This document shows, piece by piece, positions 1 through 64,000 of a stretch of DNA of 64,000 nucleotides. The notes under the pieces are model-generated. The model was not told the origin of the DNA. It did no database searches and was given only the letters and a program-made list of their open reading frames with translations. A program made the translations under genes and the position numbers. Source of the stretch: Camelus ferus (taxonomy: Eukaryota); NCBI RefSeq assembly GCF_009834535.1, contig NC_045699.1:17546001-17610000 (forward strand), given 5' to 3'. Positions within the stretch are counted from its first letter, which is position 1. Each line of letters begins with the position of its first letter.

Positions 1-693
1 CACTACATACTTTTCAGAGGTACATACCTCTCCACCTTTGCTGCCTGAAAACTTCCACATCTCTAAGAAGCTGGATTCTTCTTGTATTGAAGGTAAACTC
101 ATGAACTGTTATTGCCTTTTGACCGATTCCCTGCACTTTGGTTTTATTTAACCCTAAATATGCTTGCTACACGATGGCTATCTTCTGCCAACCTGGAATG
201 TTTCAAGTTCAGAATCCAAAATAATGAGGAAAATTGCCACAAAAATTTAATAGTGTTCATTATAGCACGACAAGTGCAATGAACTTCCATGCTAGGTAAT
301 GAAAAGACAAGTGATCTTAGAGTAAGCCAGTGGAAAGAGTGCTACACTTTATAGAACCATATAGATCGAATCATCTACACCTTATATATGTATTTCTTTT
401 GTATACATTTCAAAAGATTAAGTTTTTAATAAGTGGAGTTAAAACGTGTCACATTGTAGTCACTTAAGGAAGTGCCAGGGGGTATGTATACTATCTTTCA
501 GTTGAAGACATGACCAGGCTCCATCAGCTTGACTGGGCCCTAAGGCAGAAAAAGAGCATATTCAGAAATGATTGTCTACATAGAGGAAGACAAGCAATCA
601 GGAGAGAAACCCCTGTCCAGTCTTCTGCCCTACTTATCTAGTCATTATGTTAATTGTGTCCTTTCTATGTAATGATACAAACTAAACTTTCAT

Positions 694-750
694 GAGAGAG
701 AGAGAGAGAGGGAGGGAGAGAGAGAGAGAAAGGGAGAGAGACAGAGAGAC
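694..750. repeat. (GA)n-rich microsatellite
   Basis: Direct: gagagagagagagagggagggagagagagagagaaagggagagagacagagagac. Confidence 0.9.
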
Positions 751-2259
751 AAAGAGGGAAATATCTCATTTTTTACTCCAAGAAGTAGCTGATCTAAATG
801 GTCCATCTAGAAGAGCGGAAAGGCTAAAAAATAAAAAATAACTTAATCCCTTAGCAGAGCCATATGAACAGGGCTCCTTCGTTATTGTCAATGTCTGGGG
901 CAGGGGTCAAAATAGAAGCTATCATATATGCTGCTGTGGGTCAGATGCCTGAGAAAGCAGACCGTGAGACAGAGACTGGCATGCAAGGAGTTTACGGGGA
1001 ATGTGTAGATCAAGCACTGTGGCCAAGAGAATTTGAGCAGAAGCAGCTGCGCTGCAGTTTGTCACACAGGGCTTTAGCTAATCCCAAGGGAGCTCTGATG
1101 CTCGGATGACCCCGTAGCAGTAGAGTGCAGGGACCAGGCCTTTATACCCCCACACTGACCGGTAACTGGATGAAGGCTGCTCCAGGAGAGGCAAATAATT
1201 TTGAGCTAAATGACTCACTTTAGCCAAGAGCACTTTCCAGAGAGGATCTATAGGCTGTGAGCTGCAGCTCTATCAGCAGCTGGAGGGAGTAAGTCCTCAA
1301 GGTAGGTAAATCCACTTACCCATTTAAAGGGAGACTTGAATGGTGCATCAAACGTCTATTATAAATGCCAAAGTGTTGGATTTTATTCATCAGATTATAG
1401 GAAACAACCAAACTGTAGAAATAATATGACTAGATTTGATTTGTAAACTAAATATATTGGCTCCATTCTTGACCTAGGCAGTGCCTTGAAGAAGAGAGTC
1501 TTCCAGTTAGTTTCCTTAAGAAGGTGCCAGGGGGTTGGACAGGATGGTTCCACAGAATAATCTGTATTATTTCTCTGTAGGTATGTTCCAGTCTCCAAAT
1601 TTCTAAATCATCTGCAAAAATAGTGCCATCTTTCTGACTCTTGTAACCCAGGTAAGAGACCTCAAATCCCTTTAGGAAGCCTAGAAGGATCCTCAAGAGA
1701 TATGACTGCATAAACCTGGCTAACGGAGGAGCTGAATAAGCCTGGAAAGGAGTGTAATGGGAAGAAAAGAAGAATATCACGCTATCCAGTTATTGCCGCA
1801 TTATCATTTGCAGAAATCAGTTCTGCAGTCTCTGTAAGGCATTTGTTCTTTCTTTTTCAAAAACTACAAAGACTGAATAAAACTGTGGGACAGGAAAAAA
1901 AAAATCTCCTGTAATTTGGAAATGCATTAGGGGTAGGATGGAAAAAAGAATGTAAATCAAATTTATATTCTGTTTCCCAAAAAAATTTCAGTAAGCTAAA
2001 ATTACATTGTTTAAGATGGTAATTCTCTCAAACGAAAATGAGATAAGCAAAGAAGTAACTTTGACAAAATTATTGCTGAATTTGCTTTCAAGAAAGCCCA
2101 GTAAATTGTAACAAATACCGATTTTGGTATAAATAAAACGTTTAAAATTAAAAGAATCTGAGTTTTAATACATCCACTTTTCAATATTTTTAAACTACTA
2201 TAACGTTGTAGAAGCAGCTAACCATTAAAATTTAGTAAAATCATTTTAATAAAATTCGT

Positions 2260-2820
2260 GTCCAGATTGACGATGCCTTTCCCTTTCTTTGATTTCGACT
2301 TCCCGGAAACAACCCAGAATCTGTAAACACAGCACAACACGCCCTGCTACCAAGCCTTACAATCCCGTAAGAAACCCACGCGGGTGTAAACCGCTCGGGC
2401 CAAAGCCTCCCGTCAGGAAGGGAAGGAAGGGCGCGGGCAGGTGCGGAAAATGAAGGGCTCTGGGCGAAGCCGCGGCCGGCGGGGACCGGGAGGCCCGAGA
2501 AGGAAGCCGACTCACCGCTCTCGCCGCCCCCACGCGCTCGCGGGGCCCCGGCGGCGCCTCTCCCGGGCCGGGGCTCCTGCCCGCGGCGAACCCCACGTCC
2601 TCCCCGGGGCCGCAGCGCCCGAGTCCGTGGGGGCGGGACGCCCAGGCGGGTCCCGCGGGGTGGGCGGTGCCTGTCGGTCCGGTTCGGCGAGCTCGCGCGC
2701 CCCCTCCCGGCCGGCGGGGCGCAGTGAAGACAGCTTTGCGCGCATTGCTGAGCTAATGGCCCTGCTGCCCAGTTTTCACTGCGGTCCAAGCAAAGCGCTG
2801 GATTCCTGGTCTCTCCGCAG
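2260..2820. promoter_or_regulatory. CpG-island-like block A, copy 1 of 3
   Basis: Very GC/CpG-rich core at about 2330-2740 with GGGGCGGG boxes. Aligns by eye to 18700-19285 and 46010-46570. Minus strand has GAGCG/GTGAGT, a consensus splice donor, at 2510-2520. Confidence 0.75.
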
Positions 2821-2824
2821 ATGG

Positions 2825-3070
2825 CAATGGCAATCCACCACACCCCTCACATTTTACACAGTTAGAGAACATCATCCTCAATGTCATCAGTGAATAGCTT
2901 GGCAGCCCTGGAGAGCTTTGGTGATGCAGATGACCGGCTGTGCAGCCTTTATCCTGCTGAGCACCTTCCCACAAATGAGATGCTTAAGTAGGACACGGTT
3001 GTCATCTCTGCACTTGTCTCAACTTTGTTTCCACTTATTTTTTCAACTTCTATTTGTGGGCATCAGAAAA
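2825..3070 (-). pseudogene. 5' remnant (promoter, 5'UTR, signal-peptide-like segment) of a type I IFN pseudogene
   Basis: Minus strand gaaggtgctcagcaggataaaggctgcacagccggtcatctgcatcacc...ctgccaagctattcactgatg aligns with the 5' end of the 20830-21377 pseudogene. 2990-3160 aligns with 21475-21630. It reads LPSYSLMTLRMMF, and no mature-domain homology follows. Confidence 0.45.
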
Positions 3071-3509
3071 CAACATAACTTCAACACTTCTTTTGAATTA
3101 TAACATTGGAAGTGAAATACACTCATGGAAAATGACAGAAGTCTCAACCCAGGTCTACACTAAGTATTTTAAATACTTTAATACAAGTACAGTGAAAAAA
3201 TTAAAAAACAAAAATAAGTATAATATGAATTAAATTAACCCAAAAATACTTAAAAATATATATAAAATGAAACACTGTGCTTTTAAAATATTCCCACTTT
3301 TCAGTTATTCGATACTTTCCCCACCACGTCAATGCTGATCCCCGAAAGACCCCAGGAGACTCACAGAGCATCTATGGGCGTACATCGTCCGGTCCCCTGC
3401 CCCGATGATGGCCGTACAAACTCACCCCCAGGGCGACACCAACTGATCCCTAGCACGCCCCCAAAACCATCCAAACATCCCTACGTGCCCATAGGCTTTT
3501 TCCTTGGTC

Positions 3510-6500
3510 AGCCTGACAGGAAAGTGCTTAAACCTAGAAAAACAGATACCATCTCCATGAGTCATAGCCTCAGGCCTCTCAGAATGGCTTGACTAAACTA
3601 TGTAACTTGTCAAAGCAGCCGAAACCTAGAAAAAAAGATACAATTACATACTAGAGTCATAGGCTCAGGCATCTAAGGATGGCTTGGCCTAACGATGTAA
3701 CTTGGGAAAAAAGCCCAAACTAAGAAAGACGCATACAACCAGATACAACCACGTAGTAGAGTCAAAGCCTCAGGCGTATCTACAATGCCTTGGCCTAAGG
3801 ATGTAATTTAGGAAAATAGCGCAAACCTACAAAAACAGATACCACCTCAATGAGTCATAGTCTCAGGACACTCAGAATGGCTTGGCTAAACTATGTAAGT
3901 TGGAAAAGAGCCCAGCTGTAGAAAAACAGAACCATGTAGTACAGTCATAGGCTCAGGCCTCTGAGAACAGCTTGGCTAAACTATGCAACTTGGGAGATAA
4001 GCCCAACTGTAGAAAAACAAATACAACAATGCAGTGTAGTCATAGGCTCAGGCTTCTCAGAATGCCTGCTAAACTATGCAACTTGGCAGAAGAGCCCAAC
4101 CGTAGAAAAACTGTTACAACCATGTAGTTGAGTCACAGCCTCAGGCCTGTCAGAACGGCTTGGCTAAACTATGCAACTTGGGAGAAGAGCCCAACTGTAG
4201 AAAATGAGTTACAACCATGTAGTATAATCATAGGCCCAGCACTATAAGAACAGCTTGGATAAACTATGTAACTTGGGAAAAGAGCCCAACCAGAGTAAAA
4301 CAGATACAACCATGTACTATAGTCATAGCCTAAGGCCTCTCAGAATGGCTTGGCTAAAGAATACAACTTCAGAGAAGAGCCCAAACGTAGAAAAACAGTT
4401 ACAACCATGTAGTTGAGTCACAGCCTCAGGCCTGTCAGAATGGCTTGGTTAAACTATGCAAGTTGGGAGAAGAGCCCAAGCATACAAAAACAGATACAAC
4501 CATGTAGTTGAGTCATAACCTCAAGCCTCTCAGAACAGTTTTGATAAACTGTGCAACTTGGGAGAAGATCCCAACCATAGAAACAGAGTTACAATCATGT
4601 TGTATATTCATAGCCTCAGGCCTCTCAGAACGGCTTGGTTAACAATGCAACTTGTGAGAAGAGCCCAACCATAGAAAAAAAGTTACAACCATATAGTATA
4701 ATCATAGGCCCAGCACTCTCAGAACGGCTTGGCTAAACTATATAACTTGGGAAAAGAGCACAACCATAGTAAAACAGATACAACCATGTACTATAGTCAT
4801 AGCCTAAGGCCTCTCAGAACCGCTTGGCTAAAGAATACAACTTCAGAGAAGAGCCCAAACGTAGAAAAACAGTTACAACCATGTAGTTGAGTCACAGCCT
4901 CAGGCCTGTCAGAATGGCTTGGCTAAACTATGTACCTTGTCAAAAGAGCCAAAACCTAGAAAAAAAGATACAATCAAGTACTAGAGTCATAGGCTAGGGC
5001 CTATGTAGAATGGCTTGTCCTAACGATGTACCTTGGGAAAAGAGTCCAAACGTGGAATAACGGACACAACGGTGAACTAGAGCCATAGCCTCAGGCCTAT
5101 TTAGAATGGCCTGGTCTAACAAGGTAACATGGAAAAAGAGCCCAAACCTACAAAAACAGTTACCATCTCGATTAGCCATAGCCTCAAGCCACTCAGAATG
5201 GCTTGGCTAAATTATGTAACTTGTAAGACCAGCCCAAACCTAGAAAAAAAGATACACTCACATTACAGTCATAGGCTCAGGACTCTCAGAATGGCTTGGT
5301 CTTATGTTGTAACTTGGGAAAAGAGCCCAAACCTATGAAACAGGATAACATCTCAATGAGTAATAGCATCAGGCCTCTCAGAATGACATGGCTAAACAAT
5401 GTAAGTTGTAAAAGGAGCCCAAACCTAGAAAAATGATACAATCATGTACAAGAGTCAAAGGCTCAGGCCTCTAGAACAGCTTGGCTAAACTATGCAACTT
5501 GGGAGAAGAGCCCAACCTAAGAAAAACAGTTACAATCATGCAGTATAGTCATAACCTCAGGCCTGTCAAAACAGCTTGGCTAAACTATGCAACTTGGGAC
5601 AACAGCCCAACCTTAAAAAATACTGTTACAACCAGATAGTTGTGTCATAGCCTCAGGCCTCTCAGAACGGCTTGGCTAAACTATGCAACTTGGGAGAAAG
5701 GCCAAGCGTAGAAAAACTGTTACAAACATGTAGTTGAGTCACAGCCTCAGGCCTGTCAGAACGATTAGGCTAAACTATGCAAATTGTGAGAAGAGCCCAA
5801 ACTTAGAAGAACAGATAAAACCATGTAGTATAGTCATAAACTCAGGACTCCCAGTACGCCTTGGCTAAACTATGCAACTTGGGAGAAGAACCCAACAGTA
5901 GAAAAATAGTTACAAACATGCAGTATGGTCGTAGCCTCAGGCCTCTCAGAACGGCTTGTATAAACTATGCAAATGGGAGAAAAGCCCAACCTTAGAAAAA
6001 CAGTTAGAATCATGTAGTATATTCATAGCCTCAGGCCTGTAAGAAAGGCTTGCCCAAACTATGCAACTTAGGAGAAGAGCCCAACCATAGAAACATAGAT
6101 ACAACCTTGTACTATAGTTATAGGCTCAGACCTCTCAGATCAGCTTCACTAATCTATGCAACTTGGGAGAAGAGCCCCACCATAGAATAACAGTTACAAC
6201 TGTGTAGTATAGTCATAGCCTCAGGACACTCAGAAAGCTGCCTAAACTATGCAACTTGGGACAAAAGCCCAACTGTAGAAAAACTGTTACAACAATGTAG
6301 TATAGTCATAGCCCCAGACCTCTCAGAAAGCTGCCTAAACTATGCAACTTGGAACAAGAGCCCAACCTTAGAAAAACTGTTACAACCATGTAGTTGAGTG
6401 ACAGCCTCAAGACTGTCAGAAAAACTGGGCTAAAGTATGCAACTAGGGAGAAGAGCCCAACCATAGAAAAACAGAAACAACCATTTACTTACTATATTCT

Positions 6501-8835
6501 TAGCCTCAGACCTCTCAGATCGGTTTCGCTAATCTATGCAACTTGTGAGAAGTGCCCAACTGTAGAAAAACTGTTACAACCATTTAGTATATCCATAGCC
6601 TCAGCCCTCTCAAAAAGCTTGGCTAAATAATGCAACTTGGGCCAAGAACCCAACCGTAGAAAAACAGATAAAACCATATAGTATAGTCATAGGCTCAGTC
6701 CTCTTAGAATGCATTGTTTAAACTATGCAACTTGGGAGGAGAGCCCAACCGTAGAAAAACAGATACAACCATGCAGTATACTCTTAGGCTCAGGCCTCTC
6801 AGAACAGCTTGGCTAAACTATGCAATTTGGGAGATTAGCCTGTGAAGGAAAAGCCCAGATGGGCTAATGAGCTAAGTCACAAATCTAAGTGTGATAAGTG
6901 TCGGTTTACTGATATAAGTTCTGCCGGGCTAACTCGTAAATCTGAAGTTTAGTGTCAGTTTACTGGGCTAACAAGCTAACTCATAAATCCAAGCTCAACA
7001 AGTGTCAGTAACGTGATCTGTTCCGAATTGATAAGCTTCAGTGTACTGATTCCTTGCTTTTTGTTGTTTGAACCTTATTGGCTAATAGCCCCATACTTGT
7101 AATTAACCCTATAAAACCTCATGCGCATGTCTTGGAGGTGCTCAGAGCTTCGGAGCAGAAGCCTCTCTGAGCCCGCCAGCGTAATAAATCTGAGTACTCC
7201 AACCCTCTGAGTGGTGCTTGTTTCTTGGCTGGCCTGTCATTTCCGTAACAAGCCCAAACCATAGAAAAACAGATAGAAACATGTACTATAGTCATAGCCT
7301 CAAGCCTCTTAGAACAGCTTGGCTAAACTATGCAACTTGGGAGAAGATACAAACCATAGAAAAAAGTTACAATCATGTTGTATAGTCATAGTCTCAGGCC
7401 TCTCAGAACGGCTTGGTTCAACTATGCAACTTAGTAGTATAGCCCAAATGTAGAAAAACAGATACAGCCATGTAGTTGAGTCATAGGCTCAGGCCTGTGA
7501 GGACCGCTGGGCTAAACTATGCAATTAGAGAGAGAGCACAACCATAGAAAAAGAGATACAACCATGTAATACAGTCATAGCCTCAGTCCTCTCAGAACAG
7601 CTTGGCTAAACTATGCAACTTGGGAAAAGAGCCCAACCATAGAAAAACGGATACAACCATGCAGTATACTCTTAGGCTCAGAGGTCTCAGAATGGCTTGG
7701 CTAAACTATGCAACTTGGGACAAGAGCCAAACCGTAGAAAAAGATACAGCCATGTAGTTGAGTCATGGGCTCAGGCCTCTCAGTACGGCTTGGCTAAACT
7801 GTGTAACTTGGGAAAAGAGCCTAACCATAGAAAAACACATACAACCATGCAGTATACTCATAGGCACAGGCCTCTCATAACGGTTTGGCTAAACTATGCA
7901 AATTGGGAGAAGAGGCCAACCATAAAAAACAGATACAACCATGTATATAGTCATAGGCTCAGGCCTGTCAGAACGGATTGGCAAAACTTTGCAACTTGGG
8001 AAAAGAGCCCAACCATAGAAAAACAGATACAACCATATAGTTGAGTCACAGCCTCAGGCCTTAGCTAAACTATGCAACTTGGGAGAAGAGCCCAACCATA
8101 GTGAAACAGATACAACCACGTAGTTGAGTCATTGGCTCAGGCCTCTCAGAACAGATTGGCTAAACTACATAAGTTGAGAGAAGAGCCCAACCATAGAGTA
8201 ACAGATACAACCATGTAGTATTGTCATAGCCTCAGCCCTCTCAGAACGGCTTGGCTAAAGTATTCAACTAGGGAGATGAGCCTAACCGTACAGAAACAGA
8301 TACAACCAAGTAGTACAGTCATAGCCTCCGAACTCTCAGAACGGCTTGGCTAAATTACGTAACTTGGGAAAAGAGCCCAACCGTAGAAAAAAGATACAAC
8401 CTTGTAGGATAGTCATAGCCTGAGGCCTCCCAGAATGGCTTGGCTAAACTATGCAACTTGGGAGAAGAGCCCATTCATAGAAAACCAGATACAACCATGT
8501 ACTTTAGTCACACCCACAGGACTCCCAGAACGGCTTGGGTAAACTATGTAAGTTGGGAAAAGAGCCCAACCATAGACAAACACATACAACCATGTAGTAT
8601 ATTCATAAGCTCAGGCCTCTCAGAACGGCTTGGCTAAACTATGCTACATGGGAGAAGAGCCCAACCATAGAAAAACTGTTACAACCATGTAGTTCATTCA
8701 TAGCCTCAGGCCTCTCAGGAAAACTTGGGTAAAGGACACCATTTGTCCCGCAGAACACGGTTAAAAGCCCAGAAAACACGCGACATACTGTGTGCACTAC
8801 CAGACCTCTCAGAATGCCTTGTCTAAACTATGTAA
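3510..8835 (+). repeat. 95-bp tandem repeat array (about 50 diverged units), interrupted by a solo LTR
   Basis: Anchor CAGAA recurs at 4151, 4246, 4341, 4436, 4531, 4626, 4720, 4815, 4910, giving a 95-bp period. Consensus is about CAGAACGGCTTGGCTAAACTATGCAACTTGGGAGAAGAGCCCAACCATAGAAAAACAGATACAACCATGTAGTATAGTCATAGCCTCAGGCCTCT. Confidence 0.97.
6841..7250 (+). mobile_element. Solo endogenous retrovirus LTR (410 bp, ERV1/gammaretrovirus-like)
   Basis: TG...CA termini and a perfect 4-bp target-site duplication AGCC (6837-6840, 7251-7254) splitting one array unit. Also ATTGG box near 7077, CTATAAAA near 7109-7116, AATAAA at 7183-7188, and internal direct repeats in U3. Confidence 0.92.
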
Positions 8836-9240
8836 CTAACCCGGGTAACAGCGTAAAAAGAGCAAGAGTGTAAAAAGCCCGGAAGTTACGCAACCGTTAC
8901 CTGTTAGCTACCAGATAAAAACGCCGCTGGCGAGGCCGCGACTTGCAAGCTCTTCAGCGTTCAGAACCTCGGAGAAAGAAGAGTTTTTCCATGCACTTTT
9001 AAAGCCGCATGTAATCGCTCACTTAGGGCGCGATGTACTTCCCCGCACGCTGCTGGAGCTTCTGAAACTGAAAACTCGAAAGTTGGCGTTTCGCAAACGC
9101 ACGGGATCCGAAGTCCTCCTGCGCCCTCTCGCGGTCGCCTAGAGAAACACCCTCTCCCAGGACCCAGCGAAAGAACCGTTCCCAAATTCTTTAGCGGGGT
9201 CCGAGCGCCACCTCGTGGCCTCATCGCGAATCACTGACAT
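8836..9240. promoter_or_regulatory. CpG-rich block B immediately upstream of IFN-delta copy 1
   Basis: Dense CpGs, ETS-type CCGGAAGT at 8879-8886, IRF/ISRE-like GAAACTGAAA at 9064-9073. Ends a few nt before the ATG. Paralogous to 25143-25552. Confidence 0.65.
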
Positions 9241-9245
9241 TCTCA

Positions 9246-9779
9246 ATGGCCCAGATCTGTGTGCTTGTGGCAAGAGTGATGCTCTGCTCCCTCCCTGCTT
9301 GCTCTCTTCCCAGGAACTTACCTAAGAGCCAGAGCCTAGAAAACAAGGAGATCGTCAGGCTTTTGAGACAGATGAAAAGGACCCCCCTTCACTCATGTCT
9401 AAAGGACAGCAGGGACTTCAAACTTCCCTGGAAAAGAGCCAATATCACCCAAAACCAGACGGCTCCAGGCCCCTGTTGCTACCATCAGATGCTCCAGCAG
9501 ATTTCCCAAGTCTTCAGCACAGAGCACAGCCATGCTGCTTGGGACAACACCTCCCTCCATAAACTACTCTCCAGTCTTGATCACAGCCAGGACCAACTGG
9601 AGCAGACTGAAGAAGGCAATCTAGACTGTCCCTTTTGGGGAACTGCTGTTCGGGAGTATTTCCAAGCAATTCATCTCTACTTGAAGGAAAAGGAATACAG
9701 CCCCTGTGCCTGGGAGATTGTCAGAGAGGAAACTAAAAAGCGCCTTTCCTTCATGAAACATCCGAAATGGAAAGCATGA
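9246..9779 (+). CDS. IFND: Interferon delta-like protein, 177 aa, intact
   Basis: Signal peptide plus [49 protein letters not shown]. The lack of mature Cys1 and the short C-D region match my recollection of porcine IFN-delta. Confidence 0.9.
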   Translation: MAQICVLVARVMLCSLPACSLPRNLPKSQSLENKEIVRLLRQMKRTPLHSCLKDSRDFKLPWKRANITQNQTAPGPCCYHQMLQQISQVFSTEHSHAAWDNTSLHKLLSSLDHSQDQLEQTEEGNLDCPFWGTAVREYFQAIHLYLKEKEYSPCAWEIVREETKKRLSFMKHPKWKA

Positions 9780-9964
9780 GTGAACAAAGTTATTTTTAGA
9801 GAGAAGGACACAATCGATTTTGTCAAGAAATACTTTTCTAATGGGATTTCTACATTCTGTGAAAGTTCTTGGGGGTTATTTGCTATTCCCAACATGTGAT
9901 GTTTGTTTTCTTACATAAAGGTTGTTAGGGCTGTATGTCACTAAAGACACTTTTCAGGGAACAT

Positions 9965-12400
9965 CGTGCTACCTGCTGTAACAGGGGAACTGAAAAGGAT
10001 CAGGAATTGAATCACGATAGAAACTTCTCTTTCCTTCTTTAGGAGAACAATGCAGGCATCTCTCATCCGATGACTTTTCTAGTTGGCTTCTTCTCAAGCA
10101 GGCCTCAGGGGCCTGGCTACCCTCGGCTCCCTGGCTTTGCTATACTCAACGTGGAACTGCACACGTGTCTCCACCACTTGAGTCTACTCCACTCAGACAA
10201 GGGAAAATGAATGGTGGGTGCCATGGGATGTTTTCAAGGCCCAGGACGGTACGGGGCAAGATCACTTCCACGCACACTACTGGGCCTGAATTTATGCTCA
10301 CGGGCGTCTAAGCGGAGAAGCTGGGAAACTACTGGGTGACTAACGGAAGAGGAGAGAAGCTCAGTGAATAAGACCACGTCTCACTTTCACACGATTTGTA
10401 CGAGTGATTATCCGGGTGGGAACAAACACCGACCAATATTCCTGCTTGCACACACGTTTGAAAAACCATCTGAGCCAAAGTCTGATTCCACAATTTCACC
10501 TTGGCAAAGTTGACCGGGATGTCCCTCCTTGGAGTTCACAGTATCACTGACTCTTGGAAAGAAGCATTCAAGTCAATAACCAAAGGCATACACTAACGAG
10601 GAAAATGCCCCTGACGTAGACACAGGCCATGTTGTTGCCTTATTTCCTGAGGGAGACATGAAAAGTACGATCACATCATTCCCTGCAAATACTAGAGGAC
10701 TTTAGTGACAGTGCAGACCGAGTCTTCCACTTACGACCAGGCCCGTGATTCTCATCTCGTTTTACCAACTACTGACCATAAAAAACTGAAGAAAATATTC
10801 CTGCAAACTAACTTTTACCAAGACCTCACACAAGATTCAAGTGTAACTTCCCTCGTAGATTAACAGGAAATTCACAGCGCGTCCTTAGACCAGTGTCTCC
10901 TCAGGGCACATGCATCTCGCACGGGCTGCTGTTCTTCTTTCTCCCGTGCTCACCGTCTTTGCTTCTACATGAGCCTGACTGAGCTCTTGCACTGAGCTGC
11001 GACGCAGAGCACTGTCATGCCTGACGTTCCTTCATACTCCTAAGAGCCGATTTTTGCACCAGCGGGCGCACTCTCATTCCCGGCGAGCCCGCATGAATTA
11101 GGAATCAGCTCTCACTGGAATCTTTCCGTATTAGGCCATTAAATTTCAGATTTCCCGAAGCCCTTTCAGAGGTCCTACTCCCTAGCTGTTCTTTTCAACC
11201 AAAAGGAAACCCCCTTTGTAATTAAGTCAGAACGCTATAAAGACTGATTATTATCATGGAAAGAATGGACTTTCAGCTCCCCTCCTGAATTCATTTCTTT
11301 GGCAGTGGAAGTTACTTAACCTCGGTTCTGCACATGTCGATCTTTAAATCATACGTATGTGCGTATGTGACCACCATGGACAAGTCAGCTGTGTAGTAAC
11401 CGGGCTCTGTCTATTCCCTCTGGTATCCTCTGCAACAGGCCCAGGTACAAAACAGCAAGGCAAGGGACGAAGAGACACTCTCTAATCAATTAGAATGACT
11501 GTTGGCTTAGCCATCCAAGGCGATCTCTACTTCTGTTTCCTCAGAAGCTGAGAAATGTCTAAAATGAACATCATGATTTTCGAAAACTGTTTTTGAAAAG
11601 AAGAAAACAATCTCCTCTCTTAAATGATTCGGTAACATAATTGAAAAGATCTGTGTAACTTTCCTTGGAGTATATGCTATTCTCAACTTATAAAGTTTTT
11701 TTTTTTAATGGAAATGGATTTAGGAGAGTAGGTTGTTTTTCATTTTGACTTTCCTTTTATTTTTGTTAGAAAAAAAAACTTGTCAGTTAACTTTATGCTA
11801 GCTGCTGCATCAGGAAAACCGAACGCTGTCAGGAATTTGATCATCATAGAAATTTACCTTTCCTTCCTTTGAGAGCACGATCCAAGCCTTCCCGATCAGA
11901 TGAACAGTCTGGTTACCTCTCCTCCAGAGTGACTCAGGGACCTAAGAACCCTCTGTTTTGTGGATTTTCCACAATCAACGTGTGGCTCCAAAGTCCCCTG
12001 TAGCACTTGGGTCTAGTCCACTCAGCGGTAACGGGAAGAGTATGGTGGATCACATGGGATGTTTTCAGGGGCCAGGACAGTACAGGGCAAGATGACTTCT
12101 GCTCACATTACACGGCCTGAATTTATGCTCATGGCAATCCAAGCGCAAAGATGTTGGGAAGCTTCTGGACGGCTCACGGAAGAGGAGACACTTTCAAGGC
12201 ATAAGACCGCTTTTCATTTTTACACTATTTGCCCTAATGAATTTCTGGGTGGGGTTGGAGGAAAAAAACAAGGTTCTTGCTTGCACACAGTTTATTAAAA
12301 ACCAAACTGACCCCAGTTCTTATTATACAACTTCAGCTTGGGGAAGATGACTTGGATGTCGCTCAGAGTTCACAGCTTCATAGACTGTTTGAAGAAAGCC
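9965..12400 (+). repeat. Diverged direct duplication (about 9965-10560 vs about 11800-12400), origin unknown
   Basis: Shared strings such as atgggatgttttca.g..ccaggac.gtac.gggcaagat.acttc and gcctgaatttatgctca at 10222-10300 and 12055-12130. Confidence 0.75.
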
Positions 12401-13419
12401 TACAAGTTGATTCCCAAAGGCATAAATAAGCTCAGGAGGAAAAAAAATCTACTTCGTTTTCATTCTATCTCTTATTATCATCATGATTTGATTCCCTTCC
12501 TGAATATCCATTGAGCGGCTGAAACAATAGGGAGTGAAATACACATCTGAGAATGTGGAGGAAGATGGTTTCCCTCCCTGTAGGTGTTTGCAGACCCCTG
12601 GGAGGTAGTCTGAGGAGGGGACAAGTCAGGTCAGGCCTCAGTCTCATCTACTGAATGTCAACTACTCTCCCATATAGAGTTTTCTTTTGTAAGAACTGTT
12701 AACAGAAAAGTACACCTATAAAAGGAGACACTACAGGATTCATCGTGCACACGTTCCCATCACCAACTTCAACTACTTTCACTTACTTTCATCTATATCC
12801 TCCCGTTACCTGCTACCTGATGACTCTGTAGCTAATCCCCGAAATCCTAGGACTTAACCAATTCATGTTTCATAATAGATTTCAGTCGGTTGAATTATGA
12901 ATGAAAAGAAAGATAATGTAGTATTTTAAAGAGTTAAGTACTTAAAAATAATGGTGAAGAAAATAATCAAATTTCTCCAATGATTTTGAACAGTTATGAA
13001 TGACTTTTATCTATAAAATTTTTAATACAGTATTTGTATAAATTTCATTTGAAAATGTCAATTGACACATTCCTATTCATACAGGTAAACGTCTTCCATT
13101 CTAAGTCACTCTTGAAAATCAGCTTTAAAGTTAAATTAGAAGTTAATAGCTTTTACGTTTAATGTACAGCTTAAGTGTTGTTTTGTCATTCTTAACCCTG
13201 CACTGACTACAGAGTAAGCTCTGCACTTCCCGTTCCCTAGGTATAAAGGAGAGACCTCCACGGCGTATACAAATGGATACACAGTATATACGTGATATCG
13301 TAATCAACTGATGAAAGGAAGTAGGAGAAAATATCAAAAAGGTTCCTTGGGTAGGGAAAGGAGGCAATGATGAAACAAAAAGGGCTTAGAAACGCTGCCC
13401 TAACCCACTGGGAGAGTGC

Positions 13420-13495
13420 AAACTGAAAAGCAAAAACAGAAGTAGAAAGTAAGAGGAAACATTCAGAAAATGGAAACAACCGGGTCCCCATTTAA
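13420..13495 (+). promoter_or_regulatory. IFN-alpha virus-responsive promoter (GAAA/IRF cluster plus TATA-like CATTTAAG)
   Basis: gaaaagcaaaaacagaagtagaaagtaagaggaaacattcagaaaatggaaac followed by catttaag about 100 nt before the ATG, as in known IFNA promoters. Confidence 0.8.
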
Positions 13496-13593
13496 GACAC
13501 AGGCACAAAGGCAGGTCTTCAGAGAACCTTCAGACACCAGGGCTCACAGAGTCACCCACCTCGGCCAGGCCAGCAGCACCTGCAGTGTCCCCA

Positions 13594-14148
13594 ATGGCTC
13601 GACCCTTGTCTGTACTCATGGCCCTGGTGGCGCTCAGCTTCGACTCCATCTGCTCTCTGGGCTGTGACCTGCCTCAGACCCACAGCCTGGCCACCAGGAG
13701 GACCTTGGTGCTCCTGGGACAAATGAGGAGAATCTCCCCCTCCTCCTGCCTGAAGGACAGACAGGACTTTGGATTCCCTCAGGAGGTCCTTGGTGGCCAC
13801 CGGCTCCAGAAGGCTCAAGCCATCTCTGTCTTCCATGAGCTGGTCCAGCAGCTCTTCCTCCTCTTCAGCACAGAGGGCTCGTCTGCTGCCTGGGAGGACA
13901 GCCTCCTGCACAGACTCTGCACTGGGCTTGATCAGCAGCTGACGGAGCTGGAAGCCTGTCCGAAGCAGGAGGCGGAGCTGCAAGGGCGTCCCCTGCTGAA
14001 TGAGGACCCCATCCTGGCTGTGAGGAGATACTTCCACAGAATCACTCTCTATCTGCAAGAGAAGAAATACAGCCCTTGTGCCTGGGAGATCGTCAGAGCA
14101 GAAGTCATGAGATCCTTCTCTTCAGCGAGACACTTGCAAGAAAGATGA
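13594..14148 (+). CDS. IFNA: Interferon alpha, 184 aa (true ATG at 13594; the ORF track starts at an upstream GTG)
   Basis: 23-aa signal, then CDLPQTHSL...[13 protein letters not shown]...EACPKQE...[36 protein letters not shown]. All four canonical cysteines are present. Confidence 0.95.
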
Positions 14149-14354
14149 AGCAGGAAGGAATGACAGAGGCCTGGTTCAACATGGAAATGATTCTCACTGA
14201 CCAACAAGACCACACGGCCACCCGCCCGGCCGGGTCAAAGACCCTCATTCCTTCTGGAATCAGGACACGAACTGGATCAATCTGTCAAATGTTGTCGGGA
14301 GAATTCAGCAACATCACGTTCTGCTCTGCGGGCACTCGTCTCTCACAGACGCCC

Positions 14355-14410
14355 ATGCTCATCTATCTATTTATTTAAATATTTATTTATTTAACTATTT
14401 ATAAGCTTTA
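14355..14410 (+). promoter_or_regulatory. AU-rich element cluster in the IFNA 3'UTR
   Basis: Overlapping ATTTA pentamers (tatttatttaaatatttatttatttaactatttata). Confidence 0.75.
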
Positions 14411-16377
14411 AATGATTTTTGTCCCTGTAATATGATGTGTACCCGTACACTGTGGCTAATTGAAAAAAAATACACTCTTTGTATTTACTCAATGTATTAT
14501 TTTTTGTTCATTAAATTTTTTTCTATACAAAACTTCTTGTACTTGTTTATTATTTAAAAAAGAAACACCATGTCTGATTGTAACCTCATTAAACAGTGGA
14601 TAGTACCATTCACTACTTCATTACTACGTCACTCAAGGTATAAGTAAAAAGAGATTTTCTCTAAGCCAGGTTATACGTTGCCCGAAGGACATAGAGGTCG
14701 ATGTGACAAATTCAACCCTACTTTCTTGCATCATTGAGTTTTGTAGAGAAACCATCCAAAAAATAACAATCATAATTAATATGAATTATAAAAGTGTTAT
14801 ACTGAGAAGAAGTGGAATAAAAAGTTATTTCTCAGCAGAAGCTGGAACAAGGAAAGTCAAGAAATACAAATGAAAGTAGTAGATATCCTCTGCATTTGAG
14901 TGCTCAACATCTGATTGCAAATAGCTTTTGGAAAAGTGGACTTTTGAGTCTGCAATCCACAAGCAATTACATGAGTTGAAAGCCAAGGAACACAAGTAGT
15001 CCTGTGTGAAAAGTGAATAGAAGGAGAAAAGGACTTAAAACATTGACTCACAGAACCTTCAACTAATAAAGGGAGGCAAGATCCACCAAGGAAACTGAGG
15101 AAGAATGGCCGTAAGTTAACAGGATGAAAGGGAATAGGTTCCCACGAACCTATTTAAAAGGTGAAAACTGCTCCCCAGAATCGCACCGTCGCAAATGTGA
15201 ACTGAAACTGCCCTCTGCATGGGGAAAACAGCTGTCCCTGGTGATCTTACTGGGAGCTGGTCTGGTCGGGTTGATCACCAGACAGCACACTGGGCGAAGG
15301 GTGAATATGAGAGATGAGTGACAATATACGTAGGAACCAGCTTTGAAAGATTTGCCTTCTGAAATGCAGGACAGAAATAGAGCGGTGACTAGAAACAACT
15401 GTGGATGTTTTTGTTTCTTCCTGCACAGTTGTCTCTTTTCAAATATATCTATCTCTAGATAGATTTCATGGATTTGATGTATTGGCAAATCACATTCATA
15501 TGTTAGTATTTTATTGATTTTAAATCATGACATATTGAATTACTTACAATGAGAACTTTTGATTAGTTTGATTAATAGGATGTTGAATGTCACTAAGCTG
15601 CTCTGTTGTTGAAACCGTCAACCGCACGGGAAACAGATGGAACTGACCTCGGTGAGAGCGTGCTTGGTGGAATTAATCAGCAGAAACCGTACTGGAGCAG
15701 CCGCAAGGCGGTAACACAAGAGGAGAATCCCACTGTCACTTTTTTGCCACTTTACTTCTTTCACTCTCATCAGAGTCAGATTTGCATTTGTTTTCCTTTT
15801 GCCTCAGTGCATCCAAGGGCAATGACTGCTTTCTAAGAATGCTGAAGGGAGGACAAAAACAATGACGTATGGAGAATTATGGGAAATAGTGGCATGTTTC
15901 CAGTTTTACTTCCCTATTTTGGTACTAACCTCGAGATGAAACAGAAAGTACTTCAGAAGTAACAAGACAACTCTTGCCCAGGAAAAACCTTTCAATTAAA
16001 ACCAGCATATAAAATTTTAAAGACTCTAGAACTAGTAAAGCAAAGACGGCTAGTTTTCCCGAGCATCAAGTACTGGCCTCGCAGCCCTACATTTTCATTG
16101 TGAGACAGAGAATGATGAATCAAGAAGTTCAGCAGAAATGCGCTGACCGAATAATCTAGGGACGCTTCTTAATTACTCCAACATAAGCCTCCAACGGTAG
16201 GTAAATCATCACTGAATCCCTGGGGCCAGCTCAGAAACTTGAGAATATAGTAAATATTCAACAGTTTAACGAACTGAACTCAAGACAGAAATCAACATTT
16301 AGCAAAATGCAATTCCCTTCAGGTAAAAAGGAGAAAGAAAAAGGGTAACTTTCCCAAAACCCTGTTCCTGTGCACGG

Positions 16378-16378
<1 letters not shown>

Positions 16379-16418
<40 letters not shown>
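16379..16418. repeat. (CA)n microsatellite
   Basis: Direct observation. Confidence 0.95.
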
Positions 16419-16419
<1 letters not shown>

Positions 16420-17093
16420 TGCATCATGTTTGGCTGGTTTCATCTGGAAGCTTTGGAAATACTTCAAACCTGTATATGCGATGAAAACAACAGAGGTTGT
16501 TCACAGAAACACCCTTAGATCCAGAACAGCTGATTGTTTTGGGGAAAAAAACAATTACCCTTGAATAAAAGTTGAAAGTGTGATGAGCTGACTCACGGCC
16601 ATCCACAAAAGAATGAGTTACCGGGGGTTCAGATGGAAGATGTGTGGCTGTGTTCACACTGAGCCGCAGGGTGAGATTACACGTGTGCTAATGAGTGAGG
16701 GGAGGTGGGGCCATAAAGGATAAACATTTTGTGGGTCTTGGAATTAGAACTGAGATGCCTGTGCGCACTCAAAAAAATGAAGAAATCAGCTACAAATTTT
16801 GAGAGAACAGCCTGAAGAGTCATTAGTAGGAAAACGTTGAAAGAGTGGAAAATGCCAGTTGCATTTCTGATCAGGAGGCTCTAGTGAAGCACTTGCCACC
16901 TGCTCATACTTTTGTAGACAAAATCCGACAGTCTCAGTCATTCATCATTTTATCTTGAGCAATTCACACGAACCCTGGATAACGAGAAAATTGTGAACAG
17001 GTCATAGACCTTTCTCCTTCGGCAGTTACTCATCAAATGGTCCCCATTCCTGAAAGGACAAATCCAGAGGAATGAGGAAGCTTGGCTGACTAT

Positions 17094-17491
17094 GGGAGAT
17101 GGATGGCAGCCAGCTCCGGAAGGCCCAGGCCATCTCTGTCCTCCACGAGATGCTCCAGCAGATCCTCAACCTCTTCCCTGCAGAGCGCTCCTCTGCTGCC
17201 TGCGACACCACCCTCCTGGACAAACTCCACACTGGACTCCATCAGCAGCTGGAGGACCTGGACACCTCTTTGGTGCAGGTGATGGGAGAGCAAGACTCTG
17301 CCCAGGGAAGGGCGGGCCCTACACTGGTGCTGAAGAGCTACTTCCAGGGAATCCATCTCTCCCTGAACGAGAAGACATACAGCGACGGTGCCTGGGAAAT
17401 TGTCCGACTGGAAATCATGAGATCCTTCTCTTCATTAACCAACTTGCAAGAAAGGTTAAGAACTAAGGATGGAGACCTGGGGTCACCTTGA
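17094..17491 (+). pseudogene. IFNW: 5'-truncated IFN-omega pseudogene
   Basis: Near-identical to 33607-34194 from GGAGATGG-ATGGCAGCCAG onward, including the 3'UTR. No promoter, signal peptide or helix A upstream. W>C (ACDT) and C>G (SDGAW) changes at conserved sites. Confidence 0.88.
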
Positions 17492-18599
17492 CATGATTCT
17501 CCCTGACCGAGATGCCATGTCACCCTTGCACATTGGTCTGTGGTCACTTCAAAAGACTTACTTTTGCTTTAGCCACAGAATGTATTGAATTAACTCAGTT
17601 AATACTTTGTCTGTAGAAATGAGCAAGGATATGGTAAAATTCCTGAGCTTAAGGATCATCAGTCCCTATGCAATGACTTCCCTGTTATTTATTGTTTATT
17701 TATTTATATTTATTCTTGTAACTTAGATATTTACATTTTCATATAGATGTTACATTGTGTTAAAATTTTAAAAATATGCTCACCTTGCCACTTCATTAAG
17801 TTTGCATGTTGTTTTATGTATTAAATTCTATGAAAGAAAACTTCTTTGTTTTTTTTTAATTCTGAAAACCTAAAACCATATATTTTCTATAGAAATCTCT
17901 CTCAGAATACTATTTGTCCATTATATCTTATGGAACAGTTCTACCACTTTCTAGGAACTGCTCTTCACATAGTGGAGTTCCACGGAATTGAGAGGAGTCC
18001 TGGAAATTACGATAAATGTAGAGTCCTTATGTCACAGGTGTCACGGATTTATATCCAGTTAGCAAAGAGTGGTTGGTAGGTAAACATCTGAGAGGTGTCA
18101 CCTCCTCCAGTGAAGTTGGAACACATAGGGTATTGATCGGCTGCTGCTGCTGCCAGCTCTTCCTCTTCCTCGCACCTGCTCCCCAGTCCTGCTTCCCTGA
18201 ATCGCTCACTTCCTTATCCAGTAACTTCGCTCCCTCCAACTTACTGCCCATCCACACATGTGCTCTCGTTCTGTGCTGCTTTCTAGCTTCAAGGTGTCTC
18301 TTACAGTGGAAGCCACAGGAAGAGAGCAAAAGTGAAAGGAGAGCTCGAGGATTTTCAAAACCTCAGGTAGAAGGAGCCGGGGACATGGGGCTGGATCCCA
18401 GCTCTGTTATTAATAACTGTATGACCCTGAGAAACAACACAAATACCATGCGCCCTAGTTTTCTCATCTTTAATATAGGGACAGGAATCATAATGTTCCA
18501 TAGGATTAGTGTAAGATTTCAGTGTACTTACTTGTAAATTAAAGTTTTTTCAACACCATTGCAGCAGATACTAAACGTTCATATTAAAAGAGATCATAC

Positions 18600-18668
18600 G
18601 TATATATATATATATACATATATATATATGTATACCCACACACACACACACATACACACACACACACA
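18600..18668. repeat. (TA)n/(CA)n compound microsatellite
   Basis: Direct observation. Confidence 0.9.
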
Positions 18669-18699
18669 ATTTCCCTTTCATCACCCGGGGCCCCTTTAA

Positions 18700-19285
18700 G
18701 TCTCGGAGGGTCCCAATATCTAGTCCAGAGTAGAATCCTTTCCCTGAACTGTGTTTCTCCTCAGAAACATTCCTCAGTCTGAGAACACAGCACAACACGC
18801 CCTGCTACCGAGCCGTCAAGCCCCGAAGAAACCCACGCGGGTGTGAACCGCTCGGGCCAAAGCCTCCTGCCAGGAAGGGAAGGACGGGCGCGGGCAGGTG
18901 CGGAAAACGAAGGGCTCTGGGCGGAGCCGCGGCCGGCGGGGACCGGGAGGCCCGAGAAGGAAGCCGACTCACCGCTCTCGCCGCCCCCACGCGCTCGCGG
19001 GGCCCCGGCGGCGCCTCTCCCGGGCCGGGGCTCCTGCCCGCGGCGAACCCCACGTCCTCCCCGTGGCCGCAGCGCCCGAGTCCGTGGGGGCGGGACGCCC
19101 AGGCGGGTCCCGCGGGGTGGGCGGTGCCTGTCGGGCCGGCACGGCGAGCTCGCGCGCCCCCTCCCGGCCGGCGGGGCGCGGTGGAGACAGCTCTGCGCGC
19201 GTTGCTGAGTGGAGGAGGGCTGCTCAGCTTCACTGTGGTCCAAGGGCAGCGCTACATTTCTGGACTCTTGGTCTCTCTAGTTGTT
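18700..19285. promoter_or_regulatory. CpG-island-like block A, copy 2 of 3
   Basis: Core nearly identical to 46090-46530. Minus-strand donor GTGAGT at 18967-18972. Confidence 0.75.
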
Positions 19286-19850
19286 CACATGCACCACGTT
19301 TCTCCGATTGCTACAATCTGGCTTCAGCCTCCCTGTTCTCTTGAAACTGCTCGGCCAAGGTTTACACTAAACTACATGTTGCCTAACTCAGAGATGACTT
19401 GTCAGGCAGCTGTCGGCGGACATCTCAGAAGTATCGGACGCCTACGTGTTCCCACGACCATTTTAAAGTCTGACCTACATCTGGTTCCTACGTCACCACC
19501 ATCCTCTGCTTTTCTGCTCCTCCTCCTCCCCTTCCTTTGTGGACCACTCCCTCTCCTCTCAGGGAATGGCGGGGTTCCTCAAGAGTCTATGCTAGTTCCC
19601 ACACTTCATCTCCTCTGCACAGAGTCCCACCTCCCAAACAGTCCCAAGTGTCATCTCTAGGATTACGACTTCCGTATGCATGTCTTAGCCAAGAGTCTCA
19701 TCTCCAAACATTTGTAATTATCTCCAAACCCATATAGCTACCTCCTACCCCAGAACATCTCCACATACCATGTCCACAATTGACCGTCATGCAATTACCT
19801 GGCGAATCCCTGCACACCCCTGAGATGCCAGCACACCAGTTGCTTCTTCT

Positions 19851-19887
19851 GCAGTCAAATGCTCTCCCACTGAGCTGTACCCCCATT
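19851..19887 (-). pseudogene. Retroposed 5' half of tRNA-Cys(GCA), tailless retropseudogene
   Basis: Minus strand GGGGGTACAGCTCAGTGGGAGAGCATTTGACTGCAGA differs at two positions from my recollection of mammalian tRNA-Cys(GCA) and stops just after the anticodon. It is flanked by the perfect 13-bp direct repeat AGTTGCTTCTTCT (19838-19850, 19888-19900), with no poly(A). Confidence 0.85.
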
Positions 19888-20829
19888 AGTTGCTTCTTCT
19901 GGAAACATTCCATGACCCATGCAAGGCCCACGTGCTCCCAGCATCCCGTACTTTCTCTATCACAGCATCAGCCTCCTTCCATTCACTGCTCTGTTGCACA
20001 CATCCTCACCAAACGGGGAGTTCTGTGAAGGCAGGCAGCACGTCTACTCCTTTCATTGTGTCTGGCACCAGCACAGGGCCAACAAAGACAAAGGGGTAGT
20101 CACTACTTATTGGCTGAAGCTTAAATTCCATGAGCCTATAAATATACTTTGCTTCAGTTCTCTTTCACACAAGGACAGAAATTCAATCGACAAGCATTAG
20201 ACATGTGTCCTCCAGGAAACTGAATCGCTCCTGTTGCTACAACATGCCTTGTGCATCTCCTTCATAGCCCTAGAAAGGCTTCCCTCCTATTTACTTACTC
20301 TTTAAGGCCTGTCTTCTCTGCCAAAGTGCCCTATTTAAGAAAGTAGTACTTCTTTCTTAAGAGGAAGAGTTTATCTACCATTGTACTCACAAGTCAATTG
20401 CTGGGTGCAGAGATAACTGAAATTATTTTAAAACTCAATGAGATGAATAAAACTATGTTCCACTTGGATTTTAAGGCAGATTCAAGGTTTAAGGACACTT
20501 TGTATATCTTTAAGAATATGAGTAAGAACTAACATTTAAATATACCTTTGAAACCCCCATAGACAAGGGAAACAAGACCATAAAGCTGAGCATACAATGC
20601 GATGAAGAAATTCCATAAATACAACAATCATCATAGAAAAAAATGTCTATTTATTACAAATTTAAAACGCAGAGTTTCTCAATTCAAAGTATAGTTTCCT
20701 CTAAGTATTGCAAAACAATCTGCCGGGATGACTCAGTGCATTTACAACTGAAGAACAAAGGGCCTTGAACTGTGTGAATATTGACCCGCTTGAGGCCACA
20801 TGGGAGGCACTAAGACTCAGTGGTGAAAG

Positions 20830-21377
20830 GCTGCGCGCAGGTCTCCTTTCCAGCTCCGGGGTTTTCTCGGAGATGATGACACAGAGAGAGCACATACTGA
20901 CTTTCTCATCTTCCAGTTTGACAGAGTCCCGGGCACAGCAGCTCTGTGCTTTCTTCCCACATCGAGCGGGGCCTTGGAAGGAGCTCTTCAAAGTCTGGCT
21001 GGAGTCCTCACTGCCCAGGGGGTATTTTCCTCCCCACCTCCTGCTCCAGCCTGGTCTCCAGATCCTCCCTCTGCTGATGCAGCCCAGTGAGGGATTTAGG
21101 CTGTTTGGGCTGAAGAGGCTGAAGGCCTGCTGGAGCATCTCATGAAAGAAGAGGTGGCCTGAGCGCTTGGGAACCGGCTGCTGTCCAGCTGGTTCTGGGG
21201 GAACTAGAAAACATGCTCGTCCTCCAGGCAGGGAAACAAGGAAGAGTCTCTCATCTGGTGCAGAACTGTGACGGTCTCCGGCTCTGGCGGGCCATGCTTC
21301 TGGGCCGGGTTACAGCTAAGGGTGTGGACAGACCTGGAGAGCACCGCCCTGCAGGTCCTCAGTGAGGAGGCTGGCAG
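20830..21377 (-). pseudogene. Divergent type I IFN pseudogene (subtype unresolved)
   Basis: Mosaic translation LSRSVHTLS-CNPAQKHG..VLHQMRDSSLFPCLEDEHVF*FPQNQLDSSRF..(fs)HEMLQQAFSLFS..(del)TGLHQQREDLETRLEQE..(fs)LGSEDSSQTLKSSFQG..CARDSVKLE. It has a stop and frameshifts, and no ATG (CTG at 21377). Confidence 0.8.
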
Positions 21378-21479
21378 CCCCTGCTGAGCCTGGTGATGTA
21401 GCTGATCAGCTGTGCAGCCTTCACCCAGCTCCTCTGAGCACCTTCCTGCACGGGAGAGTCTTCAACGGAACAAGGCTGT

Positions 21480-21540
21480 CGTTTCTCTGCTTGTCCCATG
21501 TTTGTTTCCACTTTTTCCAGTTTCTCTTCCATTTTTCAGC
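21480..21540 (-). promoter_or_regulatory. IRF-type GAAA cluster upstream of the minus-strand IFN pseudogene
   Basis: Minus strand gaaaaatggaagagaaactggaaaaagtggaaac. Confidence 0.5.
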
Positions 21541-22434
21541 AGAAGATAATGTCACAGCTTCAATACCTCGTATGTATTGTTACGCTGGAAGTTAAACACA
21601 GTCATGGAAAATGACAGAATATCAATCCAATAGGATATGTTTGCCTGAATTAGACCCAAGAAAGAAAACCTGAGTCTCAATCCATCTTTTTCAAAATTTT
21701 AATGAGAATACTTAGACATTTAACTTTAAGAATACATCAGATATTATTCTATAATAATATCCCATTATAGCTATTTTCCATAAGAAAATGTCATAGAAAA
21801 TAGTTTACTGTATTTTCACGCCTCCTAATGCACCAAAATACAAGTGGCCTCACCTCTCTGCATTTCCCTTTTACGGTCTAAGGCATTAGATTTGAATCCT
21901 CCGCATGTCTTTACAGAAGTCATAGCTCACGTTTCTGGACACTGTCTATGTATAATAGGGGCATAAATGTTAACAGCAAGGTTTAATCCATAACCTTCTC
22001 TTCATTTTGTCACCATCGTAGGCTAACTGCACACATATGTGACAATGTGCTTGGCAATGTGGATTCCAGGAGAGGAAGACAGGGACGGTGACTGCGGTCC
22101 AGGGAGCCGGGAAGACAGACATGAGAGGTAGGGTGAGGATGAAGGAGGCCCCAGCAGCATCAGGGCAGCTGAGGGCAAGGGCTCACAGCTGATGACCAGG
22201 AGGGCCTGGGAGCAGCAGGAGCCTCCACTCTGACAAAAGCTGTGCCTCCTGACTTAAATGACTGGTGACTTTCATTGCCTCTTTCAAAACATCAAGACAA
22301 GTTTAGCGCTGGTCACCAGGGAAATTATAAAGATGGAATGAAATAAAGTTTGCAAAATACAGGCTGAGAGAGAACAGAGTGAATGACAGCTGCCTGGAGC
22401 ATGAATACAACACCCAGGAAGCTGTCCGGTCCCC

Positions 22435-22468
22435 GCTCAGCCCAGCCCAGCCCAGCCCAGCCCAGCCC
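22435..22468. repeat. (CCCAG)n pentanucleotide repeat
   Basis: Direct observation. Confidence 0.9.
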
Positions 22469-23219
22469 AGAGTGGCTCTGGCTGCAGCTCCCGTCACACT
22501 GTCAGGGGTCTGCACGGGGAGGCCCCCAAATGCAAGCTCCAGGAGCCGCACTGCCCGCGGGACTGTGAGGGAGCAGAACCCAGGTCTCCACACTTAGAAC
22601 AGTGCCTGGTATAGTATGGAGAGAAATCTTACAGCATGTGGTGTATTTTGCAGACACCCAGCAGCTAGAAGAGCTGTCTGACAAAAACGGCTGTTGTGTG
22701 TGAGGCATCTGAAGGAGGTAAGTAGTCCTGTCCCTCATCCTCAGTTATTCTCAGATCACCTCTGGGAATACTAGTTTAAAACACCGACTTGAAAAAAAAA
22801 AAAAACACTCTGAAAGACTAGGAAATCGGTTCAGAAATATGGACGGGCGTGTATGTATGACTGAGTATTATGCTGTAGGACGGTATAACATTGTAAACTG
22901 ACTCTACTTCAATTAAAAATTTTTAATTGAAAGAAGAAGTACACATGGGGTAGAGGGGTTGGAGAAATGGGACTTTCCTAAATTTTTAGCTAGGAATGAT
23001 CATAAAATGAATTCAGAACTATTTCCTGGGTTAATATAAGGGTAAAGGAAGGAAAATCTTCCCTCAAGCATTGATTGCGAGCAGGCATCAAATCGACGGA
23101 ACAACAGAAACAATATTTTACTGCAACATAAATAAATGAAATTGTACAATGTACAAAAGGAACAACAAATGAAAAATGTTAAATAAAGACCAGAATTGAC
23201 CCTGCACTCCCAAATCGCT

Positions 23220-23735
23220 GAGAGTTTTAAGAAAGGAAGCCTTCAGGTTGCTGGCATAAAAACTGGCACTTGCGTCTGCCTTCTCAAGTCGGGAGTCATG
23301 TGGGCACTTGGAATCTACCTCTGCCTGGGTTAAACATTGGCCTGCAACCTCTAGCCTGCAACAGGCCCTAAAAGGAGTTCAGGGTGGAGATCAGGAAGGA
23401 GGCACCCTGGGCTCTGCGGAAAACTGGCCGAACAGGCCTTCAGGAGAAGGTTTCAGGAGCCCAATGCTTGCTCATATCTCATGCCAAGGAGGACACTAAA
23501 ACCAGTAACTGTGACATCGTCTCCTCCTGACTAGCAGCAAGCCCCTGCCTAAATGTGCCCTTGACCGCACCTGCCCCTTCACTGAAATCCTCTCTAATAT
23601 GGACCTTCCCGCCTGCCTCTTCCCAGTGGTTCCTCAGAGCTCTCTGAATGCTGTCTCCTGGGATACTGCCCTCATTTTGCTCCAAACAAAACATAACTCC
23701 CAACTCTCACTTTGTGGAGTTTAGGTCAGTCGACA
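23220..23735 (+). mobile_element. ERV1-type LTR (same family as 30125-30600 and 50525-51081)
   Basis: 3' end ...cagagctctctgaatgctgtctcctggg...aaacataactcccaactctc...cagtcgaca aligns with the 3' end of the 50525-51081 element. The 5' boundary is approximate. Confidence 0.55.
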
Positions 23736-24479
23736 TGGCCAGCGAGACTGGGGCAAATTTGCTTTAATCGATGAAATTCATACCAAAGAAAATGAAGAGC
23801 TCAGACCTGCCAAATGTCCTCAGTGCTGTGTACAGAACACTTAACTCCTCTTTCTAACAAGATAGTCAAGGTGGGGTCCTGAGAAAGTCATTTCAGGAAC
23901 CTCAGTCAAATAAAAATTGTTGAAGAGTCAACAAGAAGTCGTCAAACACGGCTGTCCTCCCAAAGAAGGAAAGAAGTAATGTTGGGAATATTAATGAGTT
24001 GGCTTCGTATCAACTAGGAAAGCAAAGTTATACCAGATTCTTGCTTTAGTATAAGGAAACTATAGTTTAAATAGCCTTTAGTAAAATGCAGTGCTTTAAT
24101 ATTAAAACATATTTTAATATTCCTTGTTTCATATTCTAAATATTTTAATAAATATATTTAAAGATGACACATTTAACAAGATTTAAATATGACATGAATT
24201 AAATTAAACACAAGATTAATTTAAAAATCTATTTTTTAAAATGCTGTGAGTTTTGAAATAATCCCACTTTTCAGGTATTCACTACTTTCCCAACCATTTC
24301 ACCGCTGATCCCTGAAAGACACCAGGAGACTCTCAGAGAATCTAAGGGCGCACAGCGTCCCCGTCCTCCGCCCTGAATAAGGCGGCCGTGCACCAACTCA
24401 CCCTCAGGGCAGCCACAACTTACCCACAAGGCGCCCATGACACTTTCCACTCATCCCTATGCGCCCGTGGACTTCAACA

Positions 24480-25142
24480 TTGGACAGCTGAGATAAAGAG
24501 CCCAAACATAAAATAACGGATACCATCCTGATGAATCACAGGCTCAGGCCCCTGAGAACGGCTTGGCTAATCTATGTAACTTGGGAGGAAAGCCCAACCG
24601 TAGAGAAACACATACAACCATGTAGTTGAGTCATAGGATCAGGCTCTGGGATCCGCTTGGCTAAACTATGTAATTTGGGATGAAAGACCAAGGGTAGAAA
24701 AACTGATACAACCATGTAGTAGAGTCATAGGATCAGGCTCTGGGATCCGCTTGGCTAAACTATGTAATTTGGGATGAAAGACCAAGGGTAGAAAAACTGA
24801 TAACAACCATGCAGTTGAGTCATAGGATCAGGCTCTGGGAACCGCTTGGCTAAACTATGTAATTTGGGATGAAAGACCAAGGGTAGAAAAACTGATACAA
24901 CCATGTAGTTGAGTCTTAGGATCAGGCTCTGGGAACCGCTTGGCTAAACTATGTAAATTGGAATGAAAGACCAACCTTAGAAAAACACATACAAGAATGT
25001 AGTTGAGTCATAGGATCAGGCCGTGGGAACCGCTTGGCTAAACTATTTAATTTGGTATGAAAGACCAAACATAGAAAAACATATAACCACGTAGTAGACT
25101 CACAGGCTCAGGTCTCTCAGACTGCCCTGTCTATACTAGGTA
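24480..25142 (+). repeat. Second 95-bp tandem array (about 7 units, homogenised variant)
   Basis: Same backbone as 3510-8835. Central units are near-identical, with the variant GGATCAGGCTCTGGGA(A/T)CCGCTTGGCTAAACTATGTAATTTGGGATGAAAGACCAA. Confidence 0.95.
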
Positions 25143-25552
25143 ACTAACCCAGGTAAGAGCGTAAAAAGTGCAAGAGTGTTAAAAGTCCCGGAAAATAGAC
25201 AACCGGTCCCTGTTTGCTACCAGATAAAAAGGCCGCTGTTGAGGCCGCGACTTGACAAGCTCTTCAGCGCTCAGAACGTCGGAAAACGAAAAGAGCTTTT
25301 CCGTGCACTTTTAAAGCCGCAGGTAATCGCTCACGGAGCACGCGATGTACTTCCCGGCGCGCTGCTGGAGCCGCTGAAACTGAAAACTCGAAAGTTGTGG
25401 TTCCGCAAAAGCACGCGATCCGATATCCTCCTGCGCCCTCTCGTGCTCGCCTAGAGAAACACCCTCTCCGAGCACCCAGCGAAGGAACCTTTCGCTAATT
25501 CTTTAGCGGGGTCCGAGCGCCACCTCGTGGCCTAATCGTGAACCACTGACAT
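25143..25552. promoter_or_regulatory. CpG-rich block B, copy 2, immediately upstream of IFN-delta copy 2
   Basis: Aligns with 8836-9240. GAAACTGAAA is retained at 25376-25385, and the ETS site is altered to CCGGAAAA at 25188-25195. Confidence 0.65.
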
Positions 25553-25557
25553 TCTCA

Positions 25558-26091
25558 ATGGCCCAGATCTGCGTGCTTGTGGCAGGAGTGATGCTCTGCT
25601 CCCTCCCTGCTTGCTCTCTTGCCAGGAACTTGCCTGAGATCCAGAGCCTAGAAAACAAGGAGATCCTCAGGCTTTTGAGACACATGAAACGGACCCCCCT
25701 TCACTCATGCCTAAAGGACAGGAGGGACTTCAAACTTCCCTGGGAAAGAGACAATATCGCCCAAAACCAGACGGCTCAAGGCCCCTGTTCCTACCATCAG
25801 ATGCTCCAGCAGATTTTCCACCTCTTCAGCACAGAGCACAGCCATGCTGCTTGGGACAACACCTCCCTAAATAAACTACTCTCCAGTCTGGATCTCAGCC
25901 TGCACCAACTGGAGCAGACTGAAGAAGGCAATCTAGACTGTCCCTTTTGGGGAACTGCTGTTCGGGAGTATTTCCAAGCAATTCATCTCTACTTGAAGGA
26001 AAAGGAATACAGCCCCTGTGCCTGGGAGGTTGTCAGAGTGGAGACTACAAAGCGCCTTTCCCTCATGAAACCTCTGAAATGGAAATCATGA
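25558..26091 (+). CDS. IFND: Interferon delta-like protein, 177 aa, intact paralogue
   Basis: 26 amino-acid differences from the 9246 copy by hand count. Same IFN-delta motifs (LPWERDNI, CSYHQMLQQIFHLF, NLDC). Confidence 0.9.
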   Translation: MAQICVLVAGVMLCSLPACSLARNLPEIQSLENKEILRLLRHMKRTPLHSCLKDRRDFKLPWERDNIAQNQTAQGPCSYHQMLQQIFHLFSTEHSHAAWDNTSLNKLLSSLDLSLHQLEQTEEGNLDCPFWGTAVREYFQAIHLYLKEKEYSPCAWEVVRVETTKRLSLMKPLKWKS

Positions 26092-29000
26092 GTGAATAAA
26101 ATGATTTTCAGAGAGAAGGACACAACCGATTTCTTCAATAAATACCTTTGTCATGGCATTCCTACAATCTGTGAAAGTTCTTGGGGGCCATTTGCTATTC
26201 CCAACATGTGATGTTTGTTTTCTTATATAAAGGTTGTTAGGGCTGTATGTCACTAAAGACACTTTTCAGGGAACTTAGTGCTACCTGCTGTAACAGGGAA
26301 CTGAAAAGGATCAGGAATTGAATCACGATAGAAACTTCTCTTTCCTTCTTTAGGAGAACAATGCAGGCATCTCTAATCCGATGACTTTTCTAGTTGGCTT
26401 CTTCTCAAGAAGGCCTCAGGGGCCTGGCTACCCTCGGCTCCCTGGCTTTGCTATACTCAACGTGGAACTGCACACGTGTCTCCACCACTTGAGTCTACTC
26501 CACTCAGACAAGGGAAAATGAATGGTGGGTGACATGGGATGTTTTCAAGGCCCAGGACGGTACGGGGCAAGATCACTTCCACGCACACTACGGGACCTGA
26601 ATTTATGCTCACGGGTGTCTAAGTGGGGAAGTTGGGAAACTACTGGGTGACTAACAGAAGAGGAGAGAAGCTCAGTGAATAAGACCACGTCTCACTTTCA
26701 CACGATTTGTACGAGTGATTATCCGGTGGGAAAAAACACCGACCAATATTTCTGCTTGCACACATGTTTTAAAAAGCATCTGAGCCGAAGTGCTGTCAGC
26801 ACAGAGAGGTGAATGTAACAAACTCAATCCTGCTTTTTTGTATCTTTGCTTTTTATAAGGAAAGGAACCTGAAAAAAAAAATCACCAGTTACCTGATAAT
26901 TAAGTACTGGTTATTTTTAAAAGATTACTAATTACTATAAGTTAGGTTTAATGCTATAAGAGAGAAAAACAGAATTCTCTCAGCAGTGTGAGGACAGAAC
27001 AGGAAAAGTAGTAGTTACCCTCCACGGTTTACAGGGGGCACTTCAGGGTGCATGTCCACTGGATGCTGGGGTTGGTCATTTACAAGCAGTTCCACGGACT
27101 GTGATGCATGGGACAGAAGTGGTCAAATGGGAACAAAACACAGAATGAGGAAAGCACTTAGGGTGAGACCCATAACCTTAACTTTAAAGGGAGGGAAGAA
27201 GAACCACAAAGGACATAGGGTGGAAAGGCCATATGTTAACAGGATAAGAGAGAACGGTGAGAAGACTGTTTGCAAAAGACTGAAACTGCTTAAAAGACTC
27301 ACCGCATTCAGGACAAATGAGGATGGGAAGTGCCCCCCTACACTGGGAAAGTAGATGGCATTGGCCACCCTCGCCAGAGCCTGTTTGGTAGAATTAATCA
27401 GCAGAAACCATCCTGCAGACGGCAGAAGGGGGAGTAAAGGAGGCACTGAGAGCATGTGATCATTCTGCGAACACAAAGGTGAATGTATAGAAAATAGGTT
27501 TCAGATATTTGCCACCTGAACTTAAGTTTCATCTTGTGTAATTCTCAAACCCTTTGTTTTCTTCTTCATGCTCTGAAGATGGTTCTTCCCTGGGTGACTC
27601 CTAAGTTCACTGGCTGCTCCATCTCTGTGCCTCTGCAGTCTCTCCTCTTTCCGACCTTGAAAGTTGAAGGTTCTCAGAAGCTCTAGGTCATCTTCTCACT
27701 CTACATGCTCCTCATAGGGAATCACATCTATTACCATACCCTGGTTTCCAAACATGCCACATCAACTGCAAAATTATTGTCTCCAGGATATACATGGCTT
27801 TTGATTCCGGATCGACATATTTGTCGACCGATGGGCTGTCTTTCATGTTTCTTGGGCTCTTTCTGGAGAACATCTGCTTTCTCAGTGCAGTTAGGAGTCA
27901 AACAGAGAAGAAACGTCTTCAGTAAGCACTGAAGAAAAAAACAAAGGGTTTGAGAATTGCACAATATGAAACTTAAATAATTATTTACACCTTCACAGGA
28001 TTCTGGACTGAATCTCCATTCTGCCAGGACGTGTGTGTGTGATTCTGGGGAATCATTTAACTTTCCTGAGCTCAGCTACCTTAAATAGAAAGTAAGTGAA
28101 TACATTCCCAGGGCTGCTGTGAGCAGTACATACACGAGAACATTTAACAGCACATAGCAGAGTTATCATCCACTGAGTGAGGGCTAAACAGATAGTGACT
28201 ATTTTCTTATTTTTTCATATAGATCTAAATGGGAATAGTGACTTCTACCCCCCTCTCTGTAACTGAAAAGCACGGAGAGTCTGAAAAGCGGAATTGGGAA
28301 AAAGTGTGTCATCCCTTGTATGTAGTTATATACATAATATAATATATCTGGATGTATACACATATGGCACCAATGTATATACACATATACTATAAGATAT
28401 ACCACATCTATAATATACCACATATCCATCTGCTGGTTCTCGTAGTTGGCACACGTCCCCCTTCCTCTCTGCTTTCCTGGATCCCATTCTTTCACTGCAA
28501 TCACAATCGCTTCCTTCCTCCCAGTGTAGGAGTCCCCACTGAGCTCTCCTCATCCACCCTGCATTCAGCTCCACTCTCCATCCATACAGCTCTTTCGTTT
28601 TCCTCTTGGGGTTCTGGCTGTCAGTTTCCTCTAAAGACTACAAAGCCACTCACTGAAAGGAGAAGTTGAGTGAAAGTTCTTGTTTGTCAGAAACTCTCAC
28701 ATGAAGTCACCCTCTCTGCCTACCTCACTGCGGGTCCAGACTGTCCTGCCTTCCACAGAAGCACAGTAAATAGAGGGAATTCTGCCCCATGATGAACTGG
28801 GGGAGAATCCAGGGCCTCATCTGGGCCTCTCTGTGGGCACTTCCACTTCTGACTGCACTAGGAAGAGGCTTCCCTGCTTCAGGGCTCTCATTTGCTCACA
28901 AACCCAAAGGTCACGAACCATGGAGTTGAAAGTCAGCAGCAGCTTGAGAACCTGGGAGGAGGACAGCGACGGGGAAAGCACTCACTGGAAAGGGGCGGGT

Positions 29001-30124
29001 CCTCAGGAGAGGGACCAGCATAGACGAGCTGCACTGAGGGAAAGGCTCCTCCAGTACGTTACTTTCCAGAGGAGAAAGGACTGAAGTCCATGTGAGAGCA
29101 TGGAGTTCTGCCAGAAAGATGCAGACACCAGCAGTGTCCCCAGCAAGGGTGACACTGATACCACAGCAGCCTGCAGACCACTAGAAAGGACAAGGGTTAC
29201 TCCACTGTCACCTGCAAACCTGTTTCCTCCTTATGACCCAGTACGTTTTCATAGAGCAAGAAAGACTTTTCTGGAGACAGTACAGTCCAAGGACTTCTTG
29301 ACTTCTTGAATTCCATCATGTGTAGCCTCTTTCAAAGACTAACAAAAGAAAACAATGCTTGAACAGAAGGGACACAGGCAGGGATCTGAATACATTTAGC
29401 AACAAGTGGGATAGAGGCTTCCAAGCAGGACATATAGCAGTAACCAGCACACTGGAAGAGCAAAATTTATAAAGGCAATGAAGATCTCTATGGAAATTCA
29501 TTTATTTAATTTAGGAAATTTGCAAAGGTGATATGGATGGATTCATCATCTTTTTCTTTCCAGTCTATATATCCTGCATTGAAGAGGTACATTTCAAGTA
29601 TATTTTGAGGTATAAATATTTATAGAGGTATTTATACATTATATTTGGAAAACTTCCTGTAGGTTAGGGTCCAAAAAAAAAAATAAAAAATCATTCCTTT
29701 CTTTGTGCTAAAAACAGCATTTTATCAATGAATGGTGTTTTAATAATATTTTTTATTTTGATCCTACAGTATTATTGTATGATGTTTTAATAGGCTCAGG
29801 CTGGGAAAATAAATAATTACAACTACACTCATCAGTGTGGCTGACTTTGGAGATCAAGCCAGACTCTCCCTGCTATGTATCCCTTTGAAAACATTCAGTG
29901 CTTCTGTCTGGGAAGTGCTTACTGCTCCTCCATCTTGGTTATACTGAGGCTTCGTCAGTACCCAAACCTTAATCATGGGTGAAAAATAAAGAGATTCTTC
30001 ACTGGACTCCTTCAGCAGCAAATGGAAAGTCCCGTCTGGGCCTGAGGGAAGGAAACAGAAAGGGCATCTTTGGGAATGAGAACAGCAGGCTGCGCTGACC
30101 GGTATCCTGGGAAATCAGTGAGGT

Positions 30125-30145
30125 CCTGGGTTACTGAAAAAACAC

Positions 30146-30184
<39 letters not shown>

Positions 30185-30600
30185 CATGAGAGCTGTGAGG
30201 TTAGATTTTCTGGAGGACTTACTGAGGATAGCCTCTCTCAGCTAGCTCTGGGGAGGCAAGGGAGAGGTCAGCATATATGTGATTTTGGTGAAGGGGGTAC
30301 GTGCTATTAAGCTCACATCCTGGCACAAGGTTGTGCTAGTCCGGAAGAGAAGATGTCTCCGTTAATGGTTTCCGTGTTTCCCCACATATGAGAAGATGAA
30401 AACATAGGGTTCTTAAAATGTTCTTCTGAAATTACCTAACTGTCTGAAGATCTGTTCTGTCAGGTTTCCCTAGAACACAGAGTGCCTCATTGCTGATCTC
30501 TGCTCTGAACTCCTTTCAGGGTGGATTGGAAGTTGGTGGCTAGTGACTTCATTCTTGTACAACCAGATGGCCAGGGACATTTTAGTTGTCATCCTGGAGA
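30125..30600 (-). mobile_element. ERV1-type LTR containing an expanded (CA)n tract at about 30143-30185
   Basis: Reverse complement aligns with 50630-51080 (ccatctggtt..caagaatgaagtcact..ccctgaaaggagttcagag..; cccccttcaccaaaatcacatatatgctgacctc). Confidence 0.7.
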
Positions 30601-30657
30601 CATGCAGAGCTCACATGGCCAGAAACTGTGAAGTGCTTTTCCTTTTCATTTCTTTAA

Positions 30658-30780
30658 GGGGAAGAAGTAATTCGGTTTATTTTTTTACTTACGTATGTTT
30701 TAAGTGGAGGTCCTGGGGATTGAGCCCAGGACCCTGCGCATGCTAGGTAGGCACTCTACCACTGAGCTATTCCCTCCCCC
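30658..30780 (-). mobile_element. tRNA-derived SINE, camelid Vic-1-like
   Basis: Minus strand GGGGAGGGAATAGCTCAGTGGTAGAG...GGTCCTGGGCTCAATCCCCAGGACCTCC, then an A-rich tract and AATTACTTCTTCCCC. Pol III A and B boxes are present. Confidence 0.85.
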
Positions 30781-33439
30781 TATTTTTTTCTTTAGTTTTT
30801 AAAAGTTCTTTGTCTTTATTCTCAACTCACAAGAAAACTCGAGTTAAAACAAAATAGATTCCAGTAGTCTGATGCCGTTGGGTTAATGAACTTACATTAC
30901 TATATTTCCGTGAAGAAATCAATCATAAAATCTTAGACTTTTTTTTTCCAATCAGCATAAACTCTACTCCCATCTAAGTATTGAACAGAGATTTTGTCCA
31001 TTTTTTTCCTTCGAAGTTAAAGTCTGTTCAGCTGACTCATACCTCACACGGTGTTGCCCTTCAAAACAACAGACAGTAACCTTTGGCATTAGAAGTGGAA
31101 TCAAGGATCCTCTGTCCTCTTACTCTTTTCCCTCTACTGATTTCCTTAGTTCCTAAATCTCCCATTGATTTTCACCCTTCACTTTCTTTAATGGGCCTTC
31201 CATACAAGTCACTGCAACCTCATGAAGGTCTGTCCTTATAGCTCTGGTTTGCTTGGAATCGTTTGTCCCTCCACATTTCTATTTCTCTCCAGCTGTATAA
31301 GTGAGTGTGATCGAAACAGGGTTACTCTGAGGACTGAGGTAATATTTTAAAGAACTTAGAAAGTGGCTAGTCCATAATATGCAAACAATGAAATTATCTT
31401 TTAACATCATGATTACTGTTACTCAGGCTAAGATCAGGATCTTTGGAATCATCTAATTCTTTTCCTTTAATTCTAGGTTTCACAAAGCACTCTTTGTGTT
31501 GCCTGAGTGGATCTATCACCTAGATAGATGCTCAGCGAGGCTGGCACCCACCCTCCTGCCAGACAGGGGGAGCCTTCCAGCAACTGGGGTTCTGGTTGCC
31601 AGTCTCCTGATTGGTTTGACTTCTTCCTTCTCTCCTCAGAACTGATTACACATGGATTAAAATGACAGAAAAATCCGTCAGCTGGTCTTGCAAAGCTGAA
31701 GGCTGTCCTTTGATCCAAGACTTGGGCTTCTTTGAACTTCTGGCAGCAGCAGCCCTGCTCCTGCCTTTCTGTTACTCACACTGACCCCATGTCTCCCTCC
31801 GCCAGATCCTCGTCCCCACCTGCGCCGCAGTGATGCTGCGCCTTGGAATGCGGCGCCGTGTCCGCAGAGTATCACTTCCCTTCCTTCACTTTCATGTCAC
31901 TGAGACACTTGTTTCCTTTTTGCCCACGGAACAACTGAAGGATTTTACTTTCTAGGAAAGTCGCAATAAGAATCCAAAAATCGAAAGTCTTGAAAATGAC
32001 AGGGACTGCAGCCCCGCTGCCTTTCTTTGCTTCCCTTCACTGTTCTCACCTCAGCAGGAATTAGAACTCATGCAGGAGCAGCAGGAGGATCTTGCACAAT
32101 AAGCCACTAAGTGAATATAAGTTATAAAACTTTAAATGAAGAATCAAACACAAGTAAAGGAAAGAAGGCTATTTCTCTCGACACAGAAGCCCTCTGCATT
32201 CTCAGAGGGAGACAGAGACAGAGGAACAGAGAAACCCACCAGAATCAACTGACTGAATGAACAACTTCACGTCACTAGTGTCTGGGATGTGAGCTTCTAA
32301 TGAGAGACACACCAGCACTGAACCCTTTGTGCCCAGCTCAGAAATCTGAGCATAACACGGGTTCAATAGTTTAAATAAACAAGAAAATCTGTATTTGGGA
32401 AACTAAAAGGTATTTGTCTAGCCAAGGTGAAACGATTAGAATTGGATTATTCCTCTACCTACTTAGACAAAACAAACTTTGGCTCTCAGCATCTGCTGGC
32501 TGGTGACACTTTTGATACCTGGGGACATGGGTCAGGAGAGGAGGCGGCTACCACTGAGGACCAGGGTCCTTCACACAAACACTCCATGAGCGAAGGCACG
32601 GGTTGGAAGGTGAATTATCCCCCCGACAAATAAACATGTCCATCCACACAAAGGAAATTTTCAAGTCCTCAGGATGTGGTGAGCCTCCCCTCAGGGAGTG
32701 GGTCTAGGGGTTTAAAAAACCGGACCCCGTCACTCAAGAGAATGTGTGTGACTACATGTGATTTCCACTTTGTGAGTGAGGTGTTTCTGGGAGTTAGACT
32801 CTCCACCACCACATTCTGCTGAAAAGAACCAGGATCCCTGGGAGCGGTTTTGGCACAGACCGTGGGGACTACAGTTCCCCAGTAAGAAAACGGCGGAAAG
32901 AAAGGGCGGCGTCTGTCACTGTCCTGACCCCGTGTTCCCCTGCAGCACAACCACATGCACCTGCATGAACGTGTTCTAGAAGGAAGAGAAACATCAGAGA
33001 AGCTCATTCGTTCATTATCATCAGCCTCTTTTGTAAATCAATCGGTAAATAAAACCCAACTCTAGTTTCAAAGAGCTTCACTGCCAGAGGTGATCTGTTA
33101 AATCCCTGAACACACACAGAAACCGCAAGGCTGTGGGGACCTGCTTCCCTGTGTGAAGTAAGGGGGTGAAAAGGAGCCTAAGGTCAGGGCGAGAACTGTG
33201 TTCCTGCAACAGAGAAGAGCAATAGTTATGTATGAGACAGAGAGACAGGGAGGGAGACAGAGAGGATGTGTGTGTTTACATACCTTCAGCGCTTCTGACT
33301 TGATGACAGTGACCTTGGTCACCTGACTGATCAATACCTATTTGGATGGGCATATCTGAAGTTTACTGGGAAAATTAAACTTCTTGCAAATTATTAGGTT
33401 AGATTGATGACATCTTCCTAGAACATACTGAGAATATAT

Positions 33440-33515
33440 GAATGAAAATCAAAAAAGGAAGTGAAAGTGTAGAAAATGTTCAGAAAATGAAAACTATTAT
33501 ATCCCTATTTAATGG
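33440..33515 (+). promoter_or_regulatory. IFN-omega promoter (IRF cluster plus CTATTTAA)
   Basis: gaaaatcaaaaaaggaagtgaaagtgtagaaaatgttcagaaaatgaaaac...ccctatttaa. Confidence 0.8.
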
Positions 33516-33606
33516 CCTTGCTTAGAAAGAATGTCATCAGAGAATCTACCTCCAAGGTTCACCCAGACGCCCGTCTCAGCCAGGCCAGCAGCACCTCACT
33601 CGCCCC

Positions 33607-34194
33607 ATGGCCTCTGTGCTCTCTCTAGTGACGGCCTTGCTAGTGTTCAGCTATGGCCCTGGTGGGGCTCTGGGCTGTGACCTGCCTCAGAACCACGTGC
33701 TGGTTAGCAGGGAGAACTTCGTGCTTCTAGGCCAAATGAGGAGAATCTCCCCTTTCTTCTGCCTGAAGGACAGAAAAGACTTCCATTTCCCCCAGGAGAT
33801 GGTGGATGGCAGCCAGCTCCAGAAGGCCCAGGCCATCTCTGTCCTCCACGAGATGCTCCAGCAGATCTTCAACCTCTTCCATGCAGAGCGCTCCTCTGCC
33901 GCCTGGGACGCCACCCTCCTGGACAAACTCCTCACTGGACTCCATCAGCAGCTGGAGGACTTGGACACCTGTTTCGTGCAGGTGATGGGAGAGCAAGACT
34001 CTGCCCAGGGAAGGGCGGGCCCTACAGTGGTGCTGAAGAGCTACTTCCAGGGAATCCATCTCTACCTGAAAGAGAAGAAATACAGTGACTGTGCCTGGGA
34101 AATTGTCCGACTGGAAATCAAGAGATCCTTCTCTTCATTAACCAACTTGCAAGAAAGGCTAAGAATTATGGATGGAGACCTGGGGTCACCTTGA
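33607..34194 (+). CDS. IFNW: Interferon omega, 195 aa, intact
   Basis: 23-aa signal, then [36 protein letters not shown]..., with the omega-type 6-aa C-terminal extension DGDLGSP. Confidence 0.95.
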
Positions 34195-35079
34195 CATGAT
34201 TCTCCCTGACCGAGATGCCATGTCACCCTTGCACATTGGTCTGTGGTCATTTCAGAAGACTCTTATTTCTGTTTTAATCACAGAGTTTACTGAATTAATT
34301 CAGCTAAGACTTTGTCAGTAGTATATGAAAGAATGTTAAAAATATTCAGTGCCTAAGCGATGACCTTCAATCATGTAATTTATTTATTTATTGGTTGGTT
34401 ATTTATTTATTTAATATTGTATCTTATCATTCATATTTACATTTTCATATAAAAAATACTTGCTTTCTCACTGTATTAAGATTTAGAAAATGTTTACATT
34501 TCCATTTTATTAAATTTGCAGTTATTTATTTATTTATTAAATTCTTATCAGAGAAAACTCCTTGAGTCCGCTTAGTCTGAACACCTAAATCCAATCCCTG
34601 GTTTCCTAAACGAAACTGAAGAATAGATGGTAATAATCACCTACTCATTCATTTATGCAGTCCATGTCAGATGGATTAAACGAGTATCAAACGAGATAGT
34701 GGAACTGCCTTTCACAAGCACAGATGAATAAATCCAATACAGTACCTTCTGTCTTAAAACTTTTAGTCTCATAGGGCAAGTCATAAAAAGAGGACTCATA
34801 TATTTTTTCAATTTTCAATTACATTAAAAATAGAAGAAGAAGTAAGGGAAAATTATGTTTTCACATCAGAAGCTTTAGATACAGATAATTTTTAGGGGAT
34901 AAAGGAGAGATACCCTTTCCAGGGTGCCTGGGAGGTATGTAATTGTAGAAGCCTTATTGGCTGTTGGGCAAATGGGTCCACAGTAAAAATACAGTGAATG
35001 GACACAGGAGTTTGTCTGAGATGAAATCAAGACACAGTTGTTCTCATCATTAATCTTGTTTGAAAAAAAAATAGCAAAA

Positions 35080-36030
35080 AATAGTGTTGACTTTGGATTT
35101 GGCAATGACTTTTTAGATACACCAAATGCATGAAAGAAAAATTGGTAAGTTAGATTTCATTAAAATTCAAAACTTCTGCTCTGTGAAAGACACTGTGAAA
35201 GAGAATGAGAAGATAACCCACAGACTCTTAAAGACTCATATCTTATAAAGGACTATTTTCCAAAATGTGCAGAAACTTAAAACTCAACAATAAGAAAACC
35301 AATTAAAATGGGCAAAAGGTCTAAACAGACTCCTCACCATAGATGACATACAGATGGAAAATAAGCATCTGAAAGTAGTTCAACATCATAAATCGTTAGG
35401 GAAATGCAAACTGAAACAATGCTAAACCACTACACTTCTACTAGAACGACTAAAATTCAGAACACTGACAACACCAAGTACTGGTGAGGATGTGGAACAG
35501 CAGGAACATCCATTGTTGGTGGCAATGCAAAATGGTACTGCCTCTTTGGAAGACACTTTCACAGTTTCTGACAAAACCAAACATACTCTTACCATGCAGT
35601 CTAGCCACTGTGCTCCCTGGGATTTACCAAATGAGCTGAAAATTGATGTCTACACAAACCCATGCACACGGCTATCTGGAACAGCTTTATTCATAACTGC
35701 CAGATCTTGAAAACAACCAAGATGTCCTCCAACAAGAGAAGGGATGAACTGTGATACGTCCCAACAGTGAAATACTATGCAGCACTACAAAGAAATGAGC
35801 TATCAAGCCATGAAATAAAACACGAAGGAAACTTATAAATGAGTATTAGTAAGTGAAATATACCAACCTGAAAAGGCCACATACTATATGACTCCAACTG
35901 TTCGACAGTCTAGAAAAGGGCAAAACTCTGAACACAGTGGCTGCCAAGGCTCGGGGTCGGGGGAGAGGATGAATGGGAGGATCACATTCTGTTGATGCTA
36001 TAATGGTGGATACGTGTCTTCCTGTTCCCA
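35080..36030 (+). mobile_element. Old LINE-1 ORF2 3' end and 3'UTR fragment
   Basis: Typical L1 strings: aaaacttctgctctgtgaaagacactg, aaaatgggcaaaagg, gtactggtgaggatgtggaacagcaggaac, aacaaccaagatgtcc. Confidence 0.8.
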
Positions 36031-37382
36031 GAGTGTAAGTGGGAACTTTTTGGCCCTACGATGCCTGTGCAATCCCAGCTATTCCGCTCCATGACCATTT
36101 AATGTTCCAGATAACGAGGGAGCTGAAGGAGGGAAGGGAAAGTCTAACTCATGGGACATGGTCTTTGATTTTCTCACTTTTAAACGCCCCGAGCATTTGT
36201 AGTTTTTGTTATTGTACCCTCGTGGTAGTATTATATCAACAACATTTAATAATTAAAAGATATCTTTACAAAAACAAACAAAGGAACCAGAGATGACGGG
36301 GGATGCACAACGCCACCCGCTATCCCTCATCACCTTCAGAAAGTGAAAGCTGGCTCTCAAGACGGGCTGAAACCGACCATCTGTTACTCTAAGCCCGAGT
36401 GCTGGCTACCCCTACACTTCTCCTAAATGGGGCTGAGGCAGAAGACATGAGTCTCCTTTTAGGAAAAAAACCCAGTATTTTGGAAATATGTAACTCTACC
36501 TACAATAGAGACAATCTAGTCCAGAGCATGTAGTAATTCAGAACCAATTAATTTTCTCTGATTTTATGGAAACACTTTGGGAGAAATTTTGCCCTGAGTA
36601 GGGGACGCAGGAGGCCTTTCTGGCTGACCTGAGGAAACAGGCTCCCAGAGGCAGAGTGCGGGGCAGGGTCGCAGGCAGCCCGGTGGATGCGTGGCTGTGT
36701 TATGGGGAAACTCCTAAAGTCATGCAGGGGCCGCTGTTCAGATCTTCACGTAGCTGAAACTTTATGGAGCTCTCAGTTGGAATCTTGGAAAATTAGGGAG
36801 ACAGTGAACTGAATTGCTGGAATCCATGGTGTGTGTCACAAGAGGGGAGATCCTGCGCCCATGGCATCAGGGGATGAGGTGGGGCACAAAGACAACGTGG
36901 GGTCTCGGTTGAAGACAGGGTCCTGTATCTGAGTGTGCCCTCGGTGTTGAAGGGGAAAGTTCACGGTACTGGTGAAAGATGGTCCTGACAACGTGAGATC
37001 CAGTGACAGAGGGAACTCTGGGTGGAGAAAGGCATCCAATGGTTATATGGTGAAAGAAAGGAAAGTAAGTGGGTGGTAGAGTCTAGTCAGAGGGTGGAGG
37101 CCAGCAGTAAGGAGGCCAGAATGAGCAAGGACAGTGGATCTCAAAGGTGACAGTGAGAAGTAGCTTCCTGGCTCCACAGACAACATAATGTCTGCTTCCT
37201 TGGTTACTCGAACTCCTCAGAGAAAAGATCTTGCTGCAACTGGTCCAGAAGGCCAACCACCAAAGGAAGCTTGGGCAGGTTCTTGAAAGAGACAGGAAAT
37301 ACAAACTACACTCAATAGCAGTATGGGGAAGGGCAGGCCTGGCAGGGGTCACACTCTCCCCCCAGTCTACTTTCATGATATC

Positions 37383-37770
37383 CTTTTTCTTTCAATTGAA
37401 GGATAGTTGATTTACTGTATTAGTTTCAGGTATACAGCACAGTGACTTGCTATTTTTATAGATTTTCACCATACAAACTTACCGTAAAATACTGACTCTA
37501 TTTCCTGTGCTGTACGTTGCGTCCTGGGGACATTTGTTTTACAACTGCTAGTTTGTACCACTTAAACCCCTTTATCTAATTCTCCCCTCCCCTCACTCCT
37601 CTCCCCTCTGGTAACTACTAGTTTGTTCTCTGCATCTGGGGGTCTGTTCCTCTTTTGTTATATTTGTCATTTGTCTTGGTTTCTAGATTCCGCATAAAAA
37701 TGAGAACACAGCATTTACCTCTCTCTGTGTGACTTACTCCACTAAGAGTAACACCCTACAGGCTTTTTAT
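37383..37770 (-). mobile_element. LINE-1 3' end fragment
   Basis: tttttctttcaattgaaggatagttgatttac..ttcaggtatacagcacagtga..tttcctgtgctgtac..cccctctggtaactactagtttgttctc. Confidence 0.75.
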
Positions 37771-40700
37771 AGCCGCTCCAGGGCTTGATCTCACAAAGTT
37801 TCTCTGAGGTTCCTCCTCTTACATCAACTCTAGGCTGCACCAGGGCCCTGGAATGCCACAGGCAATCTAGGAACAGGGATGCCTGAAATGACAGGAGAGA
37901 TGAGTCATCTTTCCCAGAGAGGAAGTAGGCCCAGCGCCATGTCAGTGCCTTTGCAGGGAGCTCTCAACAGAGAAAACGGGAGCCTGGGTCACATCAGATG
38001 AAGGCAGGATCTTGTAGGAAGCTGAGTAGAATGTTCCACTGGGAATAAACTCTTTCAGGATTAGATTACGAATGCCCAGGGATGCAAAGGCAAAGTTCAA
38101 TGACAATACATAGTAAGGTTCACGTGTACAGAGCTGTGTCATTTTAAAGCTCATTCATACACATTGTCCCAGATGATCATCACAACAACCCCTTGAGGTC
38201 TGCAGGCCAGTACTCTCTCAGAAGAGAAGCCTGAAGCTTAGGGAAGTTAACAACTTGGAATTAGGTCCAAAAGCAGGACCCAGAAATTCTGCCTCCAAAA
38301 CCAATATACCTCCTATCACCACTGTATCTTCCACTATATCTCATTTCACCACCTCGTGGGCAAGATCCATGGTCCAACTCAATCACTGCTCAGTTCCAGT
38401 GGATGGACTGAACGGGGATTAGAAGCGTCCCAAGCTTGATATGCTTCTGAAGAGGCTCCCTCCGAGGTCATTCTTCTCTGAGTACGACTGGTTCTAGGAA
38501 CTGATCTCCTCAGTGGTTGGAGAGCAGAGCTCTCACTGAAAAGAAATACTAAGGTTCATCCGGGGAGAGCCTGGCATTCAACAGCAGAACATTACCATTT
38601 ATGGCCCCAGCTTTTCTTTCTGCCTCTGTGTTGATGCTGAAAGACAAGGGAAAATTGACATGGGAAGACAACTTCACTGTTCTCTTTCTAAGAAGGCAGC
38701 AGACATTCATTACTAGTGAATAATGTAAAAGTCTACATTGACTTGAGATCTGTATTCTTTCTAAGTTACTCATTTTTAAAGCAGTTAAAATATTTTCTAA
38801 TGATCTTCTTTTATAAAACTCAACGAATGCTTTTCTGTATGTGGTCCTTTTAAAATATTTCACACACTAGTCCTCTGCTGGAGCCAGGCACAGAATCTCA
38901 GATCTCTGGGTCATGCATGCTCCGTGTGACAGGGCTCCACTCCTCAAGGACACATTCAGTAGTGTCTGATCAGAGACTTCCGGAGGAGCCTCAGCGTTGC
39001 TCTGCAGGTTGGCGCTGACACACCACGGTGGACTGGCCCAGAGACACCTGAGGCTGAAGGTGGCTGATACACAAAGGCAGAGGACTTGTCTTCCTCGGGA
39101 GGCTTAATGAGCCTGCACACGGGCCCTGAACCGACTGCTTGAAACCACCCTGGAGCCAGCCCTCTACCACAGCCACTTACTGAAAACATCTTACCTTCCT
39201 TATTAAATTCCAATCCACATTTTATCTAGAAGTGAATTAGCCCTCGTAATAGAATTTTCTTATACAAATTCCCTAAAAGTAAATGATAAGCAGTATCTAT
39301 TTCAAAAAAAAAAACTGCAGAAGCTGACAAATTGAGGATTCATAATATTTGAAACATGGAAAAACCAGGGAAACCCAAGAATGGTCATGTCTATCCCAGG
39401 ACAGTCAACTAATTCGTTCAGGAGCACTGAAAGAGGAGATGAAGAGACAAGAAATACTTTAAAATAATATGGAAACCCTGCCAAACTAAAATTGGGAAGG
39501 AAAGAAGGAAAGGAAAGAACTTAGGAGGTGGAAAGGAAAGAACTTAGGAGGTACAAAGGGAAGAGATTTCCCCCATGTCGAAGACTCTCTTCCTTACATT
39601 ACCTCCGAAATTCACACACAGGTCTTTTTTAACTACCTCAATTACATTACCGTGTAGGTTGTGGTAATATCTCTCAAAATCAACCAACTATTGAGATCTT
39701 CAAATGAATGAACTCTAATATCCTTTCATATACGCCTGAGCTTTCTTTCCCACCACTACAGAGGTGCAGGGATGCAAAGATCATTACTCACAGGAGCAAA
39801 GACAGCTAACTGTACTATTCATTTATTCATCATCGACTAAATGTCAAGCAATGAGCTCTGATATGAGAAACAGATTTGTGAAAGCATGGGAACTTACTAC
39901 TAGCAGAGACATTTAATGCTCTTCAACCCTGGGATGGATTTCTAATTACTGCTGCATTCTCTCCCTCCTCCCCCAGACTGACAGCTGTCACAAAGTCTCT
40001 TTACTGGAGATGAATCAGGAGGCTCTGGCCTGCACAGCCCGCTGCAGGTAGGATCAAAATTTCACCCTTTCTCTCGCCACGTAGCTATCGACTGGCCAGA
40101 GAGGCCATGGCCTTCTTGTAGCTGAACATTCATCCTCTCTATAATAGGAAAAACACTAAGTACTAGAGTTGATTCTTGCCAGTGAATGACTTATTCTTAG
40201 CTCTGGAGGAAATCCTTAAGAAGAGACAGGTACTCTCCTGTGTCAGAAGCCTGTGTACCAGATTTAGTTCCGCCCCTGTCATATGAGGACTGCTGGGGGC
40301 TCCCTTCCCGGGGACTGGGTGATCGGGTCCCACAGTGAACTGGACCCTGCTTTCTGCCCGCCTTAAGCTCTAGCTACTGTGACATCGTCAGCACAATGAG
40401 CTTCCCTCATGTTCCAAAAGCATTCCATTACAGAAAAAAGAGGGAGTCATTTTATAGAAATCTTTGTAAAATCTCAATCCGACTTTTGCTTCCCACTTGT
40501 AGATTTACAGCCAGAAAGTGAAAGAGAATAGGCAGTCAAGGTGAAGGGGTGAATGAGGGCACCAGTTTGAATGCTGACAGTTACTGCTTAAGGTCTTGTA
40601 CAAAGGCTACATGAACTTAGATTCACAACATATACGTATCTTTCCACAATAGTATACCAACCCTTCTGTAGGGATGTCTATATTGGGATACAAGAAAACT

Positions 40701-41029
40701 ATATGGTATGGGAAGGAATGGATGGATCAAGGAAAGCGGGGAGGGAAAGAGGAAATACGGTCTTCCTGGAGACGCTAGCTGGTACTCTGCTTTTTAGGCT
40801 GCCCACTTTTGACAGTCAGTCAGATACTGAGAAGGAGGTGGGCCATTTTCAAAGCATTTTGGAGAAGGAAATAAATAATACCCCAATATGGATTGAAGTG
40901 GAGAAAGAAAAAATAGCTATCATTTAGTCAGTCCTTACTGTGTAGAAAGCACTATGCTAAGTGCTTTAAAATGAATAATTTTTTTTACATGTTAACACAG
41001 TTTTACTTTTCATAAAAAAGGCCTTATTT

Positions 41030-41320
41030 TCCAAAGCAAAAAGGGGGGGGGTCGTGAATAGAGCGATATTGTTTTTGCATTTTTGCAATTCTCTTTAATG
41101 TTTGGGTTAATAGAATACAGCTGGATTCTCATGTCTGCCTCTGCATTCAATCTGTGCTGCGATGACACTTCATGCAGCTGCTGGAAAATTCCACTGCACC
41201 CTTGTGAGAGGATGAAAGTGAACGAAACAAATGACATCTTCAATTATTAGGAGGACAGTTTTCCCAAGACCCGCAGAAAGCTCTTCGGTAGTCCTGGGAC
41301 CTCACTTTGTGAACCACTGC
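41030..41320 (+). mobile_element. hAT-Charlie DNA transposon fragment
   Basis: Resembles my recollection of a Charlie1-type terminal sequence (tttgcaattctctttaatg..aatagaatacagctggattctcat..cactttgtgaaccactg). Confidence 0.55.
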
Positions 41321-43299
41321 TTCATAGAGATTATTTGATTATTTATCACTTCCCTCTGACTGTGAGCTGTGAGCGTAGGGTCGAGGTAATGAATGTGTTT
41401 ACTATAAGAGCTCCATGACTATTTCTAACACATTTCATCTTTGAGCATATCAAAGCTCAAGGAGGTTGAGTTCCCAAGACCACTCACATGTCCTGGTACA
41501 CACACAGCTCAATGCAAAAAACTATATTTTGAATTAAAAGAGGTTTTTAAAATTTCATATTTTGGAGACATATCTCTCTATATATAATTAACTATATCTA
41601 CATCTCTATATATAATTTTTTAACCACTTTCTACCTGCCCCCCGTCACTCTTTTTCTTGCTTGCTGCCCTTCTTTATTTGGAAGCTACTGTTGCATTTTT
41701 TTGCTGGTTTTAACCTAAATGATGAAAGAGTATTTGTTTGTTTTTATAATTATACAAGAACTACATAAAAATAGAACTTCATAAAAATATTTACTTTGAT
41801 ATGTGTGTGTGTTGAAAATTTTTTCAATCAATTCCAATAAATAAAAGCATTTGACCACTATGGGGTCACTTCCCAAGTCCAGCCACCTTCCAAGAGGTAA
41901 CCACTGTTAAGTGTTTGATGGGTATTCTTTCACAGTTTATGTGTATGTGTGTGATTGTGTGTATGTTTATATACATGGCATTATGCCGGAAGTATTATTC
42001 AATATTTTTTTTAACCTAATATTCGTTCAGAAAATATTTCCATCTCATTACATATGGCCTGACCTATTTTCATATAACCAGTGGGTGTAGCAGAGTTTAA
42101 TTACTATTTGATAGTTATACTGTTATGGATATTTAAGTACAAACAATACTGCAATAAATATGCAAGTGTGCCTTTATCCTCATGAGAGAACATAGCCCTA
42201 AATTAGGCACCTAGAAGGAAAACAGCTTGGTCAAATTTAGTAGAATGGCTTGGTCTACTTTCATGTGCATTTTGAATACTAATAGTTACTGCCTAACGTT
42301 GTATACAAAGGCTACGCTAATTTATATTCAACACATTAGATATGGATCTTCCCACAATATTATGCCAAGTCTGTATATAAGTGATCTTTTACATCTTTAA
42401 TTTGTCTTTTTCTAATCGGTTATTGTATTACTCAAGAAAATAAAAACTATACCACTTCTTTTAACAGAGAGAAATGAATATAAAGGAAATAGACCAGGAA
42501 AGTTATTGGAGACCTTGGGGAGCCGAGGGAAGTATTGGAGGTTCTCAGAATCTGTAAGTTTGGAGAAGGGGACACCCGGAGTTGGTGTTAGAATTCTGAG
42601 GGGAAATGGCCGCCCTGCTGATGCTGGTATCTTGGGGATTTGAAGGAGGGTTCTATTCTCACAAGTAGGAGTTGGCTATGGTACCTTGAGAACTGAAATG
42701 AGAGGAATCAGAACAGAGCACCGTGGAAACATGCTGGAAATGGCAGCTGACGGTTGTTGCTGGAGTTATGTTGACACAATACAACAAAGTAAGGAAAGAG
42801 GAAGGCCCATCGCCTTCTTCCAGACTTCCCATCTCTCCTTAGACACCCTACTACAAGCAGAACCTAACAGGAAACAAGCTGGGAAGGGTGAAAAATGATT
42901 CACAGAATCCGAGCACCATCAGTACAAAGCAGGATAGAAAAGAGCACGTTTGCAGCTGAGACACAATAGTGAAGCCAGCACAGCAGTGAAGTTGACAATC
43001 GTTCCCTGTATGATGCTGGGATCTGTAGTAGGAAATACAGATTTGTTTCTCATCCCTGTTTCTTAGGAGCACAGAGCTCCTAAGGAGAGCAACAAAGCTG
43101 TCTTTTGTTATGTTAGTGACATGACTCTGGGACTTGAACTAAGTAAGGGTGGGGGCTGCTTACTAGAAGAACCAACCACGTGATTAGAAGGTTGGCACTT
43201 TCAGTCTCAAGGTCTCCAATACCCACTGCTCCAACCTCCCAAGAGGGGCTGACACATAGTAACTGACTATACTTCAATTAAAAATAAATTAATAAATAA

Positions 43300-45000
43300 A
43301 ATTAAAAATTAGAAAAAAAGAACATTCTAATGGAGAATGCATTTGTTGAAGTTGGCATATTTATTCCAAAGAATCCTTGACTTTGTTTTTCATGCATACA
43401 AGTTAAACAATATCAACGATGAATGAAATATTCTAAATGCAAAAAAAGTTTCAAAGATTAGAAGAATTTAAACACAATTTGTTGTGTAGTCATGGACTAC
43501 AAAAATGCCATGTTTCATCCTGATGCTTTTCTAAGCAACTAAACTATATTTGAATTTACAATTTCATAGATAAGGCTATGCAGAAAGTGATAAAACCAGA
43601 GAAACAAAAATGGAAATCTTGTGTGTGATTTTATATGTTGTTACACTTTATGTAAAAAAAACTTTTACCTCTTGGAGGATCACAAAAACATTACTGGAAG
43701 TCCAAATGCTGTATGTTTCTAAATTTAGTTAAAACATAATAATAAAAAGGAATTTGTATCTTATTTGTGTAATAAAATTCAAAAGAAATTTATAATGCTA
43801 CCAGGAAACCATGTTAGATCTGGACAAATATCAAGAATGTAAGAAAAATACCTTATTTTTTGATTATATACCATTTGTAGCCCAATCATGAACAAATGTA
43901 GTGGATTCAGGTATGTTTTCATATAGAATAATAACAAAACAATCAAATAGAAGAATGATCTATTGACCGCACTGAAATAAAAAAAAAAACTGAGTATGGT
44001 CAACTTAGGAAATCAATCCATTGGAATACTACGATAGCGAAACAAAAATGCTCTGGGTCGAGGATATGAAAATACAGAAAAGTGCATGCAATCATGAACG
44101 ATCCATTATTTGCCTTAAAAATGATTATGCTAAATTTGTGTCTTATTCAACTCATAATGTTGCTTTTGTGACTTGAAATACAATAAGCATTTTTAGTGTT
44201 GTATAAAGGATACATGCATTTTCTTTAGTTTTGCCTGTCCTAAAAACTACATCAAAAACAGACACTCGATGGGTATCCGGTCAAACGCAATCATGACACT
44301 TCACACACAACCTAAAGATGTTTACCAAATATTAAAAGATATAATATCAAGTGACAATATACATTATGCTGAAATCTAAAGCATCTTGGCACAAATAGGT
44401 TATTTTATGCAATTTAATTTGGTGAGATGACATTTTGAACCAAGTGGGAAAATTTAATAAAGCTCTACCAAAACCCCCAGAAACCCATCCACATATAAAG
44501 CAGCTGGCTTCACAGAGGCCTATCCGTTGCTTACAACAAATGAGGGAAAGTAACTTTGAAAGTATGCTGATAAATGGAAAATGCTAGGAACAGATATGAA
44601 TGCACTTTCCGAATTTGAAAATAAATGGGAAAAGAAGTTAAGAAATTGGAAATGTCGGAATCACTGGATGAAAGTATCCATTATTATGGGCTATAAGCAT
44701 ATAAGCCATTAACTTGGCTCTTAAATATTATGATGATTTAAGTTCTGTACAAATTAATTTTCAGTGGTTTTAAGCAAGATTCAACATCAGTAATTTGTAA
44801 TATAAAACTGATTTCATGTTTGGATCTTCTGAAATGATTCATGAATGTGGTTTAATGCAATCTTACCAAAATTTGGAAGTGGTCTTGTAAATTTTATAGA
44901 AAATACTAGTCACAGTGGGATGCTGCCAAACAATTCTCAGTGAACTGAAGTTAATTAAAAATAATTTAAGACCACAAAATATGTCAAAAACAGCAATCTT
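43300..45000 (+). mobile_element. Decayed hAT (Tip100/Zaphod-like) transposase remnant
   Basis: 44860-44990 reads PNLEVVL*IL*KILVTV...LSELKLIKNNLR, a degenerate hAT C-terminal dimerisation motif (P-x-x-ALRILLTLPVTVASAERSFSKLKLIKNYLR). Confidence 0.6.
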
Positions 45001-45009
45001 TTTTTCTTG

Positions 45010-45690
45010 CAGATTAAAAAAGTTGAAGTATAGTTGATTTACAGAGTTTCAGGTGTACAGCAAAGTAATTCTTATACATAGATATGTACATACATCCTTT
45101 TTAATATTCTTTTCCATTATAGGTTCTTACAACATACCGAAATAGTTCCCTGTGCTATACAGTAGTTCCTTGTTGATCTACTTTATATATACTAGTGTGT
45201 ATCTGTTAATCCCAAATTCCTAATTTATCCCTCCCCTCACTTCCCCTTTGGTAACGGTAAGTTTGTTATCTATCTCTGTGAGTCTCTTTCTGTTTTTTAA
45301 ATAAATTCAGTGGTATCATTTTTTAAGATTCCACATAAAAGTAATATATGATATTTGTCTTTATCTGACTTACTTCACTTAGTATGATAATCTCTAGGTT
45401 CATTTATGTTGCTGCAAATGGCATTTTTTTCTTTTTTTGAGGCTAATATTACATTCTATATATATATATATATATAGTAACAACCTTTAATGAAAAAGAA
45501 CAGGAACACGAATGTAGACACATATATATGCATGACTGGGACATTGTGCTGCACACCACACAAAGAAGGATAGATACACCACTTCTTTATCCAGTCAGCT
45601 GTGGATGGACATTTAGGTTACTTCCATGTCTTGGCTATTGTAAATACTGCTGCTATGAACATTGGGATGCGTGTATCTTTTTGAATAAAA
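45010..45690 (-). mobile_element. LINE-1 3' fragment with a nested short plus-strand L1 tail piece at about 45480-45560
   Basis: aagttgaagtatagttgatttacag..tagttccctgtgctatacagtag..tttaagattccacataaaagt..gatggacatttaggttacttccatgtcttggctattgtaaat. Confidence 0.8.
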
Positions 45691-46009
45691 ACAGCAATTC
45701 TTCACAATGAAAAGAAGATAATCAAAGAAGTATAGTTTGAAAATGGATTAGTTTCCTTTTATTAGCATGAAGAAAGTAAAATTATAATGACTTCTGCTTT
45801 GGGTATAGGTAAAACATTTAAATTTAAAATGTTAATTTTAATTTATTTACTTTTAATTTTTCCATTTTTTTCAACTAGTTTAGCGCGGTAAGGAAACTTA
45901 ACCATTTTCAAAATTCATAAAAGCAAGCGCATAGGGGAACAGTTTATCTTTTGCCTCCAGCCAGCCTCAGCTGGGCACTGATCGAGTCCCTGTCATTCCA
46001 CCTGGAGGA

Positions 46010-46570
46010 CTGGAGGATCCCATTACTTCGTACATTCATGTCCAGACTGTAGCTGCCTTTCCCCTTTCCCTGAATTCGACTTTCTCCTCAGAAACATTCC
46101 TCAGTCTGAGAACACAGCACAACACGCCCTGCTACCGAGCCGTCAAGCCCCGAAGAAACCCACGCGGGTGTGAACCGCTCGGGCCAAAGCCTCCTGCCAG
46201 GAAGGGAAGGACGGGCGCGGGCAGGTGCGGAAAACGAAGGGCTCTGGGCGAAGCCGCGGCCGGCGGGGACCGGGAGGCCCGAGAAGGAAGCCGACTCACC
46301 GCTCTCGCCGCCCCCACGCGCTCGCGGGGCCCCGGCGGCGCCTCTCCCGGGCCGGGGCTCCTGCCCGCGGCGAACCCCACGTCCTCCCCGTGGCCGCAGC
46401 GCCCGAGTCCGTGGGGGCGGGACGCCCAGGCGGGTCCCGCGGGGTGGGCGGTGCCTGTCGGGCCGGCACGGCGAGCTCGCGCGCCCCCTCCCGGCCGGCG
46501 GGGCGCGGTGGAGACAGCTTTGCGCGCACTCGATGAGCGGCGGTTTGGGGCGCAGTTTCACTGTGGTCCA
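46010..46570. promoter_or_regulatory. CpG-island-like block A, copy 3 of 3, abutting an IFN-delta-like pseudogene
   Basis: Core nearly identical to copy 2. Shared sequence ends at cactgtggtcca (about 46570), 18 nt before the ATG at 46588. Confidence 0.75.
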
Positions 46571-46587
46571 CTACATCACTGAATTGA

Positions 46588-47080
46588 ATGGCATAATCTA
46601 TTCGCTGATGGCGCTGGTGATGCTTTTGTTCCAGCCCCTCCTGCTCTCCCGGCGGTGAAAAGCAGGAAACCCTCATGCTTTTGAGATATCTGAAAAGGAT
46701 CGCTTCTCAGTCACACCAGAATGACAAGAACCACTTTAATTTTTTTCGCTACAAAATAGGAGATATCAACATCCAGAAGACGCAAGCCACCAGTTTCTGT
46801 CATCAGATTCTCAATCTGTTCCACATAAACTGCAGTACAGACCTTCAATCTGTTCCACACTGAAGACTGCAGTCAGTTTGGAGAAAGAGCTGCTGGTTAA
46901 GTTACTCTCTAACCAAACTGGAACTGGAGCAGAAGATGAAAGTAGACAATCTTCTGGCTTGTCCTTACTTGGGAATGTTGTCCAAAAGTACTTCTAAGAA
47001 ATCAGCAGTTATCTAAAGGAGAAGTAATACAGCTGCCTTGCCTTGGAGGTTGAGTGAAGTGCGCTTTTCCCCATTTAGTA
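46588..47080 (+). pseudogene. IFN-delta-like pseudogene
   Basis: ATG GCA TAA...LMALVMLLFQP...KQETLMLLRYLKRI...QKTQATSFCHQILNLFH...DNLLACPYLG...VVQKYF*EISSYLKEK*YSCLALEV. Several stops and frameshifts, plus a 34-bp internal duplication (tcaatctgttccaca at 46811 and 46845). The NLxCP-like motif ties it to the delta class. Confidence 0.72.
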
Positions 47081-48950
47081 AATTCTAAAGAAAAATCGGG
47101 AAATGAGAAAATTATTCTCATGACCCTCTAATCTGTATATTATTGCCTTGCCTAATGAACATATTTTTCTAAAAAATAAAGAAGAGCAGGCATGTTACCA
47201 TTTATTCTCTGTGCAGTTACTCTGTTACTCTAAAGTTCTGAGTGTGACCATCCGTGTTCACAGTCCAGCTTTTCCCAGAACATTGCTAAGTGTGCACTCG
47301 GATTTCTGGGGATACGATGACCTCTGCAGTATGTGCTTCTGTAGCTGCCTAAAGGGGACATTTTCAAGTTGAAGAACTGTATGTAGTGGGAGGGGCTAGT
47401 ACATCATGCTCTGGTTTTCCAAAGGATGGGGGCTTTAGGAAGAGGGACAAGGTTGTTGGTGACTGTTATTGGTATCTTACCCATAGGGCTGTGAGTGTGT
47501 TCTTTAGTTTCAAAAATTCATCAGTCTGTCCTTGATCCCATAAAACAGGACCAACAGAATCTGAGAGATGATCAAGCATATAGAAACTCTCACTACAATC
47601 CTGGCTAGGAAATTGTTACTGATGAGAAAATACAGACTTGGGTTAAATAATTTTCCTTATAGCTCAAATGGTTCAAAACAGTACCTGGAATTGAATCCAG
47701 GTCTTTCTGACTTCAAAGCCAGCACAGTCTTGCCCCTTGATCTGCTGCCTTTCCACAGTGGAAAACACTAATACAGGAAATTCTCCTGTACTGTAGATGA
47801 TATGGACAATGGCTTTCAACACAGGCACCCTGTTCAACGTGAGCTGTGGCCTTGGGTTGTGACAGTGACTGACTTGAAGTTTAGAACTACTGAATATCCT
47901 TGACATGGGGGTTATTGTGCCTGATTCTTCCAGCTGAAAGCAATCATGAATGTGACTCAGGTGTGACAAAACGAAAGCCCAATCCTGTTTTTCCCCTTGA
48001 TGTCACTAAGTTGGTCAAAGGCATCGTCATCCCACAATCTTCCAAGCTAGAGTTATCACTGCCATCTCGCTCAGCAAGATGTTGCCTCTTAGGCAACAAG
48101 TCATCACATCCCATCCAAAACAGAAGTCTGATAAAATCCTGAAACGACTCAACTTTTGTTGGGAGAACTGTGGGAGAAAGAGCAGATTGCTCATTCATCC
48201 TACTCCCCTCATATCAGACTCAGAGATACAAGTTCTACAAAGGGAGGGGAACTCAGCCTAGGCTAGACAGAGATGGCCATCTCAGTAAGGGCTGTGTGGC
48301 ACTCTGACCGTGTTAGGATCATTTGGGGGGAGTATATTCAGCTGCCAACATATAGTGTCAGCAAACCACTACATTGTGACTTGCTCAGCCCAGTGGATTC
48401 CCATGTCTAGGACCTAATCATAAAACTCAGTTGTCCTTGGACAGCATTTTGCAAAGTTTTCTTTTATCCAGAATCTCATTGGAGATGTTATGAAGAGTGA
48501 TTTTCAGATCAGAGATGGGAAGTGACTTCCATCTAGGCTGTGGTGGGATTCAGAGATAGGACTCACAGCCCATTCTGAATGTATAACTAGCGCTCTTTTG
48601 GACATGTTGAATCTATCCACGTTTTACCTTGTCACCAGTCATGCAAGATTGAGAAAGATTCTCAACACTAGTAAGGTGTGCTGATGGAGACTCTTATTTC
48701 CAGCAGCACTGAGTGAATGGTATGCTTCCTTCCCCCTCAGGTGGCTGTGGCTGACAGGATAGCTCAGATGCCCACAAGTCACCCTCCTGGAGCCCCGAAT
48801 TCAGAAAGCCTATGCCCTGCTCACCCTGAACCTCACTCCTCCCCCCACTTCTCCTCTCATCCTCCTATGGCATCCATCTACACCAGAAGCAAATCTTCTG
48901 TCACCAGCATAAGTGTATTCAAGACCCCGAGGATTCTTCCCTTCACCTAG

Positions 48951-49310
48951 TTTTATTGAGATATCGTTGACGAATAATATTGTTTTAGTTTAAAGTGTAC
49001 AGCATAATGATTTGATATATGTATATATTGTGAAATAATCACGATAAGTTTAGTTAACATCTGTCACCTCACATAGTTAACAATTATTTTTCTTGTGATG
49101 AGAACTTTTAAGATCTTCTCTCTTAGCAACTTTCAATACAGTATTGAAATACAGTATTTATACAATACAGTATTGTTGATTACCGTCATCAAGCTGCACA
49201 TTACATCCCCAGAACTTATTTATCTCGTAACAGGAAGTTTGTACCATTTGACCGTCTTCACCCATTTTGCCCACCGCCAACCCCCACCTCTGACAACTAC
49301 CCATCTGTCG
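48951..49310 (-). mobile_element. LINE-1 (L1MA-type) 3' end
   Basis: ttttattgagatatcgttgac..aagtgtacagcataatgatttgatatatg..tacatccccagaacttatttatctcgtaacaggaagtttgtacc. Confidence 0.75.
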
Positions 49311-49989
49311 CCCGCTTTCATGCTCTTCATGTATATTTATTCATTTAATACAATAATCCTATGAAAAATACTATTACTGTCCCCTATGTTAAAGGTGAGG
49401 AGTGTAGTATTTATGTTATTTGCAAATTTTTCACTACTGGTAAATAGAGCTGGGATCAAACCCTGGCTCCAGAGACACATTCCTTAACCGCTAAACAACT
49501 ATCATGGCATGCTAGATCACTAGTCCAAAATAGTACAACAAGATGTGTTGAAGAATAACCACTAGCCTGCACACAGCACTTTGTATATGGTTTCACAACT
49601 ACTCTTTCCATTTGTATTCCCTCCCGTGCAGCTGCAACACTATGGGGTGGTGTGAGGTTCTGAGATGGGAAGGCTCTTGTTCATGAGCCACAGCTGGTAG
49701 GGAGCACAGTTAGACTTGATCTCAGGACAGATTAGGGTCTCGATTATTATCGATTTCACAGAGGGCAGTAGTAGAGACCAAGAAGGGTAAAGTGAGCAAT
49801 AGTCCTCTAATTCCAGAGAACCCAGCACATGTTTGGTGCTAAGGTTGTAAGAATTTCTAGAAGTACCTTGTCTGTGGACTGAATGTTTAGATGCAACATG
49901 GCCATGGCCCCTCAGAACCTGTGGGTAGGGGGTCTTCAAGAAGGACAAATACTGTATGATCTTACTTATATGTGAAATCTAAATCACTG

Positions 49990-50325
49990 TAACACTGCTA
50001 AAAGTAACTATTCACAGCCAGTTTTGAAATTTCCCTTCCAGGAAATTCCCTTCTAAATAGCTTTTGACCCAAATACACCTCCAGCTGTTCCAGCTACTGA
50101 TGATGATATCCAATGTGGAATTTCTACAAAAAGTTCTCATCCCAAACATCCTGGCCCTTTGTACTGAAGATGCTGCAGAGACATCTCAGGAAAGACAGGA
50201 GAGTGTGGGCTTCCTGGAGCTGGCTAGCATCCTCCAGCATCTTAGGGGTCAGTCCCATCTGTCCTCCAAAAATAACAGACAGGAACACTCAACTTTGGTA
50301 GAGAAACACAAATACGTCCCCGTTG
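49990..50325 (-). pseudogene. Highly decayed type I IFN relic
   Basis: Mosaic translation VFVFLYQ...LEDRWD...SQLQEAHTL...EM..IF-STKGQDVWDENFL*KFHIGYH.Q*LEQLEVYLGQ...SKLAVNSYF*. The IFN motifs occur in the correct order, bounded by an LTR piece (5') and an L1 piece (3'). Confidence 0.6.
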
Positions 50326-50524
50326 TCCACATGGTGAGGGATACATTTTTGTTGTCACAAGTGTCTGTTTAACTATCCCTTGGTTGATCTTACCAGAGTC
50401 AAATTTTCCTTTCAGGGGAGCTGAAGACCAGGCTCAGTCCAAATTTCTCTGAGGTCATTTCCCTATCTGGAACCTCCATGGGAAAGTCCGGAAGAAATAT
50501 GTCTTAGGTAGACAGTGGGTACCC

Positions 50525-51081
50525 TCTGTTACTATTTGCTCTTCCGCTCCCCTGAAAAGGAAAATTTAACTTTGATAAGATCAACCAGCAAATAGCTAAA
50601 GGGATACCTGTGACAGAAAAACAAAATGTTGCTCACCATCTGGTTCTGCAAGAATGAAGTCACTGCCATCGCTGACCTTTAACACACCCTGAAAGGAGTT
50701 CAGAGGGGAGATTAGGGATGAGTCACTCTGTGCTCTGGGAAAACTGGCAGAACACGCTTTCAGATAGATATTTTCAGGAGAAAATTTTATGAACCGAATT
50801 TCTTGCACCTTCTCATACTCAGAAAAGCACTAAAATCATTAATGGAGACATCTGCTCCTCAGGAGTAGCGGCAAACTTCTACCAAGATGTGTGCTCGATT
50901 ACTCATACCCCCTTTACCAACATCACATATATACTGACCTCCCCTCTTGCCTCTTCAGAGCAGTCCCTCAAAGCTATCTGAAAGGCTGTCTTTCGGGCTA
51001 TAGTCCTCCATCAGTCCTCAGATAAAACTGGACTCACAGCTCTTGTGTTGTGTGTGTGTGTTTTTTTTTTTTCAGTTGACA
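50525..51081 (+). mobile_element. ERV1-type LTR (MER4/MER41-like group, family tentative)
   Basis: Ends in ...ttttcagttgaca, has an R/U5-like tcagagc..gctatctgaaaggctgtc..gggctatagtcctc, and has two other copies in the window. Confidence 0.7.
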
Positions 51082-53199
51082 CCTGCCAGCTTCTTATAAA
51101 GCTCTGTGCCCTTTAATAGCATCCTCCCCTCATGTGGGGTGGCTGGGGCTCTAATGGACTCACCTGGAATCTCAGTCCCTCTTCTTATATCTCATGTCTG
51201 TCCCCTGCTTTGAATTGTTTCCACATTCATCTGAGGTCTGTCCAAACACCTCCTACCTGACTGCTTTCTTTCGGCCTTCCCCCTTGAGTCTGATGGGTAG
51301 CGGAAAGATCACTTCCCAATAATTCCAGGAATCCCAGCTCTTCCTCCTTCAGAACTTCACAGTGAGAACCAGGGATTTGTCACGATCAGCCACTTTGGGC
51401 CTGGACCAGAATTCCAGGTCTGACTTACTTGAAAGTGGCAGCAGAAACTTAGCTCCAGCGGATGGAGATGAAATTCGGCTCTCTATAGTCCAGATGCTTA
51501 GAATGATCCTCCAATTATCACAGGAAGGTTGTTGCCTCTGGCTGGAAAAAATTACATTTCTAGCCTCATCATGAGCTACTCACCTCCCTGAATCATTCTC
51601 CACAGTGAATTTTCTTCTGGTTCTTAAACCTTTGGTGCTTATCCCTTGCTATCTGCCCTAACGGTCAGCGCCCTGGCTGCCACTCTCCGCCCTGCCAGTG
51701 CATCCTTATCAGGTCAGCCCACACAGCCAGCGCTCTTTGTCGTGTGACAATAACATAGCTTGCATGACTCTACTTACAGAAAATGTCCAGTGAGCATGTG
51801 CTTTCAGTGAATGCTTTCCATGCAAGAAATTATTGACGTGTAGAACTTGAAGGTAATTGATCAGGGAGGTGGGTGAGTAAATTTGCATAGCAGAACTCAG
51901 GGATCCTTTGAGAAAGCAGTTAACAAAAGCCTAACCCCTTCATCCCAAGAGTCAGTTATTAAAAACTTGATTAATTGTCTTAGCGTGGTGCTAGATACAA
52001 TGTAAGTCAGCCCAGGAATAACAGCATTTACAAACTAAATTGTTAACTAAATATAAATGTCTCTTTTTGGTTTAAATTATACAAATATGCCAGTTACATG
52101 TGTAAATATTTTGGAATAGGATGCCCATTACTAGGATCACTGCTATGAATTAGAATTTTTTTTCACCTTGCTTATACTTCGTTTCTTTGTTTTTAAATTG
52201 GCAAGACATCAAAATTGTCTTCTTTAATTCTAATTTCCTGCCTTCTTCCTAGCTGGAGGTCATGGGAGACCAATATACACAGTCTCTAAGCCAGTATTTG
52301 ACTACATCCAGCAGATGGCAGGATAACTTCAAGTTTACATAGCTTTGGTTAAGGAATGTGTCATTCACTAGTCAAAGACTCCAAAGCTGAGGGCCTGGAA
52401 CACGGAGGAGAAAAGTTGCCTAAAACCTTTATTCTCTCACGGCTTTAGCTTAATCCAGCTCAACACTGAAGAGTGAATCACTAAAGGCCATTAAAGGCTT
52501 CCAGTAACACATGGAGAGCATAGTTGATGAAGTGACCGCTGCTGCTTACGCTGTGCCCTCAGACCTAAGTCGATTCACCTGCCTTCTTGGTTCAAGGTTG
52601 GGGAGCGGCTACCCAAAAGGAATAGTCTATGTGACACTCTCGTAGATCTTCCAGTTGTTCCCTTGACTGTACGTGCACTTGGATGCAGTTCTAATATAAG
52701 TCTGAAAAACATGTCAGAAGCTATAATGACTAAATGATGGCAACAGTATTATCGTCATTCAAAAAGATTTTGCATTCCAGGATGAGAATTGTCTTCAGAG
52801 CCAGTTTACAAGTGGATAAGAATATCAGACTCATTGCTTTATCTTAAAATGAAAACTGTTTAATTCAAGTTGATTACAGCCTTACCGACCACATGATTAG
52901 TAAAAATTTCCAGTGATTAGATCTGGGCTATATGGCATTAATTTAGCATACTGCATCCAATGTACTGTCATTCTAAGAGCATTCAAAATTAATGTATTTC
53001 TATTTTCTAGAAAATAGAGTCAATTTCTATTTACTTACTTCTTGGACCTTCTTATCTGTTTATATATGAACACAAATTTACATATGTATCTATTCATACG
53101 ATGTCTCTTGTGCACACTTACAGTTTGGACTAAAAGAAACAGTCCCAGTAAGAACTGGAAATAAACAGAAAAATCAGTTAAAAACAGTAAAATACCTTA

Positions 53200-54330
53200 A
53201 TTTTTGCAATTTTAATTTTGAAAGTTTTCATTCAAAAATTAAGAGAAAAATCTAAATTGCTTTTGAATATATATTTAAAAATTAATGACAATTGGAGAAT
53301 TGAAAGGAGTATCATATGTCAAAGACATATAGAAGTACTGTTAAAAGTAAAGCATAAATCAATACATTTGACAACCAAACATATAATGGTTAAGATAATA
53401 CATATAAACTGCTTAAACTTCCCTATTAAAAGAAAAACTTGTTGATTGGTTTGAAACAGTAATCCCACTATTACTTTGAATAGGGAGAAAAGCCTAAAAT
53501 CAAACAATGCTAAATACTTAATAGTAAAAAAGTTTTAAAAAGAAATGGGCAAAGACAGAGCAAGAAAATGCGACAAAGGGAAGAAATTAAAAGTGGCAAT
53601 ATTAATATCAGAGAGATACTGATAATGATTAATATCAATATTGCGGTCTGTGAGAATTCAATGAAAACGTGTTAAATTTTAGAAAAAAGATTGATATATA
53701 TAAGAAACAAATTGGATCTATAATTAAGTTAGATAAAAGGCATGGAACTAAAATTCAAATAATGTAAAACATTAAGAAAAATTTTACCAATATATGGTAA
53801 CATGAACAGAAACATGGTAGCACTGAAATTTTAGCACAATGCTATTAGTCTATAAAAATAACATAGAAAAATAATAAGGATAAGAAGAATTGAAACTATG
53901 ATTTAAAAGAGTAAATTTGTGGTTAAGACTCTGGGGCACTATAAGCTAAAATGGGAAAAAAAAATTCCTTCAAATATTTATGAATCATTTATGAAAATTA
54001 TCATGTATGAGACTAAAAGAAAATACCAGTCATTCCTCCAGAGCAAAATTACTATAAGTTTTATGCTTAGATCACAATGCCTGCAATTAATTTTACAATA
54101 ATTTGTAAAGTAATTATTTAGATGTTTCAAATCAGACTAATAAATTATAATCCAGTCAGATTAAAAAAAAAAAAAAACGAGAAATTTAGGAAGTAATGGA
54201 AATTAAATCACTATTTTTAAAATTTGCAGAAGAAATCAAAATTGCACACTGAGGTAAACTCATAGCTTTATCAATTGTATGAATTGAAAATAGACTGGCC
54301 TCCCTCATGAAAGTCAATAAAAGAATTCGA
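53200..54330 (+). mobile_element. Very old LINE-1 endonuclease-region remnant
   Basis: A-rich strand with decayed L1 EN-like strings (aaacttccctattaaaagaaaaacttgttgattgg; gaaattaaaagtggcaatattaatatcaga). Confidence 0.45.
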
Positions 54331-55039
54331 AATAACATTAATATAAATAATAAAAGCTAACGTTTTTTGAATGTTCACTCTGCAACAGGGAGTATACTAA
54401 ACACTTTACAGAAAGTATTTTTACCTTCTCAGCAACCCTACCAAGCTCTTAAATAATACATTATTCTCTGCTGCATGTCCTTAGATAATAGTAACTATCA
54501 TTTATTGAGTACCTATTATGTACAAGAACAACATATAATAGAAGCTATTAAGGAGTGGAATTATGATTCAAACCCAGTCAGTATTTCCTCAAGTCCATAT
54601 GCTTTCTCCAGTGTGACAGAATTCAAAATCACATTAACAAACTAATTCATCATGATTAAAAACAGTATCTTAGAAATATAAAGGTGATTTGATACCAGAA
54701 TATACTTTTATATAATGCATCATTTATCAAACCAGAGCTTGATAAGTGATAATTTCTTAGAGATTAATTGCAATGTGGAGTCTAAAGCCAAAACAATGAG
54801 CTTTAAAAATTCTGTTACATATAAACCTATCATTCTGACTTGCTGTTTGAATAGGTCTTTTCTACCTATGCTTAATTTTATAATACATACATTGGTCATT
54901 TGGAAAATAACGGTTCACTGAGGTATTCAGATCTTACAAATCTATATATATTCGAAGTTGTGTAACTGAGTAATTGATTTGTTAACATCACCATTGTTGT
55001 CATTATAAAAGCCTTTAAGTATTGGGAAGTTTGTCAAGA

Positions 55040-55880
55040 TCACAGTGATAGATTTTCAAAAATTCTAATTTTTTATTGGAAGTGCAACTCTTATCATTGG
55101 CAACAGATGTTTTCCTTGAAGGTTCATTTAATTAATATCTTGAGAAAATGTCTGTTAAATGCCTAAATCTAAATAACCATCATTTGTCTGTCTTTGGAGT
55201 AACAATGGATTTTGTGAAGAGTGGCTAGTTCGCTGAAGTATCTTTTTCTTCACACTTCTAGGTGACTTTACGTATTTTTAGAGGGAGAGGTAATTGGATT
55301 TTATTTTTAGAGGCGGTACCAGGGATTGAACCCAGGACCTTTATGCCTGCTAAGCATGCGCTCTACCACTTGAGCTATACCCTCCACCAAGAGCAGCTAG
55401 TTTAGCTCACGACTCAATCACATATTACATGCTTCTCCTCAGAACAATCATTGTGCATGCAGGAAATGTACCTGTCACACAGAACATTAAAAAGACTATC
55501 ACAGAGAATATTAAAAAGATGTGTACTCAAAAGCCAAGATTTTATAAAATTCAAAATCTTGCTATTTCATCAAGGGTATTCTTAAGTGAAACTGTTTTTT
55601 TGTTTTTGTTTTTGTTTTTTTTTACTTCAAGTGCATTACAGTGAAAAATATAACAATTACTAGTACATTTTGGTGCCACTTGTTTGATTGACACAGGCAC
55701 GAGCAGTCTTGCTTGCTATTGTTTTTGCACCACTGGTACAAGTTGCTAATGTGGTGAAAAAAAAAACAATGTCTTGGTATTATTATAATATCAAGATCAA
55801 TAATTCTGATTTTGTGGATCCCTTAAAGTGTCTTGGGGACCCTCAGGAGGCCACAGACCACACTTTGAGAACTGCTGGTT
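55040..55880 (+). mobile_element. hAT-Charlie1-like DNA transposon fragment, interrupted by a SINE
   Basis: Terminal ...ggggaccctcaggaggccacagaccacactttgagaactgctg, plus internal aatattaaaaagatgtgtactcaa and cttaagtgaaactg. Confidence 0.6.
55281..55388 (-). mobile_element. tRNA-derived SINE, camelid Vic-1-like
   Basis: Minus strand GGAGGGTATAGCTCAAGTGGTAGAGCGCATGCTTAGC...GGTCCTGGGTTCAATCCCTGGTACC...AATTACCTCTCCC. Confidence 0.85.
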
Positions 55881-56405
55881 TAATCAATCTCCCTGCACCT
55901 GCTCTGGTCAAGGCCACTCTCTAGCTTTAAATCCTAAAGTAACTTCCTTGGCTTTTAAGATAAAAATCTACTATCTTCCACCAAGTCTATTATTGGACCT
56001 CTTTGCCTTTCTCCAGCTTCATTACATGCCACACTCTATACGTGTCAGTCCAGTTCACCCACTCTGGTCTTTTTCACTTCTTTAAATGTAGGGGCCCTTT
56101 CCTGCTATAGGGCCACTCTATGCAGATTTTTTTTCTAACTCTGGGAAATTTTGCTTTTCATGTGTTACTTAACAAGCGCCTCATTCTTCAAGTCTCATAC
56201 TTCAGATTACTTCCCTAGGGAAAACTGAAGGTAATCTAATGATACTCACCACCATAAGCATCTTTTACTTCTCCTGTGTAGCCCCAGATCCCAAATTTAA
56301 TAAGTAAAAAGGTAAAAATTTTATTAAAGACAATGTAACATATTCTTACATTAAAAATAGAACATATAAATGCAAATACCATAAAAATAAGTAGATGACT
56401 TAGTA

Positions 56406-56468
<63 letters not shown>

Positions 56469-56481
56469 ATAAATAAATAAA
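56406..56481. repeat. (TAAA)8(TAGA)7(TAAA)4 compound microsatellite in the 3'UTR region of the minus-strand IFN
   Basis: Counted directly. It reads as tandem ATTTA on the minus (sense) strand. Confidence 0.9.
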
Positions 56482-56706
56482 ATACATACATAATATTTAT
56501 TTTATAACATGAGGTTCAGCCACAGGTCATCAGTTACATTTCCTTCAATTCTGGAAATAATTGGATAATAATATGCTTAATATTACTGCATATACTAAAT
56601 ACGACTCAAATTATTTTATAGCTGAAGCAGAAGTAACAGTTTTGGAAATGACTGAACAATTAAGAGTCTGAGCTGGGACACCAGTCCCTGAGAATCAGGT
56701 TCCTTC

Positions 56707-57267
56707 TTACTCCCTGAGTTTTCCTATGAGCTTGTTAATGAAAAGAAAGTATCTCCTGATTTCCAGTTGGACAATTTCCCAGGCGCAGTCACTGTCTGTC
56801 TTCTCTTTCAGGAAGAGATGGATTCCCTGGAAGTAGCTCTTCAGCACCAGTGTAGGGCCTGCCCTTCCCTGGGCAGAGTCTTGCTCTCCCATCACCTGCA
56901 CCAAACAGGTGTCCAGGTCCTTCAGCTGCGGATGGAGTCCAGTGCGGAGATTGTCCAGGAGGGTGGTGTCCCAGGAAGCAGAGGAGCGCTCTGCGTGGAA
57001 GAGGTTGATCTGCTGGAGCATCTCGTGGAGGACAGAGACGGCCTGGGCCTTCTGGAGCTGGCTGCCATCCACATGCTCCTGAGGGAATTTGAATGCAATC
57101 CTGTACTTCAGACAGGAAAGAAGAGAGGTTGTCCCCATTTGGTCCAGATCTGTGAAGGTGTCCTGCTTTCCCAAGTCCAGGCTCTGAGGCAGGCCACAGA
57201 GAATGGAGGGGACAGGGCTGGGGAAGAGCATCACCAGTGCCATCAGGCAAGAGACTGAACGAGCCAC
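56707..57267 (-). pseudogene. Chimeric type I IFN (alpha-omega/mu-related ends, omega core): open 186-codon frame but GTG start, probably non-functional
   Basis: First codon is GTG (57267-57265). The core GSQLQKAQ...LEI is near-identical to the omega genes, and the tail FINKLIGKLRE matches the 60663 gene. One codon is deleted (QQI-NLF), with Q>P and Y>D at conserved positions. Confidence 0.75.
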
Positions 57268-57344
57268 TGGTAAGCTCCATGAGGAAGCTTCCAGGAGAGA
57301 TGAGAGATTATGAGCTTTTGTCCAGTTTCTCTAAGAATCTTCTG

Positions 57345-57410
57345 TCTGTGTGCCTCTATAGTGTTGAATCTGAAAGTTTTCATTTCATTTTTTCATTTTT
57401 CATTTCAGAT
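57345..57410 (-). promoter_or_regulatory. IRF-type promoter of the chimeric IFN
   Basis: Minus strand gaaatgaaaaatgaaaaaatgaaatgaaaactttc...ctatagagg. Confidence 0.6.
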
Positions 57411-58939
57411 CTTTGTACTTCCCCATTTTGGACTTTCCTTCTCTTCAAGGGCCTGGAAATTTGTCATTAGTTTCAACTCTTTCTTTATTCTACAATTGAA
57501 GTACAATTTGTTCATTAAAAAATTAGAAGTTCTAATTCAAAGGAATGCTTATCATCTTAACAAAAATCAACTTTGAGCTAATGATAGAGTTATCTGGGTC
57601 TTTCTTTCTGATGTTAAGATCAACTGTTAAGGAAGTGTTGCTTGGCTCCTGTAAAAAATCTTTCTCCTGCCTCTCGATAGCCCTCTTGGAAGAGCTGCTC
57701 AAGTGTGAAAGATACATGATCTTTAAATGCACGGATCTCACCTTATTCTTTGTTGTGGAATTTCTAATGTGTTAAATTCGGTCCTATTTACTCTGCTTAA
57801 TTGAGAAAATCACTGAACATTTACTATGTGCCAATCATTGCTCTGGGCTCAGCCTACACCAAGATGATTGAACCTCTAATCTTGCCCTCAAGGAGAGTAT
57901 AGTGCAGCTACCACTACCGTCCAGGTGTTGGAGCAGGTAGAGTGTGTCTCTGCTGCTTCCTGGCAGCCTCTTTGTCACAGCCCAGGCCACTGTCCTAGCT
58001 CGGTCCAAGAAATGGTTAAGCGAACTATTTTTTTCTTTGCTATTTTTATATAGTTTTCATATTGTTACCTCTTCCTCTGTATTTGTATTTTCATTTTTCA
58101 GAAGTTGTCCTAATGCTTCTGCAATCTTTTCTATTTCCACTTTGAGGTTTGTTGCAAAAAAAGGAAGAGAAAAGTTAAGTAGAAAGTAGAGGTAACATAT
58201 TTCCTTTCTGATTTTCAAGATGTCAAAACTTTCCTCTCTCATTTAACATTCCTAGAAAGTAAAAGCAAGCAGTTGTGAAAAAGTAATGCACACGGGGAAG
58301 TGGAAAGTAAATGCCGAAAATGGAAAAAAAAAGTGACAACTTCCCTGTTCAAATGACAAAATATCACTTAACCACACAAATCAGGGATTAAGCACTTTAC
58401 AGAGTGACAGATTTCAAACCAGCCCACGTGAGATTGTTTTAGCTGCAGACAGGGTCAGGAGGAGGGCAGCTGGCACTTTAAGGCAGGTTTTTAGCTAAAA
58501 GGCTAGTTTTCAGCTTTGCTAAATGAGAGAATCTATTTAGTTATTTGTCTGTTTAATTTTTTCACTATCCATGGAGATGATCAGATTCAGAGGATTTAAT
58601 CATACCAACTCACACTCAAAAGTGACCAGAGTATAGACTGGATGGCCATTTTATTCATGTGTGAGAAGTCAGCTCTTACCTGGAAGCTAATAGATGTTAG
58701 TCATTCGGACAGGGTATCGTGTTCACATAACAGATGACATTAGAAATAAAAATGTTTATTAGTGAGCTGAGAATTAAAGGAAGGGAAGCAGATTATGTCA
58801 GGGAAACTTCTATCCAGTTCCCATAGTTGGATGTGTCCCCATTATGTGAACAGCTAACAGATGTTGAATGCTTATTTTGTCCAAGCATTATAAGTACATT
58901 ACATCATCCAGTCTTCACAACAACCCAATGAAATAGATA

Positions 58940-59050
58940 TGATTATAATTTCCACATATCAGAGGAGAAAACTGAGGGCCCCAAGGTCACATAAGCAGTG
59001 CAGGTTAGAGCTGTGACATAAACCCAGGCAGTCTAGCCCCAGAGTCCACT
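58940..59050 (+). mobile_element. MIR SINE fragment
   Basis: gaggagaaaactgagg..aaggtcaca..agagctg..aaacccaggcagtctagccccagagtcc. Confidence 0.65.
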
Positions 59051-59614
59051 GTTCTAGACACTGGATTGGGCTGCCTCCTCCAACAATGTTCTTCCTGTCT
59101 GAGATAAACACATAGTGCGTTCTTACTCTCCAGTTAGTCATGAAAAGAGCCATTCACTCATTCCAGAGACGTTACAATACACGTGAAGAGGATACAGCTC
59201 CCTTTGCACCTTCTAAGTTCCAGTCCGGCCTTTCAAATGGTGTGTTTTACTGAGCTCTACCGGACTTTTGAAACTCCCTGTTCCCATCTGAGATAACATT
59301 TTTTGAAATTTTCCAGAATTCCTCTTACTATCTCTAAGACTTTCTTTTTCTGACACCGTCTTCAAATTCTAGGTCTGTTCACTCTTTGGAGTATGTAGTT
59401 CTTTTAGTACCTGCTATGGGACAGAGAGCCCTCTGTGCACCTCCTCCGTGACAGACACCTTGCTGGGCACTCGGGATCTGGCATTACCACCCTCCGGGGA
59501 GCTTACAGCCTATCAGGGCAGTCAGATGTTAAATAATTAGATGGATTACTTAATTACAATTGTACAGAGTGTAGCTAAAGGAGAATGCTTACAGTGAATG
59601 CGGAGAAACGTGGA

Positions 59615-59790
59615 GGCAGAATAGTATAGTGGTAAAGTACCACTTCTGTAATTAATTGTGACTTTTAGCAAGTGAAGTAACCTCTCTGAGTTTTGAGTTT
59701 CCTCATTTGCAAACACGTAAATAATTATAGTAATTATCTCATAGGGAAGCTGTGAAGATTAAATGAAATGTTTGCAAAACACTTTGCTGA
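59615..59790 (-). mobile_element. MIR SINE fragment
   Basis: gtatagtggtaaag..gtgacttt..aacctctctgag..tttcctcatttgcaaa..tcatagggaagctgtgaagattaaatga. Confidence 0.65.
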
Positions 59791-60499
59791 TGGGCTGTAT
59801 ATAATTAAAGATTGCTGCCATTAATATTATTAAAAATAATCTGTATCTTACAGAGTCAATAGACATGTCATCACAGGCTTTGAATACTAAGGAAGCCTTA
59901 TGATCACTGAGCATGTGGTAGGATACCACTTCTCAATGAAATATCTAAGGAGATGAGATGACCTGTATTATTGCACAATGGCCGAGGCAAAGCTTTTACA
60001 GTGAAATGTTGTACGTAGTAGAGGAGAGAGAATCACACAGAGGCAAAGTTGAATTTGTTAGGGAAACCAGCACCTAGCAAAGTGCCTGGCCGACCATAGG
60101 TGCACCATAACTTATTTTTAACAAATGTTATCAGTGGTATTATTGGCCAAACAATGTCTTCAGTGAGTTTAAGATGAACTCAGGTGATATCTTTAAAATA
60201 CATACACAACTGAAATTTTTTAAAGAAGGAGGAAAAGTGTAAATAAGGAAAAAAATAAGAACAATCAAAAGCTTCTCTATTATAAGCTCTTTATCCATTT
60301 CCTGCTGACCTGGAAAGCTATCATTTATTGTGCAAACATTCCTCCTTTCTCTGACTTTGACTAGACTTTCTTCCCCTAGAACAACCCAGGAGGTATGAAA
60401 AACATGTTAGAATGCTGTGTAGATACTGCTGTGACACACGTGGTTTGGAGTCCTCCATTTGGGTGCTCATGTCACTAAATGTACATTTTTAATTGGCTC

Positions 60500-60590
60500 T
60501 GAAAAAAGAAAAGTGGAAAGGGAAAGGAAAGGGCAAAAAGTGGAAAACACCAGAAAACGAAAGTTTCTTTCCTCATAGTTTAAAAGGCAC
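60500..60590 (+). promoter_or_regulatory. IRF-type promoter of the alpha-omega/mu-like IFN
   Basis: gaaaagtggaaagggaaaggaaagggcaaaaagtggaaaac...gtttaaaagg. Confidence 0.7.
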
Positions 60591-60662
60591 TCATCACCCA
60601 AAGACCTCAGAACTTGCTGAAACTTCCCCTTTAGGCAGTTCTGCACGATCTTCCGCTTCCAA

Positions 60663-61221
60663 ATGGCCCTCCCAGTCTCTGCGTTGTTGGCCCTGGTGAT
60701 GCTGTGTTCCAGCGTCTCTTGCTCCCTGGGGTGTGAGCTGCTGTGGAGCCATGGCAACCCAGAAACCGACACACTTTTGAAGCAAATGGGGAGAATCTCC
60801 ATTTGGTCCTGTCTGAAGGATAGGACTGACTTCAGATTTCCTGAGACACTTGTGGATGGGAACCAGGTTGAGAAAACACAAGCCATAGATGTCGTGCATA
60901 AGATGCTCCAGCAGACCTTCAACCTCTTCAGCACAAGTGACGCTGCAGCGGCTTGGGACAAGACCCTCCGGAAGAGATTCCTCGCGGTACTTGATCTGCA
61001 GCTGGATGGTCTAGGAGCCATGCTTGTCGGAGGAAAAGAAGGTGGGACAGTCATCCCTGGGAAGCGAGAATTCCAGCCTGGCTGTGAAGAGTTACTTCGA
61101 AGGAATCAGTCTCTACCTGAAAGAGAAAAAATACAGCCTCTGTGCCTGGGAGGTGGTCAGGGTGGAAATCAGAAATCGGTTGGTCCTTGTTAACAAGCTC
61201 ATCGGAAAACTCAGGAAATAA
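60663..61221 (+). pseudogene. IFN-alpha-omega/IFN-mu-like gene with a single +1 frameshift near 61020 (pseudogene or assembly error)
   Basis: Frame 1 reads MALPVSALLALVMLCSS...CLKDRTDFRFP...QLDGLGA. Removing one base (GCC-A-TGC) continues [66 protein letters not shown], giving 185 aa with four cysteines. The subtype call is from recollection of pig alpha-omega and horse mu sequences. Confidence 0.8.
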
Positions 61222-61959
61222 GCAAGATATTGAGTCTGAGAACGGTTCATCTGATCGACTAAATGGTTATTTTCTAAGACTGAAAATGCAATCTTTAACT
61301 TTATTTTTATGCCAAGTGAAAAATAAGTAATAGCAAATGTGGGGGATTATTATAAAACTCTATCAAATGTTATAAGTTACAATAAGTTGTTTAAAACAGA
61401 GAAATGCACAATCTATTTGCTACAGCTGAAAAAAAGTTTGTAATTTTATTTATTTATTTAAATTATTTGAAATGTGCTGTTCATAATATTTAAATATTTA
61501 TTTTTCATAAAATATTTGTTTAATATTATATTTTGTACAAGATTGCTGTTCGTTTTTAAGCTATGGGAAATAAAAGAAATTTTAAAAAATCATTTTTGCT
61601 TGCACACACTTTTTGAATAAAACCTACCCAAAGCCTGAATAAACCTAAGCAAGGTTTTTGAATCAAGAGGCAATGGGGGAGTCCACCATTCACAGAACAA
61701 TGGACATTTTGAGGAGGGGCTGGATATGATTCCCCAAGACATTGCTTAGAGGTGAAAGGGAGATCCGTGGAGTAAAGCCCAGGGCATGGACACAATTGCC
61801 TGCTTGGTGTTTATAAGAACTGGAGATACTTCAAGGGTTAGTGGAGAAGCACGTAAGTCATGGGAGACTCTCGGAGAAGGCTGAGGAAGGGAGGGTAAGT
61901 TTTCTACACTTGAGCGCTCCCAATATCTCATTTCTTATTCTTGTATTCAAAATATTTTA

Positions 61960-63032
61960 GGTGTCATCCTGAAGTAGGTTTCCTTCTGGATACAAGCCCA
62001 GGAGTGGGATTCCTGGGTCATATGGTAAGTCTATTCCTAGTCTTTTGAGGAATCTCCGCACTGTTTTCCATAGTGGCTGCACCAAACTGCATTCCCACCA
62101 GCAGTGTAGGAGGGTTCCCTTTTCTCCACAGCCTCTGCAGCATTTGTCATTTGTGAATTTTTGAATGANNNNNNNNNNNNNNNNNNNNNNNNNNNNNNNN
62201 NNNNNNNNNNNNNNNNNNNNNNNNNNNNNNNNNNNNNNNNNNNNNNNNNNNNNNNNNNNNNNNNNNNNNNNNNNNNNNNNNNNNNNNNNNNNNNNNNNNN
62301 NNNNNNCGTCTGCCCATTTTTGGATTGGGTTGTTTATTTTTTTCTTATTGAGTCGTATGAGCTGCTTATATATTCTGGAGATCAAGCCTTTGTCTGTTTC
62401 ATTTGCAAAAATTTTCTCCCATTCCATAGATTGTCTTCTTGTTTTNNNNNNNNNNNNNNNNNNNNNNNNNNNNNNNNNNNNNNNNNNNNNNNNNNNNNNN
62501 NNNNNNNNNNNNNNNNNNNNNNNNNNNNNNNNNNNNNNNNNNNNNNNNNNNNNNNNNNNNNNNNNNNNNNNNNNNNNNNNNNNNNNNNNNNNNNNNNNNN
62601 NNNNNNNNNNNNNNNNNNNNNNNNNNNNNNNNNNCATTCTAAGTGAAGTAAGCCAGAAAGAGAAAGAAAAATACCATATGAGTTCGCTCATATGTGGAAT
62701 CTAAAAAACAAAAACAAAAACAAACAAACAAACAAAAACAAAGTGTAAATAAAGGACAGAAATAGACTCACAGACAGAGAATACAGACTTGTGGTTACCA
62801 GTGGGGTGGAGGGTGGGAAGGGATAGACTGGGATTTCAAAATTGTGGAATAGATAAACAAGATTATACTGTATAGCACAGGGAAATATACACAAAATGTT
62901 ATGATAACTCACAGAGAAAAAAATGTGACAATGAGTGTGTATATGTCCATGAATGACTGAAAAATTGTGCTGAACACTGGAATTTGACACAACATTGTAA
63001 AATGATTATAAATCAATAAAAATGTTTAAAAA
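61960..63032. mobile_element. Relatively young LINE-1 3' portion with an inverted 5' segment (minus 61960-62445, plus 62635-63032)
   Basis: Minus strand encodes ORF2 EWEKIFAN...[25 protein letters not shown]...PLLGLYP. Plus strand encodes the ORF2 end ILSEVSQKEKEKYHM..CGI*, followed by the 3'UTR and an A-rich tail. Confidence 0.8.
62169..62634. other. Two assembly gaps (62169-62306, 62446-62634)
   Basis: Runs of N. Confidence 1.
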
Positions 63033-64000
63033 ATGATAATAGAATATATCTGTAAATAAACCTAGCTTTGCTTTTTAAAAAAAAAAAAAAATATTTCAAA
63101 CACAAAATTGAAGAAAGTATCCCTAGAATTGAGATTAATTTAATCATAATTTACTTTATAACACCCTCTTATTTTCCAAAATGGTTTCATATTCATTATT
63201 TTGACTCTCAAAACTCCCCTATGACAATAAGTTGTAATATTTTTGTCATTATTCTTCTTATTCACTTAACAAATATTGTTTGCACTCCTACATTGCACTA
63301 TATAGTAGGTGTGATGCTAGGTGCTAAAGCACAAAGTTGAATAAGATTTTACTTCTGCATTCAAGTTATTCATAGTCTTCTAGACAGTTGGCCTAAGGAG
63401 AAGAAAGGTGAGGTTAGCAGGTGGTATATCTCGGAGAAATAAAGATAATGAAGAAATATCAGAATCTCTCAGATTCAGAATCATGGGTATTCAATCTGAA
63501 AATGGATTCTTATTAGTGTATGGCATAATTTTGCAATTAATTTTTGATTAGATAGAAGACATCAGGAAACAAACTACCATTCAGCAGAGTGTGAGGGAAT
63601 ACCAAAGAATCCAAGAATAGGGGTTGGAATACCTAATTTAGTTGACTGAAGATGACTACCCCATAAAAGTGAAAGACACAGACATCTAATTTGGTAAGGA
63701 AGAAATAAAACCCTATATGACCGATGACATAATCTTAACTCAAGTCACCTAGTCCAGACTTTGAGCAGAAGAATATTTAAGTGATGCTGATTAATGGATC
63801 CTTTAGACTGGTGATCATGACTTCCCCTCTCCTAATATCTTATCTCATTTGCAGGGCAATGCAGGGAGGTCCTACAGTGTTAATAAAAGTGAAAAAGTAA
63901 ATCCATTTAAATAGTAGTTGTGTTGACATAACAATTAGTGTTTTTATGAATACTGAGTTCTTTCTGATTTTCTCCAGCATGCTAGTCTTGTCTTCTTCTT

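What the first reader, a model, noticed from the sequence alone, without database searches (positions are those of the whole stretch)
56707..57280. Three-part chimeric interferon: mu/alpha-omega-type ends around an IFN-omega core, with a GTG start and open frame
Seen: about 56757-57072 is near-identical to the omega genes on the opposite strand. The N-terminus (CGLPQSLDLGKQDTF...CLKYR) and C-terminus (RRYFLFINKLIGKLRE; DNA AACAAGCTCATAGGAAAACTCAGG vs AACAAGCTCATCGGAAAACTCAGG at 61191-61214) are not omega. The frame is open for 186 codons and the IRF promoter is intact. However, the first codon is GTG, an out-of-frame ATG lies 13 nt upstream (57280), and the first in-frame ATG (57243) would leave a 15-aa signal peptide. 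Established: hybrid IFNs can have new receptor affinities, and gene conversion is common within IFN subtypes. Inference: a natural cross-subtype hybrid, either recently dying or weakly expressed.
Basis: partly seen in the sequence, partly recalled or inferred. Interest (0 to 1): 0.7.

Follow-up and report, generated by a model that had tools for sequence, protein, structure and literature searches.

The report
Old mosaic interferon gene, camel copy
This camel interferon gene really is a patchwork (its own ends, a middle copied from interferon-omega genes), but the same patchwork gene exists in rhino, pangolin, armadillo, bat and tree shrew, and the camel family's copy has lost its normal start codon and is probably fading.

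Summary
Window 56707-57267(-) is an open 186-codon type I interferon frame that starts at GTG. Its middle (about 57072-56734) is 93.8% identical to the omega genes on the other strand. Its ends are about 56% identical.

This is not a new camelid hybrid. It is the camelid orthologue of an old placental gene lineage, which I call T187 (about 187 aa). T187 always lies head-to-head with, and about 3.4-4.3 kb from, interferon-alphaomega (IFNAW/mu/chi) in the five species whose loci show both genes.

- **Ends:** the N-terminal third groups across orders (support 99/99) and is sister to IFNAW.
- **Middle:** it groups with the same species' omega genes in camelids, pangolin and rhino, with near-coincident breakpoints. 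Synonymous divergence drops about tenfold there (0.75-0.91 to 0.014-0.107).

So gene conversion by omega genes recurs and is confined to the core.

The GTG start and a changed TATA box are shared by three Camelus species and alpaca, so they are not assembly errors. Rhino, pangolin, armadillo, bat and deer keep ATG.

Function is unresolved. The frame is open in four camelid species, but chance alone gives that about 12% of the time. dN/dS is 0.7-0.8, not different from 1. Camelus added an out-of-frame upstream ATG and radical substitutions. I read it as decaying, or at best weakly translated from Met9.

The parts
56707..57267 (-). Open 186-codon type I interferon frame (GTG to TAA). It is the camelid orthologue of the T187 lineage.
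   Evidence: ORF listing. Pfam PF00143, 189.9 bits. Closest solved structure is human IFN-omega 3SE4_B, E = 1e-50. Orthologues are 98.9% (dromedary) and 96.1% (alpaca) identical over 11.5 kb of locus.
57265..57267 (-). GTG in place of the canonical ATG start.
   Evidence: Reads ACCAGTG in C. ferus, C. dromedarius and V. pacos, and ACCAATG in rhino, pangolin, armadillo, bat and deer.
57278..57280 (-). Upstream out-of-frame ATG that opens a 163-codon overlapping frame. Present in Camelus only.
   Evidence: Alpaca reads GTG and the other orders read TTG at this site.
57241..57243 (-). First in-frame ATG (Met9). It is the start used by NCBI's 178/179-aa models and would leave a 15-aa signal peptide that keeps the hydrophobic core ALVMLF.
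   Evidence: Whether it functions as a start was not tested.
57073..57264 (-). Lineage-specific N-terminal third: signal peptide, helix A and AB loop (CGLPQSLDLGKQDTFTDLDQM..SLLSCLKYR).
   Evidence: About 60% identical to omega and 81-85% to the rhino and pangolin orthologues. The T187 clade has 99/99 support and is sister to IFN-alphaomega at 100/99.
56734..57072 (-). Omega-type core, homogenised with IFN-omega paralogues by gene conversion.
   Evidence: 93.8% identity to 33607-34194(+). Camelid T187 and camelid omega form one clade at 100/99. T187 monophyly in the core is rejected, p = 1.3e-7. Core dS is 0.076 against 0.75 in the N-terminal part.
56844..56846 (-). Three adjacent bases (TGC, giving LVLK) that match the Camelus omega genes. 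Dromedary, alpaca T187 and alpaca omega all have CCG (LAVK). This marks a micro-conversion after the C. ferus/dromedary split.
57008..57009 (-). Site of a 3-bp deletion that removes the Phe of QQIFNLF (helix B). It is shared with C. bactrianus and absent in dromedary and alpaca.
   Evidence: This column is 95% conserved among 155 type I interferons.
56710..56733 (-). Distal part of the T187/alphaomega-type tail (KLIGKLRE). The whole tail, ..RRYFLFINKLIGKLRE, starts inside the core part above.
   Evidence: Tail alignment. The 3' UTR (*EGT*F) is shared with the rhino and pangolin orthologues.
57268..57480 (-). Orthologous promoter and 5' UTR: an AANNGAAA (IRF-type) cluster at about 57380-57410, and a TATA region at about 57355-57362 that has changed from TATTTAA to CTATAGA.
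   Evidence: Alignable across camel, alpaca, rhino, pangolin, armadillo and bat and deer.
60663..61221 (+). Head-to-head neighbour: the IFN-alphaomega (IFNAW/mu/chi) orthologue. Here it is broken by a 1-nt insertion at 61013.
   Evidence: 70% identical to pig 'interferon-alphaomega precursor'. The insertion is absent in dromedary, in alpaca and in an older C. ferus protein, P0129.
33607..34194 (+). Intact IFN-omega gene (195 aa), a representative of the donor pool for the core.
17099..17491 (+). 5'-truncated IFN-omega fragment, also 93% identical to the core.

Best explanation
The candidate is the camel copy of an old placental type I interferon gene. I call this lineage 'T187'; databases name it 'interferon omega-1-like'. 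It sits head-to-head with interferon-alphaomega.

The lineage has its own N-terminal third and its own C-terminal tail, both of which are sister to those of alphaomega. Its central ~105 codons are repeatedly overwritten by the same species' IFN-omega genes through interlocus gene conversion. I infer that conversion stays confined to the core because only the core is similar enough to pair. The ends, at about 60% identity, act as barriers, which would explain why the breakpoints nearly coincide in different orders.

In the camelid stem the ATG start became GTG and the TATTTAA box changed. Camelus then gained an out-of-frame upstream ATG and several radical substitutions (Gln to Pro in helix C, Tyr to Asp, Asp to Ala). 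The two-humped camels also lost one conserved Phe codon.

My reading is that the camel gene is decaying (about 60%). At best it gives a little secreted interferon from Met9 (about 40%). The open frame owes much to conversion from working omega genes, which keeps refreshing about 60% of its length.

Shown: orthology, the mosaic structure, conversion, and the shared start loss. Inferred: the barrier mechanism and the functional decline.
For: **Orthology and synteny**
- The gene pair has the same arrangement in dromedary, alpaca, rhino and pangolin (about 3.4-3.6 kb apart) and armadillo (about 4.3 kb).
- The promoter is alignable across five orders.
- The 3' UTR is shared with rhino and pangolin.

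**Mosaic structure**
- Per-segment identities are given.
- Segment trees conflict with strong support.
- AU tests give p = 1.3e-7 and p = 2e-73.
- dS is 0.75-0.91 in the N-terminal part against 0.014-0.107 in the core.
- Breakpoints fall near codon 66 and codons 169-174 in camelids and pangolin (the rhino 5' break ranges over codons 51-67). The pangolin core is 100% identical to its omega inside the fitted tract.
- A further micro-conversion occurred in C. ferus.

**Start loss is real**
- GTG is present in three assemblies and also in the C. bactrianus protein models.

**Decline**
- The TATA box has changed.
- The upstream ATG is found in Camelus only.
- Camelid T187 deviates at 4-5 of 43 highly conserved columns, against a median of 1 in 155 interferons, placing it in the top 3-8%.
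- Core dN/dS among camelid orthologues is 1.0-1.2.
- The deer orthologue keeps ATG but has frameshifts in the unconverted N-terminal third, while its core stays open.
- The chance of all camelid frames staying open under neutrality is about 0.12, or 0.39 for the ends alone.
Against: - The frame is open in C. ferus, C. bactrianus, C. dromedarius and alpaca, with no frameshift in the unconverted ends.
- dN/dS in the ends among camelids is 0.15-0.4, though this rests on only 1-3.5 nonsynonymous and 2-3 synonymous changes and is not significant.
- A two-ratio codon model finds no difference between the camelid and background branches: 0.80 against 0.72, p = 0.82.
- Met9 keeps the hydrophobic core of the signal peptide, and in alpaca it appears to be the first AUG of the inferred 5' UTR (no transcription start was mapped).
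- All four cysteines are kept, and the IRF-type motif cluster persists.
- No expression data could be consulted.
- T187 as sister of alphaomega is only moderately supported (AU p = 0.029).
Confidence: 0.75

Rival explanations
1. Working interferon with a shifted start. Camelids translate the gene from Met9, giving a 178/179-aa precursor with a 15-aa signal peptide. The omega-type core with lineage-specific ends then gives a distinct receptor-binding profile. The changes seen would be adaptive or tolerated.
For: - The frame is open in four camelid species.
- The hydrophobic core of the signal peptide and all four cysteines are retained.
- dN/dS in the ends is low but not significant.
- No relaxation is detected by the branch model.
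- Non-camelid T187 genes are under purifying selection: dN/dS in the ends is 0.37-0.44, p = 0.007-0.03.
- NCBI models use Met9.
Against: - Camelus fixed an out-of-frame upstream ATG 37 nt before Met9.
- The TATA box has changed.
- The Arg of VR.EI became Gln in all camelids; this column is 94% conserved. Further substitutions occur at conserved sites, and a conserved Phe is deleted.
- Core dN/dS is about 1.
- Open frames are expected by chance about 12% of the time.
- The deer copy is already broken.
Confidence: 0.3
2. Recent camelid-specific cross-subtype hybrid. A single recent conversion, or a few, pasted an omega core into an alphaomega/mu-type gene in camelids.
For: - The core is 93-94% identical to the camel omegas.
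- Camelid T187 cores nest inside the camelid omegas.
- The tail 24-mer matches the neighbouring gene at 23 of 24 bases.
Against: - The same mosaic, with breakpoints in the same places (less tightly placed in rhino), is present in rhino and pangolin. T187-type ends are present in armadillo, bat, dugong and tree shrew.
- The ends form their own orthologous clade, separate from alphaomega.
- The tail needs only point changes from the rhino orthologue.
Confidence: 0.05
3. Artefact or selection, with no conversion. Either the omega core is an assembly collapse, or the core similarity simply reflects stronger protein constraint on the core.
For: The core is the most conserved part of all type I interferons.
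Against: - The same structure appears in independent assemblies of C. ferus, C. dromedarius and V. pacos, and in other orders.
- Synonymous divergence drops about tenfold in the core.
- Cores cluster by species.
- The pangolin core is identical at every base in the fitted tract.
Confidence: 0.02

Closest known systems
IFN-omega (IFNW) genes, e.g. window 33607-34194(+); human IFN-omega structure 3SE4_B
   Same: The central ~105 codons are 92-98% identical to the same species' omega. The four cysteines and the PF00143 fold match. Public annotation calls the gene 'interferon omega-1(-like)'.
   Different: The signal peptide, helix A and AB loop are only about 60% identical. The tail is ..FLFINKLIGKLRE rather than ..[13 protein letters not shown] plus an extension. 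The protein is 186-187 aa rather than 195 aa. It sits at a fixed syntenic position next to IFNAW.
IFN-alphaomega = IFN-mu (horse) = IFN-chi/IFNX (cattle); pig IFNAW (PMC4221479, PMC7662560, PMC2680415)
   Same: It is the nearest relative of the candidate's N-terminal third (clade support 100/99) and of its tail. The two genes are adjacent, head-to-head. Their lengths are similar (185 against 187 aa).
   Different: IFNAW keeps its own core in every species (a separate clade, 100/99). The candidate's core is omega-type. The candidate falls outside the IFNAW clade even in the N-terminal tree.
Gene conversion and concerted evolution within IFNA, IFNW and IFND clusters (discussed in PMC2680415 and PMC4221479)
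   Same: The same process: interlocus conversion between clustered intronless interferon genes, which produces species-specific clades.
   Different: Here the exchange crosses lineages, is restricted to an internal block, and recurs with near-coincident boundaries in several orders. The ends stay orthologous across placentals. I found no paper in the held library that describes this.
IFN-omega 'sub-clusters', 'outliers' and cross-genus clusters ('ungulate-mix', 'rhino-bat-horse mix') of Shields et al. 2019 (PMC6603160)
   Same: These probably include T187 proteins, since they are omega-annotated peptides that cluster across genera.
   Different: That paper reports identity clusters only, with no mosaic structure, synteny or conversion analysis. 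Equating them with T187 is my inference and was not checked against their sequence list.

Membership tests
Type I interferon (alpha/beta domain, PF00143) | Full-length match to the Pfam Interferon profile above the gathering score | tested here: met
   189.9 bits against a cut-off of 26.8, covering profile positions 1-160 of 160. 3SE4_B matches at E = 1e-50.
Type I interferon (alpha/omega group) | Four cysteines forming the 1-99 and 29-139 disulfides | tested here: met
   The Cys columns align with those of all omega, alpha and alphaomega sequences.
IFN-omega subtype | Groups with omega genes over the whole coding sequence; omega-type N-terminus (CDLPQNH.LVSR) and ..SFSS..LQERLR tail with extension | tested here: not met
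   Only the core groups with omega. The N-terminal tree places the gene with T187 and alphaomega, and a camelid T187+omega clade is rejected (p = 2e-73). The tail is of the other type.
IFN-alphaomega / mu / chi (IFNAW) | Falls inside the IFNAW clade; IFNAW-type core | tested here: not met
   The IFNAW clade excludes it in both segment trees. The core is 66-72% identical to IFNAW. The real IFNAW orthologue is the neighbour at 60663-61221.
T187 lineage (my working name; 'omega-1-like', ~187 aa) | Head-to-head synteny with IFNAW, orthologous promoter and 3' UTR, C.LPQSLDLGKQETFT..SLLSCLK N-terminus and FLFIN.L..KLRK tail | tested here: met
Functional (expressed, secreted) interferon gene | AUG start in the orthologous position, canonical TATA box, no upstream out-of-frame AUG | tested here: not met
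   GTG start. TATTTAA changed to CTATAGA. An upstream ATG is present in Camelus.
Functional (expressed, secreted) interferon gene | Purifying selection on the coding sequence | tested here: inconclusive
   dN/dS is 0.72-0.80 for the whole gene, about 1 in the core and 0.15-0.4 in the ends. None of these is significant. The branch model shows no difference.
Functional (expressed, secreted) interferon gene | Induced transcript, translation and secretion, and IFNAR signalling | not testable with these tools
   No RNA, ribosome-profiling or signal-peptide tool was available.

The most novel reading that the evidence does not exclude
T187 is a distinct, placental-wide interferon subtype that has been overlooked because it is filed under 'omega-like'. 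It behaves as a modular gene. The signal peptide, helix A, AB loop and C-terminal tail are inherited vertically, as a sister of IFN-alphaomega. The rest of the molecule is perpetually replaced by the current species' IFN-omega sequence, through conversion tracts whose ends are pinned by sequence divergence. If it is still active outside Cetartiodactyla, each species would carry an omega variant with a different receptor-facing N-terminal module. Camelids and deer would be two independent cases of its loss.
Probability: 0.45. Interest if true: 0.6.

Novelty: new variant of a known kind. Interest (0 to 1): 0.42.

Why it matters
Type I interferon subtypes are usually classified from whole-gene trees. 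This locus shows that one 'omega-like' gene is really a separate old lineage whose middle is kept omega-like by conversion. Whole-gene trees therefore misplace it and hide its orthology across mammals.

It is also a clean natural example of conversion tracts with similarly placed boundaries that recur in several orders. And it is a natural domain swap: omega helices B to E combined with a different helix A and AB loop, the IFNAR2-facing part. That could inform work on receptor-affinity tuning.

For camel immunology the practical message is one of caution. The annotated 'interferon omega-1(-like)' models of 178-241 aa at this locus rest on a gene without its normal start codon. They should not be counted as working omega genes without expression evidence.

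Tried and rejected
- **Tail as a third, recent conversion from the neighbouring IFNAW.** Rejected. Against the rhino orthologue the camel 24-mer differs at 2 of 24 bases, and the bat orthologue shares AACAAG.
- **Codon branch model** (own GY94-type implementation, F3x4, 77 end codons). No difference between the camelid and other branches (0.80 against 0.72). It also could not exclude omega = 1, so its power was too low.
- **Pairwise Nei-Gojobori dN/dS among camelids.** Counts were too small to decide.
- **Open-frame survival estimate.** P is about 0.12, so it is not evidence for function.
- **Literature.** The horse IFN-mu paper (PMC3868305) is not held. Searches for IFN-nu/IFNNP1 and for a described omega/alphaomega chimera found nothing relevant.
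- **Earlier scan notes.** Nothing at this place. Genome-wide notes concern other loci only.
- **Not run.** Structure prediction and fold search were judged uninformative for the open questions. A third large homologue search and the representative search were judged not needed. No signal-peptide predictor was available.

Full report
**What is there.** The window is a camel type I interferon cluster.
- The flanks of the candidate are 98.9% identical to Camelus dromedarius over 11.5 kb and 96.1% identical to Vicugna pacos.
- The database masks two models (P0121, P0122) as the window's own proteins.
- tblastn finds interferon genes or fragments at 9246, 13585, 17099, 21150(-), 25558, 33607, 56707(-) and 60663.
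- The candidate, 56707-57267(-), is an open 186-codon frame beginning with GTG. It matches Pfam PF00143 over its full length (189.9 bits) and matches human IFN-omega 3SE4_B at E = 1e-50.

**Checking the observation.** Every coordinate statement holds.
- GTG lies at 57267, an out-of-frame ATG at 57280, an in-frame ATG at 57243 (Met9) and TAA at 56709-56707.
- Sliding-window identity to the omega gene at 33607 and the omega fragment at 17099 is 88-97% from about 57081 to 56765, and 35-73% on either side.
- A three-segment change-point fit puts the breaks at 57072 and 56734, with 93.8% identity inside, 55.9% outside and 2dlnL = 153.

**The ends are not new.** A protein search returned full-length relatives of 186-190 aa. 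They share both the unusual N-terminus (C.LPQSLDLGKQETFTALDQM..SLLSCLKYR) and the tail (FLFIN.L.RKLRK). They come from black rhinoceros, pangolin, armadillo, dugong and Pteropus. A tree-shrew protein and a broken deer copy were found later.
- Synteny is conserved. In dromedary, alpaca, rhino, pangolin and armadillo this gene lies head-to-head with a 184-185-aa interferon, about 3.4-3.6 kb away (about 4.3 kb in armadillo). In armadillo the pair is tandemly repeated.
- That neighbour, window 60663-61221, is 70% identical to pig 'interferon-alphaomega precursor'. According to PMC4221479 and PMC7662560, this subtype is the same as horse IFN-mu and bovine IFN-chi/IFNX.
- The 300 bp upstream of the candidate align across camel, alpaca, rhino, pangolin, armadillo and bat. 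The 3' UTR is shared with rhino and pangolin.
- The candidate is therefore the orthologue of an old placental gene, which I call T187 for convenience.

**The mosaic is general and is made by conversion.** I built an 18-sequence codon alignment of T187, omega, alphaomega and one alpha. The segments disagree sharply.
- Codons 1-63: T187 forms one clade (99/99) that is sister to alphaomega (100/99). Omega is separate (97/96).
- Codons 64-172: T187 groups with the same lineage's omega genes. Support is 100/99 in camelids, 100/99 in pangolin and 90/89 in rhino. Alphaomega stays apart at 100/99.
- AU tests reject T187 monophyly in the core (p = 1.3e-7) and reject a camelid T187+omega clade in the N-terminal part (p = 2e-73). 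Placing T187 with omega rather than alphaomega in the N-terminal part is rejected only weakly (p = 0.029).
- Synonymous divergence between T187 and the same species' omega is 0.75-0.91 in codons 1-65. In codons 66-169 it is 0.076 (camel), 0.092 (alpaca), 0.107 (rhino) and 0.014 (pangolin). A tenfold drop in dS inside one gene pair cannot be explained by protein constraint.
- Breakpoints fall at about codon 66 and codons 169-174 in camelids and pangolin. In rhino the 3' break is the same, but the 5' break is looser (fitted at codon 52, range 51-67). The pangolin tract is identical at every base.
- Within camelids the three T187 cores form a clade nested among camelid omegas. The main homogenisation therefore predates the Camelus/alpaca split.
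- A three-base patch at 56846-56844 matches the Camelus omegas only in C. ferus, which shows later micro-conversion.
- My mechanistic inference is that tracts are confined to the block that is already similar, because the ~60%-identical ends cannot pair.

**The tail.** Against the rhino orthologue, the camel 24-mer differs at 2 of its 24 bases, and a third difference lies in the last codon. The tail is thus the lineage's own, shared by descent with alphaomega, and no third donor is needed.

**Start codon and promoter.**
- ACCAGTG is shared by C. ferus, C. dromedarius and alpaca, and C. bactrianus models read ..LPVARSV... Rhino, pangolin, armadillo, bat and deer have ACCAATG.
- The change is therefore real and camelid-specific, and it predates the Camelus/alpaca split.
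- NCBI models either start at Met9 (178/179 aa) or add mutually inconsistent upstream exons (210, 237 and 241 aa).
- The TATTTAA box kept in the other orders is CTATAGA in camelids. The AANNGAAA cluster persists and is enlarged in Camelus.
- The out-of-frame upstream ATG is found only in Camelus.

**Is it still a working gene? Unresolved, leaning no.**

Evidence for function:
- The frames are open in four camelid species.
- No indel has occurred in the unconverted ends.
- The hydrophobic core of the signal peptide is retained after Met9.
- All four cysteines are kept.
- dN/dS in the ends is 0.15-0.4, but this rests on no more than 3.5 changes per class.
- Non-camelid T187 genes do show purifying selection (ends 0.37-0.44, p = 0.007-0.03).

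Evidence against function:
- Whole-gene dN/dS between Camelus and alpaca is 0.72-0.80, and core dN/dS is 1.0-1.2. Neither differs from 1.
- Camelid T187 deviates at 4-5 of 43 columns that are at least 93% conserved in 155 interferons. The reference median is 1 and the 95th percentile is 4. The deviations include the Arg of VR.EI and, in C. ferus, a deleted Phe. One of them, D55Y, is a lineage trait shared with rhino and pangolin.
- Camelus-specific changes in the core are 6 nonsynonymous to 1 synonymous (my count from the variable-site table).
- Under neutrality all the frames would stay open about 12% of the time, or 39% if only the ends count.
- The deer orthologue shows what happens without constraint. 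Its unconverted N-terminal third has several frameshifts, while its omega-like core remains open.

My own two-ratio codon model found no camelid-specific relaxation, but it had little power.

**Comparison and novelty.**
- Gene conversion in interferon clusters is well known (PMC2680415, PMC4221479).
- Shields et al. noted omega 'sub-clusters' and cross-genus clusters (PMC6603160). They did not describe a mosaic.
- In the held library I found no description of this lineage or of its pinned, recurrent core conversion. The library is incomplete, so I cannot claim priority.
- The gene itself is already annotated in public genomes as 'interferon omega-1(-like)'.
- I rate it a new variant of a known kind, of moderate interest.

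**Earlier scan notes.** The notes concern other loci of the same genome. One independently says the genome is a Camelus, which agrees with my flank comparison. Others report conversion in other inverted gene pairs, which is context only.

Noticed in passing
window 60663-61221 (+), insertion at 61013: The IFN-alphaomega orthologue next door carries a single extra A (GGTCTAGGAGCC against GGTCTGGAGCC) that shifts the frame. Dromedary, alpaca and an older C. ferus protein (P0129, 185 aa) lack it. It is either an assembly error or a private allele.
   Followed up: partly
window 17099-17491 (+): An omega gene fragment lacks its first ~65 codons. Its homology begins almost exactly where the candidate's omega-type core begins (17100 corresponds to 57071). 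A dromedary annotation (P0012, 289 aa) fuses the dromedary counterparts of this fragment and the alpha gene at 13585.
   Followed up: partly
L004:10001-10564 versus L009 (pangolin): The pangolin T187 and a pangolin omega gene are identical at every base across roughly codons 66-169. This indicates a very recent conversion.
   Followed up: yes
L010:5950-6492 (Cervus elaphus): The deer T187 orthologue keeps ATG and TATTTAA, but has several frameshifting indels in the signal peptide and helix A region. NCBI models it as a 163-aa 'interferon tau-like' protein from an internal ATG.
   Followed up: partly
L005 (armadillo) 798-20573: The alphaomega/T187 head-to-head pair is tandemly repeated: there are three T187 copies and two alphaomega copies within 20 kb.
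   Followed up: no
proteins P0213 (Rhinolophus), P0043 (Tamandua), P0215/P0218 (Dasypus), P0017: Other mixes exist. One has a T187-type signal peptide with an omega-type helix A and a T187-type tail. Others have an omega-type N-terminus with a T187-type tail, or a T187-type N-terminus with an omega-type tail. Tract extents therefore differ between lineages.
   Followed up: partly
window 9246-9779 (+) and 25558-26091 (+): Two intact 177-aa type I interferon ORFs, 85% identical to each other and about 40% identical to alpha and omega. They belong to another subtype, which I did not identify.
   Followed up: no
window 2241-2893, 18761-19344, 46088-46676: Three copies of a GC-rich element give near-identical long spurious ORFs on both strands (..RGRASSP.RPDRHRPPRGTRLGVPPPRTRALRPRGG..). 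Its nature is unknown.
   Followed up: no
window 21032-21377 (-): A short, degraded interferon-like fragment, 35-40% identical at the protein level to omega and alpha.
   Followed up: no
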